A stretch of DNA of 64,000 bases. Origin: Candidatus Brocadiia bacterium. GTDB lineage: Bacteria > Planctomycetota > Brocadiia > SM23-32. Both the position numbers and the translations under genes were made by a program. Below the pieces are notes generated by a model that searched no databases, was not told the DNA's origin, and saw only the letters and a program-made list of their open reading frames with translations. The stretch is taken from positions 48,165-112,164 of the forward strand of contig JBKHIT010000007.1 of NCBI GenBank assembly GCA_046538485.1, read 5' to 3'. Shown in pieces: positions 1 through 64,000 of the stretch. Each line of letters begins with the position of its first letter. Within the stretch, counting starts at the first letter, position 1.

Positions 1-233
1 CGCAGCTCGGGACCGGTTGTCACAGGGGGGATACCTACTTCAATTATCTCTATTGTGACAGTCACGTCGAGACGCTTTTTGCGCTGGAGACGGACCGGCG
101 CGATTTCTGGCAGTGTTTTGGGGACCCACTCCACGACTGGTCGGTGGAGACGGGGGATTGAAGCCGGGATGTAAATGTGATCGAATGTTCCATGCACGGA
201 ATTGCCCCGCGCTTTCTGAAAGGATTCGAAAAC

Positions 234-3200
234 ATGTTTTCAGGTCGTTCTATAGCTTTTTCTTTGTTCTTTGTGCTGGTTCTGGTTTCGGTTTCTTCCC
301 TGCTGGCCGACTCAGGGAGGGGGCGTCATAAGAAAATCTACGCTGTCCCGACTCCCGGCACGGTGAAGATCGACGCCCGCCTGGACGACTGGGATTTCAG
401 CGGTCATGTCAACTGCTACATCCGTTCCGAAACGCGGGAAGAGAAAAGCGCCGATTTCGCGGTGATGTATGACGACGAAGCGCTCTATCTCGGGGCCAGA
501 GTTCTTGATCCTTCTCCGATGCTGAACCATCACAGCCCGGAGGCCGACGCGGATAAAGCCTGGATGGGGGACTGCTGCCAGTTCCGTCTCGTCACGGATC
601 GCACGTTGCCTTTTCCGTTCCTGCGGGGAGCCCTGGGAAACGCCAATAAAGGGGCTGAAGAAGGACAGCCCCTTCATTTGATGTTGTGGTATTTCACCGA
701 CGAGAAAAAGCCGGCCCTTCAGGTCCACAAGAGTTTTGCCATGGAACCCGTGCGGAAGGAGTGGGCTCCCCACGGAGTCGTCCCGGCGACTCATTTTGAC
801 GCCGCGTACCGGAAACATCCGGAAGGGAAATCCTATACCTTCGAATATCGAATTCCCTGGTCCAGCCTCAACGCAAAGAAAAAGCATCCCGTCGCCGGCG
901 ACGTTGTCAACGCGACCGTCCAGTTTCTGTGGTCCGGGCCAAACGGACTCAGAGCAAAAGGGGGAGTGGTCTACGACGTCATGAGCCGGGGCGGATTCCC
1001 CTGGCAGACCTCCGGGGTCTGGGGCAAGATGGTGATGAGGAGCGAAGGCAACGTTGATCGCAAATGGGTCGAACCGTTCGAACCGCCAAAGCCCCCGCGC
1101 CCGCTCGAATTTGAATACGACCTCCCCGAGGACGGCGTCGTTTCCGTCGCGCTTTACAAAGACAAGAAAATCGTGCGGCATATCGTCGCAGAGGGCAAGA
1201 GAAAAGCGGGTCACGTCGTGGAGAAGTGGAACGGTCGCGACCGACGCGGCGAACCTTTGCCCACGGGCACCTACCGCTGGAAAGGGCTCTACCACGATCC
1301 CATCACAACCCGTTACGTAATGTCGGTCGGGAATTCCGGCAATCCCCCGTACAAGACAGCGGACGGGACGGGCGGTTGGGGAGGCGATTACGGTCCGCCG
1401 TCCGCAGCCTGTGTTGCCGGTGACAGGATGATTCTGGGTTGGACCGCCCACGAAAACGGTTGGGGGATCATCGCCACCGATCTGGACGGAAACAAGATAT
1501 GGGGAGCCAAACAGAAAAACGCCGCGTTCCTCGCCACAGATGGCAACCGGTTTTTTGCCCCGGCCGAGCGTGGCGGCAAACGGATCAACGTCTACGCGGT
1601 TAAAAACGGTCAACCACTGGTCTACGGCAACGGTTTGCAGGGCCTGAAGCCCCCTGAAACGGAAAAGAAGGACGTCTCCACAAAGCCGACCGGCGTGGGG
1701 TATGCCCGGGGTAAGTTGTATGTCAGTTACCGCGAACTCAACACCATCGGCGTATACGATGCGGACGAGGGAAATCTGGGGGCCACGTGGAACGTAAAGA
1801 GCCCGGGCCGCATTGCGGCTTCTGGTGAGGGCGGGATCCTCGTTATCAGCGGGACAAGGCTCGTGCGGGTGAAAGATGGGAAGCCGGAGGATTTTGCGAC
1901 CACGCATATCGATGAACCCGCCGGGGTGGCGATCGGCCCCAGGGGCAAAGTGTATGTGGCCAATCACGGCAAACTTCAGAGTGTAAGCGTATTTACGCCC
2001 GAAGGGAAATACCTCCGGAGCATCGGCAAGCGCGGGGGACGTCCTCTGGTCGGGCCCTGGGACAAAAAGGGGATGCGGCGTCCCGCCGGTATCGCGGTTG
2101 ACGGCGAAGGGAAACTCTGGGTGCCGGAGGCCATCAATTCTCCCAAACGTTTGAGTGTGTGGCACACTTCGAGCGGGAAATTACTGGAAGAATACTTTGG
2201 TGCATGTTCCTACTCGCCTTTCATGTGGATAGATCCCGCCAACCCGAGCGAAGCGTTTTTCGACAATACGATCTGGGATATCGATCTGGAGAAAGGCACC
2301 TGGTATCCGAAAAGCGTCTTTTATCGGCGCACCTCTCGCAACATGGTGCACAGCGGCAACGGGGGATTTCACAATCCGTTCCGGGTGTTCACGGCGGGGA
2401 ACGGCCATCAATACGCGATTTCAAGCTGGCACGGGTTCGGTCCGGTTCTCTGGATACGGCGCGGCAACCGTTTTCGGCCGACATATTTCATGTTCAAGAA
2501 CCATCCGAATCCGGTTTTGATACCGCGTCCGCCTTTCAAAATTATGAAGGATGAGGAGGAATACCCGCCGGGTCATTACTATTTCTGGGCCGATGAGAAC
2601 AGAGATATGGTGGTTCAAAAGGCGGAGATCACTGAAATCCCCGGTTCCTGGCGCAACCGACCTCCGTATTTCAACTGGATGGATAAAGGTTTGAACCTTT
2701 ACGGCAACGGCGCCGTGTATCGGCCGGGGAGCATCGGCGAGGACGGAGTTCCCGTTTACGATTTTAAAAATCCGGAAAAACTTGACGTGGAGCACAGAAG
2801 CCGACATACCTGGGTTGATCCGGAAGGGAAACGTCTCTGGGGACTCGGAAGAGGCAGCCGCGAGCTGGGGCGGGCCATCAGTCAGTGGGATCTCGGGAGC
2901 GGCAAGATGGAATGGGCCTATCCGCATTTGAAGACCTGGCGCGCGGCGATTAACGAAGGGATTCCGGCGCCCGGCAAATTGATCGGGTCGACCTGCCCCC
3001 TCGGGACGGCCGGCGGGTACACCGGGGTCATAAGCTATTTTGGCACGGCCAATCTCGTGCGAACAAAAGACGGTCTGTTCATGTCGCAGGTTTTTGAGCA
3101 TGGGGCTCGTGGCGGATACGGTCCGAATGTTTTTTACGTTGAATTCCTTGCCGGACAGCTCCTTCAACCCCGCGGTTCGGACCGCTACTATATTCTGGCC

Positions 3201-4022
3201 GGGGATCAGGACTGCCGGATCAATGAGGTGTTGGGGCTTGATACCGTGAAAGATCTGGGCGGGGGAAAATACGAATACACGAGTGAGAAGGCTGGTAAGG
3301 CCGCGAAGGCCTGGAAGGATTATGAGACGAAAATCGCCCGCGGCCAGCCGCTGGCCGTCGGGCGTGGCGGAGAGGACGGGCTTGGTTTCGCGACCAGCGT
3401 TGGCAAGACGTTGGACGAAAAACGTGGATTCAAAGTGCAGGTGACCTACGACCAGAAGAATTTGTACTTCCACTATGAGGTGAAAAGTCCGAGTCCGTTT
3501 GTGAATGGGACGGCCGACCCGAAGTATATTTTCAAAGGAGGGAATCTGCTGGACATTCAGATGGCCACCGATCCGGACGCGGATCCTGAGCGGGAAAAGG
3601 CTGCCCCCGGAGATATCCGGTTATTGATCGGGCGGCGGGACGGCAGAACGCGGGTTGTCATCTACCGTCCGAACGTGGCCGCTTTCAAAGGCGAGCCGAT
3701 TCAGTTCAAATCCCCGGTTGACAGTGAGACGTTCGATTCGATAAAGACCACGAATCGGGTCAGCCTCAAGAATTTCAGAAAGCGGAAAGGTGGATTTGAA
3801 GTTATTGCTGTAGTTCCCCGGCAAATGGTGGGGCTGGATAAACTCAGGCCGGGCACGACTCTCCGCATGGATGTCGGGTACATCTTCGGCAATGCCGGCG
3901 GTACGAACGCGAACCAGAGGGCGTACTGGCACAACAATAGTTTCGAGGCGAATGTAGTGAACGATGTGCCCGATGAGAGCCGACTGGAACCGGATCAGTG
4001 GGGGGAAGTGCTGGTGGAGTGA
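234..4022 (+). CDS. Large secreted modular protein: CBM9-like/DOMON-type sugar-binding domain, FlgD-like Ig domain, NHL/beta-propeller repeats, second CBM9-like domain
   Basis: ORF 177..4022; ATG at 234 preferred (GAAAGGA upstream), followed by a hydrophobic signal peptide. IDARLDDW...YDDEALY at the N-terminus and YDQKNLYF at the C-terminus are CBM9-like; WNGRDRRGEPLPTGTY is FlgD-Ig-like; PAGVAIG...VYVAN and PAGIAVDGEGKLWV are NHL-like. Confidence 0.7.
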   Translation: MFSGRSIAFSLFFVLVLVSVSSLLADSGRGRHKKIYAVPTPGTVKIDARLDDWDFSGHVNCYIRSETREEKSADFAVMYDDEALYLGARVLDPSPMLNHHSPEADADKAWMGDCCQFRLVTDRTLPFPFLRGALGNANKGAEEGQPLHLMLWYFTDEKKPALQVHKSFAMEPVRKEWAPHGVVPATHFDAAYRKHPEGKSYTFEYRIPWSSLNAKKKHPVAGDVVNATVQFLWSGPNGLRAKGGVVYDVMSRGGFPWQTSGVWGKMVMRSEGNVDRKWVEPFEPPKPPRPLEFEYDLPEDGVVSVALYKDKKIVRHIVAEGKRKAGHVVEKWNGRDRRGEPLPTGTYRWKGLYHDPITTRYVMSVGNSGNPPYKTADGTGGWGGDYGPPSAACVAGDRMILGWTAHENGWGIIATDLDGNKIWGAKQKNAAFLATDGNRFFAPAERGGKRINVYAVKNGQPLVYGNGLQGLKPPETEKKDVSTKPTGVGYARGKLYVSYRELNTIGVYDADEGNLGATWNVKSPGRIAASGEGGILVISGTRLVRVKDGKPEDFATTHIDEPAGVAIGPRGKVYVANHGKLQSVSVFTPEGKYLRSIGKRGGRPLVGPWDKKGMRRPAGIAVDGEGKLWVPEAINSPKRLSVWHTSSGKLLEEYFGACSYSPFMWIDPANPSEAFFDNTIWDIDLEKGTWYPKSVFYRRTSRNMVHSGNGGFHNPFRVFTAGNGHQYAISSWHGFGPVLWIRRGNRFRPTYFMFKNHPNPVLIPRPPFKIMKDEEEYPPGHYYFWADENRDMVVQKAEITEIPGSWRNRPPYFNWMDKGLNLYGNGAVYRPGSIGEDGVPVYDFKNPEKLDVEHRSRHTWVDPEGKRLWGLGRGSRELGRAISQWDLGSGKMEWAYPHLKTWRAAINEGIPAPGKLIGSTCPLGTAGGYTGVISYFGTANLVRTKDGLFMSQVFEHGARGGYGPNVFYVEFLAGQLLQPRGSDRYYILAGDQDCRINEVLGLDTVKDLGGGKYEYTSEKAGKAAKAWKDYETKIARGQPLAVGRGGEDGLGFATSVGKTLDEKRGFKVQVTYDQKNLYFHYEVKSPSPFVNGTADPKYIFKGGNLLDIQMATDPDADPEREKAAPGDIRLLIGRRDGRTRVVIYRPNVAAFKGEPIQFKSPVDSETFDSIKTTNRVSLKNFRKRKGGFEVIAVVPRQMVGLDKLRPGTTLRMDVGYIFGNAGGTNANQRAYWHNNSFEANVVNDVPDESRLEPDQWGEVLVE

Positions 4023-4130
4023 GAGGACAGCCTGCCGTTGAAACGTTTAGGGCCGTCGCGGGGCGGGATCTGGGGCTGACGACATCGGCATAGTGTTCGA
4101 AACCCGGCTTGCGTCCAGGCCTTCCCGGAG

Positions 4131-4167
4131 GATTGCTTCGTTAATCTTGCGATGCACTCGCAATGAC
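4131..4167. repeat. Right half of a GTCATTGCGAG...CTCGCAATGAC-type palindromic element
   Basis: GATTGCTTCG...CTCGCAATGAC matches the right arm of the complete element at 48089-48182. Confidence 0.55.
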
Positions 4168-4364
4168 CTATGAAGAGGCATTTCTGGGCTGAATGGGCAG
4201 GGTGAACGCAGTGAACTCGGGGAAACTCTGAGCCCCGACGGGGCTTTTCATAAGAGCCCAGATCGTAGTGGTCTGACAGACTACGAAGGCCCGGGGATGT
4301 GATGTTGCCGGAAAGACGTGGGCTGAAGGTCCATCATAAATCTGCCCCCAAAACACCGTATCGT

Positions 4365-4668
4365 GAGCGGACTGGACTTCAGAACCACTCCCGCGGGGCT
4401 GGAGTTCAGAACGCGGGCAGTTTCGTGCGAGTTGCCATTTTCCAAATTCGTCCGCCTCAAGTCCCGCTTCCTCCGCCATGGCGCACTCAGCTGAACTCGA
4501 GTCTACACTCCACTGAGCAAGCTGGAGTTCAGAACGCAGTCCGGAAGCCTGCTGGTTTCGCGGCGACGGGCTGGCCCGGTGTTTGGTAAGCCCCGCAATT
4601 GGGGAGGCGAACGACAAACGGCAGGTCCGGCTCGGCGATCCAGACCTACAGCCCTCGGGCATTTTCGG
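4365..4668 (+). repeat. Modular palindromic repeat family, copy A (one unit 4365-4504 plus a partial unit 4521-4668)
   Basis: GAGCGGACTGGACTTCAG...GCTGGAGTTCAGAACGCGGGC...TCCGCCTCAAGT...CTCAGCTGAACTCGAGTCT is the reverse complement of blocks at ~35960-36160 and ~60560-60710. 4617-4668 matches the reverse complement of ~36022-36075. Confidence 0.85.
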
Positions 4669-4755
4669 TAACTCGCGACAGTTCTCAGCCTTTGAAGTCT
4701 TCCTGGAACATATTCCCGACCTCACGTATCCGCGATGCCACGTACATGTAGGGCA

Positions 4756-4786
4756 ACCGATTTCATTTTTCGAAGATGAAATCGGT
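4756..4786. terminator. Perfect 11-bp hairpin between convergent genes
   Basis: ACCGATTTCAT-N9-ATGAAATCGGT. Confidence 0.4.
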
Positions 4787-4970
4787 AGAGCACGAGAGAG
4801 TGGAGAGTGGAGAGGAGATACAGAAGCTTCCGCAAAACAAAATGCTCAATAAAGCGCTCTCTCCTGCGGACTCCTTTCACGTCCAGAGAATCGTCGAGGG
4901 CGCCTTGCCGTTTTGCGGAAAAACAGGGGCAATGAGCGGCAAACGGTACCGTATTTCTGCAGCTGACCCC

Positions 4971-6035
4971 TTAGATTTCGACGAGGTCGTATTCCCGGCT
5001 GCCAAGTCCGATTTCCTGTCCGTGGATTAGCTGGGCCTCATAGTGGCTATCCGGCCAGAGAGCGGCGATTGCATCTTTGCCGGCGGTTTCGTTAATCAGG
5101 TCGGTGGAGGCCTGATCGATGGCGACGGGGTCGCGGGAGACGACGATACCGATATCGTCGCAGATCGGGTCCATCTTTTTTCCGGCGCAATTGCAGTCGT
5201 CTGTGATATTCCAGAGGTAGGTGATGAAGGCGACGGAATCCATTTTGTCTTTGAGGATGCCGTAGGCGGATTCGGCCATTTTTTCGTTGAAGTTTTCCGG
5301 GCTTTCACTCCAGGAGAACGAAACGGCGTCGGTAGGGCAGACGGCGAGACATTCACCACAGCCGATGCATTTGTCGTAATCAATCTCGGCGGTTTCGTCG
5401 ACTTCTATTGCGTCGGTGGGGCACCATTCGGCGCAGGTCCCACAACCGATACAGTCTTCAGTTATCTCTGGTTTGCCGGATTCGTGTTGACGCAGTTTAC
5501 CGGCCCGGGATGCCAGTCCCATGGCCACGTTTTTGATGGCGCCTCCGAAACCGGCCAGGTCATGTCCGGTTGCGTGGCTTATAACGAGGGTAGCAGGGAT
5601 CAGCGGGAAATCACCCGCAACGGCGACGGAGTCGAAGTGTTTGAGCCCAACCTCGACTTCGTGGTGAAAGCTACCTTTCAGCCCATCGACGAATATAAGG
5701 GGGCAACCGGTGGTCTCGGGCGCGAAGCCATGATTCAAGGCGGTTTGGAAATGATCAACGGCATTAGCCCTTTGCCCACGGTAAAGTGCGGAGGTTTCGA
5801 TGAAGAAGGGTTTGGCGCCCAGATCTTTAGCGGAGTTAATTATCGGCTGGATGTATTTCGGCGGGATATAGTATTCGTTGCCCATCTCGCCGAAATGAGT
5901 TTTGAGAGCGACGAGTTGACCTTCGGCGCACAGCGAATTCATACCGGATTCTTCAAAAAGTTGCCGCGTTTTTTCACAGATGGAATCGTCATCTTCGTCG
6001 TTTCCGAAGCGTGCGATGTATACTTTGCTTTTCAT
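4971..6035 (-). CDS. DUF362 family protein with 2x[4Fe-4S] ferredoxin domain
   Basis: KTHFGEMGN and HATGHDLAGFGGAIKNVAMG motifs; CIGCGTCAEWCP and CIGCGECLAVCP. Confidence 0.85.
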   Translation of the reverse strand: MKSKVYIARFGNDEDDDSICEKTRQLFEESGMNSLCAEGQLVALKTHFGEMGNEYYIPPKYIQPIINSAKDLGAKPFFIETSALYRGQRANAVDHFQTALNHGFAPETTGCPLIFVDGLKGSFHHEVEVGLKHFDSVAVAGDFPLIPATLVISHATGHDLAGFGGAIKNVAMGLASRAGKLRQHESGKPEITEDCIGCGTCAEWCPTDAIEVDETAEIDYDKCIGCGECLAVCPTDAVSFSWSESPENFNEKMAESAYGILKDKMDSVAFITYLWNITDDCNCAGKKMDPICDDIGIVVSRDPVAIDQASTDLINETAGKDAIAALWPDSHYEAQLIHGQEIGLGSREYDLVEI

Positions 6036-6181
6036 GTCATTCTCCGTGGCGCTTGTGCGAGTTGTGAGTAGATTTAGGTCAAATTCAGGTCAAAACTTGA
6101 TTCGGGAGATAGCGGCCGGTTTGGCGCCGGGATGCTGCGAAGATGGTGCATGTACAGAACTTATTTACTGGGAGATTCCAG

Positions 6182-6568
6182 TTATCCGTCGGTTTGATCT
6201 TCAGTTTGGAGTGCATCGTCGACTGTCGGGAAGATATCGATGAGTTTGTCCAGTTTAGTTAGTTCGAACAGGTCGGCGATCAGTGGCTGAGGATTAACGA
6301 CTTTAACGTAGCCGTCTGTATCTTTGACGGTCCGATAGACGCGCATTATTTGGCCCAGTGCCGAGGAGCCCATAAAACTTACATTGCTCAAATCGAAAAT
6401 GACTTTGTTCTGATTGTTCTCAAAGATTTCGTCGATTTTGCTACTGAGCGCGTCGGCGACGAGTTCATTCACGTGACCGGAGAGCTCGAAAACGAGGGTT
6501 TCTCCCTGTTTTTCGATGTAAATTTCAGAGGGTTCTTCATTTTCAAAGCGGGAGCGCATTGTTTTCAA
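6182..6568 (-). CDS. STAS-domain anti-sigma factor antagonist (RsbV/SpoIIAA-like)
   Basis: VIFDLSNVSFMGSSALG with the phosphoacceptor Ser; ELTKLDKLIDIF; overlaps the stop of the upstream gene. Confidence 0.85.
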   Translation of the reverse strand: MKTMRSRFENEEPSEIYIEKQGETLVFELSGHVNELVADALSSKIDEIFENNQNKVIFDLSNVSFMGSSALGQIMRVYRTVKDTDGYVKVVNPQPLIADLFELTKLDKLIDIFPTVDDALQTEDQTDG

Positions 6569-7980
6569 GACCCCGAATTTTTAGAGTGCCAGGGAGCGTA
6601 TTTTGTCATGGTAACTTTATTGCCTTTTTCATTGTATTCGACCGAATCCATGTACGCTTTCATGAGAGCGACGCCCCGGCCGTAGACGGAGTCGAGTTGT
6701 TTACCGTCGATGGGGTCCGGGATACTTCCCGGATCGAACCCTTCGCCTTCGTCAGCAACCGAAATGATCGTTTTGTTTTCATCAAGGATGAAATTGGTGC
6801 GTACTTTTTTTGTGCTATCAAGTTTGTTCCCGTGTTTGATGGCATTGATGATAGCTTCTTCGAGGGCGAGCTTTACTGCGAAGAGGTATCTCTCGCCATA
6901 ACCTTTAGCGGAGAGCGCGGGGAGTATGACATCTTCCACCCGACTTACTTCCGAAGGAATACTCGGAATAGTAATTTGTTTTTCTTTTGCGCGGCGGTTA
7001 AGCAACTGCAGGGCAAAAATCAAGACGTCATCTTGCGGTTCTTCTGAAATTTGCTCACATATGTTGCTGACGAGCTTTTGCACGGGGAAATCGGCGTTTT
7101 TTTCGAGGAGGTTTTGCAGTTTGTGAATCGCTTCTTCTCGTGCTCTGCTTTCGAACATATCCAGAGCACCATCCGTGTAGAAAAAAAGCTTGTCATTTTT
7201 TTTGAGCTGGATGTTTTTTTCTTCGTATTGTGGATCCTCGAACATTCCCACAAAAAGGCCTTCGCTATCAAGGGATTCTACGATTCCGTCGCGTATGAGA
7301 TAGGGGGGACAATGAGAAGCATTGACGTATCTGAAGGTAAGCATCTCGGTATCGATGAGGCCAAGAAACGCCGTGAGATGGTGGCCGGCAAGGGTGGAGT
7401 CAAGGAGGGCTTTATTCCCCTTTTCCATGATGAGTTTGGGGCTTGACTCTGTGGTGGCGAACGTTCGGAAAGCCATTCGTGCTGTTGCCATAATGACGGC
7501 TGCGGGCAGCCCATGGCCGCTTACGTCTCCGATCATAAGCCCCATCGTTGCGTCAGAAATCTGGATAACGTCATAGAAATCTCCCCCAACGCGTTCGCCG
7601 CTGCGGCATTCGGAAGCGAATTCGACACCTTCAAAATCAGAAAGCCAGAGAGGTCGCATACTTTGCTGGAGTTTCCGGGCGACGGCATTATCCCGCTCCA
7701 AAATCATACTCTGACGTTCAAGTTGTTTGGTGAGAGATTGCTCATCGTTTTCTTCGCCTTGCCCTTCGGCTTTTGAAGTGCGCAGTTTGAGCTGTTTCCG
7801 CAGGTGTTCGACTGTTCGGTGAGCGTCTTGCAGCTCTTCGTTTAGTTTGTGAACGCATTCTTGAAGAGCCCGGGCTTGAGCTGCCAGCATATCTTTCGAC
7901 TGCTGGCCTTTGTCTGGGTTTTCAGGACTTGCCATGCGGAAAAGCGTCCTTTTAAGGAAATCTGTTTGTTTTCCGAGCAC
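6565..7980 (-). CDS. Coiled coil + PP2C/SpoIIE phosphatase + HATPase anti-sigma kinase fusion (RsbU-RsbW-like)
   Basis: VGGDFYD, GDVSGHG, FYTDG and QDD (PP2C); EAIINAIKHGN, DEGEGFD and GRG (RsbW-type HATPase). Exact start uncertain. Confidence 0.85.
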   Translation of the reverse strand: MLGKQTDFLKRTLFRMASPENPDKGQQSKDMLAAQARALQECVHKLNEELQDAHRTVEHLRKQLKLRTSKAEGQGEENDEQSLTKQLERQSMILERDNAVARKLQQSMRPLWLSDFEGVEFASECRSGERVGGDFYDVIQISDATMGLMIGDVSGHGLPAAVIMATARMAFRTFATTESSPKLIMEKGNKALLDSTLAGHHLTAFLGLIDTEMLTFRYVNASHCPPYLIRDGIVESLDSEGLFVGMFEDPQYEEKNIQLKKNDKLFFYTDGALDMFESRAREEAIHKLQNLLEKNADFPVQKLVSNICEQISEEPQDDVLIFALQLLNRRAKEKQITIPSIPSEVSRVEDVILPALSAKGYGERYLFAVKLALEEAIINAIKHGNKLDSTKKVRTNFILDENKTIISVADEGEGFDPGSIPDPIDGKQLDSVYGRGVALMKAYMDSVEYNEKGNKVTMTKYAPWHSKNSGS

Positions 7981-8039
7981 CTATAACAACGACTTTATCC
8001 ATAGACGTGCGGGTCGACAAGAAATATGGTCTAAATGCA

Positions 8040-8070
8040 AGAAGGGAGCCGCTGCTCGCGGCTCCCTTCT
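8040..8070 (-). terminator. Hairpin downstream of the 8142..9440 gene
   Basis: AGAAGGGAGCCGC-TGCTC-GCGGCTCCCTTCT, a perfect 13-bp stem. Confidence 0.55.
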
Positions 8071-8141
8071 GGATCTGAATTACTTGCGTTTTCCGGCACA
8101 AAACCTGCCCGGTCGCTGCACCGGCGCTCCAATAGCAGGCC

Positions 8142-9440
8142 TTAGTCTTCGTTCTCTTCTTCCTCTTGAGCCTGATATTCATCACAGGAATTTTGATGTA
8201 TATGGAGCCCACGAGCCGTGGGGAAGGTTCTGCCGCAAACGCACCTGAATTCTTCTTCTTCTTCTTCTTCCTCCTCCTCCTCCTCCTCTTCGACTTCAGT
8301 TTCCTCTTGTTCAGCTTCTTCTGCCCCTGCTGTTGCTTCAGGAGTTTCTTCTGTAAACTCTTCACCAACCTCAAACTCTTCTTCTTCGGGTTCTTCCTCG
8401 TAGACTTCATCGACATCGATTCGGTCTACATGTTTCCGGAGAAGGAAGCAGACTATGGTGCTCGAAGTGAAGAAGTAGGAAAAAGCATAGGCGGGCACCA
8501 GCCCGCGGACACCGAGCGCGATGATCTGAAGCAGCATCGATGCCACTTTCATACCGGCACTGGTTCCTTCTGGTACTATGTTTTGGAAATCCAGAATTTC
8601 TCTGCCAACAAGACCAATGCTTATTGTTTGGCTCATTATGTGAACGAAAAGTTCTGCCGCGAGAAACGCTACGAGAGTCGTGACCAGTCCGCCCACCAGG
8701 ACGACGAAGTAGTACCCCACGAAACGGTTGAATCCCCAGAGCAGATAACTGTACGCGCTGCTCCAGCCTTCAAAGGCATCTTTACCGCCTATGCTAACAG
8801 CGGGAAACATAAGTCCAAATGTTGCGACGCCAAGAACAATAATGAAGGTCAATATTAGGGTGGAAGGTAGCACGCCAAACGGCAGGAGAATTGCGAGGGC
8901 CCACGGGCCTACAAATGGTATAGAACCGATAAGCCCTGCGATCATGTTACAGAACGCGAAGATCATAATTCCGAACAAGGGGGTGACAGGGGCGAAATAA
9001 TATGCCTTTCTTTTTGAGCGGATCATTTCCAGAGCATCGTGGAGCGTGGGGATATCGTCGCGGGCATACTGGAGCGATGTCAGGCGTGTGATTGCCCCCC
9101 CGCAAACGGACCATACGCCCATCAAAAGCAGATAAAACAAAAGGGAAAAAGCAAAATGCTGCCAACCTGCAGCGAAAGGGTTCAGCAGGGGCAAAACAGC
9201 CATAAGAACACTTTTGCTGTCGCCTTCCATGAATCGGAAAAGCATATTTTCAGGACCTCTGAAATTGCCCATTTGGGCCAACGCAGACGCGGGAGCTTTG
9301 CCAAAATGGACCATGGCAAATACGGCGATCAGTGCTACAGTCGCAAGGGTCGCCACGAAGCCCAGCCACAATTTTTTCGCGTCAACGGCCAGCGAGTGCG
9401 CTGACAGCAAATCTCTCCAATCACCTTTACGCTCTCTCAT
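8142..9440 (-). CDS. Multi-pass membrane protein with poly-Glu linker and C-terminal zinc-finger-like motif
   Basis: Several long hydrophobic segments; GGAG RBS; acidic tail then FRCVCGRTFPTARGLHIHQNSC. Confidence 0.7.
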   Translation of the reverse strand: MRERKGDWRDLLSAHSLAVDAKKLWLGFVATLATVALIAVFAMVHFGKAPASALAQMGNFRGPENMLFRFMEGDSKSVLMAVLPLLNPFAAGWQHFAFSLLFYLLLMGVWSVCGGAITRLTSLQYARDDIPTLHDALEMIRSKRKAYYFAPVTPLFGIMIFAFCNMIAGLIGSIPFVGPWALAILLPFGVLPSTLILTFIIVLGVATFGLMFPAVSIGGKDAFEGWSSAYSYLLWGFNRFVGYYFVVLVGGLVTTLVAFLAAELFVHIMSQTISIGLVGREILDFQNIVPEGTSAGMKVASMLLQIIALGVRGLVPAYAFSYFFTSSTIVCFLLRKHVDRIDVDEVYEEEPEEEEFEVGEEFTEETPEATAGAEEAEQEETEVEEEEEEEEEEEEEEFRCVCGRTFPTARGLHIHQNSCDEYQAQEEEENED

Positions 9441-9556
9441 TGTTTTGCTCCCTATCGGTGTAATTCTGCGTGCAGGGGACCATCATCAGTGTGGGGAGAA
9501 GGGTACACACACGATACATGGTTTGTCAACCGCAAAATGATCCCCGTTATTCCTTT

Positions 9557-9772
9557 TTAACTTTCCGATTCCTCGGGCAAATCGCCGCGTTCGATGCGTT
9601 CGTTGACACATTCCTCAATACGATGTTCCTCTTCAAACCACTTGTCCAAGTCCATAAGTTTACATCGTTTTCCGCAAAAAGGAAAGTAAGGATTCTCATC
9701 CAACCCTGTATAAGTTACTTTTTTCCCGCAGGTGGGACACTTCACAACAGGCGAATTGTCCGATTCTGTCAT
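9557..9772 (-). CDS. yacG: DNA gyrase inhibitor YacG family zinc-binding protein
   Basis: CPTCGK...YFPFCGKRCKLMDLDKW signature; start uncertain (9772 or 9808). Confidence 0.85.
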   Translation of the reverse strand: MTESDNSPVVKCPTCGKKVTYTGLDENPYFPFCGKRCKLMDLDKWFEEEHRIEECVNERIERGDLPEESES

Positions 9773-9816
9773 TTCTGGATGCTGTCCCGTGGGACTTATC
9801 GGTTTCAAGAAAAATG

Positions 9817-10446
9817 CTATTGCTCGTCCGGAGGTGCGACTGAGACTGCGACCTGGGCGGGTCTCAGCAATTCACCATCGAGCAGGAAACCTTTCTGGAT
9901 TTCCTCAACAATCGTATTCGGTTCGACTTCGTTGGTCGGCTGCTGATAGACCGCTTCATGATAGCTCGGATCAAAAGGTTGTCCAATCACCTCCATCGGC
10001 TTTATGCCTAAATCTTCCAGAATATTGTAGAATTCATTTTCCGTCATAGCAAGTCCTTCGCTAATGCTTTCCGCCCCTTCGGTTTCCCGGGCAACTTCTC
10101 GGGCGCGTACGAGGCTATCAATAAAGGGGACAACTTTCCGAGCCAGTTCACGCAGTGCGTCACGGCGTGCGGAGCGGCGGGTCTTTTTAATCCGTTCCTG
10201 TAGATTCATCTTGTCGGCTACCGCTCGCCTGAGCCGATCAAGATATTCATCTCGTTCTTCAGCCAGAGTCTTGAGTTCTTCATATTCGGTAAATCGTATA
10301 GTGACGTTTTTATTTTGCGGCTCCTCATTATTCTCCTGGGATTCACCTGTTTCGGTTTCGGCAGAGTCTTGCGGAGTTGCTTCGGCTTTCTGTGAATCGA
10401 TGTCCTCCGCTGAACCGCCTTTCTGGTTTTGTTTTTCGGTTGTCAT
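9817..10446 (-). CDS. grpE: Nucleotide exchange factor GrpE
   Basis: FDPSYHEAV...QKGFLLDGELLRPAQVAV; follows dnaJ. Confidence 0.95.
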   Translation of the reverse strand: MTTEKQNQKGGSAEDIDSQKAEATPQDSAETETGESQENNEEPQNKNVTIRFTEYEELKTLAEERDEYLDRLRRAVADKMNLQERIKKTRRSARRDALRELARKVVPFIDSLVRAREVARETEGAESISEGLAMTENEFYNILEDLGIKPMEVIGQPFDPSYHEAVYQQPTNEVEPNTIVEEIQKGFLLDGELLRPAQVAVSVAPPDEQ

Positions 10447-10479
10447 TTTGTTTCCCTTTTGCCATTGCAGAGAGATAAT

Positions 10480-11634
10480 TTATTGCTGTTCTTCGTCTTT
10501 TTCACCATGGGATCGCTGGTACACGTACTCTTTTATTTTTTGCAGAAATCCTTTTCGTTTTTCGGAAACGTGGCTTCCTTCGATTTCTGCGAGTTCTCGT
10601 AGGAGTTCTTCCTGGCGGTCGGTGAGTTTTTGGGGCACTTCCACGCTGACATTTATAAGCAGGTCTCCCCGCGCTGAGTTTTGGGGGTAAGGTAGCCCGG
10701 CTTTCGATATCCGTAGAAGGTCGCCCCCCTGGGTAGAACGGGGGATTTCAATTTCGCGCATCTCTCCGCCCAAAATAGGCACCTGTGCTTTTCCTCCGAG
10801 AGCGGCCAGGGAGTAACTCACAGGCAGTTCGCAGATCAAGTCAGCACCGCGTCGATTAAAGATGGAATGTTCGCGAACGGTTATGTCACAGAACAGGTCA
10901 CCGCGTCCTCCGGGACCCGGTTCGCCTTCCCCGCGGACCCTTATACGCGTGCCGGATTCTATTCCTGCGGGGACCGTTATTTCGACGTCACATTCTTTTT
11001 CAATCAAGCCTTCCCCGCCACATTTACTGCAGGGGTTTTTGCATATAGTTCCGCTTCCGTGACATTTGGGACATGTTGTTCGCATTGAAAAGAAGCCCTG
11101 GCGGTTCTCAACCTGTCCGTGACCGCGGCAATAGGAACATGTCGTAGGCTCTGTTCCGGGGGTGCAGCCGTTGCCTTCACAGTGGTCACAGATTTCCCGA
11201 CGACGCAGAGTGACTGTTTTGGTAACGCCTTCGCTCACTTCTTCCAGGCTCATATTGAGGGCAACACGCAGGTTGCGTCCTCGTTTTTCCCGACGTTGTC
11301 CCCGCCGGCCTCCGCTGAAAAACTCATCGAACAGGCCGCTCCCCCCGAAAATGTCACTGAACGCGCTGAAAATATCGTCGAACGATCCAAAATCACGCCG
11401 CCCCGTATTGCGGAGACCTGCCTCGCCGTATTGATCGTAGAGACGCCGTTTTTGCTCATCGCCCAAAACTTCATAAGCTCGAGCCGCCTCTTTGAACTTT
11501 TCAGCTGCTTCAGGATCATCCGGATTGCGGTCAGGATGGTATTCAAGAGCAAGTTTGCGATAGGCGCGCTTTATCTCCTTCTGGGAGGCTTTCCGCTTGA
11601 CCCCGAGGATGTCATAATAGTCTTTTTCTGGCAT
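10480..11634 (-). CDS. dnaJ: Molecular chaperone DnaJ
   Basis: J domain with HPD, G/F region and four CxxCxGxG repeats. Confidence 0.97.
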
Positions 11635-11683
11635 ATCGCACTTCGCCAATTGGAATCAGCTACGGCTATGTGTGCTTGTATGT

Positions 11684-11716
11684 CAAAGAGGGCTGCCATG
11701 AAGACAGCCCTCTTTG
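11684..11716 (-). terminator. Hairpin between the second groEL and dnaJ
   Basis: CAAAGAGGGCTG-N9-CAGCCCTCTTTG. Confidence 0.5.
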
Positions 11717-11780
11717 TATTCAGTTATTCTTCAACCTGACAATCTCCCCATGCATATTGGATTGGGGGAATGCAGGACGA

Positions 11781-13397
11781 TCATTTCACGCTGCCTTCCA
11801 CGTTTTGTTCCTCATCCTCGTCGACATCGGTCACCATCGTTTCGGTGGTAAGCATGAGGCCGGCAACGCTTGCCGCGCTCTGAAGCGCAATTCTTACGAC
11901 CTTTGTGGGGTCGATGATCCCGGCTTCGAACATATCGACGTATTCGCCGGTATTTGCATCGAAACCGGTTTTCTTGTCGCGGTTGAGTATTTCAGTGATC
12001 ACAACGGCACCGTTATGTCCGGTATTTGCCGCGATCGTGGTGCTCGGGGCGTCGAGCGCTCGTGCGATGATGTCAGCGCCCATTTTTTCATCTCCCCGCT
12101 GGCGGTCACGGCGTTTCATCACGGCGTCTTTGCATCGTAGAAGGGCGCAACCTCCGCCCACAACGATGCCTTCTGCGGCGGCCGCTCGCGTTGCGTGAAG
12201 GGCGTCTTCTACCCGCGCCTTTTTCTCGTTCATCTCGGCTTCCGTCGCGGCACCGACGTTAACCACGGCCACTCCGCCACTGAGCCGGGCAAGACGTTCC
12301 TCGAGTTTTTCACGATCGTAGTCGCTTGTTGTTTCGTCGATCTGACGTCGGATCTGGTCGATCCGCGCCTTGACATCTTTTTTGTTCCCTGCGCCGCCTA
12401 CAATCGTGGTGTCGTCCTGGTTGATGGTGATACGTTCGGCTTTGCCCAGATCATCGAGCTGGACCTTTTCAAGGTCGATACCTATATCCTCGCTGATGAA
12501 GCGTCCGCCGGTGAGGACCGCCAGGTCGCCGAGCATGGCTTTTCTTCGATCGCCGAACCCCGGTGCTTTGACGGCGCAACACTGGATGGTTCCGCGGAGT
12601 TTATTCACGACGAGTGCGGCAAGAGCTTCACCTTCAACGTCTTCGGCAATAATCAACAGCGGTTTTCCGGCGGTGGCAACGCTTTCAAGAATCGGTACCA
12701 TGTCGGCGACGTTGCTGATTTTCTTTTCGTGTATGAGAATATAAGCCTCTTCAAGTTCGACTTCCATCTCCGCCGAATTGGTCACAAAGTACGGTGAGAG
12801 GTAACCTTTATCGAACTGCATTCCTTCAACGAAATCCAGTTCGGTCTGGGTCGATCGCCCTTCCTCGACTGTGATAACGCCATCTTTGCCGACTTTATCG
12901 ACGGCATCGGCGAGCAGTTCTCCGATGGTCGGGTCGTTATTGGCACTGATGGTACCAACCTGGGCGATTTCTTCCTTGCTTTTGACCTGTTTACTTTGAT
13001 CCTGTAGTTCTTTAACGACGGCGTCAGCAGCGTCGTCAATTCCTCGTTTCACGGCCATAGGATTTGCGCCGGCTGCGACTGCTTTCAATCCTTCACGGTA
13101 AATGAGTTCTGCCAGAACGGTTGCAGTAGTAGTTCCGTCTCCAGCCTCGTCGCTGGTGCGGGTCGCTACTTCGTTCACCATTTTGGCGCCCATGTTCTCG
13201 AATTTGCCTTCCAGCTCTATCTCTTTGGAGACGGTGACACCGTCTTTGGTGACATTGGGGCTTCCGTAACTTTTCTGCAGGATGACGTTGCGGCCCGTTG
13301 GACCCATCGTAACTCGCACGGCATCGGCGAGTTTTTGGATCCCGTTTAGCATTTGTTTACGGGCATCGTCGCTGTAAATTAATTGTTTGGCCGCCAT
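11781..13397 (-). CDS. groL: Chaperonin GroEL (paralog without GGM tail)
   Basis: [33 protein letters not shown]. Confidence 0.98.
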
Positions 13398-13456
13398 ATT
13401 CTTTTTTTACCTCCTGAAGGCGATAGGTATGATGTTGCCAAATTTTCTAAGGGAAT

Positions 13457-13765
13457 TTATTCTTCCAGGATAGCGAGCAAGTCTGTTTCGCTCATGATTT
13501 TGACGTCTTTCTCACCAACCTGTACATCGGTTCCGCTGAACTTTCCAAAGATCACGACATCTCCAACCGAAACGTTCAATCCGGCCCGTTCTCCGTCCTC
13601 GAGCAGTTGTCCCGGTCCGGCAGCGATAATCTTGCCCTTTTGCGATTTTTCCTTTGCCGAATCGGGAAGGAATATTCCTCCAGCTGTTTTGTCTTCGCTC
13701 TCAATCGGTTCCACAACCACTCGATCGTCCAGGGGCCTGATCTGAATGTCTTGCTTTTTAGCCAT
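13457..13765 (-). CDS. groS: Co-chaperonin GroES
   Basis: IRPLDDRVVV, KTAGGIFLPDSAKEK. Confidence 0.98.
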   Translation of the reverse strand: MAKKQDIQIRPLDDRVVVEPIESEDKTAGGIFLPDSAKEKSQKGKIIAAGPGQLLEDGERAGLNVSVGDVVIFGKFSGTDVQVGEKDVKIMSETDLLAILEE

Positions 13766-13813
13766 TTGTTTTAAAGACCTCCGTCAGGAAATATTTTTTA
13801 AGATGATTTGGAG

Positions 13814-13833
13814 GGCCGGGCTTCGGCCCGGCC
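13814..13833. other. GC-rich hairpin between groEL and groES (possible mRNA stability/attenuation element)
   Basis: GGCCGGGC-TTCG-GCCCGGCC. Confidence 0.4.
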
Positions 13834-13855
13834 TTTGGGTGATTTGGCATTACCT

Positions 13856-15580
13856 TTACATGCCGGGCATACCTCCGCCCATACCACCCATGCCACCCAT
13901 ACCGCCCATACCGCCCATGCCACCCATGCCGCCAGGAGCAGCTCCGCCCATGCCGGGAGCACCGCCTGGGCCGCCAGGACCGCCAGGCATCTCTTCTTCT
14001 TTTCCGGGCAATTCGGTGATAAGACATTCGGTAGTGAGCAAAACGCCGGCCACACTGACGGCGTTCTGAAGAGCGGAGCGGATGACTTTTGTCGCGTCAA
14101 TTACTCCGGATTTTACAAGGTCGCAAAACTCCAGTTTTTGGGCATCAAAGCCAAAAGAATAATTGTCTTCTGAAAGGATTTTTTGGACGACGACCTCGCC
14201 TTCTTCTCCGGCGTTGCTGGCTATCGAGCTGGCCGGTGCGGCCAGAGCCTTCTTCAGAACTTCGATAGCGGCCGATTCTTCGCCGGGCAACTCAAGGTTT
14301 TCCAGGACAGAGGATGCTCTCAGTAGCGCAACACCACCGCCGGGCAGGATGCCTTCTTCTGCTGCGGCCTGGGTAGCGTTAAGCGCATCTTCAACACGAG
14401 CTTTCTTTTCTTTCATCTCGGTTTCACTCACGGCGCCCACGTTAATCTGGGCGACTCCGCCTCCGAGTTTTGCCAATCTTTCCTCGAGTTTCTCGCAATC
14501 ATAATCGCTTGTAGTTTGCTCGATTTCGCGTTCGATCTGTGTGCAGCGGGCTTCAATTTCGGATTCCGAGCCAGCCCCACCGACAATAATGGTATCGTCG
14601 TCGGTAACGGTAACCTTTTCCGCCCGCCCGAGGTCGTTGATATCCACGTTTTCAATTTTAATCCCCAATGATTCAAAAATAGGACGAGCGCCCGTCAGGA
14701 TGGCGATATCTTCCATTATCGACTTCCGGCGATCGCCATATCCCGGGGCTTTGACCGCACAGCAATCGACCACACCGCGCATTTTATTCACCACGAGAGT
14801 GGCGAGGGCTTCATCTTCAACGTCTTCACTGATGATCAAAACGGGTTTGTCCTGTTGGCTGAGTCGTTCGAGGAATTCGACAAGCCCGGAAGCCGAGCTG
14901 AGTTTTTCCTCAAATACCAGCACCAGACAGTCTTCAAGGACGCATTCCATCCTGTCCTCGTCGGTTATGAACTGAGGTGAAAGGTAGCCCCTATTGAACT
15001 GCATACCTTCCACGACATCGACATAGCTGTCGAGGGCCCGTCCTTCTTCGACGGTTACGACCCCGGTTCGACCGACCTGGTCCATGGCATCGGCGATCAT
15101 CTGACCAATTTCGGCGTTGTTATTGGCCGCGATACTGGCGATAGCCTGAATATCATCGCTGTCGCCGACCGGTTTGCTTTGTTGCTTGAGTTCTTCGACG
15201 ACGGCGTCAGCCGCTTTCTGCAGGCCACGGCGCAACGACATGGGGTCAATGCCGCTGACCACCCGTTTCATGCCTTCTGTGGCGATGGCTTCGGCGAGCA
15301 CAGTTGCCGTTGTGGTGCCGTCTCCCGCATCATCGCCCGTCTTGGATGCTGCTTCTCGGGTGAGACGCGCTCCAAGATTCTCTTCTTTATCGGTCAATTC
15401 GATATCTTCCGCAACGGTAACCCCGTCTTTTGTGACTTTCGGGCTTCCGTAACTCTTATCAAGCACGGCGGTACGGCCGCGCGGACCAAGCGTCGACTTC
15501 ACGGCCCGGGCAAGTTTCTGGACTCCCTCCAGTATTTTCTCGCGGGCCTGCCGTTCATAAACTAGTTGCTTCGCTGGCAT
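13856..15580 (-). CDS. groL: Chaperonin GroEL (paralog with long GGM tail)
   Basis: Start MPAKQL at 15580 with [17 protein letters not shown]-terminal (GGM)n. Confidence 0.98.
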   Translation of the reverse strand: MPAKQLVYERQAREKILEGVQKLARAVKSTLGPRGRTAVLDKSYGSPKVTKDGVTVAEDIELTDKEENLGARLTREAASKTGDDAGDGTTTATVLAEAIATEGMKRVVSGIDPMSLRRGLQKAADAVVEELKQQSKPVGDSDDIQAIASIAANNNAEIGQMIADAMDQVGRTGVVTVEEGRALDSYVDVVEGMQFNRGYLSPQFITDEDRMECVLEDCLVLVFEEKLSSASGLVEFLERLSQQDKPVLIISEDVEDEALATLVVNKMRGVVDCCAVKAPGYGDRRKSIMEDIAILTGARPIFESLGIKIENVDINDLGRAEKVTVTDDDTIIVGGAGSESEIEARCTQIEREIEQTTSDYDCEKLEERLAKLGGGVAQINVGAVSETEMKEKKARVEDALNATQAAAEEGILPGGGVALLRASSVLENLELPGEESAAIEVLKKALAAPASSIASNAGEEGEVVVQKILSEDNYSFGFDAQKLEFCDLVKSGVIDATKVIRSALQNAVSVAGVLLTTECLITELPGKEEEMPGGPGGPGGAPGMGGAAPGGMGGMGGMGGMGGMGGMGGGMPGM

Positions 15581-15663
15581 CCTCGTAATCCTCCAAGATT
15601 TCAAGTGGATGCGAAAAGTTTTGAAAACACACTTATTCCGCAACGCTGGAACCAAATTATAGG

Positions 15664-15680
15664 CGCAAACTCTGTGCCAA
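15664..15680 (-). promoter_or_regulatory. Sigma-54 (-24/-12) promoter upstream of the chaperone operon
   Basis: Minus strand reads TTGGCAC-AGAGT-TTGCG, matching TGGCAC-N5-TTGC, about 85 nt before the groEL start. Confidence 0.7.
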
Positions 15681-15881
15681 TAAATTTAAATTCGGATCTC
15701 CTTCGGTGCCTGCGACTCCGAAACCCACCGATACCGTGACCTGGTTTTGCTGAAAGCATCTGAACATTGTCGTTTCCGCCCGTGTGCCCGGTTCCGGGAC
15801 GCTGGAGCTACTGTCAATCCGACAGAACAAAGGCCTGCCATTGCAGATGCCTGTCAATATGGCAGCGGACGGCGTGGGTGT

Positions 15882-18254
15882 TCAGCGGCCTTTTTTCATG
15901 CTGATACGGCGGGAGGCTGCCGACAGTTCGGAATGGAATTTCCGGGCAATAGTGGTGAAAATCCCCCGGTGAATAATTTTTTGGCCTTCTTCGTTGGGAT
16001 GGAGTTGGTACGAACTCTTGTTTTCGGGAGACGGGCGGAAAAGGCGTTCCCATTTTTCCTCCAGCATGAACCGCGAGTATATATCGGCTACCGGGAGCCC
16101 TTTTCGAAGTCCCGTTTTTTTGATGATACGGGCATAATGATGGGACAGTTTGGGGCGCAGAGGAAGCGGTGGGGGAGTTATCAGAATTATATAAGCCCGG
16201 CTCTGGCTCAAAGCCTGGTCGAGAGCAGCAATCAGGTATGCCTCAAAAGCTTCATGAGGGACAGTATTGACGACAGATTCGGGTTGCCCCACGAGAATGA
16301 TGAGATGGGGGCCTGATTCACTTATGCTTTGTTGCATTTCAAGAAAACGCCGAGTGGGAGGGAATTCCTCTCCGCTTTTCAGCTGTGGTTTCTTTACTTC
16401 GAAACGAAGCGGATTATAAGTGTTTCGCAAAGCGTTTGTGAGCATTGTGATATAGCTCGGCCGTTTCGGGGAGGCCCCGGAAGGTCCCGACAGCCCGGAA
16501 TCAAGCACCAAGATGCGGCACACGCCATTTTTGGGCGAAAATATTTGTCTCTGAGGAACGTTCTTAATCTTTGCGTCAGCAATGCGAAGCACGACCAGGC
16601 GGCCTTGTCGATCCCTGAGATTGTGTGCTCGGTCCTGTTTGAGGCGCATCAGTGGACGGTCTGTGCTGAGAGCAGCCAGGGTTTTTTCTGTTGTCGAACG
16701 GCCATGGAGTAGAAGTCGGAAAGTAAGGTACAAATCGCCTTTTGGAAGGGCGGCGCTGGTTTCGATCGGCAGCCAGCCACCTTGCAGCCCCGGAGAGGGA
16801 CGGAGTTCTTCTATAAGGCGTTTGTCCCGCCTTGATTTGATTTTCACGCCTGAGTTCGTTTTCGAGACGGTTTCCAGGACGACGTCTCGCTTCAAATTAC
16901 TTTTGTTTTTGAGATAAAGTTTGATTTTAGCTTTTTCACCGGCCGGTAGTATGGGGAATTCGCTTTCAAAGGCGATTTGCATCCTCAAATTCATTTGTTT
17001 GACGGGTTCGGGGGCATGGGTCACACGCCGCTTAATTCGTGCCTGTTTGCCCTTTTTGTTTCTTATCGTAAGCGTAACCCGGTACGGTTTCTGCCGCGGG
17101 AATTCGTGGTCGGTCGTTCTCCCTGTGGCAGTTGTACCGTCGCCGAAATCCCATTGGTAGGTGAAGCGACTTTCGCTCTCGGGGGGTTCGCCGGATCTGC
17201 TTTCGAAATGGTGACGTGGGAATTTCAGCTCGTCGCCATTGACATGGAGGTTGTACCGATGGCGGGAGATGAAGAACGGATTAAGATCAGCGCCCAGCAC
17301 TTCACGGCCCTTTATTTCTGCGGGCAGAAATTTTACAAAAGCGCGCGGCGGCACGGTCACAATAGCGTCAGATGATGGCCCCTGCCATCCCAGTTTGGCC
17401 AGCTGGGCTCCGCCGTTCTCCACGTGATAGTAGTGCAGCCGGTAAACGCCTCGTTTAATCGGCTCAGCGGTGGTCCTGACTGCTTTGGGATGCGTTGGAT
17501 CGCGCCAGCTCTCACTCGGTACTCCCACTTTTCGTTCGCAATGCAGCAGTTCTTCTTCGCCCAATTGAAGGTCAAATGACGCAAAATCATCCGCGTTGAG
17601 GGCGAAAGTGTACTGGCCTGTTTCCGGGAGATAAATGGTTCCTTCATAGATGCTCAAATAATAATCGTTGCGTCCGAATGGGTTTTCAAGATCGTTGATA
17701 TGCCGCCATTCTTTCTTCCCGCACTTTTCAAGATCGGCCCCCAGCAGGTAATCCAGATGCGCAAGATTGCGAAATACGCCATTTTGCAACAATCGGGTTT
17801 CAAGAGTTAACCCGCCAAGGTGCCGATCCCACTGATGTGAGACACGAGGGGCTTTTTTATTGCCGTAGTAAATAAAAAACTTTTCCCGATCGGGCGGAAC
17901 GAAAAACAGTACGCTCAGAGAGCCGTCTTGGAACTTTTCCACATTGTGTGGGAGGATCTGTCCCGAGGCATCCAGTACCCGCACGTCGCGGCCGTCTTTG
18001 GCACAGAGGGAGCTTTGTTCGCGGAGTTCAGCACGGACCGTGTTGATTCCTCCCCGCCGCTCTTTTTCGACGACACCGACCTCAAGCCGGTATTTCCAGT
18101 TTTTGTTCCACCACTTATCGGCGGAAAAGCCGAGCGAGGGAAAAACACAGATGAGAGACAAAAGAGAGACCAACCGCAATAACAGGCCGCGATGGCGGAG
18201 GTCGGCAAACACGTTATGTACCCCGATGGATTGTTCGCACCGCTTGGGGATCAC
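15882..18254 (-). CDS. Exported multidomain protein (DUF2341-like, PA14-like, PKD, degenerate SGNH-like domain)
   Basis: Signal-like hydrophobic stretch; WWNKNWKYR; GQYTFALNADD (PA14-like); YQWDFGDG (PKD); LITPPP...DIYSRF...LHPNEEG (SGNH-like). Confidence 0.55.
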   Translation of the reverse strand: MIPKRCEQSIGVHNVFADLRHRGLLLRLVSLLSLICVFPSLGFSADKWWNKNWKYRLEVGVVEKERRGGINTVRAELREQSSLCAKDGRDVRVLDASGQILPHNVEKFQDGSLSVLFFVPPDREKFFIYYGNKKAPRVSHQWDRHLGGLTLETRLLQNGVFRNLAHLDYLLGADLEKCGKKEWRHINDLENPFGRNDYYLSIYEGTIYLPETGQYTFALNADDFASFDLQLGEEELLHCERKVGVPSESWRDPTHPKAVRTTAEPIKRGVYRLHYYHVENGGAQLAKLGWQGPSSDAIVTVPPRAFVKFLPAEIKGREVLGADLNPFFISRHRYNLHVNGDELKFPRHHFESRSGEPPESESRFTYQWDFGDGTTATGRTTDHEFPRQKPYRVTLTIRNKKGKQARIKRRVTHAPEPVKQMNLRMQIAFESEFPILPAGEKAKIKLYLKNKSNLKRDVVLETVSKTNSGVKIKSRRDKRLIEELRPSPGLQGGWLPIETSAALPKGDLYLTFRLLLHGRSTTEKTLAALSTDRPLMRLKQDRAHNLRDRQGRLVVLRIADAKIKNVPQRQIFSPKNGVCRILVLDSGLSGPSGASPKRPSYITMLTNALRNTYNPLRFEVKKPQLKSGEEFPPTRRFLEMQQSISESGPHLIILVGQPESVVNTVPHEAFEAYLIAALDQALSQSRAYIILITPPPLPLRPKLSHHYARIIKKTGLRKGLPVADIYSRFMLEEKWERLFRPSPENKSSYQLHPNEEGQKIIHRGIFTTIARKFHSELSAASRRISMKKGR

Positions 18255-18255
18255 T

Positions 18256-19101
18256 TCAGAGCAGTTTTTCTTTCAGAGATCGCAATAGCTCAATGGCTTT
18301 TTCAATGTCTTTCACCTGTTGTTCACCGCTGATCTCGCGTTCGATGGTCAGCGGGCCTTCGTATCCCAGATCGACGAGGGTGCGCATATACTCTTCGATA
18401 TTAACATCTCCTTCGCCCAGGGGAACTTCTTCGCCCCATTCCACGCCAGGATTGCCGCTCCCCACAGCGTCTTTGCAGTGGCAGCTCCGCACGTATTGAC
18501 CCACTTTGCGCAGGGCTTCAAGCGGTTCCCCGCTCCCATACAGGATCATGTTAGCGGGATCAAAATTCACGCAGAGATTATCTCTTCCCACTTCTTCAAT
18601 CAGTGTCAGCAAAGTGGACGCGGTTTCCTGCCCGGTTTCCAGGTTGACTGTCAGGTCCATCGCTTTGCAGTATTCGCAGAGGCCCTTCAGGATCCCGACG
18701 ATTTCAGCGAACTCGTCCGAATCGGTATCTTCGGGCACAAAACCCACGTGAATTCCAATACCGGGGGCGTCTACCGCGGAAGCGAAATCGGCGATGTCTC
18801 GCGTTTGGCGGACTCTCTTTTCACGTGTCTCCGGTGGCACAAGTCCCACTGTTTCCCGCACGGCTTCAATGGTCGCATAGCTTTCACCGGGGTAGCCGCA
18901 GAAAACCAATGTGATATCGATATGAGCCTCATTGAATTGTTTGCAGACTTGTTCGGCGTGCTGGGGGGTACGCAGGTCGGGCGGGGGAGCGTGTACCTGA
19001 ACGGTCGGAACGCCCATTTTCTGGACAGCATCTAATCCAGCTCCAAGACCTGCCCCGATGGAAGTGAAAACTCCCAGCGGCATAATTTCTTTGGTACTCA
19101 T
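18256..19101 (-). CDS. Sugar phosphate isomerase/epimerase (xylose isomerase-like TIM barrel)
   Basis: LETGQE, NFDPAN, HCKD, PLGEGDV, LTIERE; AAGGAG RBS before ATG 19101. Confidence 0.85.
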   Translation of the reverse strand: MSTKEIMPLGVFTSIGAGLGAGLDAVQKMGVPTVQVHAPPPDLRTPQHAEQVCKQFNEAHIDITLVFCGYPGESYATIEAVRETVGLVPPETREKRVRQTRDIADFASAVDAPGIGIHVGFVPEDTDSDEFAEIVGILKGLCEYCKAMDLTVNLETGQETASTLLTLIEEVGRDNLCVNFDPANMILYGSGEPLEALRKVGQYVRSCHCKDAVGSGNPGVEWGEEVPLGEGDVNIEEYMRTLVDLGYEGPLTIEREISGEQQVKDIEKAIELLRSLKEKLL

Positions 19102-19132
19102 ACGAGTCTCCTTCATACAAGATGTAAAGACC

Positions 19133-19161
19133 ATTTAAATGCTCTTGGAGCGGGGTGTCAA
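19133..19161 (-). promoter_or_regulatory. Putative sigma-70 promoter
   Basis: TTGACA-17nt-TTAAAT on the minus strand, upstream of the isomerase gene. Confidence 0.45.
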
Positions 19162-19346
19162 GCTTAAGAACATCGGGTTTTGTCCCCGTGGACCCGAACG
19201 GCCGCGGCGAAAATACGCTTACCGAAAGCAATTCAAGGTTGCGGTGCTTTCTCTTGTGCAGCACTTTGATATTCTCGATTGTGTAGTATATCATCAAACG
19301 CTCTACTTTCCATCCGGCAGTGTCCAAAACGAGAGGTATTCAACTG

Positions 19347-21329
19347 ATGGTAATGCGTTGGTTCAGACGAAATAAGAAAATTTTGATGGCCGGACTCGTT
19401 GTGTTGCTTATGGTCAGCTGGGGCGCGCTCCCTGCTTTGCGGTCTATTGCCACGAGGAGCAAAGGCGTACGGGGTCAGATCCGGGGAGAAAAAGTAACCC
19501 AGATTGAACTCAATGAGGCCGCGCGGGATCTTCAAACACTCATAAAAACAGGTCTTGCGAGATTATTCCCCCGCCCGATCGGATCTTTCATTTTCCAGGG
19601 CGATCGTCCCCAGGCAAGCCTGGATGCTATTTGGCGTTATCTCGTTCTGGTGCGGGAAGCTAAAGCCGCCGGTATTAAAGTGACACAACAGGAGGTGCGG
19701 GGACTTCTTGCTCTGAGGTCCTTTGGAGATAATACGCAGGAACTGCGCGAAAAAATCGGAAAGCAACTCGAAGCCAATCCGGAAATCAATGCGGCTTTAC
19801 CGGAACTGTTTCGCATCAGCAAGCTGCTTTCCTACTGGCTCAGTTCTGTCCAGTTGAGTGATGCTGAGCTGTGGCTCAAGTATCGTTACGAGGGTGAAGC
19901 AGTCAAATTCAAGTTCGTCAAAATCAGCCCTGCGCCGTTCAAGGAACGAGTTGATGTGGAGACGGAAGAGCTCCGGCAGTTTTACGAAGAACATAAAGAT
20001 AAACGTCGCAATTTGTCTCAAGGGGTAGTGGGATACCAGGCCCCGAAACGTATTAAACTGGAGTTTGCTCTGGCTTCGTATGAGAAACTGGCAAAGAGCC
20101 AAACAGTTACAGATGAGGAAGTCGAGGTTTATTACGAGGAACATAAGAGCGAATTCGAGAAGGAAACAGAGCAAGAAGAGTCGTCTGAATCGGACTCTAA
20201 AACTGAGGCCGGGGAGGATCCAGAAAAGACCGAATCGGAGGGCGATTCGGGTGTCTCGACTGAAAATGGTGGAAACACGGAACAGATTGAGATCGGCGGC
20301 GAAACCGCGGAAGAAAAAGGACCTGTCTATAAACCGCTGGATGAGGTAAGTGACGAAATTCGCGAGAAAATCCGAGACAGAAAAGCGCGAGAAGCTGCCA
20401 GAGAGAAAGAAGAAAAAGTTTGGAAAGACCTCGCCAAAGTAGCCGACCGCTACGAGGATGAACCTTTACCGCTTGAGCAGATGGCTAAAAGGCATGATCT
20501 CGACTATGAGCTCGTAACGGTGGATGAGGAAAGGACGTACGTTTCTCAACAGGAACTGGCGGAAGTTCTGCCCGGAGGCCGAAGCCTGGCCGGGTCGATC
20601 TTTAGCGATAATCTTGAAGTCAACATTACCGCGCGGAAGGATACTTCGGAAGGGATGGTCATTTTCCAGGTGCTGGGCAAGCGACCACCGCGCCCGAAAC
20701 CGTATGAAGAAGTCACCGAGCAGGTCCGTGCAGATCTGATCGCCCAAAAAGCATTGGACCGGGCGAAGAAAGCAGGACTGAAACTCAAAGATAAAGCCCA
20801 GCAGAGTTCGTTAAAAGACGCTGTGGAAGAGATGGAAAAACGCCTGGTGAGTTTGCTTGGAAAACCCGGGGCTGCGGAGGAAGAAAAAATGGACGAGGAG
20901 GGGAAGGAGAAGACAGATGAAAGCGCAGGCCAAAAGGAAGCTGAAAAAGGTAAAACGGTGGAAGAATCGGCGGATGAAGAAAAAACAAAGAGTAAAGCCC
21001 GGTACCTGCGGGTTCAGGAGTCTGATTTCGTACAGCGAGGGAGCCCATACGTGGAGCAAATTGGCGTAGTCGTCGAAAATGTTGTGGAAACAGCATTCGA
21101 GCTGGAACGCAATCAGATTGAAACGGTGGTAGAAACAGGGGCTCAGTCGGCTTGTTACGTAATCCAGAAATTGGGGCAGCAAGAAGCTTCTCAGGAGGGT
21201 TTCCATCAGCGGGCGCAAATGCAAAAAATGCTCGGGAAATTCCGCCGTCAGCGACGTGCTATCGATAGTTTTCTGCAGCGCTTGATCGACGAATCTCCCG
21301 TTCCGGAGACCGAAAAAGAAGAGGAGTAG
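19347..21329 (+). CDS. PpiD/SurA N-terminal-domain membrane-anchored chaperone-like protein
   Basis: N-terminal MRWFRR + TM helix; VTDEEVEVYYEEHKSEF and YKPLDEVSDEIREKI are PpiD-like; acidic inserts. Confidence 0.65.
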   Translation: MVMRWFRRNKKILMAGLVVLLMVSWGALPALRSIATRSKGVRGQIRGEKVTQIELNEAARDLQTLIKTGLARLFPRPIGSFIFQGDRPQASLDAIWRYLVLVREAKAAGIKVTQQEVRGLLALRSFGDNTQELREKIGKQLEANPEINAALPELFRISKLLSYWLSSVQLSDAELWLKYRYEGEAVKFKFVKISPAPFKERVDVETEELRQFYEEHKDKRRNLSQGVVGYQAPKRIKLEFALASYEKLAKSQTVTDEEVEVYYEEHKSEFEKETEQEESSESDSKTEAGEDPEKTESEGDSGVSTENGGNTEQIEIGGETAEEKGPVYKPLDEVSDEIREKIRDRKAREAAREKEEKVWKDLAKVADRYEDEPLPLEQMAKRHDLDYELVTVDEERTYVSQQELAEVLPGGRSLAGSIFSDNLEVNITARKDTSEGMVIFQVLGKRPPRPKPYEEVTEQVRADLIAQKALDRAKKAGLKLKDKAQQSSLKDAVEEMEKRLVSLLGKPGAAEEEKMDEEGKEKTDESAGQKEAEKGKTVEESADEEKTKSKARYLRVQESDFVQRGSPYVEQIGVVVENVVETAFELERNQIETVVETGAQSACYVIQKLGQQEASQEGFHQRAQMQKMLGKFRRQRRAIDSFLQRLIDESPVPETEKEEE

Positions 21330-21334
21330 GTGCG

Positions 21335-22264
21335 ATGGAGGTGGTTCGATGGCCGGCGGAAAGCGATTGGCCATACGAGCGTGGCGCATGCACGCTGGGG
21401 GTTTTTGACGGTGTGCACCTGGGGCATCAAAAAGTTTTGTGGCGGGTCGTGGATGAGGCGAAAAGCCGGGGTATGCCTGCGGTGGTCATTACGTTTGATC
21501 GGCATCCTGGCCTGACTCTGGGGGAACCGGGTGAACCTTTCATTACAGCTCTGGAGCATCGGCTCTGCCTTTTCGAGGATCTCGGACTCGACGGCTGTGT
21601 GGTGATTGAGTTTGACGAAGAAGTTGCCCGGATTGGGGCCAGAGACTTTGCACGCAAAATGTTCGGTGACCTCATTGAGGCCAAAGTTGTCGTTATCGGG
21701 TTTGACTCGAAATTCGGGAAGGGAGGGGAAGGGGATATCGAGACGCTCAGGAATATGCAGGATGAGCTCGGTATCGAAGTTTACGAAGTTCCGTCCATAC
21801 GCGTTGATGGGGAAGTGGTTTCCAGCACGGCGATCCGAGAGGCTGTGCGAGAGGGGGACCTTGAACGGGCCGAGCGATTGTTGGGACGACCCTATTCAAT
21901 GTATGGAACGGTCGTCCACGGAGCGGGTCTCGGCCATGAGATGGATTGTCCGACGGCCAATCTCGAAGTGCACCATGAGCTTTTTCCAAAAGAAGGCGTT
22001 TATGCTACCTGGCTTCACTACAGGGGTAACCGTTGGGAATCGGTAACGAGTGTCGGAACACGGGAAACGATTGAGTGGTTGGACGAACATCCTCCTGTTA
22101 TTGAAGTTCATGTTTTGGGAAAAGAAGTCGATCTTTATGGGGAAGATGTGGAAGTGGTGTTCGTTGACTGGATTCGGGAACAACGTAAATATGAGAGGGT
22201 CCAGGAGTTGAAAGAACAACTTCCAAGAGACTGTGCGGCGGCGACCGAAAAGCTGAACCGTTGA
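21335..22264 (+). CDS. ribF: Bifunctional riboflavin kinase/FAD synthetase
   Basis: GVFDGVHLGHQ, VSSTAIR, PTAN, IEVHVL. Confidence 0.95.
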   Translation: MEVVRWPAESDWPYERGACTLGVFDGVHLGHQKVLWRVVDEAKSRGMPAVVITFDRHPGLTLGEPGEPFITALEHRLCLFEDLGLDGCVVIEFDEEVARIGARDFARKMFGDLIEAKVVVIGFDSKFGKGGEGDIETLRNMQDELGIEVYEVPSIRVDGEVVSSTAIREAVREGDLERAERLLGRPYSMYGTVVHGAGLGHEMDCPTANLEVHHELFPKEGVYATWLHYRGNRWESVTSVGTRETIEWLDEHPPVIEVHVLGKEVDLYGEDVEVVFVDWIREQRKYERVQELKEQLPRDCAAATEKLNR

Positions 22265-22277
22265 GAGGGGGTTTCGT

Positions 22278-22306
22278 TTGACAGTTCGGGGGACCGTTTG
22301 TATATT
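22278..22306 (+). promoter_or_regulatory. Sigma-70 promoter for gap
   Basis: TTGACA-17nt-TATATT. Confidence 0.65.
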
Positions 22307-22447
22307 CATCAAGGTGGGTGGTCATTCTTCGACACAGGGATTTAGAGAATGGCAGCACAGAAATGACCTTTGTATCTGTTTGTGTCGAAACTGACTGTGA
22401 GCGAGCAGAAAACTGGACTGCAACTTTCACTTTGAGGAGACGTAATT

Positions 22448-23458
22448 ATGGCTATCAGGGTTGGCATCAATGGCTTCGGCCGCATCGGCCGACTGGCATT
22501 TCGTTTGATGCGCGAAAGAGACAACTTTGAGGTCGTAGCGATCAATGACCTGTCAGGACCAGAGAACCTTGCTTATCTGCTGAAGTACGACAGTGTTCAT
22601 GGAAGGCTTGATGAAGAAGTGACGGCCACAGAAAATTCCATCGTGGTGGACGGCGATGAATATCCCGTTCTCTCGATCAAGGATCCGAAAGAGCTGCCCT
22701 GGGACGAAGAGGATGTGTATTTCGCAATTGAATCTACCGGCGTGTTTCGTAATCGTTCCAGTGAAAAAGGAGGTTATGGTGACCACCTGGAAGCGGGAGC
22801 TGAAAAAGTTCTCCTGACAGTCCCGGCGAAAGACGAGATCGACGCGACAATCGTCCTGGGCGTAAATGATGAGGAACTCGGTGCCGATGACCTGTGCCTT
22901 TCAAATGCATCTTGTACGACCAACTGCCTCGGCCCGATCACAAAAGTGTTGAACGACGAATTCGGGATCGAAAAAGCGCTGATGACGACCTGCCACGGTT
23001 ACACGAACAATCAATCAACATGTGACCAGATCCACTCGAAAATGCGTCGTGGCCGCGCAGCTGCGGTGAATATTATTCCCACGACGACAGGCGCTGCGAA
23101 GGCTATCGGTAAAGTGATCAGTGAACTGGATGGTAAGATTGATGGAATGGCTCTGCGAGTGCCCGTGCCCTGCGGGTCCATCGTGGATCTTGTGGCATCA
23201 GTGGGGCGCGAAACCTCTGTCGAAGAGGTCAATGAGGCGATGAAAAAGGCTGCCGATGGTCCGATGAAGGGGATTCTGGAGTATTCGGAGGACCCGCTTG
23301 TCAGCACCGATATCCTCGATAATCCCGCCAGTTCGATTCTTGATTCTGAGCAGACTATGGTCGTCGGTAACCTGGTCAAGGTGCTCAGCTGGTACGACAA
23401 CGAGTGCGGATATTCCACCCGGGTCATCGATCTTATGGAGAAAGCGGCCGCGCTCTAA
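22448..23458 (+). CDS. gap: Glyceraldehyde-3-phosphate dehydrogenase, type I
   Basis: GINGFGRIGR, SNASCTTNCL, WYDNE. Confidence 0.98.
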   Translation: MAIRVGINGFGRIGRLAFRLMRERDNFEVVAINDLSGPENLAYLLKYDSVHGRLDEEVTATENSIVVDGDEYPVLSIKDPKELPWDEEDVYFAIESTGVFRNRSSEKGGYGDHLEAGAEKVLLTVPAKDEIDATIVLGVNDEELGADDLCLSNASCTTNCLGPITKVLNDEFGIEKALMTTCHGYTNNQSTCDQIHSKMRRGRAAAVNIIPTTTGAAKAIGKVISELDGKIDGMALRVPVPCGSIVDLVASVGRETSVEEVNEAMKKAADGPMKGILEYSEDPLVSTDILDNPASSILDSEQTMVVGNLVKVLSWYDNECGYSTRVIDLMEKAAAL

Positions 23459-23499
23459 CGGTTGCCAATCCAGAAATATCAGCACTGAAATGAATAAGC

Positions 23500-23533
23500 A
23501 AAAAGGATGCCTCCAGGCGAGGCGTCCTTTTTC
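23500..23533 (+). terminator. Intrinsic terminator after gap
   Basis: AAAAGGATGCCTC-CAGGC-GAGGCGTCCTTTTT. Confidence 0.65.
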
Positions 23534-23719
23534 TTAGTCGGAACGGCAGAAAGAAAGTTCCAGTATTGCGAGCGCGATGCCCATCGGCGCAGGGTTTGCG
23601 GATCCCGAAAATATTTAATACCGTTGTGGTGACCGTAATCTTCCCATCGTTAAGGAATACAACAAAAGTGGGCAGCAGCCAGAGTGGCAAACTGTCTACC
23701 AGGTCCAGGAGAAAAAGAA

Positions 23720-24892
23720 ATGAAGACTATTGAGGATTTGGCAGATTCTATTGGCGGGAAACGCGTGCTTATGCGCGTGGATTTTAACCTGCCGCTCGAT
23801 AAGGAAACCGGTGAGATCACAAACGACCTGCGCATCCGACAGGCCCTGCCCACCGTCCAGTACGCCCTCAAGCGAAATGCTCGGACAATCTGCATGAGTC
23901 ATCTGGGACGTCCGAAAGGCGAAAAAGACCCGGCGCTGAGTCTCGAACCCGTTGCCGAGCGGTTTTCGGAGCTGCTGGGCGCTCCGGTGAAATTCGCTCC
24001 CGACTGCGTGGGAAACGAAGTTGAGGAGATGGTGAACGAGCTTGAAGACGGTGAAGTCTTGCTGCTTGAGAACCTGCGGTTCCATGCCGGAGAAAAAGCC
24101 AACGACGAAGATTTCGCGCAGTCACTGGCCTCTCTCGGGGACTATTTTGTGAACGATGCTTTTGGAACCGCGCACCGAGCGCATGCCTCGACGGTCGGCG
24201 TGGCACAGAATCTGCCGGCCGTGGCGGGATTCCTCATCGAAAAGGAGGTCGATGTTTTGTCAACCGTTTTGAAGAATCCCGAGAAACCGTTTGTGGCGGT
24301 TATGGGCGGTGCCAAGGTCAGCGACAAGATCGAAGCAATACGAAACCTGCTCAAACTGGCGGACCGGCTGCTCGTGGGTGGTGCGATGGCTTACACGTTT
24401 CTCAAAAGTCAGGGTAGAGATATCGGCAATTCGATGGTCGAGGATGAGAAACTTGATCTGGCCGGGGAGCTTCTGGCGGAAAGCGGCGAGAAAATCAGGC
24501 TCCCAATCGACCACGTCTGTGCCGAGGAGATCAACGAGGATGTGGAACCGCAGACGGTCGGTGTGGTCGATATACCCGACGGTCTGATTGGGCTTGACAT
24601 CGGTCCCCAGACCGCGGAACTCTACGCTCAAGAGGTCCGACAGGCCCGGACGGTGACCTGGAACGGGCCCCTCGGCTATTTTGAGATCGATGCCTTTTCT
24701 GAAGGGACTCGCTCTCTCGCGCGCGCCGTGGCAGAATGCGATGGAATGACAGTTGTTGGCGGTGGAGAGACCGGGGAGAGCGTGGAAGAACTCGGCCTGC
24801 AGGATGAAGTCAGCCATGTTTCCACGGGCGGTGGTGCTTGTCTGGAGTTTCTTTCTGGCAACGAACTGCCGGCTCTGGCCGTTCTGAAATAA
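23720..24892 (+). CDS. pgk: Phosphoglycerate kinase
   Basis: RVDFNLP, SHLGRP, LLENLRF, DAFGTAHRAHAS, STGGGA; AGGAG RBS before ATG 23720. Confidence 0.98.
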   Translation: MKTIEDLADSIGGKRVLMRVDFNLPLDKETGEITNDLRIRQALPTVQYALKRNARTICMSHLGRPKGEKDPALSLEPVAERFSELLGAPVKFAPDCVGNEVEEMVNELEDGEVLLLENLRFHAGEKANDEDFAQSLASLGDYFVNDAFGTAHRAHASTVGVAQNLPAVAGFLIEKEVDVLSTVLKNPEKPFVAVMGGAKVSDKIEAIRNLLKLADRLLVGGAMAYTFLKSQGRDIGNSMVEDEKLDLAGELLAESGEKIRLPIDHVCAEEINEDVEPQTVGVVDIPDGLIGLDIGPQTAELYAQEVRQARTVTWNGPLGYFEIDAFSEGTRSLARAVAECDGMTVVGGGETGESVEELGLQDEVSHVSTGGGACLEFLSGNELPALAVLK

Positions 24893-24904
24893 GGAACATT
24901 TATT

Positions 24905-25579
24905 GTGACCCCGATACCGGATATAAAGATTGCGCCGGCCATCATGGATTCGGATCTGGCGCACCTGGCCCGTTCCCTCCAGGAGGTGGAATCGGGCGGG
25001 GCCGATCTGATCCACGTCGACATTATGGATGGCCACTTTGTGCCGTCGTTTGTCGGCGGACCGCGGGTTCTGGCCGCGATGGATGCCAGCACGCAGCTGC
25101 CCCTTGATGTGCACTTGATGGTGAGCAATCCCGATACGGCGGTCGACTGGTTTTTGGAAGCGGGAGCGGATATTATTTTGTTCCATCCAGAGACCAGTGA
25201 AGATCCAATGGAAGTGATAGATCGAATCCACGAGGCCGATTCGCGTGCCGGTTTGGCCTTGAAACCAAAAGAGCCTGCGCTTGTTATTGAGCCCTTCGCG
25301 GATAAAATCGAATGCGTAATGGCGATGACCGTGGAACCGGGATTCAGCGGACAAAAATTTATGGAAGAAGGATGCCGCAAAATTCCGGAATTGCGTGAAA
25401 TGTGCGGAAACAATGTAGACGTATATGTTGATGGTGGTATTAATGGGGAAACCGCTCCTGTTGCCGTGAAATACGGTGCCAATGTTCTTGCGGCCGCAAG
25501 TGCAATTTTTTCCGCAGAGATTGCTCCGCCCCGGGCAATAAGTTATCTGAGAAAAGTGGCCGAGGAAGCACGCCAGTAG
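24905..25579 (+). CDS. rpe: Ribulose-phosphate 3-epimerase
   Basis: IHVDIMDGHFVP, DVHLMV, MTVEPGFSGQKF, VDGGIN. Confidence 0.95.
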   Translation: MTPIPDIKIAPAIMDSDLAHLARSLQEVESGGADLIHVDIMDGHFVPSFVGGPRVLAAMDASTQLPLDVHLMVSNPDTAVDWFLEAGADIILFHPETSEDPMEVIDRIHEADSRAGLALKPKEPALVIEPFADKIECVMAMTVEPGFSGQKFMEEGCRKIPELREMCGNNVDVYVDGGINGETAPVAVKYGANVLAAASAIFSAEIAPPRAISYLRKVAEEARQ

Positions 25580-25603
25580 ATTTTATTTGAGGCTTGAATC
25601 GAC

Positions 25604-26449
25604 ATGCGATTTTTTCGCAAAAAAAAGCCTGTCCCGGACGGCATTTTTATGAAATGCGAGGGTTGCGGTGAAATGGTGTACCGCAAGAATGTCGAGGAAG
25701 GCCTTCAGGTTTGTCCTGAATGTAATTACCATTTCCCGATTGGGGCCTGGGACAGAGTTCGGATGCATACAGATGAGGGCTCTTTTGTGGAGTTTGGGCG
25801 GGAACTCATAACGGCCGATCCGCTGAATTTTGTGGCGGAAAAAGCTTACGCTGACCAGATCGAATCCGATGTTGAAACAACCGACCTCAACGAGGCGATT
25901 GTCTGCGGAGAGTGCAGAATTGAGAATATCCATGTGGTATTTGCCTCCATGGATTTTGGTTTCCGGGGCGGGAGCATGGGCAGCGTGGTCGGAGAAAAAG
26001 TGACACGCGCCGCGGAACGTTCTCTTGAAAAAAAGATACCCCTGGTAACGGTCTCCAGTTCCGGGGGAGCCAGAATGCAGGAAGGTGCGCTGAGTCTGAT
26101 GCAGATGGCAAAAACCTGTGCGGCGCTGCAAAGGTTGGGAGATGCGCGGATCCCCTACATCAGCGTGATGGCGCACCCGACAACAGGCGGGGTGACGGCA
26201 AGCTGGGCATCGATGGGCGATGTGATCATTGCAGAACCGGGGGCTCTGATCGGTTTTGCCGGGCGGCGTGTCATCGAGCAAACTGTGAAAGAGGAATTGC
26301 CAGAAGATTTTCAGACGGCTGAATTCCTGATGGAACATGGTTTTCTGGATAAAATCGTCCAGCGGAACGATATCAAAAAAACGGTGGCAGGAATCCTTGA
26401 CTATCTGGATTCTGACGGATCCTCGAGAGCCGGGGAAGCTTCGGGATAG
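25604..26449 (+). CDS. accD: Acetyl-CoA carboxylase carboxyltransferase beta subunit
   Basis: CxxC...CxxC zinc ribbon, GGSMGSVVGEK, SGGARMQEG, GFAGRRVI. Confidence 0.96.
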   Translation: MRFFRKKKPVPDGIFMKCEGCGEMVYRKNVEEGLQVCPECNYHFPIGAWDRVRMHTDEGSFVEFGRELITADPLNFVAEKAYADQIESDVETTDLNEAIVCGECRIENIHVVFASMDFGFRGGSMGSVVGEKVTRAAERSLEKKIPLVTVSSSGGARMQEGALSLMQMAKTCAALQRLGDARIPYISVMAHPTTGGVTASWASMGDVIIAEPGALIGFAGRRVIEQTVKEELPEDFQTAEFLMEHGFLDKIVQRNDIKKTVAGILDYLDSDGSSRAGEASG

Positions 26450-27204
26450 CGTGAGGGATGGCGCAGCTGGTACGAGACGTGAACCTGGTCGAGTTTATAA
26501 TCCACTGTAAGAGCATACATAATTGCGTTGATGGCCAGGCGCATTGCTTTCTCCCGATCGGAAGATTTTCCCGAATCGAGTTTATATGTCCATTGACCCT
26601 CGCCTTTGCCTTCAAGAGCTCCGGAAAGATCGTTCGGTGAATAAATCAAACACGCCCGGCCGTCCACTGTGATCGCTTCAAGGTTGGGATCAACTTCAAA
26701 CCGACCGACGGCTTCTTTGAGGTAGTAGAAGGAATGGTAGACCGCGTGTTCTTCCGGCAACGGTTTCAGTGTCCGAGCAGGGAAAATACGTTTTAATTCT
26801 CGCGTAAGGGAAGCTTTAAAAGGGGAATTTTCTTTTCCCGAGCCATCATCTGCGAAAATCGTCCCACCAAAACGCAAAAAACGCCGCAAATGTTTCACGC
26901 TTTTTTCGGAAAAGGAGTCAAAAGCTCGGTTCCCATTCATCCACAGAAATGGATGATCGAAAAGCTCGTCTCTCATTGGGGCAACAGGCACGGGTTCGAA
27001 AGCAACTTTGATGCTGGTTCGGAGGTCTATTTCAGAGAGAATTCTTTGGGGCGTAAAGGGGCGACTATTCCAGCCGCCGTTGTGGCGCAGGAGAGCGAAT
27101 TTGAACAGACTCGCATCTCCCATGGCAGCGACACGCCGCAAGATGGGGACGGTTCCACCAGCGCTCATGATGACGGCTTTTAGAAATTGGCGGCGTGTGG
27201 TCAT
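26401..27204 (-). CDS. DUF4159-like protein with Tat signal
   Basis: TTRRQFLK twin-arginine motif; HPFLWMNG, LRRFLRFGGTIFADD, YSPNDL, NAIMYALT. The 3' end overlaps accD convergently. Confidence 0.75.
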   Translation of the reverse strand: MTTRRQFLKAVIMSAGGTVPILRRVAAMGDASLFKFALLRHNGGWNSRPFTPQRILSEIDLRTSIKVAFEPVPVAPMRDELFDHPFLWMNGNRAFDSFSEKSVKHLRRFLRFGGTIFADDGSGKENSPFKASLTRELKRIFPARTLKPLPEEHAVYHSFYYLKEAVGRFEVDPNLEAITVDGRACLIYSPNDLSGALEGKGEGQWTYKLDSGKSSDREKAMRLAINAIMYALTVDYKLDQVHVSYQLRHPSRYPEASPALEDPSESR

Positions 27205-27409
27205 ATATGTCTCCTTTTCTATCTGCCTATGGTATGTCCTGAACGGATTTACCGCAAGGTGGCTGCGGCTGTCTTTTTCCGCAAACTTGCGTGTTTAGAC
27301 GAGGGGACGTACAATACAGGTAGTATTGGCTTATGGGCCTTCTTGAATAGGAGGATTTCCGGCGGGAAGTTGTGGTGTAATTTTCCCTGGATTGAGAAAG
27401 ACGGAAGTC

Positions 27410-27784
27410 ATGTTTGAGCTTCAACTTGAAGGACATTTTTCAGCAGCACACCGGCTCAGAGAATATGAAGGAGCCTGTGAGAAACTTCATGGTCACAACT
27501 ACCGCGTGCAGGTTTTCCTGCGAGGCGCCGAGTTGAACGATTTGGGCATGTTGATCGATTTTGGGGACGCCAGGGAGGCGCTGGACGCCGTTCTTGGGCG
27601 ACTGGATCACGAGTATCTCAACGAGATAGAACCGTTTGATGAGTTGAATCCCAGCACCGAACATATCGCCCGGCACGTGGCAGAAAGTCTTGACGATCGG
27701 TTTCCTGCGGGAGTGAGTGTCGTGCGCGTGACATGTTGGGAATCGGAAAAGTCCGCAGCCAGTTACTTAAAAGAAGGGAATTGA
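27410..27784 (+). CDS. queD: 6-carboxy-5,6,7,8-tetrahydropterin synthase
   Basis: FSAAHRL, CEKLHGHNY, LDHEYLN, PSTEHIA, WES. Confidence 0.93.
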   Translation: MFELQLEGHFSAAHRLREYEGACEKLHGHNYRVQVFLRGAELNDLGMLIDFGDAREALDAVLGRLDHEYLNEIEPFDELNPSTEHIARHVAESLDDRFPAGVSVVRVTCWESEKSAASYLKEGN

Positions 27785-27817
27785 CGATAATAGCATCACG
27801 AAACTGAGAGTGAAATA

Positions 27818-28333
27818 ATGGCTTCGGACAAAAAAAAATGTGATATTTGTGGAAGACGCGAGGCGACGATTCACCTCACCGATTTTGTCGATGGACAACC
27901 TGTGGAAAGGGATTTGTGCGAAGAATGTTATGCGGAGCAAGATGGAGTCCCGCCAGTTTCATCGTCGCAGATTTTCCAGCAGCTTGTGGGGGCCCTGGCC
28001 CCTGAACTGGAGGAAGCTACGAACAAAAAATGTCCTGAGTGCGGTATCTCATATCTTGAGTTTCGTCAGACCTTGAGGTTTGGTTGTCCCAATGATTACG
28101 AATTTTTTAGCGAGCAGCTGGATGATTTGCTTAAGCAGTTGCATGGTGCGACCCGACATGTCGGTCGACTCCCCAGCGGTGCGGCGCAACGGGGAAGTTC
28201 GCAAGCTCGCATCCAGGTGCTTAAGCGGGAGCTGGATGAAGCTGTCGAGCGGGAAGATTTTGAGAAAGCAGCTCGTTTTAGAGATCGGATTCAAGAATTG
28301 GAGCAAGACAGTGATCGAAACGTTGAGAAATAA
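27818..28333 (+). CDS. mcsA: Arginine kinase activator McsA (CxxC motifs + UVR domain)
   Basis: CDIC, LCEEC, CPECG, FGCPNDY; EDFEKAARFRDRI. Confidence 0.9.
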   Translation: MASDKKKCDICGRREATIHLTDFVDGQPVERDLCEECYAEQDGVPPVSSSQIFQQLVGALAPELEEATNKKCPECGISYLEFRQTLRFGCPNDYEFFSEQLDDLLKQLHGATRHVGRLPSGAAQRGSSQARIQVLKRELDEAVEREDFEKAARFRDRIQELEQDSDRNVEK

Positions 28334-29357
28334 AATGGGAGAGTGGCTGAGCGGTGGCCCGGAGGAAGACGTGGTCATAAGCAGCCGGATCCGATTGGCC
28401 CGAAATGTTTCGGAGTATCCCTTTATTTCCCGAGCGAGTGGCCGTGAGGTCGCTCGAATCGAAGAGGTACTTCATAACAAGATTATGAAAGCGGACTTCG
28501 GTGAATCCGTTCAGTACTATCGGTTAGATCGGCTTGATCCCGTCTATCGGGAACTGCTTGTGGAACGGCATCTGATAGGTCTCAACCATGCCGAAGCGGA
28601 TTGGGTCCGAGGGGTGGCGTTTAACGAGGACGAGCGGATGAGCCTGCTGGTGAATGAAGAAGATCATCTTCGCATGCAAGCCATACGCGGCGGGCTTCGT
28701 CTGAGAGAGGCATGTAAGAGAGTTTTTGATGTCGAAGCCATCCTGGCAGAAATGGTCCCTTTTGCATTTTCAGCCCGATACGGCTATCTGACTGCTTGCC
28801 CGACAAATGTGGGTACGGGGATGCGAGCAAGCGTAATGCTGCATTTGCCCGCTCTGGTGATGTCCCGCGAAATGGACAAAGTTTTGCAGCTTTCACAAGA
28901 AGACGGCCTCATTGTGCGAGGATTATATGGAGAGGGAACTCAAGCTTCGGCGGACCTTTATCAGATTTCGAATCAGTTGTCTTTGGGCGTGACGGAAGAG
29001 GAAGTGTTGCAGGCGGTCTCGGTCGCAACGGAGCAGGTGGTTGAGCTGGAGCGGGAATCGCGAGAGGACCTGGCTAAACGGTACCAGAAGCGGCTTTCGG
29101 AACGGATTGATCGGGCATATAGGTTGTTGAAATCGGCGTCGATGATATCTTCTGAAGAAGCCTTGAATTTGCTTTCGCAGGTGCGCATGGGAATCGAACT
29201 TGGATTGGTTAAACAGATCGATGACGAAACGGTTCGGGAGCTGGTTCTCTTGACTTTGCCTGCGCATCTTCAGACAATGGTACAAGGTAAGGAAACTGAT
29301 AGGTTGGAGCGTAACGAACTGAGAGCATCATATCTCAGAGAACGCCTTATTAATTGA
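28311..29357 (+). CDS. mcsB: Protein arginine kinase McsB
   Basis: SSRIRLARN, NEEDHLR, ACPTNVGTGMRASVMLHLP; GTG at 28311 with GGAG RBS. Confidence 0.93.
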   Translation: MIETLRNKMGEWLSGGPEEDVVISSRIRLARNVSEYPFISRASGREVARIEEVLHNKIMKADFGESVQYYRLDRLDPVYRELLVERHLIGLNHAEADWVRGVAFNEDERMSLLVNEEDHLRMQAIRGGLRLREACKRVFDVEAILAEMVPFAFSARYGYLTACPTNVGTGMRASVMLHLPALVMSREMDKVLQLSQEDGLIVRGLYGEGTQASADLYQISNQLSLGVTEEEVLQAVSVATEQVVELERESREDLAKRYQKRLSERIDRAYRLLKSASMISSEEALNLLSQVRMGIELGLVKQIDDETVRELVLLTLPAHLQTMVQGKETDRLERNELRASYLRERLIN

Positions 29358-29391
29358 ATATAAGCGGTCATTCGGAGACTGAGAAAAAAAG

Positions 29392-31881
29392 ATGTACGAT
29401 AGATTCACGGAAAAAGCCAAGAAAGTTATAAGTTACGCAAAACAAGAGGCCCAGCGGTTGGGGCATGAATATATCGGTACCGAACATTTGCTTCTCGGCG
29501 TGCTCCGGGAAGGTACCGGCATGGCCTATACTATTCTCCAAAGGCTGGATGTCGATCCTAAACGAGTCCGACTTGAAATCGAAAAGCGTGTCCGACACAG
29601 CGCCGAAGGCGTTGATTCGGGACAACAATTTCCGTTTGCTCCAAGAGCTCGCAAGTCGATTGAATACGCGGTAGAAGAGGGGAAAAGACTCGGCCAGAAT
29701 TACGTTGGTACGGAACATATTCTGCTGGGTTTATTGAGAGAGGCAGAAGGAATTGCCTCAAAAGTCATCCGGAATTTTGGGGTTGAATTTGAAGATGTGG
29801 AGGAGCAGCTATTTGAGCTTCTGGGCCCCGAACTCGATGCCGATGAAGAAGATGAATTTGATGAACGAGAAGAAGATTCAAAGAGCAAAACCCCTGCTCT
29901 CGATTCGTTCGGGCGGGATATGACGGAACAGGCCCGTGAAAACGAACTCGATCCGGTGATCGGACGTGACCAGGAAATTGAGAGAGTGATTCAAGTCCTG
30001 TGCCGTCGCAAAAAGAATAACCCGGTCTTGCTGGGCGAAGCCGGGGTGGGGAAGACCGCTATTGTTGAAGGACTTGCCCAGAGGATCGTCTCGAATAACG
30101 TTCCCAGCATCCTCCGTGCTCGGCGAATCGTGACGCTCGATCTCGCTTTGATGGTGGCCGGCACGAAATACCGCGGCCAGTTTGAAGAGCGTATCAAGGC
30201 GGTTATGCAGGAGGTCAAGAAGGCCCATAATGTCATCATTTTTATCGATGAATTGCACACTCTGGTGGGAGCGGGTGGTGCCGAGGGAGCTATCGATGCT
30301 TCTAACGTGCTGAAACCACCGCTTTCGCGCGGCGAAATTCAGTGTATCGGCGCCAGCACGCCTGACGAATATCGCAAACATGTGGAAAAAGACAGTGCCC
30401 TGGAACGTCGTTTCCAGCCGATCATGGTGAGTCCGCCCAACAAACAGGAAACGGTCGATATCCTGCGTGGTTTGCGTGAATGTTATGAGTCTCACCATAT
30501 GGTCGAGATCACCGATGCAGCGATCCGAAATGCGGCGGATCTTTCAGGACGTTACGTTACCGGACGGTATTTGCCGGATAAGGCCATTGATGTGATCGAC
30601 GAAGCAGGTGCGCTTGTTCGTCTCCGCTCGATGAGTGTCCCTCCAGAGGTTTCAGAAATCGATTCTCGACTGGACGAACTCGGCGTGGAGTTGGATCAGG
30701 CCGTCCAAGAACAGGATTTCGAACAAGCTGTTTTTTTGCGTAACGAACGGGATAAACTGCGGGAACAGAAATCAGAGTGCGAGGAACAACAACTTCTGGA
30801 TGGTGTCCAGGGCGTTGTGGATGAGGATGTTGTCGCTGAAGTGGTTTCCCGAATGACCGGGGTGCCATTGACGCGGCTCACCGAGGGCGAGGCGGAACGG
30901 CTCCTTAGAATGGAAGAAAAACTTCACGAGATGGTCGTCAGTCAGCATGAAGCCGTAGAGGCTGTAAGCCGGGCGATCCGCCGGTCGCGAGCCGGTATGA
31001 AAGATCCAAGCCGACCGGTCGCAAGTGTTATCTTTGCCGGCCCAACCGGCGTGGGGAAGACCCACCTCGCACGATCGCTGGCCAAATTCCTCTTCGGCGA
31101 AGAGGAAGCGCTGATCCAGGTGGATATGTCGGAGTTTATGGAAAAACACAACGTTTCCAAGCTTGTGGGGGCCCCTCCCGGTTATGTCGGCTATGAGGAG
31201 GGGGGACAACTGACCGAACAAATTCGCCGCCGGCCTTACTCAGTGGTTCTCCTTGATGAGATCGAGAAAGCCCATGGTGAAGTCTTCAACATGCTTCTAC
31301 AGATCATGGAAGATGGCCACCTGACGGATAGTTTTGGTCGGCGTGTGGACTTCCGAAACGTCGTATTGATTATGACATCGAACGTGGGTTCGGAAATTAT
31401 CCGGAACAGTGCAGGACTCGGATTCCGAAAACAGGATGAGGAAGCCACTTACCAGAAGATCAAAAAACAGGTGATGGAAGAGATCGAAAACCATTTCCGT
31501 CCCGAATTTCTGAACCGGCTGGATGATACCATAGTCTTCCGAACTCTCACGCGGGAAGATCTGCAGCAAATCGTACAGCTGGAACTGGACAAAATTATGG
31601 AGCGGCTCAGCAGTCACAAAATTGAGCTCGTCGTTACTCAGGGTGCACTTGATGTAATCATTGAGCGAGGTTATAACCCCGATTTTGGTGCACGCCCCTT
31701 GAGAAGAGCGCTGGAGTATCTGCTTGAGGATCCGCTCAGCGAGAAGATACTCAAGGGAGATCTGAATACCGGAAAAGTTGTTGCGTATCCTGATGGCGAC
31801 AAGCTACGCTTCGAATCTGAGAAGGCCGGCGAGACGGAAAGCGATACCAAAGAAGAGACCGCCACAGCGGCGAAGACGTGA
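29392..31881 (+). CDS. clpC: ATP-dependent Clp protease ATP-binding subunit ClpC
   Basis: Clp N repeats, two Walker A motifs ([16 protein letters not shown]), UVR middle domain, GLGF loop. Confidence 0.96.
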
Positions 31882-31909
31882 GCGTGGCGGCGCTCAACAG
31901 TTCGAAGAT

Positions 31910-32353
31910 TTATTCCCAAATACGAGATTCAATCCCCCGAAACTCCAAAGTCAGGAGCCTCGACCTGGGGTTTGTGGTCCAGTAGTGCAAATGGCTTGAG
32001 CAACGGCAGTCGGAACAGCCAAATCCCCTTATATTCGCTTCCGCTTCTTTTTGAACCTTGCGATTGAGTTCGCATTCTCCCCCGCCGAGTAGCCAGATAA
32101 CTGCGGAGTCAATTTTACATCGAGGTTTCAGGTAGTCAATATGCCAATGCTTTTTGCTCTGTGTATTGGAATGACGTTTAAGGCGTTTGCCGATTCCTGA
32201 AAGAGCGCTGCCGACATACCCGTAATAGCCCGGCTGAAAAGTCAGTTTTCCTCGCGCGCCGATGCAAATTGATTGCTTTTGCGGACCAAGTTTAAGGACC
32301 AGGACATAGAGCCCCGGTTGATTCTCGATATCAGCGTTTTTGGCCGGCATCAT
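31910..32353 (-). CDS. GIY-YIG-like (DUF123/Uri) nuclease family protein
   Basis: GLYVL...GYYGYVGSA, HWHIDYL, GFGCSDCRCSSHL. Confidence 0.85.
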   Translation of the reverse strand: MMPAKNADIENQPGLYVLVLKLGPQKQSICIGARGKLTFQPGYYGYVGSALSGIGKRLKRHSNTQSKKHWHIDYLKPRCKIDSAVIWLLGGGECELNRKVQKEAEANIRGFGCSDCRCSSHLHYWTTNPRSRLLTLEFRGIESRIWE

Positions 32354-32912
32354 TCCAGAGCCCTCGTTGCTCACGATGAGCTTGTTGTTCCAGTTTAATG
32401 AATGTTTTACGGTAAGGATGGTTCCATTTTCGCGTGGCGGTCCCAAGACCTTCGCGGATAAGTTTACGATTAACGAAAATTTCGTGTTTGCCACGTGTTA
32501 CGAAGATATAGGCGAGCGTCCGTCCGTAGTCGTCCCGACGCTGAGGTCCGAATTCGAGTCGAACAGTCCTTCCTGAGGTCCAATCTTGCAGTTTTTTGGT
32601 AGCTTCTTTAGCCCAATATTTTACGTGTTTCTGCTGCATAGCAAGCCAGGCTGCCTGACGGTTAAGTTTGTTTTTGTTATGGCTGTCGAGAGTATCAACT
32701 CCGATGAGACGTACTTTTTTCGTTCCATCGAGCTGAAGGGTGTCGCCATCATACACGAACGTGACTTTTCCAGTAGGACCATTTTTTACGGCCTGCCGCT
32801 TTTGTCCCGACTGAAAAATCCAGAGGAGGCCCATCCCGCCGAAAATACAGAAGAATACAAGTAGAGTTCGTGCATTGATTGAACGATCTTTTTTCCCGTT
32901 TGATGAATTCAT
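32331..32912 (-). CDS. Thermonuclease (SNase) family protein with N-terminal membrane anchor
   Basis: VYDGDT, VRLIGVD, DDYGRTLAY, QRGLW. Confidence 0.88.
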   Translation of the reverse strand: MNSSNGKKDRSINARTLLVFFCIFGGMGLLWIFQSGQKRQAVKNGPTGKVTFVYDGDTLQLDGTKKVRLIGVDTLDSHNKNKLNRQAAWLAMQQKHVKYWAKEATKKLQDWTSGRTVRLEFGPQRRDDYGRTLAYIFVTRGKHEIFVNRKLIREGLGTATRKWNHPYRKTFIKLEQQAHREQRGLWNDAGQKR

Positions 32913-33062
32913 GGTGAGGGCAAATCTCCAGCAGGAGCAAAGCGTGTCTGTCCGGTCGAACGATAGCTCAGTCCATTATATCTGTCAAGCTGAGATGTTG
33001 CTCTTCAGTTCCGGATGGGTTAACATAAGGAAGGTTGAGTGTTTCACAGCGAGGATCTTGTC

Positions 33063-35099
33063 ATGAACGGTGGAAATCTAAACGCTTTTTTTTGTGGGTT
33101 GGTTTGTCTTTTTATCGGTATTGCCAGCCCGGGGTGCATCCAGCTTCCCATAAAAGAAGAAGCTGAAGAGGCCGAGGGGCCGCCCCCAATGACTCAGGCT
33201 CAGCTCATCAGCTACGCTCAGGCTGAACAGCTCCTCGTCTCGGAAGAGCCTGCCACACGAGAAAAGGCCGCCATTAAGCTATTGGGGATGGGGAGACCAG
33301 AAGCAACCGAAGCGGTACTGGAACGCATGCAGAATGCGGAAGATCCACAGGCCCGTGTGGATATGATCAGGGCAGCGGCTTTCTGCCGAGCACACCGATG
33401 TTTTGAGGCGATATTGGAATCGATTAAGGACCCCAGTGACAAGGTCAAAAGGGCAGCGGCTGACGCTCTCGGCCATTTTGGCAAATCGGAAGAAATTGAA
33501 GCCATGAAAAAAATCGCTGGGGATTCCTCTACTTCCCCGCGTGTGCGCGAGTTGCTTTACCGGTCCCTGGGAGAAGGAATATTTTTGCAGGCAACACCTG
33601 TTCTTCTCCAGGGCCTGGATGATTCTCATCCTCAAGCTGCTGAAGCGGCGCTCTGGGCTTTGCGGCATATGTCGGGGCGTAATCTATCCGGGGAACCCGC
33701 GCGTTGGGAAAAGTGGTGGGCCGCGAATCGTGCGAGAACGCGAGAAGAGTTACTGGAGGAAAGGATCTGGAAACTTGAATCGAACTTAAAAATAAGCCAG
33801 AAAAAGCGCGACGAGCTTCAGGACGAACTGGATGAGCTTTCGAGCCTAATGAGGTATTCCGCCCGGAGCAACCCCGGCAGGTTGGTCAAGGCACTTCTGA
33901 GCGAACACCGCAGAATTCGTGAACATGCCGCTTACAAACTTTCGAGCCTGGATCGTGACATGTTGAAATCGGTTTCACTGAGTAGTAACGAGACGTACGA
34001 GACGCTCCGGCAAGCACTCGTGCGCAGTAGCCCGGCTATCCGGGAGAATATCGTTGAAGTTGTTGTCAAATTGGAGGGCAATCACCGCAATACGTTGCTG
34101 TTAGAGGCCCTCAATGACCACGATCCGGACGTTTTGGTAACAGCGATTGGTGCTGTTAACCAGCAGATGGGAAAGCCAGCCGTCGAGCGACTCAAGGAAC
34201 TGCTTCAACACACAAAACCGAGTGTGCGGGAAAGCGCAGCCAATGCGCTCGGGAAAGTGGGTTCGGACGATGCTGTTCAATCCTTGCTCGGTGTGCTTAA
34301 TGATAAAGCCGAGAATGTGCGATGGTTCGGTGTGGAAAGTCTGCGGAAACTTGATGCCGTCCGGGCCGTACCACGTCTGTGCGAAGTGCTTGAGAATGAC
34401 GAAAGTGCCCGGGTGCGTGAAATTACGGCAAATGCGTTGGGAGACATTGGACAGCCTGCAGCGGTGCCCGTGTTGCGTGAGGCTCTTGCTGATAAAAACG
34501 AAAGGGTGCGAGAAGCAGCGGTGTCAGCCTTGAAATCATTGGCAGAAAGCAATTTCGAACGGGCACTTATCATTGCCGAGATACTTAAAAAGAAAGATCG
34601 CGGCGAGGCGGCCATCGAAGTCCTCCGTAAAGGGATACAGGAATTTGGCGATAATGAAGAACTGGTCGAACAAACGCGTGAAGCACGCCTGGAGCTGGCG
34701 GAAATTCTGGAAAGACAGGAGGACTTTGTCGGGGCGGCAACCGTTTACCGAGAAATTGTAGCGCGTGGACATGACGATATGAAAATCCGAAGTGAGTTCA
34801 TTGACTGCTGGTTCAAGGCTGGGGAACCCCAACGTATTCTTGAGCTGATGAAGAAATGGCTCGATTCGGACGAAGGGGGGAAGCTGGAGGCGCTCGTTGA
34901 TCTCGGGCTTGAAACCGTGAAAAAGCTACGGAAGGCGGACGAGCAGGAACTCGCGACTCAAGTTCTTGAAGTGCTCACAGCTGCAGCAACAAGAGCGGGA
35001 GAGGAAAAACTCCTGGAGCGTTTGAAAAAAGCGGAAATCAAAAAGCCCGAAAAAGAGGGAGCGGACAACTCTGAAACGGAGAAAGAAAAGGAAGAGTAA
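33063..35099 (+). CDS. HEAT-repeat lipoprotein
   Basis: Lipobox-like ASPGC; repeated VRExAAxALG units; WEKWW motif; TPR-like tail. Confidence 0.75.
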   Translation: MNGGNLNAFFCGLVCLFIGIASPGCIQLPIKEEAEEAEGPPPMTQAQLISYAQAEQLLVSEEPATREKAAIKLLGMGRPEATEAVLERMQNAEDPQARVDMIRAAAFCRAHRCFEAILESIKDPSDKVKRAAADALGHFGKSEEIEAMKKIAGDSSTSPRVRELLYRSLGEGIFLQATPVLLQGLDDSHPQAAEAALWALRHMSGRNLSGEPARWEKWWAANRARTREELLEERIWKLESNLKISQKKRDELQDELDELSSLMRYSARSNPGRLVKALLSEHRRIREHAAYKLSSLDRDMLKSVSLSSNETYETLRQALVRSSPAIRENIVEVVVKLEGNHRNTLLLEALNDHDPDVLVTAIGAVNQQMGKPAVERLKELLQHTKPSVRESAANALGKVGSDDAVQSLLGVLNDKAENVRWFGVESLRKLDAVRAVPRLCEVLENDESARVREITANALGDIGQPAAVPVLREALADKNERVREAAVSALKSLAESNFERALIIAEILKKKDRGEAAIEVLRKGIQEFGDNEELVEQTREARLELAEILERQEDFVGAATVYREIVARGHDDMKIRSEFIDCWFKAGEPQRILELMKKWLDSDEGGKLEALVDLGLETVKKLRKADEQELATQVLEVLTAAATRAGEEKLLERLKKAEIKKPEKEGADNSETEKEKEE

Positions 35100-35162
35100 T
35101 CGCTCATCAGATGTCAGTCCTTCCCTCGCCGGTTATCTTGCCAATATTACTGGCGAAGGCTC

Positions 35163-35582
35163 TCAGTGAATCAATTTTCCTGTCGTGCCGAGGTTAAGTT
35201 TGCCGTATTTAACCCCGCGCATACTGATGAGCTTTTCTCCGAAAGCGCGCACTTCTTTGCCCGGGCCTTTTAAAACGATAATTTCAAGACAATTATGGTG
35301 GTCAATATGGATGTGCAGCGATGAAATGACCTCTCCTACGTGCTCGTGTTGTGCGTCGAGTAAGCGGGTATCGACGGACATTTCATGGTGATCGTAGACC
35401 AGGAATAAGATGCCAAAATTTTCCGTTTCGCTGGCTGCCCACTCCTCTTCTACAAGTTCTTCCCGGATCAGGTCGCGGATAGCCTCCGAGCGGTTTTCAT
35501 ACCCCTTGTCTCGAATCAACCTGTCAAAGTTGTCGAGCAGGTCCATGTTGAGTGACACTCCAAAACGCACCGTTTCTGACAT
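35163..35582 (-). CDS. nikR: Nickel-responsive regulator NikR
   Basis: RFGVSL...NRSEAIRDLIR ribbon-helix-helix; YDHH; HIHIDHHNCLE. Confidence 0.95.
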   Translation of the reverse strand: MSETVRFGVSLNMDLLDNFDRLIRDKGYENRSEAIRDLIREELVEEEWAASETENFGILFLVYDHHEMSVDTRLLDAQHEHVGEVISSLHIHIDHHNCLEIIVLKGPGKEVRAFGEKLISMRGVKYGKLNLGTTGKLIH

Positions 35583-35761
35583 TTCTATCCTCCTCAGACA
35601 AAACCTAAGCTGTCTGCGATAAACATTCTCAGCTTTAGTTGTTTACTCCACCACAGGTCCCGGGCTGGGGGAGACCTTTTGGCCTTCGCCAATTTTTGGA
35701 CAGATCAGGCAGGCCCGATTGGCCCTTTACAGCATGCCAACAGACACACTGGTTGTCAACA

Positions 35762-36159
35762 GAGGGATTTGCGCTGTGGGTCCTGCGGGTGCTGATAGCC
35801 GTACATTTACCGAAAATCGTGCCGCCTGTTCCCATTGGACCGAGCGCAAATTCCTCAAGTTTCCTGCGGAAAAGTCGTTAAAGGTTGTGGTAATATAAAC
35901 CTTATGTCTGGTGTCAATCATTCTGTAAGCTCGCAACCTCGCTTCTCGACGGCGTATCCTGCAGACTCGAGTTCAACTGAGCCCGCCCCGGCGGGCGAAA
36001 GTGGACTTGAGGCGGACAGATGCCGGAAAATGCCAGGTAGCTGTCGGTCCGTATCGCCGAGGCGGACCTGCCGTTCGTTCTTCTGCTGTTTTGCTCCGAG
36101 ACCTGCGGTTTATGGCCCGCGTTCTGAACTCCAGCCTCCGGCTGAAGTCTAGTCCGCTC
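35762..36159 (-). repeat. Modular palindromic repeat family, copy B
   Basis: Colinear with 60360-60708 (e.g. GCGCAAATTCCTCA, ATGTCTGGTGTCAATCATTCTGTAAGCT, GGCCCGCGTTCTGAACTCCAGCCTCCGGCTGAAGTC). The left motif recurs degenerately at ~36317-36339. Confidence 0.9.
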
Positions 36160-36659
36160 GCGGATCCGGACCCGCTTACAAATCCGCCGGGCTTGTCCCG
36201 GCGTGCTTAAGGATTCAACCTGCAATTGTGGGGTAAAAAGTTTTTTATGGCCATGCTAAGTCCCGATTGTGCAAATATTTCTGATCAACGCAAATGACTC
36301 TCAACATGAATGCGGGAGAAGGAAATTGCGCTGCAGGTCGTCTCGTGGTTTGGTGGCCGTGGATTCCAGGGTGAAAACTTTTTCAGCCCGGATTTTTTGA
36401 TGTAGAAGCGCTTCTACGAGGTCAGTTGGAGGCGCGGCGCTAAGAGTAATACAGCCAAATCCCTGCGAGGCCGCAACGAAGAAATGACCCGGCAGAATTG
36501 CTCCCTACGGGCCGGACGGCGGCGGCCCATCTGCGGCGTTGCAGTTCGGCGTGGACCCACTTGGGTCGAACTTCTCACTGCACCTTGCATCTGAACCACC
36601 GACGACCGGCTGAACCCACAACATCAAATGGAACGGACCACCAGCAGGTCCGGTGTCGA

Positions 36660-38129
36660 TTAATTTGCCGGGATTTCCAATTTTTTGGGTTCAGGCGCCG
36701 GAAACGGTAGCTGTTTGATGATCTTTTTGACTGAGAAACGTTGCGGGAACTGGAGGTGACCCTTTTGCCATGAACGGAGTTTCTTGATGAACCCGGAGTT
36801 GGTTTGGTGCCATGCGGCGACAACTCGCTTGCCCCAGTATCGCAGCATCGCGGTGCCGAACCGGAAAGTTGAGAGTGATCTGAGGGAGGACCGGACCGAA
36901 TAGAACCGCCGGTTGGCGCGCATCGTGCCGAGTTGAAGTTCGAGGGGGGTCATTCTCGCGGGTTCGAAAACGACATGATGGCCGTCGTAAAGGGACCAGT
37001 CGCGGGTGATGATCCGATCTTCCTCCACCAATCGGTTGAACAACTGGGTTCCCGGAACCGGTGTGAGGATCAGGAACTGAACCGTATCGATTTGATTGTG
37101 GCTGGCAAATCCGATTGTTCTTTCAAAAGTTCCCTTGTCGTCGTGCTCCGCCCCGAACATGAACATGCCGTGGACCGGAATTCCGTAATCGTGGAACCCC
37201 TGGATGCTCTGTTTTATGTCGTTGACGCTCTGGTGTTTGTTGTAGTCGTCGAGGACTTTTTGGTTGACGGATTCGTAGCCGACATAGACACGGCTGCAGT
37301 TTGTCCGCTTGAGCAGGTCCATCATTTCTTCATCGCGCCATGTATCGGCGCGAACCTGCGCATACCAGCGTTTCGGGAGCCGGTTTTCGGTCAGGAGCCT
37401 GTCGAGCAGTTCTTTTGTTCGGCTCGGCACGGCCGTGAAATTGTCGTCGCACAAGAATACGTTTTTGCCTTTCCAGGATTTTGCTTCTTCCACCACCCGA
37501 TCGATGCTGGCCATCCGATATCGGCGTCCAAACATCCCGGAGACACAACAGAAAGTGCAATTATGCGGACACCCCCGGGTTGTGAGGGCAGGAGTAATTT
37601 TCATCTGGTCGTGGTCTGCGATCAACTCGAGGTTGGGCATCGGGATCTCGTCGAGTTCGCATTTGAGGGGCTGGCGTTCGTTATGCACGATATCTTCGCC
37701 GTCCCGGTAAACGAGATTGGGGATGGAGGAGAGATCTCTGTTGTTTCCCAGGGCATCGACGAAGGCGGGGAAAGATTCTTCGGCTTCGCCCCTGAGGACG
37801 TAGTCTCCGAACTCAAGCCCTTCTTCCGGCATGAAGTTCGCATGGGGTCCCCCGAAAATGACGGGGATATCTCTCAAACCGAGAAGCCGGGCCATTGCGT
37901 ATCCGCGGGGCGCGGTGGAGGAGGTTATGGAGATCCCCACCAGGTCGCTTTTAAATACGTCCCAGGCCCGCTGGGGGTTGAATTCGGTCAGGTCTTCGAC
38001 GTAGATCGTGACGTCATGGCCTTGCTGTTCGAGAATTGTGCCCAGGATTGGGAGCCCCAGCCGGGGGATGGCCAATCCGCTGTAAACGTGGTAGTCAGGG
38101 GAGCGAGGTTCAATCAGTGATATCTTCAT
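36660..38129 (-). CDS. B12-binding domain radical SAM protein
   Basis: LGLPILGTIL, FGGPHA, RGEAE; TRGCPHNCTFC (CxxxCxxC); DDNF; GYES. Confidence 0.9.
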   Translation of the reverse strand: MKISLIEPRSPDYHVYSGLAIPRLGLPILGTILEQQGHDVTIYVEDLTEFNPQRAWDVFKSDLVGISITSSTAPRGYAMARLLGLRDIPVIFGGPHANFMPEEGLEFGDYVLRGEAEESFPAFVDALGNNRDLSSIPNLVYRDGEDIVHNERQPLKCELDEIPMPNLELIADHDQMKITPALTTRGCPHNCTFCCVSGMFGRRYRMASIDRVVEEAKSWKGKNVFLCDDNFTAVPSRTKELLDRLLTENRLPKRWYAQVRADTWRDEEMMDLLKRTNCSRVYVGYESVNQKVLDDYNKHQSVNDIKQSIQGFHDYGIPVHGMFMFGAEHDDKGTFERTIGFASHNQIDTVQFLILTPVPGTQLFNRLVEEDRIITRDWSLYDGHHVVFEPARMTPLELQLGTMRANRRFYSVRSSLRSLSTFRFGTAMLRYWGKRVVAAWHQTNSGFIKKLRSWQKGHLQFPQRFSVKKIIKQLPFPAPEPKKLEIPAN

Positions 38130-38293
38130 GGCGTGCGGGTACCCGTGAATCTGAGTCGGTCGGGAGAGGATGGTTACGGACGAGACAGCCGGTCACGTGT
38201 TGGTCACCTGCTGTTTTGCTATCGCTTGAGATGATACGTGTGTTCAGTTGCAAAACTGCCTTCGGTACAGTCGGATAGTATGGGGAGCGGATG

Positions 38294-38370
38294 TGGTAGC
38301 GGGGGTGGGACTCGAACCCACGGCCTGAGGCTTATGAATCCTCCGCTCTAGCCAGCTGAGCTACCCCGCC
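38294..38370 (-). tRNA. tRNA-Met(CAT), probably elongator
   Basis: GGCGGGGTAGCTCAGCTGGCTAGAGCGGAGGATTCATAAGCCTCAGGCCGTGGGTTCGAGTCCCACCCCCGCTACCA: cloverleaf, CAT anticodon, encoded CCA; lacks the initiator GGG/CCC anticodon stem. Confidence 0.93.
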
Positions 38371-38393
38371 ACCGGTAAAACAACTACATATAT

Positions 38394-38421
38394 ATTATAA
38401 ATCTTCCCCCCCTTTTGTCAA
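38394..38421 (-). promoter_or_regulatory. Sigma-70 promoter of the tRNA
   Basis: TTGACA-16nt-TATAAT on the minus strand. Confidence 0.75.
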
Positions 38422-38438
38422 GAAGCTGCTGTTCTGAT

Positions 38439-38467
38439 TTGACAGCGGGACGACCACCTTCTATAGT
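38439..38467 (+). promoter_or_regulatory. Sigma-70 promoter of the hydrogenase-metVF operon
   Basis: TTGACA-17nt-TATAGT, back-to-back with the tRNA promoter. Confidence 0.75.
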
Positions 38468-38593
38468 CTTATTCTCTGACTCTGTCCGGGAGTGGGCGTC
38501 CGCCCCTCCATGGTTCGAGTGACTCCCATCTTGACGCCTTGATGGGCGTTGGAAATTGAAGACTCTGTGCGGCAGGAAATGAGGGAGAAAAAA

Positions 38594-39472
38594 ATGCCGG
38601 TAAAAGAGATACCTGTGATCTGGTTGCAGGGAGGCGGATGCTCGGGTTGCACTGTGTCGCTTGCCAATTCCAAGTTCCCCTCTTTGCGTAACATTTTGAT
38701 CGATCAGCTCCTCCCCGGAGCGCACTTGAACCTTCTTTATCATCCCACTCTTATGGCTGGAGAAGGTGAGCAGGCGTTCTCGGTTCTGGAGGAACCCCCC
38801 GACGGGTATGTGCTGGCCGTGGAGGGGGCGATCCCCGAAAACGAGCGTTTCTGCACCATTGGTGAAAAGAACGGCGAAGAGGCGACCATGCTTGCCAAAT
38901 TCGTGGAACTTGCCCGGGACGCCTCGCTCGTCCTGGCCGTCGGGACATGTTCATCATTCGGCGGAATACCGAGCGGGCATCCAAACCCGGGACAGTATCG
39001 GCCTGCGCATGAAATCATGCAGAAACATGACATCGAGATACCTGTGGTGAACGTGCCCGGTTGCCCGCCTCATCCGGATTGGATAACAACAACTCTGAGC
39101 GAATTCATGCTCGCCTCCGGCACCGAGGGCGTCGCCGTCGACAAGTGGCACCGTCCGCTGACAATCTACGGACAGCTCATCCACGAGAATTGTCCACGAC
39201 GCGCTTATTTTGATGAGGGCAAGTTTGCTGAAACACCCGGAGACCCCGAGTGCCTGTATGAACTCGGATGTAAGGGACCAATTACGTATGCCGATTGCCC
39301 CGTGCGGGAATGGAACGGGGGCACCAACTGGTGCGTCGGTGCAGGCGGGCCGTGTAATGGCTGCACGCAACCCGAATATATCGACGAGGTCACTCCGCTG
39401 TATCGCAAACTTCCCGAGGACGCACTGCCGAAGATTGGACAAGTTAACTCACCAGGAGATGATAATGAGTAA
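38594..39472 (+). CDS. [NiFe]-hydrogenase small subunit (group 1a-like, no Tat signal)
   Basis: WLQGGGCSGC, VEGAIP, GTCSSFGG, PGCPPHP, HENCPRR, CLYELGCKGP, NWCVGAGGPCNGC; ATG 38594 after GAGGGAG. Confidence 0.93.
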   Translation: MPVKEIPVIWLQGGGCSGCTVSLANSKFPSLRNILIDQLLPGAHLNLLYHPTLMAGEGEQAFSVLEEPPDGYVLAVEGAIPENERFCTIGEKNGEEATMLAKFVELARDASLVLAVGTCSSFGGIPSGHPNPGQYRPAHEIMQKHDIEIPVVNVPGCPPHPDWITTTLSEFMLASGTEGVAVDKWHRPLTIYGQLIHENCPRRAYFDEGKFAETPGDPECLYELGCKGPITYADCPVREWNGGTNWCVGAGGPCNGCTQPEYIDEVTPLYRKLPEDALPKIGQVNSPGDDNE

Positions 39473-41006
39473 GAGCACAATTACCATCGACCCTGTTACC
39501 CGGATTGAAGGACACCTCGGGGTGCATGTGGAACAGGAAGACGGTACGGTGACCGAGGCCCGCTGTTCGGGAACTCTCTTCCGTGGTCTGGAAAGCATCA
39601 TGGGAGGACGCGACCCTCGTGATGCCCCTATACTGACACAAAGAATCTGCGGGGTTTGTCCTCAGGCGCACGCCACGGCTTCGGCTCGAGCGCTCGATGA
39701 AGCGTATGGTGTGGCCGATCAGGTGCCCGCCAATGGGCGCCTGCTGCGTGATATCCTGCTCGGAGCCAATTTCCTGCAATCCCACGTGCTCCATTTTTAC
39801 CATCTCGCCGCTCTCGATTACGTCGATGTGACGGCGGTGCAGAAATATTCCGGAAATGATTCCGACCTGCAGGCCGTCAAAAATTTTCTTTCGCGAGGAA
39901 ACGCTCAGCCGTTTGTGCCGCGCTATGAAGGCGATTATCGGCTTGAGCCGGATGAGAATGTGGCGGCGACAAAACATTACGTTGAAGCACTCGATGTGCG
40001 AAGAAATGCCCACGAGTTGCTGGCCTTGTTCGGCGGCAAAATGCCCCATCAATGCACAGTCAATGTCGGCGGGGTCGGGACAGAAGTCACCTCCGACAAA
40101 GTGATGCGGGCGCTTTCGTATGTCGAGGATATCCTCGAGTTTGTGAACACCGCCTATCTGCCCGATATTCTGCTGGCCGCTGAACGATACCCCGATTACC
40201 TCAAGATCGGGGCCGGCTGTTCGCGTTTTCTGTCGTATGGCGGTCTGGATTCAACGGGCGATCCAATGTTCAGCAGCGGAATCCTGACACCCGATAACGA
40301 ATTTGTTGCGTTCGATCGAGATAAGATCCGAGAGGAAATTTCCAGCTCGTATTACGCGGGTGAATCGGAGTCGAATACGCCATTCGATAGCACGAGTGTT
40401 CCCGACGCGGAAAAAGACGGAGCTTATTCCTGGCTGAAATCCCCGCGCTACGATGGCAAGCCCTGCGAGGTTGGCCCCCTGGCCCGGATGATGATCGGCT
40501 ATGCAGCCGGAAATAAGGCCGTCAAACCGGCTGTCGAAGGCTTGCTGGAAAAAACCGGATTGCAGCCCGTCCAGCTGAATTCAACTCTTGGTCGTCACGC
40601 CGCCCGCGCTCTGGAGACCAAACTGATGGCGGAAGCGATGAGAGAGTGGATTATGGCCCTTGAACCGGGCGCTTCCTGCACCCTCGGCCTGGATGTTCCG
40701 GAGTCGGGCCGGGGCGCCGGGCTCACGGAAGCCCCACGGGGGGCGCTCAGTCATTGGGCCACGATCGAAGACGGCGAACTGGCGAACTACCAGTGCGTCG
40801 TCCCCACGACCTGGAACGGGTCCCCGCGAGATAATCAGAATGTCCCCGGGCCCATCGAGCAGGCCATTGAAAATGAAACCATCAAAGACCTGGACAATCC
40901 CTTCGAAGTGGTGCGGATTATCCGATCCTTTGACCCCTGTCTCGCATGTGCTGTTCATCTGCAGCGCCCGAAAGGTGAACTGCGGCTGGAGCTGCCCATA
41001 AAGTGA
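39465..41006 (+). CDS. [NiFe]-hydrogenase large subunit
   Basis: IDPVTRIEGH, L1 QRICGVCPQAH, L2 RSFDPCLACAVH plus a cleavable tail; AGGAGA RBS. Confidence 0.96.
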   Translation: MSKSTITIDPVTRIEGHLGVHVEQEDGTVTEARCSGTLFRGLESIMGGRDPRDAPILTQRICGVCPQAHATASARALDEAYGVADQVPANGRLLRDILLGANFLQSHVLHFYHLAALDYVDVTAVQKYSGNDSDLQAVKNFLSRGNAQPFVPRYEGDYRLEPDENVAATKHYVEALDVRRNAHELLALFGGKMPHQCTVNVGGVGTEVTSDKVMRALSYVEDILEFVNTAYLPDILLAAERYPDYLKIGAGCSRFLSYGGLDSTGDPMFSSGILTPDNEFVAFDRDKIREEISSSYYAGESESNTPFDSTSVPDAEKDGAYSWLKSPRYDGKPCEVGPLARMMIGYAAGNKAVKPAVEGLLEKTGLQPVQLNSTLGRHAARALETKLMAEAMREWIMALEPGASCTLGLDVPESGRGAGLTEAPRGALSHWATIEDGELANYQCVVPTTWNGSPRDNQNVPGPIEQAIENETIKDLDNPFEVVRIIRSFDPCLACAVHLQRPKGELRLELPIK

Positions 41007-41018
41007 GGAGTTCTTGCG

Positions 41019-41525
41019 ATGCACAAGAAGTCCCAAAAATCCCAGATCGCAATCATCGGGTTGGGAAACCTGTTGATGTCCGACGAAGGGATCGGGATCC
41101 ACGCGATCCGGACCCTTCAGGACGGCTGTCAGGACGAGGGTGTTGTCTGGATTGATGGCGGCACCGACCCGTGGGCGGCCCTCTGGGAGGCGCGAGATTG
41201 TCAGCACGTGATCATAATCGATGCCGTGGAAGGCAATGCGTTGCCCGGAACGCTCTACAGATGCGACATCGAAGAAGTGGAATCCGAAACCGGCGGGTTG
41301 TCCCTTCACGACACGAGTCTCAGCCAGATCGTCGCTTTTGAAGGGTCAGTGGGAAATGCGTTCGCCTCGGTCACGGTGCTGGGTATCGAACCGGACCGAT
41401 TGGATTTTGGTATTGGCCTTTCCCAGACCTGCAGTAAGAAACTCTCCGAATTGATGCGGGTTGTCCGCTGTGAGATCGATAGATTGAAAAATGACAATAA
41501 AACCCAAGGAGTGCGGCCATGCTAG
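41019..41525 (+). CDS. Hydrogenase maturation protease (HyaD/HybD family)
   Basis: GLGNLLMSDEGIG, IDGGT, IIDAV, SLHD. Confidence 0.93.
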   Translation: MHKKSQKSQIAIIGLGNLLMSDEGIGIHAIRTLQDGCQDEGVVWIDGGTDPWAALWEARDCQHVIIIDAVEGNALPGTLYRCDIEEVESETGGLSLHDTSLSQIVAFEGSVGNAFASVTVLGIEPDRLDFGIGLSQTCSKKLSELMRVVRCEIDRLKNDNKTQGVRPC

Positions 41526-42214
41526 TAACCGAACTCAAGCCGCAGGAAGAGGTTCTGGAAGAACTCGAAGGCGATTCCAGCGTCTTTCTTCTGGGCTGTG
41601 ACGGGTGCGCGAGCGCCTGCGAAACCGGAGGGGCGGAAAATCTTCCGACCCTCGTAGAAATGCTCGAGGATGCCGGAGTAAAAGTAACCGGCCAGACCTC
41701 GCTCGATTATCTGTGCAATAAATCGCTCATACGGTCGCACCTGCGACCCTACGAGGACGACATCGTGAAATCGGACTGCGTCCTTGTTGCAACGTGCGGG
41801 GTCGGAGTTCAGTGTGTCGCCGACAGCGTTCTCAAGCGCACCAGACCCGCCTGCAATACCGTCAATATGGGCGGATCGGGTGGCACTCAGATGTCAACCG
41901 AGCGTTGCGCCGAATGTGGCGATTGCCTGCTGGATCAGACGGGCGGAATCTGCCCGATCACCGGATGCTCCAAAAGTATGGTGAATGGCCCCTGCGGCGG
42001 CACAACGAGCGACGGAAAATGCGAAGTCGATAGCAAAAGGGATTGTGGTTGGTACAGGATCTATGAGCGCTTGAAAGACTTGAAAGCACTCGATCAAATG
42101 AAAGAAATTGCCCCACCGAAAAAATACGGATTGTTCCTGCCGTCATACGAACGAATGACCAGCGAATTCTGGGCGGTCCAGGCTCAGTCAGAGCAAGGAG
42201 GGGACGATGAGTAA
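41519..42214 (+). CDS. metV: Methylene-THF reductase small Fe-S/Zn subunit MetV
   Basis: GCDGCASAC, TCGVG, CAECGDC...GGICPITGCSKSMVNGPCGG...KCEV...DCGW. Confidence 0.88.
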   Translation: MLVTELKPQEEVLEELEGDSSVFLLGCDGCASACETGGAENLPTLVEMLEDAGVKVTGQTSLDYLCNKSLIRSHLRPYEDDIVKSDCVLVATCGVGVQCVADSVLKRTRPACNTVNMGGSGGTQMSTERCAECGDCLLDQTGGICPITGCSKSMVNGPCGGTTSDGKCEVDSKRDCGWYRIYERLKDLKALDQMKEIAPPKKYGLFLPSYERMTSEFWAVQAQSEQGGDDE

Positions 42215-43085
42215 TTTGTCAGAAGCGCTGGCAACGCAAGATTTTGTCGTAACCGGAGAAATCGGCCCCCCGAAGGGCGTAAACGTCGAAGAATGTCTCG
42301 AAGATGCCGAACATCTCCGAGGCAAAGTGGCCGCTATCAATGTCACCGATATCCAGAGCGCTGTGATGCGCGTGGGATCGATGGCGACCTGCAAACTCCT
42401 GATCGAGCGCGACCTTGAACCGATCCTGCAGATGGTCTGCCGGGACCGGAATCGTCTTGCGCTCCAGAGCGACCTGCTGAGCGCACACATCCTCGGCATT
42501 GAGAACGTCCTCTGCCTGACCGGCGACCACAATGTGCTCGGGGATCATCCCGATTCCAAACCGGTGTTCGATCTCGAAGCGGTCGGGTTGCTTGAGGCTG
42601 CCACGGGACTTATGGAGGGAGAGGATATCGCGGGCGAGGAACTCGACGGAGCCCCGGAACTGTTCCTCGGTGCCGTTGTCACCCCCGGAGCCGATCCGGT
42701 CGAACCCCAGATCATGCGGATGGAAAAAAAGATCGAGGCAGGGGCCAGGTTCTTCCAGACCCAGGCAATCTACGATACGGATCAGTTCGCCAATTTCATG
42801 AAACAGGTCGAAGGATTCGGGGTCCCCGTCCTCGGCGGGATTGTCCTGCTGAAATCGGCCGGAATGGCGCGCTTCATGAACGCGAACGTCGCCGGCGTCA
42901 ACGTGCCCGATCACCTGATCGAGCACATGAACAAAGATGATGGGAAAAGCAATAGCGAAAAAGCCGTGGATATCGCCGTTGAAACCATCAACGGACTCAA
43001 AGATATCTGTGATGGTGTCCACATCATGCCGCTCGGCTGGGACCACCTGGTGCCGGAGATCATCGAACGGTCCGGGCTGGGGTGA
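42207..43085 (+). CDS. metF: Methylenetetrahydrofolate reductase MetF (MetV-associated type)
   Basis: TGEIGPPKG, NVTD, CRDRNRLALQSDLL, LTGDH, KKIEAGARFFQTQ, GVHIM. Confidence 0.93.
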   Translation: MSNLSEALATQDFVVTGEIGPPKGVNVEECLEDAEHLRGKVAAINVTDIQSAVMRVGSMATCKLLIERDLEPILQMVCRDRNRLALQSDLLSAHILGIENVLCLTGDHNVLGDHPDSKPVFDLEAVGLLEAATGLMEGEDIAGEELDGAPELFLGAVVTPGADPVEPQIMRMEKKIEAGARFFQTQAIYDTDQFANFMKQVEGFGVPVLGGIVLLKSAGMARFMNANVAGVNVPDHLIEHMNKDDGKSNSEKAVDIAVETINGLKDICDGVHIMPLGWDHLVPEIIERSGLG

Positions 43086-43100
43086 TGACGGCGGCTGAAG

Positions 43101-43146
43101 GGATGACACGGAATAACACGGACGAACACGGACTGGCACGGACACA
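43101..43146. repeat. 10-bp-period tandem repeat (CACGGA x4)
   Basis: GACACGGAAT AACACGGACG AACACGGACT GGCACGGACA. Confidence 0.75.
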
Positions 43147-43175
43147 GGAACGCCGCTTTGAGGCTCATATCTTTT

Positions 43176-43200
43176 CCCGCGTTCTGAAGTCCAGTCCGCT
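43176..43200 (-). repeat. Modular palindromic repeat family, minimal copy D
   Basis: CCCGCGTTCTGAAGTCCAGTCCGCT is a collapsed version of the terminal block of copies B and C. Confidence 0.7.
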
Positions 43201-43228
43201 GGCTGCTGAACAGGCTCCCTGAAAGCCC

Positions 43229-46200
43229 TCAGCGTTCGCTGAGACGGGCGGCGGCGAAGGTGGCAAGGTCCCCGCGGGTGGCTTCCTGGAGGTCTTGCAG
43301 GATTTTTGCCGAAGTCTCGGCCGCAACGCTGCCCAGCAGGTTGTAAACCGTCTGAATCTCCCGAGTGAAACGCGCCCCTTTTAACGCGCTCACCGTTTCC
43401 GCTGGCATCTCTTCCAGTAATCTCTCGATATCATGGCGCGTGAGCTCCTGAAGGGACGCGAACCGTCTGGAAAGGTGTCGCCAGTTTCTCCGGACCGCCG
43501 CCGCCTTCGCTCCCTCCAGCTTGTTCTGGCCGATCATGTAGGACCGGGTGCGGGCGCAGTAATCCTGGTACTGACGGACCATCGTCCACTCGCGCACAAA
43601 CTGTTCGGCGTAAGTTTCCGAATCGTGACGGGAAAGATAGGCCAGCCACGCCAGACGAGCAAAAATCTTCTCGGCGCCAAGACACGGCGAGGTCTCAAGC
43701 ATGGCCGTGTCGGGTCCGAGACGCCGCGCATAAGCCGCGCGGGTCCGGGCTTCTTCCTTATTCCATTTCTTGACTTTCTCACGACCTTCCTCAACAAGAT
43801 CGGCTTTGCGATACAGGGCGATGGCCAGGGAGAGGTCGCGACGCCGTTCGCGCGCGTCGGCTTTGGTTTCCAGGCGGAGTGACGGTGGATTCGACAGGAT
43901 TTTTCGGAAAGATACATCCCCCGCAAGAGCCAGCAGGAGGTAGGCGTTTCCGTGGAGCCGACTCGACGCTGTGCTCAGAGCTTTCTGGGCGAGTTTGGCC
44001 GCGTTGCCGGGCCGTTCCCGCTGCAGAGACGAAACCATACGCAGGCGGAGGCCGAGAGGCAGATTTGTGACGGTTGCCAGTTGTGTGGCGAGGGCACTGG
44101 CGATCTTCGGTCCTTTTGCTTCGAGAGCTTTGTTGATCACCCCGATTCGTTTTTTGAGTTTTTCGGGTTCCAGTTCCGTCCCCGCCCCGGAATCCTTCTC
44201 GCCTGGCAATCCCAATCCAGCTTCTCCGGTTTCCTCATCGAGCCCGCCGAGATCATCGAGTTCTGAATCGAGGGACGTGCTTCCCAGTTTTTCGAGCAGA
44301 TACTCCGTGTCGGCTACTTTCTGCGGGGCCTCAACCTCTCCGACCCCGGGTGCCGTCCAGACCATGGCGCTTTTGAGGAGTTTCGGCCAGTCTTGCCAGT
44401 CGAAGAAAGCCGTTGTGCCGTCGCTGGATTTGCCCCGGTGGTCGACCAGCAGGCACGCGACCCGTCCTTTCCCGACTTCCCACCCGACCAGAACGGGTCG
44501 ATTGCCGCTTTTCAGGAATACTTTGACATCCGGTCTTAGCACGACCTGATTCCGCACCCAGTAGACGGGACGCTGGCTGAAATCAAGATCCACTTTAAGT
44601 TCCGAGAAATCCGGACCCGGCTCGAATGGGCGCGGTTCTTCGGGATAGGTCGTGTCCGTCATGCCGGTGCAGCGGAACGGTAACAATTCTCGTTCGAGCA
44701 CTGTGTGCATGTAGCCCCCTTTGCCGAAGGCGTATTCCCCGCCGGTGAAGAGGACACCGCCGCCCGATTTGACGTATTCCGCCAGTGCGTAGCTGTTTTT
44801 GACCCCGATCGCGCAGTGGGGGATCCCGGTGAACAGAGTCAGGTCGAAATCGTTGTAAGCGTGAGCTGGGACGTTATTTGCGAGTCTCATGCCGGGTCTC
44901 TGGCGGACTGTTCCATACACCCACGCGTTGTGGATGTTGAATCGATTCAGCCTGGCAAACGCGAGGGGCACCCGCAGGCGATAATCCATCGCACCCCGGC
45001 CGTAGAAAATGTCGAAACGGCCGTTACGCACCGGGGTTAAATCACCGAAATCAAGATCTTTGTCTTTCAGTTTTAGATCCGCCGGGATCGCGGCGCCGTG
45101 CCACCATTTTTTGGCAAGTTTTTCCGGGGACCTTCGCTGGCCGAGAAGGGTTTCCTTGCGTTCTTCGCCGGAAAGTTTCCTCATGGCGGCTCGTTTTTCC
45201 GCACGTTTCTTTGCCCATTCCGGGGCCAGACGCCGGAATTGTTTGTTGACCTCTTCCATGCTGGCATCGGGATCGAGGATGATCTGTTCTTTCCGCTTGG
45301 TGTCGTCGATATCCTCTCGCTTTTTGCCGAGAGTCGCGGGAGGTCCAAAACGCGATGCCAGGGCTCCGACGTCGCCTTGAACGACGAGGTCAATTACAGC
45401 CACTTTCCAGGTTCGGACCGCCGGGACATCAAACCGGCCGTCGGCAAGGGGCAGCGCATTAACATCGAGCGTACGGGGATGGATAAGGTTGACGCCCGTT
45501 GCCTCCACACCTTCGGGCAGACTCAGCTCGAAGGCGACTGGATCGGTTCCCGGGGACATGTCGAATTCCGGCGGCGCGTCACTATCGCGTCCCGGCCGGG
45601 TTTCTTTTTGCGGGATGTTGAGCAGGTTGACGACGAGCTGTCGCCGACCGTTCTGAAGTGGTGTTTCGTAGACAAACGGTTTCCACCAGAGCCGCGTTTT
45701 ATTTTGCGGTTTGAGCACTTTTTCGGGTGTGACGAGTCGCCGGAGATTTTCGTCGAAAGTATACTGGCTGTAGCGGGTGCAGTAGCGTCGGATTTCGCGG
45801 TTCATTGCTTCGTTGTAGGGACGGCAACCGGCGGCGGCCCAGAGTGCGCTTTCGATGATTCTGTCCCGTCGGGATTTGGCGTAACTAATTCCCAGGTAGT
45901 AGCCCCCGCGTTCCCGGCAGAGATCGCCGTCCGTCTGGAGATTCTTTGCAATCTGGGCGAACGTCCAGCCGCCCGATGCATTGCCGATAGATTCGTTCAT
46001 CAACAGTCCGCCCCCCCGGCAGAGTTCGTCCAGCTCGAAGTCCTCAATGGCCCACTTGTGATCCTTGTTCTTCTCAATGAGCAGATAGTTGTAACCGTGG
46101 CGGAAGTCGGGGTATTTCTGCGCGACGATATCTTTAAAGTACCGCACCAGAGTTTGAGTTTGACATGCTGCGAACGGACGGTATTTCCCGCTCCGCCCGC

Positions 46201-47764
46201 ACTGAGCCCAGCCCGCCCCCCGCGGATGCCCGTCCCAGCGGATGGCGTCCCACCCGAACATCTCAATAGAACGCACACATTCCTCGGCGGCGATTCGGAC
46301 CATGTGGGGGGTGGCATCCGGGTTGATCGGCATGAAACTTGACCACCAGTTCCGGAACGGGTTCCCCGGCACGCGCGGAAGTTTGCTGTAGATGCAGAAA
46401 TCCCTGTCACGGCGCCGATCCAGATGCAGTACGTTGACCCCGTTCCACATCCCGACAGGGTAGTGGTATTGGGAGCGGTGGTCTTCTGGATAATCGTAAG
46501 CCGTCTTCCAGCCTTTGGATCCGGACATGACGAACTTGCCGTAGGTCGAGACCGCGAATCCCTGTTCGTGGGCGAGGCGGATCTGGCGCTGAAGGGTCTT
46601 TTTGTGCATTCGATAATTGGTCTGTCCCGATGACCAGAACTCGGTGGCGGGACTCATCTCGACCATATCGTCTTCGGCCCAGGCGAAGTACTCCGTGGCA
46701 TTGAAATACTGATCGCGCGCTTCCCTCAGCTCTTTGCGAATTGTCTCTTCGTCCAGGACAACATCACGGGTCGCCAGCCCGCCACCGAAGATTGCAACCC
46801 TCTGGAAGTTGGCCGCGATGTTAAAATATTCCGCCGCTTCCGAACGGTCTTTGCCGTCACTGGAGACGTATTCAGCCACCAGTGCGTAGCCGAGTTCTTT
46901 GTCGGGGAGCCTGATTTCAAAATCGACTGTCTGAGGTTGCTTGCTGAGCGTAACCGGGAGGCTTTTGGCCTTGCGACGTTCCCGGACATTGTGCTCGAGG
47001 TAAATGTTGAGCGTTCCGCTGCCTCCACGACCGCCAACGTCCGAGACCACGGCCGAGCCTTTAAGTGTTGCGCCCGGCAGGTAGCGTATTCTGTCGATAT
47101 CGACCTTGTCCACGCACCCGGTGCGCGATAGTCGCCTGTACTCCACTTTATCCACCAGATAGTAGACCGATTGTTTTGGGGTGAGGGTATGTTCAAGATC
47201 GAGGTCCATGTCCGGTTCGGCGTCAGCGGCTCCGCCGAGCATATCTTCGGTGGCGGCTTTGATGCCGGCTCCGCCTTTCTTGATGTCGGCTTTGGCTCTC
47301 GCATTTCCGACGGTCTCGGCGTCGGCGGTGGCGTGGATGGCGAATGTGAGCGGCGCCGATCGGGAATGGATAAACTGGCACGTTCGTGTCTCCGGCCGAT
47401 GGACGCGCGCGAAGTGACACCCTTCGTATTGTGCGATCTCCTGTTTTTTCTGCATGATCCGGAGGTGGGAATGAAACGCAATGGCATTTCCCACGTGGGA
47501 AGGCTGGAGCGTCAGGCGTATTTCGTAGAGTCCCGCCGGCCGGGTTTCGGGCGTTTGGACGGACAGTGGACTGGTTTTCTTTTTCGGGAGGGCGACGGCT
47601 GCCGCGGCTTTTTGATCCAGTGCCGGCACGCGGGCATCAACGATTCCTTCCCATTGGTCGGCCGGGATCGTCTGCCATTTGGGTTCCGCGCCTTTGACGT
47701 TGCGCGTCAGCCACAGCGTCAGGCCCAGGATGAGCAGCGAAATTATGGCATGATTTTTCTGCAC
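43229..47764 (-). CDS. Giant secreted protein: putative glycoside hydrolase (GH66-like Ig + TIM barrel) with C-terminal class I GATase-like (DUF1355-like) domain
   Basis: Signal peptide; DRIRYLPG Ig start; FGWDAIRWDGH and LLMNE putative catalytic motifs; YVKSGGGVLFTGGEYAFGKGGY...LLP and GKGRV are DUF1355-like. Family assignment tentative. Confidence 0.5.
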   Translation of the reverse strand: MQKNHAIISLLILGLTLWLTRNVKGAEPKWQTIPADQWEGIVDARVPALDQKAAAAVALPKKKTSPLSVQTPETRPAGLYEIRLTLQPSHVGNAIAFHSHLRIMQKKQEIAQYEGCHFARVHRPETRTCQFIHSRSAPLTFAIHATADAETVGNARAKADIKKGGAGIKAATEDMLGGAADAEPDMDLDLEHTLTPKQSVYYLVDKVEYRRLSRTGCVDKVDIDRIRYLPGATLKGSAVVSDVGGRGGSGTLNIYLEHNVRERRKAKSLPVTLSKQPQTVDFEIRLPDKELGYALVAEYVSSDGKDRSEAAEYFNIAANFQRVAIFGGGLATRDVVLDEETIRKELREARDQYFNATEYFAWAEDDMVEMSPATEFWSSGQTNYRMHKKTLQRQIRLAHEQGFAVSTYGKFVMSGSKGWKTAYDYPEDHRSQYHYPVGMWNGVNVLHLDRRRDRDFCIYSKLPRVPGNPFRNWWSSFMPINPDATPHMVRIAAEECVRSIEMFGWDAIRWDGHPRGAGWAQCGRSGKYRPFAACQTQTLVRYFKDIVAQKYPDFRHGYNYLLIEKNKDHKWAIEDFELDELCRGGGLLMNESIGNASGGWTFAQIAKNLQTDGDLCRERGGYYLGISYAKSRRDRIIESALWAAAGCRPYNEAMNREIRRYCTRYSQYTFDENLRRLVTPEKVLKPQNKTRLWWKPFVYETPLQNGRRQLVVNLLNIPQKETRPGRDSDAPPEFDMSPGTDPVAFELSLPEGVEATGVNLIHPRTLDVNALPLADGRFDVPAVRTWKVAVIDLVVQGDVGALASRFGPPATLGKKREDIDDTKRKEQIILDPDASMEEVNKQFRRLAPEWAKKRAEKRAAMRKLSGEERKETLLGQRRSPEKLAKKWWHGAAIPADLKLKDKDLDFGDLTPVRNGRFDIFYGRGAMDYRLRVPLAFARLNRFNIHNAWVYGTVRQRPGMRLANNVPAHAYNDFDLTLFTGIPHCAIGVKNSYALAEYVKSGGGVLFTGGEYAFGKGGYMHTVLERELLPFRCTGMTDTTYPEEPRPFEPGPDFSELKVDLDFSQRPVYWVRNQVVLRPDVKVFLKSGNRPVLVGWEVGKGRVACLLVDHRGKSSDGTTAFFDWQDWPKLLKSAMVWTAPGVGEVEAPQKVADTEYLLEKLGSTSLDSELDDLGGLDEETGEAGLGLPGEKDSGAGTELEPEKLKKRIGVINKALEAKGPKIASALATQLATVTNLPLGLRLRMVSSLQRERPGNAAKLAQKALSTASSRLHGNAYLLLALAGDVSFRKILSNPPSLRLETKADARERRRDLSLAIALYRKADLVEEGREKVKKWNKEEARTRAAYARRLGPDTAMLETSPCLGAEKIFARLAWLAYLSRHDSETYAEQFVREWTMVRQYQDYCARTRSYMIGQNKLEGAKAAAVRRNWRHLSRRFASLQELTRHDIERLLEEMPAETVSALKGARFTREIQTVYNLLGSVAAETSAKILQDLQEATRGDLATFAAARLSER

Positions 47765-47928
47765 CGGTTAGTCTCCTCAGATTCTTCGGGTTCGGGGGTT
47801 TTCTTGCGCACCGGCAGATGTGATGATACCAGAAAATTAGTATTGACTGTATATTTTCGTGTTTTGCTACTGGTATTGCATAGATCTTGTAACGTTTAGC
47901 GGCCGCCCGGGCCGTGAGCTAGCACTGA

Positions 47929-48242
47929 CCTTGTGTCAGTGGGGCTATACCTCTGCACTACCGGGTCTATTTCTCCCAAAAAAGGCTACCGCCGCCCTCG
48001 TGTCGGTGGGGCCGTACTTCGTGTTCGGAGCAGAGGAGGCATCGCTCCACCGGGGCGAGCCCGGCTACGCGTTCAGCCTACACAGACCGTCATTGCGAGG
48101 AGCGACAGCGACGAAGCAATCTCGTCGTTTCCCAGCCCAACAGCGAGATTGCCGCGGATGCCTCCGGCATCCTCGCAATGACCTCTTCAGCGCCACTGCG
48201 GGAAACGCTAAACGCGACCTCGTGTCGGTGGGGCCGTACTTC
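47929..48242. repeat. Three 25-bp direct repeats (47929-47953 degenerate; 47996-48020 and 48218-48242 identical)
   Basis: CCTCGTGTCGGTGGGGCCGTACTTC exact twice; 20/25 match at the first copy. Confidence 0.8.
48089..48182. repeat. Palindromic REP/MITE-like element
   Basis: 13-bp terminal IR GTCATTGCGAGGA/TCCTCGCAATGAC, inner IR GCAATCTCG/CGAGATTGC, and hairpin GGATGCC-TCC-GGCATCC. Confidence 0.8.
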
Positions 48243-48296
48243 TGCATGACCTGAGAGGATTTATCCTTCCCGAAGCTACAGCCAAAAACAACAGAA

Positions 48297-51200
48297 TCAC
48301 GTTCCAGGCAACAGCTTTTGGGCGCTCCTGTAACGGTTTTTCAAATCTTTCAGCACTTTTTCAGGACTTTCTTCGAACAGCGGAACAACGTGGTATGTTT
48401 TGCCATCTATTTTTGCTTCAGGCATTTTGCCTTTGACTTTTTGCCCGTTGACGGTTACCTCTGGGGCGCCGTTGGGGCTGTGGATGAGCGCGGCGGTCGC
48501 TTTGTGGTCGGGAAATTGGCCGCGCGGATGCTGCATGAAAGAGGGGGCATCGATGATAACGACATTGTCCCCGGGGCTCATCACCAGACGTCGCAGCGCC
48601 AGCCGTCCGTCGGTGGCCAGCACCATTGTATCAGCTACACTGGCTTCCAGGGCTGTCGGACCCGGCCAGAGGCGCTGGAACTCAAAATAACCGCTCTGTG
48701 GCTCGGTCAGTAGATAGTGTTCCTGGGTGTTTTCATACCGCATGACAGCTTTTTCATCGAGACGCCGCGTCCGTCCGTCCGTGAGTTTTTCTCGCGCAGT
48801 CTTGATGCGATTTTCGATGTCCGGCGCCGTCTTGCCATCCGCATTGAGAGGTATAATCCACCCGCTCTGGCGCGCAACCGTAATCTTTTGCAACGTCTCA
48901 ACGCTGCGCTCATTAAGCGTCACTGACGGTTTTTGCTTGAACCCCTGGGCAAAAAGCGCCGTGGCCATGTCGTCGGACTCCTGTCCGGGTTTGACCGCAT
49001 AGCGAATCGCCACGGTGGATTCTGCGGGGCGGACGGTGGCTGACATCATGCTCACCCGTCCGTCAGCCTCGATCCGAATCTCCCCGGGAGTTTCGAGCGC
49101 GAAATGTGTCGGATCGGGCAGCGGGTTCCACGCTACGAACGTGCCGCTTGTCGGTTCGGTCTGAAGCATGGCCATCCGACCCGGCTCCGTACGAAGCACC
49201 GCGCCATTCTTGCGGAGTTCTGGCGCGCGACCCTGGACTGTGAGCGTCGAATCGCGTTCGATGCCGTCCTCGAGGTAAGGCCATTTCCCGTTCACGCGGC
49301 GGTACGGGAAATGCTGCTTGGGGGAGGTGCGTTTTCCGGTATCGGCTCCCCGTGGTCTGAACCCCATCTCCATCCGATCTTCCCCGCTCCGATAATCCAG
49401 GTGGAGCGTTTCGGCGTTGGCGTCCCAGCGCTGCTCAAGTCTGGCGGAACGGATGTGTTTCTGGAACGCTTTAAAACCGCCGTATTCCTCGACGTCGCCC
49501 AGTTCGACGACGAATCCGCCGTAGGCCAGATCCACCGGATCCCAGTCGTTGCGGTTCTGGTTGAAAGCCTGATCGCTTCGATAGTTGTAATTTTCGATCA
49601 GGAGGGCTTCCCGTGCGTAGGCGCCGGTCTGGGTGCGCACGGGTTCTCCGCCTTTCTTGATGATGATTTCCGCGTTACGGCCGAGATCAGTGGCTTTCAG
49701 CGGGATGACCCCGACATAGCTTACGCCGTCATGGAGGGTGATTCGAGTGTCGGTGGGGTAGCGAGCGGGGAGTTTTTCGACCGGTTTGCCATTCGCGTAC
49801 AGTTTCCAGGTCGGTTCGTTTTGGATGTTGAAGAGGCAGGCGCTGGTCTGAAGACTTTTGATCTTCTGTTTCTGGGGTTTGTAGTGGGAGCTTTTAAGGT
49901 TCGCGTGGGGGCTTGAAGCGATCAGAAGTTTGCCTTTGTGCTGCAGAACCCCGAGTCCACCGCCCATTTGACCGAGCGTGCCCCCTTTATGAGTATCGAT
50001 GAAATTGGTGCGGTTGTATCCGTAACGGACCATCAGCATTCTGAGGTGCTCGGCTGAACTCGCGCTTTTTTCGGTGCGTTTCCACATGCCCATCAGATTG
50101 ATGGTGGGGGAACTGTTCAGGTCGAAACTGGCCACTCCGTAGTGATGGCCCATGTGCGATTTTTTCCATTTGGGGTAATCGATGAACGCTCCCCACTGTT
50201 TCCAGGTCGACGTGATGGAGTAGGGCAGTGGTTTTTGATCAACGACGTTTGCCATCCATTCGGGCCCCCAGGGCTGATTGATGGCCTGGAGGGCGACGCG
50301 GCGTGGCGGCAGATCGTGGCCCGTGATCGGGAAGACGTTCACTTCTTTCTTGCGCATCCGGGCCTTTTGTTTGCCCGCCCTGTCCAGATCGGTCAATGCT
50401 CCCTCACGGGAAAGCGTATGGACGATGTGCTGAACACCTTCTTGGATTTGCAGCGCGTAGAAGGGAGTCGTGCGCAGGGCGGTGCTGATGAAGCGCCGCA
50501 GGCCCGGGTGGTAGCAATTGACCAGTTCGTCCACGTTTTTGGCCATAATGCTGCGTCCCATCATCCGGTCGAACCGGGTCGGTCCGAGATCCGCGAACGC
50601 TTTCTGTCCATGGAGAGTGTGCGAGAGATAGTAATGGTCGATGGATTCCTGGGTTGAACCTTCGAACCAGGCCCAGAGGCGGAGCGGGAAATGTTCGAGG
50701 CCGTACCGTCCGTCCCGGATAGCTCGATCACAACCGCGGAACGCGCCGCCGAGCAGTGCTCCTGTGGCGGCGGTGTGGTTGAAATTCATTGTGCTGATGA
50801 TCCGGGTGTAGCCAGCACGGTAGAAGCTGTAGTTCCCCCGCCAGTCGCCCGTCCGATCGTAATAATCCGTTCCCATGTTCCGATATTTGGTCCAGATCTG
50901 GTGGTATTGGGGATGGACCAGTTCGTGAGTCTCGCGGTGGCACATCATCCATGATTTCCAGTAAAGATGCCAGTGATCCACCACGTAGGGGGGCAGGGCG
51001 TCGCGGTATTTGTAGACGATTGAGAGCTGGTCGGCGGCTTTGAAACCCTCCCAGCGTCTGGGTTGCGTGGCAAGCATGCCGTCGATCCAGTCTTTGTAGC
51101 CTTTGAGCGTCTCAGGTAGAGCATTCGCCCGTCCGCCGAGCCGGTAGAGTTCCCGGACGCGTTTCCACTGCCAGTCGGGCATGTCTTCGGGACGCTGGAA

Positions 51201-52283
51201 ACCATATTCCGCGTAGAGTTTTTCATACTCTTCCTTGTCAGGAAGCTGCAGAGTTGGCTCTCCGCCGCGGTCACTATTTTCCAGTTTTTCCGCCAGCGCC
51301 GGAATGTCCGCGGGCGAGGGAACCTTGCCAGGTTTGGCGCCTTCGGCTTTCTGAAAAGTGACCACCAGTTTCGGGGTTCCGATGAAAATGCCGCGTCCAC
51401 CCGTCATCGTGCCCCATTCGTATCCGGGATTGGCAAAACGGTGGTCGTAGTATTCCAGTTTTTTGACGATGAACCCGTTGTCAGCGATGAGACGGAATCG
51501 CTCGCCGGGGGTTTTGCCGTAGGATTTGCCGGTGAGGACCTTTGTGACGTCCAGCGGTTCAGTGCGCTTGTGGGAGATTTCGGCGGGGCCAAAACGAGCG
51601 GGGAAGCGGTCCTTTTCGGTGTCCCGGGCGCCGTATTTCGCCCAGTAACCGGCTCCATTGACGTAGGCGTTGAAGGTGGGCCCGATTTCGGGGTCGGCTT
51701 TCCACGGCCGGCGGAGCGCCCAGGCGACGGCGTGCCACCGGGGTCTTATTTTGTCCCACATCCCGCCGTTTCTGAGGAACGAGCTCGGCCCCTTGTAGGC
51801 GCGCGGGACCTTTTCGGTGTCACGGAAGGGGAGGTGAAGTTCGGCTTTTTCTACGCGCCATCCCTGTTTCATTTTGTCGACTATTTTCCGAGCGGCTCCG
51901 GGAAACCGCACCAGAACGCGCCGGTGAACGGCATCGAAACAGGTGGCTCCGACAACGCTCTGCAATTTCCACGGGACACGTTTCCCTTCGGCGTTTTTCA
52001 TGTGTTTCGGAATGCGGTATTCGGCATAACCTCCGTGGTAGTCGAGATTGCACCAGACGGCCTGTTTGCTTTTGAGCGCTTTTCCGTAGCTGTAGTCGGC
52101 CGTTTTCCCGTCGGCGCTCAGAACAACCGGTAGGTCCCAGAACCAGCGCGTGCCGCTTATCCCGGCCGTCTCGGGGTTGTCAAGAACGAGCGTGTCGTTC
52201 TGTTCAGCGGCATGCGTAAAGCTGCAGAACACCAGAAAAAGGGTGAATGTGACGCGAAAAATCGACAAAAATGTTCTTCTCAT
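48297..52283 (-). CDS. Giant secreted hypothetical protein (possible alpha-toroid/beta-sandwich glycan lyase or hydrolase fold) with duplicated C-terminal domain
   Basis: Signal peptide from ATG 52283; aromatic/His-rich core (TMNFNHTA, QESIDHYY); two ~110-130 aa C-terminal repeats. Confidence 0.55.
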   Translation of the reverse strand: MRRTFLSIFRVTFTLFLVFCSFTHAAEQNDTLVLDNPETAGISGTRWFWDLPVVLSADGKTADYSYGKALKSKQAVWCNLDYHGGYAEYRIPKHMKNAEGKRVPWKLQSVVGATCFDAVHRRVLVRFPGAARKIVDKMKQGWRVEKAELHLPFRDTEKVPRAYKGPSSFLRNGGMWDKIRPRWHAVAWALRRPWKADPEIGPTFNAYVNGAGYWAKYGARDTEKDRFPARFGPAEISHKRTEPLDVTKVLTGKSYGKTPGERFRLIADNGFIVKKLEYYDHRFANPGYEWGTMTGGRGIFIGTPKLVVTFQKAEGAKPGKVPSPADIPALAEKLENSDRGGEPTLQLPDKEEYEKLYAEYGFQRPEDMPDWQWKRVRELYRLGGRANALPETLKGYKDWIDGMLATQPRRWEGFKAADQLSIVYKYRDALPPYVVDHWHLYWKSWMMCHRETHELVHPQYHQIWTKYRNMGTDYYDRTGDWRGNYSFYRAGYTRIISTMNFNHTAATGALLGGAFRGCDRAIRDGRYGLEHFPLRLWAWFEGSTQESIDHYYLSHTLHGQKAFADLGPTRFDRMMGRSIMAKNVDELVNCYHPGLRRFISTALRTTPFYALQIQEGVQHIVHTLSREGALTDLDRAGKQKARMRKKEVNVFPITGHDLPPRRVALQAINQPWGPEWMANVVDQKPLPYSITSTWKQWGAFIDYPKWKKSHMGHHYGVASFDLNSSPTINLMGMWKRTEKSASSAEHLRMLMVRYGYNRTNFIDTHKGGTLGQMGGGLGVLQHKGKLLIASSPHANLKSSHYKPQKQKIKSLQTSACLFNIQNEPTWKLYANGKPVEKLPARYPTDTRITLHDGVSYVGVIPLKATDLGRNAEIIIKKGGEPVRTQTGAYAREALLIENYNYRSDQAFNQNRNDWDPVDLAYGGFVVELGDVEEYGGFKAFQKHIRSARLEQRWDANAETLHLDYRSGEDRMEMGFRPRGADTGKRTSPKQHFPYRRVNGKWPYLEDGIERDSTLTVQGRAPELRKNGAVLRTEPGRMAMLQTEPTSGTFVAWNPLPDPTHFALETPGEIRIEADGRVSMMSATVRPAESTVAIRYAVKPGQESDDMATALFAQGFKQKPSVTLNERSVETLQKITVARQSGWIIPLNADGKTAPDIENRIKTAREKLTDGRTRRLDEKAVMRYENTQEHYLLTEPQSGYFEFQRLWPGPTALEASVADTMVLATDGRLALRRLVMSPGDNVVIIDAPSFMQHPRGQFPDHKATAALIHSPNGAPEVTVNGQKVKGKMPEAKIDGKTYHVVPLFEESPEKVLKDLKNRYRSAQKLLPGT

Positions 52284-52347
52284 GTTACTGAATTCACTTT
52301 CGCAAAAGGACACCGCTTTTATTTGCTTGCGCAAAACAAAGCGTTTT

Positions 52348-53295
52348 TCAATGATGCTCAGGCCAGTCAATAATGCTGTCAAGTTCGTCGTTCGAGGACG
52401 GATACGGGTTTGTGTAGGCGTTATAAGTGACGCCTTTGTAGACGACCTGGTAGCAATCTCTCATTACGGGCGTGTTGAAGCTCGGCACGTGGTAGAAATT
52501 TCCCGGCACGACTTCTTCATTCACAAAAACTGAATGTCCGTCAAGATAGGCGTAGGTGTGGCCGGGTTTGTTGGTGTGTGGGGTCAGTTCGACTCGTCTT
52601 GAGTAGTCGTTGCAGCTCGAATAGCCCGGGTCTCTATTGGGATCTTGATCCCACATCAGAGCGAAACCGGACGCGTTGGAGAAATGGTTCATTCGCATTG
52701 TGAAATACCGCTGGGTTCTGGACGCGTTTCGCCATGCCGACCACCGTCGCCAGGCCCTGAAACCTGTGTTTGTGTGAATTGTTCCTCGTTCGTCTGCGCC
52801 GCCGAAATAGAAGTAGGTGCCGAAGACCGCTCGTGTGCCCGGACGCGGATCCCAGAAACTGGAGGTCCCGTTGTATTTCGGCCATGAATTGTCCCAGCTG
52901 CCGGTCTGCTGTTTGATTTTGTTGCGGTTTTTTTCGTAGACCGACACGGGGTAAGCGTGATAGGTAAAAATGGTCCGAACGGTCGGGCAAAGGAGCGCAT
53001 CGCGGTTGAGATAATCGTCCTGAAAAAGGTCACCAATCTGGCGTCCCGTCAGTCCGGTATCAGGGGTAAAGCTATGGTCGGGGATCTTCGAATCATGGTC
53101 GTTGGCCCAGAGGTTGAATCCCATCGATGATTGTCGCATGTTGTTGACACATGTGATGATGCGGGCATGTTCCCTGGCACTTTGCAGGGCGGGCATGAGC
53201 ATGGCCGCCAGGATGGCGATGATGGCGATCACCACGAGCAGTTCAATCAGCGTGAAGGCGAGGCGTTTTCGTTTGTTTCCGTGGTCATGCACCAT
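52348..53295 (-). CDS. Prepilin-type N-terminal cleavage/methylation protein (DUF1559-like)
   Basis: [30 protein letters not shown]...CVNN; LLCPT; C-terminal H...YLDGH motif. Confidence 0.9.
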
Positions 53296-53341
53296 GACGA
53301 ACTCCAGAATGTTTTGATATTTGTGAACCGGACAATCAGGC

Positions 53342-54394
53342 CTATTCCGAGGCGAAGCCGCCGCCGATCATGCCCCGTTTCTCGGGGTCGACCGTGAAAT
53401 AGCCGGAGCCTTCAAAATCCAGGCGCAGCTGCAGATCGTCGGAAGCGTTCTCCTCGAGCTGACGCGGGACGCGGTAGCCGCGGGGGAAGGGGCGCACCTG
53501 GGTCGGGAAACTGACATGCCAGGCGTGCATGTAGGTGTCCATAACCCATTTTCCGCTTCCATCACACCGAATCATATTTATTCCAGGGGCGGCCAAAGCG
53601 ACACCTCCGAGAGCATGGGGCTGGAAATCGCCGCTTCGGCGGCCGGCATCGAAAGAAAAAGGGAATTGCGAGGGTGTGACATTCCGTTTTTTCCAGAATC
53701 GGTTCATCCGAAAGAGACTATACCCGTAACGATCCCCATTCGGATTGCCCGAACTAACGGGCCCGCACCCGGCCAGAATATAGTTCATGCGGGTGACAAT
53801 CGTGCTGTAAAAGTGCGAGCGAAACCGGTCGGGGTCACGGTCGCCGTATGGGCCGCTCGGACAGTAGGCGATGTTTTCAACATTGGCGATGACACGGTCG
53901 GAAGGGTGGTCCGGATCAACCCCCGTGGAGAAAGGAATGCCCGCGTATTCTTCGAAAAAATCGTGGTGCCACGTGAATGGCTCGCCGGCTGCCCCAGGAC
54001 CCTGCGGACCCCATGTCGGGTTTGAGCCGTCCCAGAACGATGGAGCATGACGGTTTGTGCCCGGTGGGAGCACACTGTCGTGATCCATCGCAAAAAAGTG
54101 AGTCGCCTGGTACCACTGCCGCTGGTTGCCAAGGCAGACCGCGCGACGTGCGCTTTCCCGCGCCTTCTCCAATGCGGGCATGAGCATGGCCGCCAGGACT
54201 GCAATAATGGCGATCACTACTAGCAGTTCGATAAGGGTAAAACCGGCGCCCTGATACTTGCCCGGCGTTTTCTGATAACTAAAAAACCGAGTTTTCGGGG
54301 AAACGAGGCTGCTCCGCTTTGGGCTCGTCATAGCAAAGTTTCGATCCAGAATGTCGTTGGGCGGCAACCCATTCAACGTTGTTATTTTGTGCAT
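53342..54394 (-). CDS. Prepilin-type N-terminal cleavage/methylation protein (DUF1559-like)
   Basis: [30 protein letters not shown]...CLGN; YCPS; PH...NMIRCDG; AAGGAG RBS gives a ~50-aa leader. Confidence 0.9.
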
Positions 54395-54413
54395 CGAACT
54401 CTCCTTACCATTT

Positions 54414-57400
54414 TTACTTGATCGCGATACTTCTGCGTTCCTGAGAGGGCGGCATCACGGGCCAAGCCCACTCCGATATCTTGACTTTGTGCGATCCATC
54501 CGAGACCCCCATGGCAATGGCGAATTGAGGTGTCGTTTTGCCTTTTACGATGGAATGTTCATCGGCAAAACCGGCGTAATAGCGCACTCCGTCCATCCAG
54601 TAAGCCGGTCGGACGATGTCCCGGGGCCAGGTCGTGACAAGGGTGCGTACCTTCCCATCGACCTGACCGGTGATCGATTCGGGCGTAAAGGTCAAATCGA
54701 ACGGTCCCATACCTCGCACGCCGACGTTGCCCACACTGAGCTGAGCGTAATTCATTTCCGGGACCGTGAAACGGATACGAGCACCTCTTATACGGACCAC
54801 CGCATGCCGTGCCCGCATGTGGATGTTATCCCTAATGACCGTTTTCGTCGCGGGAGCTCTCAGCACGTACGTTGTGGTGCCATTCCGGCTGAATTTGCTC
54901 AAGTGATCACTGATTGTCTTCCCCTCCGACGGTATATCGGGTACTTCGACGACGTATTCAGGAGGTTTGACCATTGTGTCAAGGTCAGCGCCCGTTTCCA
55001 CTGTTTTTTCAAACGGGATCGCGCTTTTGATGATCTGGCGTTTGTAGCCCACCTCGCCCGGACCTGCGGACAGGGCGAGAGTGATCTTGCCGTTATCCCA
55101 CAGTCGCACGGCACCGGCCCGCCCGTTGAATACAACGCCATTACGCTCATATTCGAGAGGCATCGTCGAAAGGAAAACATAGTCGGTGCTTTCCGACGTG
55201 ACGACTTTCATGACCCCGGGCGCGGGCAACGAAGTGTCCGGAGACTGTTTGTCCTCTTTGCGGGGGTACAGGAGCCACATTGTTCCCTGGCCCGGCTCGT
55301 TCTGCATCCGCACCATAATATGCTGTTCCCGACTGCCGTTGAAATTCTGGTATTGGTTTTTGCCAAAACGCAGAGGCGTGCCTTTTTTGCTGATCCAGTC
55401 TTCCGAAACAATGTCACCTTTTTCGTGATCGCCGACCACGCGGGCCTGATAACCATGGGAAAGATGCAGCTCGTCTTCCCGCACCTCGGGCGTCAGTTCC
55501 TTGCGTCCCGGAAACATCACGTCGAGATCCGTGGTCCACTCCGTATCGAGCATAATCTTATTGTTGGCGACAGTGAGGTCATTTTTGCGTCCGAGCAGAC
55601 TGAGGTTAAGCCAACTGGCCAATTTCCCCCGGTCAGCGGGATCCAGCGACGGATTGGCGTTGGTCGAGTCACGAACGACGAAGTAATTGGGATCGGTTGC
55701 CGTTTTCCCCTTCATAAAAGCAATCTGGCGGTCCCATGTGAATGCTCCTTCTTTCTGCCCCAAATCTTCAATGAGTTTTCGTCTTCGACTCCAGCCTTTT
55801 CTCCCGCCGGGCGATATGAACCATTCTGGGTATCCGGTGGAAGACCACGCATAATCCATGTGGGTAGCGAAATGCGCATCCAGGATGTTGCTGTCTGGCC
55901 AGGCATGGGGCAGGTCGTTCACCGGTGCGCCAAATCGCAGGAAATTTTTGTCCGGGAATGCCGGGTTCGAAGGCCTGCCGTACTGGTAAGGCTGGGGAGG
56001 AAGGAGGACGGCGCCCCTGGAATAGAGAATGAGATTGCCCTGATCCTGGTTCCAGTGGCTCCAGTTGTAGCCACTTCGCAGATACAGCGCGGTTTCGTTC
56101 GGTCCCTGATGCGCCCGAAAGATGACGCCGAAACCGGGATAGGACCGGCTTTTCAGGTCTGCCTTTTTCGGTTCAATCCAGGGCCGGACCATCGCGGGGA
56201 TAGTCAGCGCATCGGCACCGGTGCCGACCATACGGCCGTTGGCGTTCCATGCCCAGCGCAGGTCCGCGGCAAAGTCGGGGTCCCGCTCCGATACGGTGCC
56301 CATCGCCTGAAGGTAATGGGGCGATTGTCCGGCTGGCGCATTGGCCATGCCCGGGATAATGCGTGAATTGTAGCGGGGGTCGTTGGGAGAAAGCAGATTG
56401 AGGAAATAGTCGAAATCGATGCGGTTGTAGTGCCACAGGCGGTCCGTCATGCTCGCTTCGCTGCTGAATATGCCCATCAGCCCTCGTTCGATTTTGCTGT
56501 ATCCATGCATATGATAACTGGCCCCGTACTCGAACCATGAACCTTCCGGAGCCATGAAACTGCCCATTTTATATTCCATGAACATACCCATGTACTCCCG
56601 CCATGCATCGAACATGGGGTGCGTGGGGATCATTGCCATGAGGTTGCTCCGGTCCATCAGACGAGAGACCCCCATGTTGGGATTGCCGTGATGGGAGCTA
56701 TCGCCGGCGCTGGTTACATCAGGGTCGACGAGAAGATAACAGAGCAGTGCCAGACGTGCTTTAATAGTCTGGCGATCTTCTTCTGGAAGATCAGGCCAGG
56801 AGAGCACCGACTCCGTGTGGCCGATGGGTTTGCCGTACTGCGATAGTGTATGGTGATGGTGAATGGACAGGCGCGTGATGATGTGATGGATATTACGTTT
56901 GAGTTTGCCCAGGACCTGTGGCAGTTCCTGCTGAGCCGTTTTTGGATCCTGCGTGAACCAGTAGTAGTTTTCGACCATCTTTCGGAGCGGGAAATCCCGG
57001 TCATTTTTGACCGCTTGTCGGTATCTTCCGGCCTGCTGAGGCGTCATGAACACGCGCGGGTATTCAATGTTGCCGTCGTCCCAGGACAGAATGAAATCTT
57101 TATATCGGTTGAGGCCGACGGTGCCATATAGATTCCGCACCGAATATCCAACGCTTTTTGTGCGTTTGTCTCCGTAGCCGGCAACTTCGAACGCGGGATG
57201 CGCAAGAACAAGTCCCCATACGCGACGGCCGTAGTCAGCGGGCAGGCTCGGATCATGTTCGTGGCAGGAAAACGGCGAGACATCGGAGGCGGGTTCGTTC
57301 TTCCAGGAAAGCGGGGCCACGTCCATGGGAAAACGTACGCGAACCCGGTCTTCATCGACGTATACCGGTATGCTGTTGGCACGTCGCCAGGCTCCTTTGT

Positions 57401-58427
57401 GCAGCGGGGCCACGATTGCGAGCGGGTACGAGCCGGGGCTGGTTTTCCGGGCTTTTCGGGAATGCACGCCGTAGTAGGAGACGTAACGGTTGCCCCAGCA
57501 GGAATCGTGATGGATACAGCGCGTCGGGGCTCCAGCACCTCCCGGGAAATTGGTGCCGATGCTCGGCCCGGATGGGGTCGCGTTCGCTTCTTTTGCCAGA
57601 GCCGGATACTTAACGGGACTGTGTCCCTGTCCGGCGACCCGCATGTTCTCGGCGCTGTCGGGGTCCCATTCATGTGTCAGGTCGAGCTGCCAGTAATGAC
57701 TGTTTTCATCAACACCCAGTTCGTATTCTTCCGTCACATGAGCGAACGGGATTCTGTCGGTGACGCGTATCCGGGCGTGATAGAATCCCCCATCCACGTA
57801 TGTGATGCGGTAATCAAGCTGGGTGAAAACGGGGCCATCGGCGGTCTTTTTGACTTTGAAATGTTCGACTTTCCGTTCGTGCTTAACATCTCCCGACCCG
57901 CGCCAGGCGCCGTCGGGTCCCCGGAAAGCAAGGAGGGGACCGGGCAAGGAACGGGCAGCGACGGGTTTATTGAAAGAAATCTCCTGAGGTTTTGGCACTT
58001 TTACCGCCAGTTTCTGATTGGCCAGGACCAGAGCGTTGCCTTCCGCAGTGGAAGAAACGGCGGGTTCGGCGGCCGGGCCGTTGCCATCGGCGCACAGAAC
58101 GTAGGTTGCGACCTTGTCCGCTCGAACGCGGGCCACGAAACTCAGAGTTGTGTCCCCGTTTCCGGCCGGTGTGAGCTGGAAAGGGAGTGGTTTGCCGTCT
58201 TCGTTGACCAGGCGAAGGTTTTTGCGGTCTTTTCCCGATATGTCGATTCTATAATGGACCAGGTCCGGTGGAAATCCCCGTCCGGTCCAGTCCTTTATTG
58301 TGAGCGTTCGGCGTTGACCGGCAGTGGCTGGCAGGCATGCGAGAAGAGTGAGGGCAAAGAAGGAAATCAGGAAGAGAAACAAATGTCTGAAATGGGGGGG
58401 CCGGATATTGACCAAGATTTGCCTCAC
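54414..58427 (-). CDS. Giant secreted protein, heparinase II/III-like polysaccharide lyase candidate
   Basis: Signal peptide; [17 protein letters not shown], and YPGFGVIFR...[14 protein letters not shown] resembling the heparinase II/III HxHxD region. Confidence 0.55.
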
Positions 58428-58456
58428 CTGAGAAAGTCGTGAAAAGTTGGTAAATC

Positions 58457-59167
58457 CTACTTTGTGGGCAGGTGCAGAATGTTATCAATTTTGGAATCGG
58501 TTCGGGCAGCTTTCCCTACGTTGGAGGAATACATCGTAAAGTTTTTCTTGCGAGGTGGCAGAAAACTGTGCCAGACTTCAAAGGATCGATCGGTGGTGCG
58601 CCAGACGCCGCCTCCCCAGTAATAGTACGTCCCCATGGGTTTGTTGTAGCCGGGATTCCGCCACTCACCGTCCGAGGGGTCGATCGTAGCCGGGTAGGGA
58701 TCATAGAAATGCCGCCAGGATATCGAATATTTGTCCCTGGCGTCGGTGCTGGAGCTGTATTTCCAGGGATAATCGCCGAGAGGCGCGGTGGGACAGAGTA
58801 GTTGTTCGGCGTGGACATATTCTCCGCGTTCATACAAATTCCACCACTGGGGCATTTGCATGCCATCTGGGTTGAGATTGGATTGCTGATGAGGAGGAAT
58901 GATATTCGTGTCAAGCGCGTACATGTTGAGTCCAAGGGTAAACTCTCTCACGTGTGCGATACACTGGGTGGTGAGAGCTGCGCCGCGGGCCTTCTGGAGT
59001 GCGGGCATTAACATTGCCGCCAGGATGGCAATGATGGCGATGACCACCAGTAGTTCTATGAGGGTGAAAGCTTTTGCTTGACCCGGAAAAAACTGACAGT
59101 GGTTTCCAGAAAAAGCCGGCTCATCCAAATCGCTTCTGAGATCCGGTTGCGGTGCGTTTGTCCTCAT
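58457..59167 (-). CDS. Prepilin-type (DUF1559-like) protein, apparently C-terminally truncated
   Basis: [42 protein letters not shown]; lacks the terminal H...DG motif. Confidence 0.8.
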
Positions 59168-60270
59168 CGCCTTTCATCCTTTCGTACGCTAACGGAACTT
59201 CTTTCGATAAGGCGCGGTGCGACCCGGACGACGGTGGTTGTTTCAGGGGCGGTCTGTTCGCAGAGTAAGACCGCCATCCGAGCCATCTCTTCTTCTCCCA
59301 GGCTCATGCTGCTGAGGGGCGGCTCAAGCATCTCGCACCAGGGGGTGTTCCCGGTTCCGATCACGCTGAAATCTTCCGGAGCCCTCAGCCCTTCCTCCCG
59401 AAGGATCCGCATCAGGGGGGCCGCACGGAAATCGCCCTCGCAGATGTAGGCCGTCGGTAAAGGATCGGCCTGCTGAACGAACCGCCGAACCGCGCGTTTG
59501 CCCAATTCCTGCCAGTCGCGTTCCTGACCGGCAGGAAAACCAAGGACAAACTCATCTTCAATGCCGACATCCTGGAGCGCCAGACGATATCCCTGATAGC
59601 TGTGTTGTTTCGGGTGAGGGCGTTGCAGAAGCGGATCGGGACCGTCTCCCCACCCGATACAAGCGAGGGCGATCCGGTGATGGCCCGCGTTCAAAAGATG
59701 GTGAGTTGCCTGATGGACGGCTTCCCGTACGTTGCTGGTGACAATGTAAGTGGATCTCTCGGTTTTTCCGTCCGTTTTTTCCGCGTGGAAACCGCTGATT
59801 CGAACCGCCGGTGTGTCGCCGGGCATTATCTCGCATACTTCCCCCCAGCAGGAGGTGTCGCAGATCACACCACCGGCATCCGTCAAGAGATTCTTCAGGT
59901 GCGCCGAATCCGACAGCTCGTCCGGATCATGCTGAGGCGAAAACCCCACCGCGGGCCGTCCGGCAAGCTGGGCGTGACGTGAAATCGCGGCGTAGAGATC
60001 CTTGTAGAAATGCGATTGTGTCTCGCCGATATACAAGAGGGGGGTGGTGCTGGTGCCTGTGCTCGCTTTGACAAACGTCCCACGTCCGCGCCGGCGCACA
60101 ATCCGGTCCTTCTTCTCGAGCATATCGAGCGCCTTGCGGAGGGTCCGGCGGTTGACGTCGTATTCTTCGGCCAGATCCGTTTCCGACGGCAGGATATCCC
60201 CCGGTTCGTAATCCCCGTTCTCGATTCGCTCCAGCAGATTCTGCGCCACACCGGTGTACTTGACTCGCAT
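59164..60270 (-). CDS. GntR-family regulator with LacI-type sugar-binding domain (AraR-like architecture)
   Basis: [22 protein letters not shown]...[41 protein letters not shown]. Confidence 0.9.
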
Positions 60271-60280
60271 CTGCCCTCCT

Positions 60281-60343
60281 ATATACACAGAAGGTATACA
60301 TCTTATATACCCTAAGTGTATACCCTGCTGCCTGGCCTGTCAA
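60281..60343 (-). promoter_or_regulatory. Sigma-70 promoter of the regulator overlapped by repeated TATAC/GTATAC sites (candidate operators)
   Basis: TTGACA (60338-43)-17nt-TACACT (60315-20); four TATAC cores within 45 bp, two in GTATAC palindromes. Confidence 0.6.
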
Positions 60344-60359
60344 GTTTTTTTGCGCTCTC

Positions 60360-60708
60360 TGAGGAATTTGCGCTGTGGGTCATTTTCCTGTTTTGACAAC
60401 GCTGCATTGGCTTGAGATTGCCACCGGCTGCGACACAGAGCCGGGCGCAAATTCCTCAGGTTTCCTTCGGAAAAGGTTTTAAAGGTTCTTGTACCATAAA
60501 CCTCATGTCTGGTGTCAATCATTCTGTAAGCTTGCAACCCTGCTTCTCGACCGCGCATACCGGAGACTCGAGTTCAGCTGAGCCCGCCACCAGCGGGCGA
60601 AACTGAACTTGAGGCGGGCAATGGCTCACAGACATCAAGATGCGCGGAGATTCAACCCGATCGGCCCGCGTTCTGAACTCCAGCCTCCGGCTGAAGTCCA
60701 GTCTGCTC
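60360..60708 (-). repeat. Modular palindromic repeat family, copy C
   Basis: 14-bp IR TGAGGAATTTGCGC...GCGCAAATTCCTCA; colinear with copy B. Confidence 0.9.
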
Positions 60709-60744
60709 ATGTGTCATGTCAGGAAACGCGATAGAAAACAGCGA

Positions 60745-60769
60745 GTCCCTTTCGTCCCTTAAGTCCCTT
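60745..60769. repeat. 9-bp-period tandem repeat (GTCCCTT x3)
   Basis: GTCCCTTTC GTCCCTTAA GTCCCTT. Confidence 0.6.
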
Positions 60770-60809
60770 CCTAAAAACAGGTTCATGTGGGATTGAATCG
60801 GGAGTGCGC

Positions 60810-60971
60810 TTGAGTCTCAAAGGTTTCACTCTCATTGAACTGCTGGTCGTGATCGCCATTATTGCTATTCCGGCGGATCGAGCAGAAAGACCCTCGTCCC
60901 CGGCGATTCCATCTGGAAGTTTATGGTCCTGGCACGTCGGCCTGCCTGCTGACCTGTTTCGGCATCAATGA
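60810..60971 (+). pseudogene. Orphan prepilin head (truncated DUF1559-like gene); not in the ORF track
   Basis: GGAG RBS, then TTG start: [20 protein letters not shown]. Similarity stops at ~60869, at the stop codon of the convergent gene; the frame runs antisense to TGA at 60969-71 (53 aa). Confidence 0.8.
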
Positions 60972-63180
60972 TATTGCAGGGCCGGGGCAGGGTCAGGGTA
61001 TGTTGCCCCCCGCGCACCGAGTGGATTCCGACCATGTTTCCGTTGGCCGCCACCACATCGCCCGGATCCGCCCAGGGTGTGCAGCCGCCGTAGATCGCCA
61101 GGGAGCGAATGAGTCTGGCCGGCAGAGGGACGGCCATTGAGAAGACCACGGCGAAATCGTTCCGGTCGCGTTTTCCGTCTTGTCCGTTGCCACTGGCTCC
61201 CCGTCCGAATTCTTTGAGGACCAGGCCGGCCCGGTTGGATTCCCACCATGCGCTGACCTTACCCAGCTCAACGGCTCCGTGTTCGGTGACATTGCTGGAG
61301 GGTTGCAGAACGGGTCCGTAGGAATAACTATCGCCGTAGGTGATCGGCCCGTTCAGTTCCGCCAGGGCCGGGTGATTTCCACCGTAGACCAGGACGCGCC
61401 GGGCCGATTCTACTTCTTTGATTTCCATCGGGATTCCGAGCAGGTCGGATACGGGAGCCGCGGACCTTTTTGTGCCGTCTGTGATGCCTGTGCTCGGCCC
61501 AAAAATGATTACACTGCCGTCCCGGAAGAGTTTTTCACGAATGAGCTTTTCTTTTCGATGGTTTATGTGGTAGAGATTCGGGAGGAGGTAACAGCGGTAG
61601 CGGGGGAAGTTATCGCGTTCAAGATCACTCAGGAGATAGACTCTCCAGGGCAACCCGGTATTGCCCAGGTGATCGGTTCTTTGCCTGAGAACCGCAAGGT
61701 TCTCAAACCCCGCGGTGAAGTCCGAATAGAGTGGGCTTGTATCGTCGATGATCATCGCCACGGCATGTTCGGTGCGCTCCAGCTTTCGGGTCAGCAGTTT
61801 GCGGCGCAGGGGCATTTGTTTTTTGAGAATGCGGAGCAGTTCCGGGTCATCGAAGAACCCTTTTCCTACGTTCATCCAGTAGGGGATGAGTCCCCGGCTG
61901 GCGGCGATCACGAGATTGCGCGTCAAACCGGCCCGGGCTTCGCGGGGGTTCCGCCAGGCGCCCTGCGTTTGGCGGCCGGGGCTGGAAGCCCAGCTGCGGG
62001 CATCGTCTTCGATCAGGAGCGTTTTGCTGCGGAGAACGAGAGAATCCCCTATTCCTTCCCCGTCCCAGCCGAACCCGCAGCTTCGTGCGGTATAATCGGC
62101 CGGTGTCACAAGCACATCGAGTTCGGGACGATCAAGCATCTCTGCTGCATCCGTTGAGTTGATGAGAACATTTCGCCAGTCATTTCCATGTCCGGCCGCG
62201 TGGAACGCGTCCTCGATCAGCCATCCCGACATAGGTTGTTTGAAAGCATCTGTGCCGACAAGCACCGGTCGGTCGCTCGCTTGACGCGTTGCCCTGAGCT
62301 CTCCTGCCGTCTGGCGAATCAAGTTGGCCCGCATCGACAAAAAATAATCTCTGTACCGCACCGTCCGGGATGGTTCCGGCCACTGCATCCAGTTGGCTCT
62401 GTCGTTTTCCCACTCTTTTGCGGTTGGCAAAGCGACGGTCTCGAAGGTTATGTTTTTGTCGTCCCATGCCTTCTGCAGTGCTTCATTTGTTTTATACTTT
62501 TCCTTGAGATAACGGAGGTATTCCCGCTTTGCGCCTTCCGACTGGTCGAAAAGCGTATAATGGAGAGTCAGGCGCATCTGCCCCTCATCCGGGCCGAAAG
62601 GAATGTATCCGATTACGCGGTCACCCCAGGACTGTTTTTCGCAGTAATTGACGATTCTCCGAGCCAGTTTCTTTCGACTTTTCAGGGCGATTCGTGAGGC
62701 GTAGGAAGCGCGATTGAGCTTCCGAGTTTCAGATGCCTGTGCTTCTCCGGGATATCGATTCGTCCACCCCCTCGGCACCGAGGATCCCCAGCGAACAAGG
62801 AAATGTGCTTCCGGACTCGCTTTCAGGATTTCATTTGCCTGTGCGTTCAGGGAATACCCATCGTTCCGGTCGCTCTCGTCTCCGAATTCACCCGGCCCGC
62901 GCCAGAAATAGGACGTGTGGAAATCTCCACCGTAATCTCCCCTCACAATGAGCATGAACAGGTCGGCTCCGGCCTCAGCCATCTGGCGGTTGCGGCGGTG
63001 CATTCCCTTTGGATACGTCTCACTGTAGATTGCCGTGTAAGCACGAGAACCATCGTATATGGTCGGTCTCCCATTTTTGACGTGCAATGTCGTTTTCACC
63101 CTCTGATTCCCTTCGGACTCTGCAAAAGCCGGTCCTATCAACAAAATTAATGCAGACAGAACAAGAACTTGGAAGAACAC
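60865..63180 (-). CDS. Secreted glycoside hydrolase, GH42/beta-galactosidase-like (TIM barrel + trimerisation-like domain)
   Basis: Signal peptide after a probable GTG at 63180 (GGGAG RBS; ATG 63291 is an alternative); VIGY...DE, LLIEDD, GLPWRVYLLSDL...LLPN. Family tentative. Confidence 0.6.
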   Translation of the reverse strand: MFFQVLVLSALILLIGPAFAESEGNQRVKTTLHVKNGRPTIYDGSRAYTAIYSETYPKGMHRRNRQMAEAGADLFMLIVRGDYGGDFHTSYFWRGPGEFGDESDRNDGYSLNAQANEILKASPEAHFLVRWGSSVPRGWTNRYPGEAQASETRKLNRASYASRIALKSRKKLARRIVNYCEKQSWGDRVIGYIPFGPDEGQMRLTLHYTLFDQSEGAKREYLRYLKEKYKTNEALQKAWDDKNITFETVALPTAKEWENDRANWMQWPEPSRTVRYRDYFLSMRANLIRQTAGELRATRQASDRPVLVGTDAFKQPMSGWLIEDAFHAAGHGNDWRNVLINSTDAAEMLDRPELDVLVTPADYTARSCGFGWDGEGIGDSLVLRSKTLLIEDDARSWASSPGRQTQGAWRNPREARAGLTRNLVIAASRGLIPYWMNVGKGFFDDPELLRILKKQMPLRRKLLTRKLERTEHAVAMIIDDTSPLYSDFTAGFENLAVLRQRTDHLGNTGLPWRVYLLSDLERDNFPRYRCYLLPNLYHINHRKEKLIREKLFRDGSVIIFGPSTGITDGTKRSAAPVSDLLGIPMEIKEVESARRVLVYGGNHPALAELNGPITYGDSYSYGPVLQPSSNVTEHGAVELGKVSAWWESNRAGLVLKEFGRGASGNGQDGKRDRNDFAVVFSMAVPLPARLIRSLAIYGGCTPWADPGDVVAANGNMVGIHSVRGGQHTLTLPRPCNIIDAETGQQAGRRARTINFQMESPGTRVFLLDPPE

Positions 63181-63283
63181 ATTTTTCTCCCGCTGGCAAG
63201 CGTATAGATTACTCAGCGATCTGATCTTGCAATTACTTCCTGATGGGCTCCAGCATTTCTTCTCCGTCAGTCCTCCCGCCTCA

Positions 63284-64000
63284 TCAGACATTTCGGTATT
63301 TCTCAATGTAGTTTTTGCGGGAATACTCTTCCACCATTTCCGAGTCGAGGGGATAGGTTCCGAATTCACGGCCGGTTCGGACCATAGCGGCGTAGTTTTC
63401 GGGTTTCACAGAGGGATGGATGCTGTTGGACGAGGCCAGGATGAAACCGCCGCCGGGCGCGCCTTTGGCCAGGGTTTCCTTGACCGCTTCGACGACCTCT
63501 TCGGGAGTGGCATGAGGCAAAAGCTGACCGCAGTCTACATTGCCAGCCAGCGATATACGATCCCCGTATGCCTCTTTGACCTCTCCCATATCCATTCCAG
63601 CGATCGGTTCAATGGGATCGAGGCAGGATATGCCGGTATCGACGATAGGATCGAGTATTTTCCAGAGACGACCGTCGGTGTGTTTGAGGAAGGGGAGATC
63701 GTGCCGGCGTGCCACCTCCACCGCCTGTTGGAGATAAGGGCAGACGAACTGTTCAAAATGGTCGGGTGACATGATAGGACCGCCGTTGTGGGCGTAGTCG
63801 TCTCCTGTGCAGAGGACATCAGCGCCGGCGCGCGCGGCCCGGTCAAGAACGGCCGCTTTGTATTCCATAACTTTCTCGGCGAGACGGTGCGCCAGTTCTG
63901 GACGCAGAGCGTAATCCATCAGGAGGTTTTCCATCCCCCGCAGATAATGCGAGAATTCGAAGGCATCGTGTCCCAGAAATACGATGGCCCGCTCGCCTTT
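63284..64000 (-). CDS. Uroporphyrinogen decarboxylase (URO-D/MtaA-like) family protein, 5' part outside the window
   Basis: RGMENLLMD, GDD, HTDG, GNVD, GGGFILASSNSI; the frame is open to the window edge. Confidence 0.88.
   Translation of the reverse strand, partial: KGERAIVFLGHDAFEFSHYLRGMENLLMDYALRPELAHRLAEKVMEYKAAVLDRAARAGADVLCTGDDYAHNGGPIMSPDHFEQFVCPYLQQAVEVARRHDLPFLKHTDGRLWKILDPIVDTGISCLDPIEPIAGMDMGEVKEAYGDRISLAGNVDCGQLLPHATPEEVVEAVKETLAKGAPGGGFILASSNSIHPSVKPENYAAMVRTGREFGTYPLDSEMVEEYSRKNYIEKYRNV

Follow-up and report, generated by a model that had tools for sequence, protein, structure and literature searches.

Five tightly packed genes on the + strand, encoding the small and large subunits of a [NiFe] hydrogenase, a maturation protease, MetV and MetF, form an operon in a CO2-fixing planctomycete that probably specifies a soluble cytoplasmic H2:methylene-THF oxidoreductase complex. 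Among 80 related loci, linkage to MetVF tracks the loss of the Tat signal exactly. In a co-fold of the protein chains without their Fe-S clusters, MetV is predicted to dock at the distal-cluster histidine of the small subunit.

Gene content and packing of the operon

The window is the whole 64,000-nucleotide stretch of DNA analyzed here, and it contains the following features.

38439..38467, + strand: sigma-70-like promoter, TTGACA-17-TATAGT, matching 11 of 12 consensus positions (consensus match only)
38594..39472, + strand: [NiFe]-hydrogenase small subunit, 292 aa (PF01058, PF14720), no Tat signal, no membrane anchor
39465..41006, + strand: [NiFe]-hydrogenase large subunit, 513 aa (PF00374, NF033181)
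41019..41525, + strand: hydrogenase maturation endopeptidase, 168 aa (PF01750, TIGR00072)
41519..42214, + strand: MetV, Fe-S subunit of the MetVF reductase, 231 aa (PF12225)
42207..43085, + strand: MetF, methylene-THF reductase catalytic subunit, 292 aa (PF02219)
35163-35582, − strand: NikR, near the operon
36660-38129, − strand: B12-binding radical SAM gene, near the operon

Coordinates and Pfam/NCBI families agree with the gene order and junctions given by the sequence-only reading, namely an 8-nt overlap (39465/39472), a 12-nt gap (41006/41019), a 7-nt overlap (41519/41525) and an 8-nt overlap (42207/42214). Within the operon, the + strand showed no terminator-like site. There is no sixth gene, and the upstream and downstream neighbors face the other way. 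A tRNA-Met gene lies upstream on the − strand, and downstream is a convergent 1511-aa ORF with no Pfam family above cut-off. With only five genes present, the operon carries no cytochrome b, diaphorase, HdrABC/MvhD or RnfC2 gene, as that reading had stated, and NikR and the B12 radical SAM gene lie nearby, as it had also reported, both of them on the − strand.

The same reading placed a sigma-70 promoter ahead of the operon. The TTGACA-17-TATAGT site is indeed there, with 38439 as the first base of its −35 hexamer, but it is a consensus match only, and the scanned stretch holds five such 11/12-type sites, where shuffled sequence gives 2.2 ± 1.5. The site is divergent from a 12/12 site on the − strand, which faces the tRNA-Met gene. 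Matches to a sigma-54 consensus numbered 33 in the window against 28.1 expected, with none upstream of the operon. An inverted-repeat search for a possible NikR operator in 38371-38600 returned only one 9-nt pair.

By sequence, the hydrogenase is most like periplasmic group-1a/Hys uptake enzymes, and those of Desulfomicrobium baculatum (1CC1/4KL8) and Desulfovibrio vulgaris (5JSU/2WPN) gave the top matches for both subunits. The large subunit scored 507 bits with PF00374 and 642.7 bits with NF033181 (cut-off 600), placing it in that curated family; the NiFeSe-specific model NF045518 gave 492.9 bits, under its cut-off of 780. Its top solved relatives are the periplasmic [NiFeSe]/[NiFe] chains 5jsu_B (399 bits), 4kl8_L and 1cc1_L. 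The Ni-Fe ligands in RICGVC (C62, C65) and DPCLAC (C492, C495) are invariant across 21 aligned relatives, and 15 residues beyond His498 form a C-terminal extension. The gene directly after the large subunit encodes a HycI/HybD-type protease (TIGR00072, 114 bits; cut-off 47).

The ATG start of the small subunit (38594) is preceded by a GGGAG ribosome site, and the longest frame opens at TTG 38549. The N-terminus reads MPVKEIPVIWLQ, and no RRxFLK motif is present, even among the 15 extra residues of the longer TTG frame. The best solved relative, 1cc1_S (222 bits), aligns from its mature residue 5, and NF045520 covers the protein only from profile position 39 on. Past the last cluster cysteine the tail is short and hydrophilic. 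These features bear out the earlier claim that the subunit has neither a Tat signal nor a C-terminal anchor. It thus departs from group 1 in signal and periplasmic location, and the five-gene operon supplies no group 1 membrane anchor or cytochrome partner gene. Because the small subunit lacks both signal and anchor, the hydrogenase is expected in the cytoplasm beside the folate enzymes. Its cluster ligands are conserved, with C16, C19, C119 and C157 of proximal type, H197, C200, C220 and C226 at the distal cluster, and C235, C254 and C257 at the medial site, joined by C247 in most aligned rows.

MetV (PF12225, 110 bits) overlaps metF by 8 nt. All 26 hydrogenase-linked copies compared share eleven of its cysteines (C27, C30, C66, C130, C133, C136, C145, C150, C159, C168 and C176), the putative ligands of Fe-S clusters and zinc. 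Its predicted structure has a mean pLDDT of 84.5. A sequence search of solved structures gave no match at E ≤ 1, and Foldseek against the PDB gave nothing at E ≤ 0.001, only generic alpha/beta folds. MetF scored 135 bits with PF02219 (cut-off 24) and is the sole match to this family in the host genome, which is 88% complete. The pair is not a standalone (type II) MetVF, since hydrogenase subunits and protease share its operon. An orphan second MetV-like gene on contig C54 of the host genome could provide an alternative electron input for MetF.

Recurrence of the module and the predicted MetV interface

The linkage might have been unique to this genome, an outcome that the sequence-only reading had listed as refuting. 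Instead, 38 of the 80 loci with a large-subunit relative show it, as do 14 more genomes from the host's class. The small subunit is Tat-less in 41 of the 80 loci, and 37 of these encode MetV and/or MetF downstream; the remaining four reach a contig end at most 201 nt past the large-subunit gene. Locus L073, which has no small-subunit match, completes the linked total. MetVF was found in none of the 38 signal-bearing loci, 32 of which offer more than 2.5 kb of downstream sequence to inspect. Signals were scored with a regular expression, which gave a false positive in L016 (motif upstream of the start codon) and missed the RK-type signal peptides of L076 and L084; the latter two were scored signal-bearing by eye.

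In four loci (L027, L031, L073 and L078), metV-metF is inserted between the large-subunit and protease genes. The linked loci span 12 phylum-level labels and belong to many uncultured anaerobes, a large share of whose genomes come from sediment or subsurface sites, and FTHFS, FolD, CooC and DUF3786 genes neighbor the module in related loci. The same unexpected groupings appear in the large-subunit and MetV trees, and we therefore regard the module as inherited as a unit. The label "hydrogenase-adjacent" changes three times on the MetV tree, against a shuffle mean of 23.3. The arrangement varies. Genome G006, whose MetV is nearest (80% identical), has the order small subunit, large subunit, MetV, with no adjacent protease gene and its single MetF on a different contig. 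In Anaerolineae and Fraserbacteria loci, the hydrogenase belongs to a bigger cluster that also holds HdrA-like and HdrB/C-like genes plus another MetV/MetF pair, so a simple wiring need not apply in every lineage.

Within the host's class, 15 of 41 genomes carry the module. AcsB is encoded in all 15, compared with 17 of the 26 others. In seven of the 15 (G000, G002, G003, G004, G011, G018 and G032, the host included), no PF02219 match other than the linked MetF was found. FlpD/MvhD (PF02662) was not found in the host genome. As this genome is 88% complete with 4% contamination, both "only MTHFR" and "no MvhD" are provisional. A check for acs and fhs genes, proposed with the sequence-only reading, found AcsB, AcsC and FTHFS along with CooS and RACo, a gene set under which the operon more probably serves mainly the Wood-Ljungdahl methyl branch. 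That reading had also suggested methyl-THF supply for methionine synthesis. This holds in part: a MetH-type methionine synthase is present, and with MetF the only MTHFR found, the operon reductase must also serve that pathway, but probably not as its main role. On contig C10, genes for the small and large subunits of a separate hydrogenase precede those of a histidine kinase and a sigma-54 response regulator; this sensor-type hydrogenase fits a response to available H2.

An interface between the small subunit and MetV was predicted by co-folding, with a median ipSAE of 0.71 (runs 0.68, 0.77 and 0.71) against 0.00 for the best control. The score expresses model confidence. The ipSAE mark is attained by 116 of 157 solved complexes and 2 of 215 mismatched pairs, counts that hold only roughly here because the co-fold ran on unpaired alignments built for this analysis. 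The runs shared at least 89% of contacts, and partner pLDDT was at least 84. On the small subunit, the predicted contacts include H197, which is a ligand of the distal cluster, E198 and the tail 275-283; on MetV they include residues 63-83, adjoining invariant C66. With neither sequence nor fold linking MetV to a solved structure, the pass is unlikely to be memory of a solved complex. No extra conservation was seen at the predicted interface (0.60 against 0.69 elsewhere in the small subunit, 0.52 against 0.64 in MetV).

Proposed electron path, energetics and rival readings

From textbook potentials of −414 mV for H2 and −200 mV for the methylene-THF couple, H2-driven reduction of methylene-THF yields −41 kJ/mol at standard state and is computed to be exergonic down to about 1e-7 bar H2. 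The −200 mV value is also quoted in PMC9586279. In the proposed complex, the Ni-Fe site in the large subunit would cleave H2, and the electrons would travel down the small subunit's Fe-S chain, from the proximal through the medial to the distal cluster. MetV, seated on the distal-cluster face (the cytochrome-docking site of the periplasmic relatives), would take them up in its own Fe-S clusters and pass them to the MetF flavin and on to methylene-THF, giving methyl-THF. We infer operation in the uptake direction with neither electron bifurcation nor ion pumping, and the methyl groups produced would feed the Wood-Ljungdahl pathway and methionine synthase. The sequence-only reading had suggested that the hydrogenase feeds the MetV Fe-S centers directly; the 80-locus linkage, the Tat loss and the co-fold lend this support. 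Counting against so simple a wiring, about 41 kJ/mol would be lost unconserved, which is costly for a Wood-Ljungdahl-dependent organism.

Co-regulated genes need not form a complex. The hydrogenase could reduce a diffusible carrier (ferredoxin, flavodoxin or a thioredoxin-like protein) that in turn feeds MetVF, a reading we consider unlikely. MetVF enzymes isolated from Clostridium ljungdahlii and other sources accept electrons from reduced ferredoxin but not from NAD(P)H (PMC8760232), the predicted interface residues show no special conservation, and G006 keeps MetF apart from its hydrogenase-MetV genes. On the other hand, the operon has no carrier gene, and the energetics suggest that unaided H2 at low pressure is unable to reduce a low-potential ferredoxin. 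The all-or-none association with Tat loss, the four loci with metVF between large-subunit and protease genes, and a small subunit-MetV co-fold that passes its controls also argue for direct contact. The lost energy would be recovered if two H2 drove both the downhill reduction of methylene-THF and the uphill reduction of a low-potential acceptor such as ferredoxin, in a MetF-flavin counterpart of MvhAGD-HdrABC. This would answer the energetic dilemma of MetVF set out by PMC8760232, and Anaerolineae and Fraserbacteria relatives do cluster the same hydrogenase with HdrA-like and HdrB/C-like genes. Against this, PMC8760232 documents no case of a bifurcating MetVF. An HdrA-like flavoprotein and MvhD are missing from the operon, no second-acceptor gene is linked, and the genome search turned up no FlpD; we judge bifurcation improbable. 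It is equally doubtful that the operon represents a fifth methylene-THF reductase class, a minimal bifurcating H2:methylene-THF/ferredoxin oxidoreductase using the MetF flavin without HdrA. Were it so, about 41 kJ/mol would be kept as reduced ferredoxin, and the MetVF energetic dilemma would be resolved for a broad range of uncultured Wood-Ljungdahl bacteria.

Sensory hydrogenases are likewise cytoplasmic and Tat-less, and an H2-sensing regulatory hydrogenase might merely control metVF. However, regulatory [NiFe]-hydrogenases typically have no C-terminal extension or protease and are linked to a histidine kinase, while here the extension and a dedicated protease are retained, the operon has no kinase, and the kinase-linked pair sits on contig C10. 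We give this reading almost no weight. [NiFe] hydrogenases are reversible in principle, and the module could oxidize methyl-THF and evolve H2 for an oxidative Wood-Ljungdahl pathway, as in syntrophic acetate or methyl-group oxidation. H2 evolution from a −200 mV couple would, however, be downhill only under about 1e-7 bar H2, a pressure under the thresholds typical of H2-consuming organisms. Although methyl-THF oxidation is a known thermodynamic bottleneck of the oxidative pathway (PMC10689502), the nearest characterized relatives are named periplasmic uptake-type enzymes, and the genome's sensor-type hydrogenase, beside its kinase and sigma-54 regulator, fits a response to available H2. Reverse operation is thus very improbable.

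Relation to known systems and meaning

Type II MetVF is known from Clostridium ljungdahlii, C. formicoaceticum, Thermoanaerobacter kivui and Eubacterium callanderi (PMC8760232). As in the systems described there, the metF and metV genes are adjacent, the cysteine-rich MetV fits two [4Fe-4S] clusters, and a diaphorase partner is lacking; unlike them, the operon here adds a full [NiFe] hydrogenase and its protease to the pair. Type II enzymes characteristically take electrons from reduced ferredoxin or viologens rather than NAD(P)H. Which donor serves them in the cell is an open question, whereas here the gene order names H2. Type IV, the HdrABC-MvhD-MetVF of Moorella thermoacetica described in PMC8760232, PMC5736913 and PMC7325909, likewise couples MetVF to a larger electron-input module with hydrogenase-related parts. 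The operon, however, lacks HdrA, HdrB, HdrC and MvhD, FlpD was not found in the genome, and electrons would enter through an H2-splitting enzyme rather than the NADH-oxidizing flavoprotein of the type IV descriptions. In contrast to type III (RnfC2-MetVF), there is no rnfC2 gene in or beside the operon in the locus examined.

Periplasmic group 1a enzymes share the Ni-Fe ligands, a three-cluster small subunit with a four-cysteine medial site, and C-terminal protease processing. They differ from the present enzyme, which has no Tat signal, anchor or cytochrome partner, carries cysteine in place of selenocysteine, and has a cytoplasmic folate enzyme as its proposed partner. The hydrogen-dependent CO2 reductase of acetogens, with its cytoplasmic [FeFe] hydrogenase, small Fe-S subunits and C1 reductase, offers a working analogue. 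MvhAGD-HdrABC of methanogens (5ODC) also wires a cytoplasmic hydrogenase via Fe-S into a C1 reductase, but Mvh is a group 3c [NiFe] enzyme with an MvhD adaptor and a different reductase, and it bifurcates.

The sequence-only reading did not recognize this architecture. The adjacency is in fact on record, in one sentence on two OTUs in a 2024 metagenome paper, which reports HysAB beside MetVF in Ca. Bipolaricaulia MAGs from Great Salt Lake (PMC11287216). That paper assigns the hydrogenase to group 1a by HydDB and suggests it as the electron provider for methylene-THF reduction. The module is the same; the present locus lies in a Planctomycetota genome, and the relevant passages of PMC11287216 make no mention of Tat loss, phylum spread, an interface model or a test. 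In the text of the literature searched, it is the only record of hydrogenase-MetVF adjacency. The relevant passages of PMC5736913, PMC7325909, PMC9586279 and PMC10689502 describe only Hdr/MvhD-linked MetVF or a periplasmic group 1a enzyme.

The electron donor of MetVF is a long-standing question in Wood-Ljungdahl energetics, and PMC8760232 argues that reduced ferredoxin, a donor in vitro, cannot be the donor in vivo. The operon described here points to H2. Its four proteins make a defined set for expression work, enzyme assays and structure determination. If the proposal is true, very low H2 partial pressure could drive the methyl branch directly, and carbon fixation and H2-threshold modeling would change for these uncultured groups.

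A signal-less hydrogenase in one operon with MetV and MetF

The + strand carries five consecutive ORFs in head-to-tail order. Neighboring genes overlap by 8, 7 and 8 nt at the first, third and fourth junctions, and a 12-nt gap separates them at the second. The five-gene packing and the junctions described in the sequence-only reading match these ORF coordinates exactly. The operon and its neighbors are listed below.

Features of the operon and its surroundings
31910-32494 and 32331-32912, both −: DUF123 gene and SNase-like nuclease gene, mutually overlapping, upstream of the HEAT-repeat gene
33039-35099, +: 686-aa HEAT-repeat protein, adjoining NikR
38294-38370, −: tRNA-Met, upstream of the operon and divergent
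38439-38467, +: promoter-like site TTGACA-17-TATAGT, 11 of 12 consensus positions, facing the operon
38594-39472, +: hydrogenase small subunit
39465-41006, +: hydrogenase large subunit
41019-41525, +: maturation protease
41519-42214, +: MetV
42207-43085, +: MetF
43229-47764, −: 1511-aa ORF, downstream of the operon and convergent
48297-52382, −: 1361-aa ORF

The longest small-subunit frame opens at TTG 38549; ATG 38594 lies behind a GGGAG ribosome site and is the point at which its relatives start. The promoter-like site facing the operon is a consensus match only: the stretch scanned holds 5 such sites, and shuffled sequence 2.2 ± 1.5. It stands back to back in one spacer (38392-38467) with a second promoter-like site, TTGACA-16-TATAAT (12 of 12, − strand), which faces tRNA-Met. 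Upstream of the operon, a search for sigma-54 promoters gave no match, and inside it the + strand has no terminator-like site. NikR and B12-binding radical SAM genes lie 1-3 kb upstream on the opposite strand. Neither the 1511-aa nor the 1361-aa ORF reached the cut-off of any Pfam or NCBIfam family; the former holds only a sub-threshold GATase1-like stretch.

The large subunit (513 aa) scored 507 bits against PF00374 and 642.7 bits against NF033181 (cut-off 600). It carries RICGVC and DPCLAC, with all four cysteines invariant among 21 relatives, and a 15-residue extension after His498. Such a C-terminal extension is the usual substrate of a protease of the kind encoded by the next gene. Its best solved relatives, 5jsu_B (399 bits), 4kl8_L and 1cc1_L, are periplasmic [NiFeSe] and [NiFe] enzymes from Desulfovibrio and Desulfomicrobium. 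The small subunit (292 aa) matched PF01058 and PF14720 and keeps ligands for three clusters, the medial site having four cysteines. Its alignment with 1cc1_S (222 bits) begins at residue 5 of the mature chain and the NiFeSe small-subunit profile aligns only from position 39, so the protein begins at the processed periplasmic start. The RRxFLK motif is absent, the longer TTG frame included, and the 39 residues past the last cluster cysteine are hydrophilic. The lack of both a Tat signal and a C-terminal membrane anchor, claimed before any database search, is thus borne out.

MetV (231 aa, PF12225) has 11 cysteines invariant across 26 hydrogenase-linked copies, which fits two [4Fe-4S] clusters as measured in Clostridium ljungdahlii MetVF (PMC8760232, excerpted text). 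The operon MetF matched PF02219. The same excerpts divide acetogen methylene-THF reductases (MTHFRs) into type I (MetF alone), type II (MetVF), type III (MetVF with RnfC2) and type IV (MetVF with HdrABC and MvhD), and argue that the in-vivo electron donor of type II is unknown (PMC8760232). As described there, none of the four types includes a hydrogenase, unlike the operon. One printed mention of the hydrogenase-MetVF arrangement was found in the literature searched. It reports a group 1a HysAB adjoining MetVF in two Ca. Bipolaricaulia OTUs, which may supply electrons for the reduction; its excerpted text does not discuss a Tat signal, the distribution or tests of the arrangement (PMC11287216). 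The sequence-only reading had not recognised this architecture, and the operon does fall outside the four known types, but the adjacency itself had appeared in print. We rate the hydrogenase-linked module as a new, uncharacterised form of MetVF reductases.

Linkage to MetVF and loss of export across related loci

Genomes, one for each species, were scanned with the large-subunit alignment; of at least 593 relatives, the 80 best loci were used. The five operon proteins were located in these loci by tblastn and the small-subunit N-termini were read. A short, signal-less N-terminus was present in 41 of the best 80 loci. MetV and/or MetF followed downstream in 37 of these, and in the other four (L028, L029, L045, L072) the available sequence stops no more than 201 nt from the large-subunit gene. 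One MetVF-linked locus (L073) had no small-subunit match. Signal peptides were present in 38 loci, 36 by pattern and two RK variants (L076, L084) by eye, and MetVF was found at none of the 38 (downstream sequence extends beyond 2.5 kb in 32 of them and covers 1.0-1.5 kb in six). A C-terminal hydrophobic anchor is present in many signal-bearing small subunits and absent from all Tat-less ones. In L027, L031, L073 and L078, metV-metF lie between the large-subunit and protease genes.

The hydrogenase-metV-metF synteny, proposed earlier as a check, recurs in genomes with 12 phylum-level labels, as given by submitters: Planctomycetota, Chloroflexota, Bipolaricaulota, Fraserbacteria, Hebobacteria, Aerophobetes, Thermotogae, Desulfobacteraceae, Deltaproteobacteria, Nitrospira, Spirochaetota and Actinomycetota. 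Large subunits were also placed in a quick (unrooted) maximum-likelihood tree, where every linked row falls within one 52-row group (SH-aLRT 90) that also includes nine signal-bearing loci, a pattern compatible with a single origin or with several. On the MetV tree, the label "hydrogenase-adjacent" takes 3 changes against 23.3 in shuffles, and odd cross-phylum groupings are common to both trees. These results indicate that the module is inherited and transferred as a unit. The linkage is widespread and goes together with loss of export.

Within the class of the window, 41 genomes were compared (40 relatives plus its own). The hydrogenase adjoins MetV in 15 of them: the window's own genome (G000), G002, G003, G004, G006, G011, G014 (whose contig begins within the protease gene), G016, G017, G018, G021, G022, G030, G032 and G035. 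AcsB is encoded in all 15, versus 17 of the 26 others. Seven of the 15 (G000, G002, G003, G004, G011, G018, G032) have no PF02219 match other than the linked MetF, and three of these seven are 91-95% complete with contamination of at most 4%. The nearest MetV (80% identity) is in G006 (L126:1750-8453), where the order is HypE-like, small subunit, large subunit, MetV and then, convergently, a GGDEF/EAL response-regulator gene. G006 lacks an adjoining protease or MetF gene and has its single MetF on a separate contig, so it is MetV that stays with the hydrogenase throughout. Locus L086 reads FTHFS, FolD, MetF, a second MetV, small subunit, large subunit, MetV, MetF. Locus L057 reads CooC, CooC, small subunit, large subunit, protease, MetV, an unassigned frame with a weaker tblastn match to MetV, MetF, DUF3786, NuoE-like and NuoF-like. 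Such gene orders place the module among Wood-Ljungdahl genes.

Other arrangements were also observed. In G029, from the same class, L125:6183-10442 (−) encodes a GltD/NfnB-like flavoprotein-MvhD (FlpD) fusion (696 aa), MetV, MetF and a HycI-type protease, and no hydrogenase subunit gene was seen in the ~4 kb scanned upstream of metV. This looks like an electron-input module swapped at the same position, with the protease gene left orphan. G013 (L119) has MetV, MetF and a protease match. The Tat-less hydrogenase sits inside a larger cluster in four Anaerolineae and Fraserbacteria loci (L014, 503-15399; L012; L011; L079). L014 encodes, in this order, an HdrA-like giant protein (1490 aa), an additional MetV, small subunit, large subunit, a cNMP-binding histidine kinase, an additional MetF, two response regulators, MetV, MetF and an HdrB/C-like protein. 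L012 differs in having FTHFS and the additional MetV on the opposite strand upstream of the small subunit, its far downstream end lying outside the scan. The L014 arrangement resembles a marine Chloroflexi hdrABC-mvhD-metVF cluster with phoBR, beside which the excerpted text mentions no hydrogenase (PMC5736913).

Predicted contact between the small subunit and MetV

The MetV model (mean pLDDT 84.5, pTM 0.81) has an alpha/beta domain at residues 1-115, with C27, C30, C66 and C93 at or just beyond C-terminal strand ends, a plausible cluster site. The small subunit and MetV were co-folded with a 26-row alignment for each protein and three controls. Median ipSAE was 0.71 (runs 0.68, 0.77, 0.71), while the best control gave 0.00, which favors the interface suggested earlier. 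In calibration, 116 of 157 solved complexes reached this mark, as did 2 of 215 mismatched pairs; because custom alignments were used here, these counts apply only roughly. Runs had at least 89% of contacts in common, with partner pLDDT of at least 84. On the small subunit, the predicted contact is made by residues 184-185, 195, H197 (a ligand of the distal cluster), E198, 206-209, 229-230, 259-261, 273 and tail 275-283. The MetV interface (63-64, 67-79, 82-83, 102-106, 122-127) comes directly after invariant C66. MetV has no solved relative by sequence or by fold, so memory of a solved complex is an unlikely source of this result. Contact residues showed no extra conservation over the rest of either protein, which counts against the contact. 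As modeled, the predicted contact sits where electron transfer would need it.

Host metabolism and direction of electron flow

The host assembly (5.19 Mb, 143 contigs) is 88% complete with 4% contamination, and the nearest homologues of the large subunit are labelled Planctomycetota. In this assembly the operon MetF is the sole PF02219 match. The genome also has a bacterial-type cluster (CooC, CooS, Fe-S protein, AcsB, AcsC and RACo, with a pterin-binding frame), formate-THF ligase and a MetH-type methionine synthase; MetE was not found at this completeness. Taken together, this gene content indicates that, within the limit of genome completeness, the Wood-Ljungdahl methyl branch and methionine synthesis must both depend on the linked MetF.

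An orphan MetV-like gene (C54:47112-47750, = L124:9113-9796, +; PF12225, 228 aa, 38% identity to the operon MetV) sits behind genes for a second RACo, a 2x[4Fe-4S] ferredoxin and a thioredoxin/glutaredoxin fusion, with no adjoining MetF. Its clade in the MetV tree also includes second MetV copies from Dehalococcoidia loci. Contig C10 (L091:1445-6570) carries another pair of small (354 aa) and large (478 aa) subunits, behind which come genes for a PAS histidine kinase and a sigma-54 response regulator; this is how H2-sensing regulatory hydrogenases are laid out. At 5 kb beyond this pair is a group-4-like membrane-bound hydrogenase set, and the genome further encodes a four-subunit hydrogenase set, its gamma subunit NAD(P)-binding, together with a protease.

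We propose that the operon products would form a soluble H2:methylene-THF oxidoreductase. Electrons taken from H2 at the Ni-Fe site would travel via the proximal, medial and distal clusters into those of MetV, then to the MetF flavin and finally to methylene-THF. We lean toward direct, non-bifurcating H2 uptake by this candidate complex. A bifurcating version would require a bifurcating flavin, but the operon encodes no HdrA-like protein and no FlpD/MvhD was found in the 88% complete genome, which makes this version quite improbable here. Richer electron wiring may exist in other lineages, since the Anaerolineae and Fraserbacteria hydrogenase is clustered with HdrA-like and HdrB/C-like proteins and two MetV/MetF pairs. 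The module could also be imagined to run in reverse and evolve H2. With potentials of −414 mV and −200 mV, the calculated energy of uptake is −41 kJ/mol at standard state and the step stays downhill to ~1e-7 bar H2, so H2 evolution is implausible. Direct H2 uptake by the hydrogenase-MetVF complex could thus run where H2 pressure is too low to reduce ferredoxin or NAD+.
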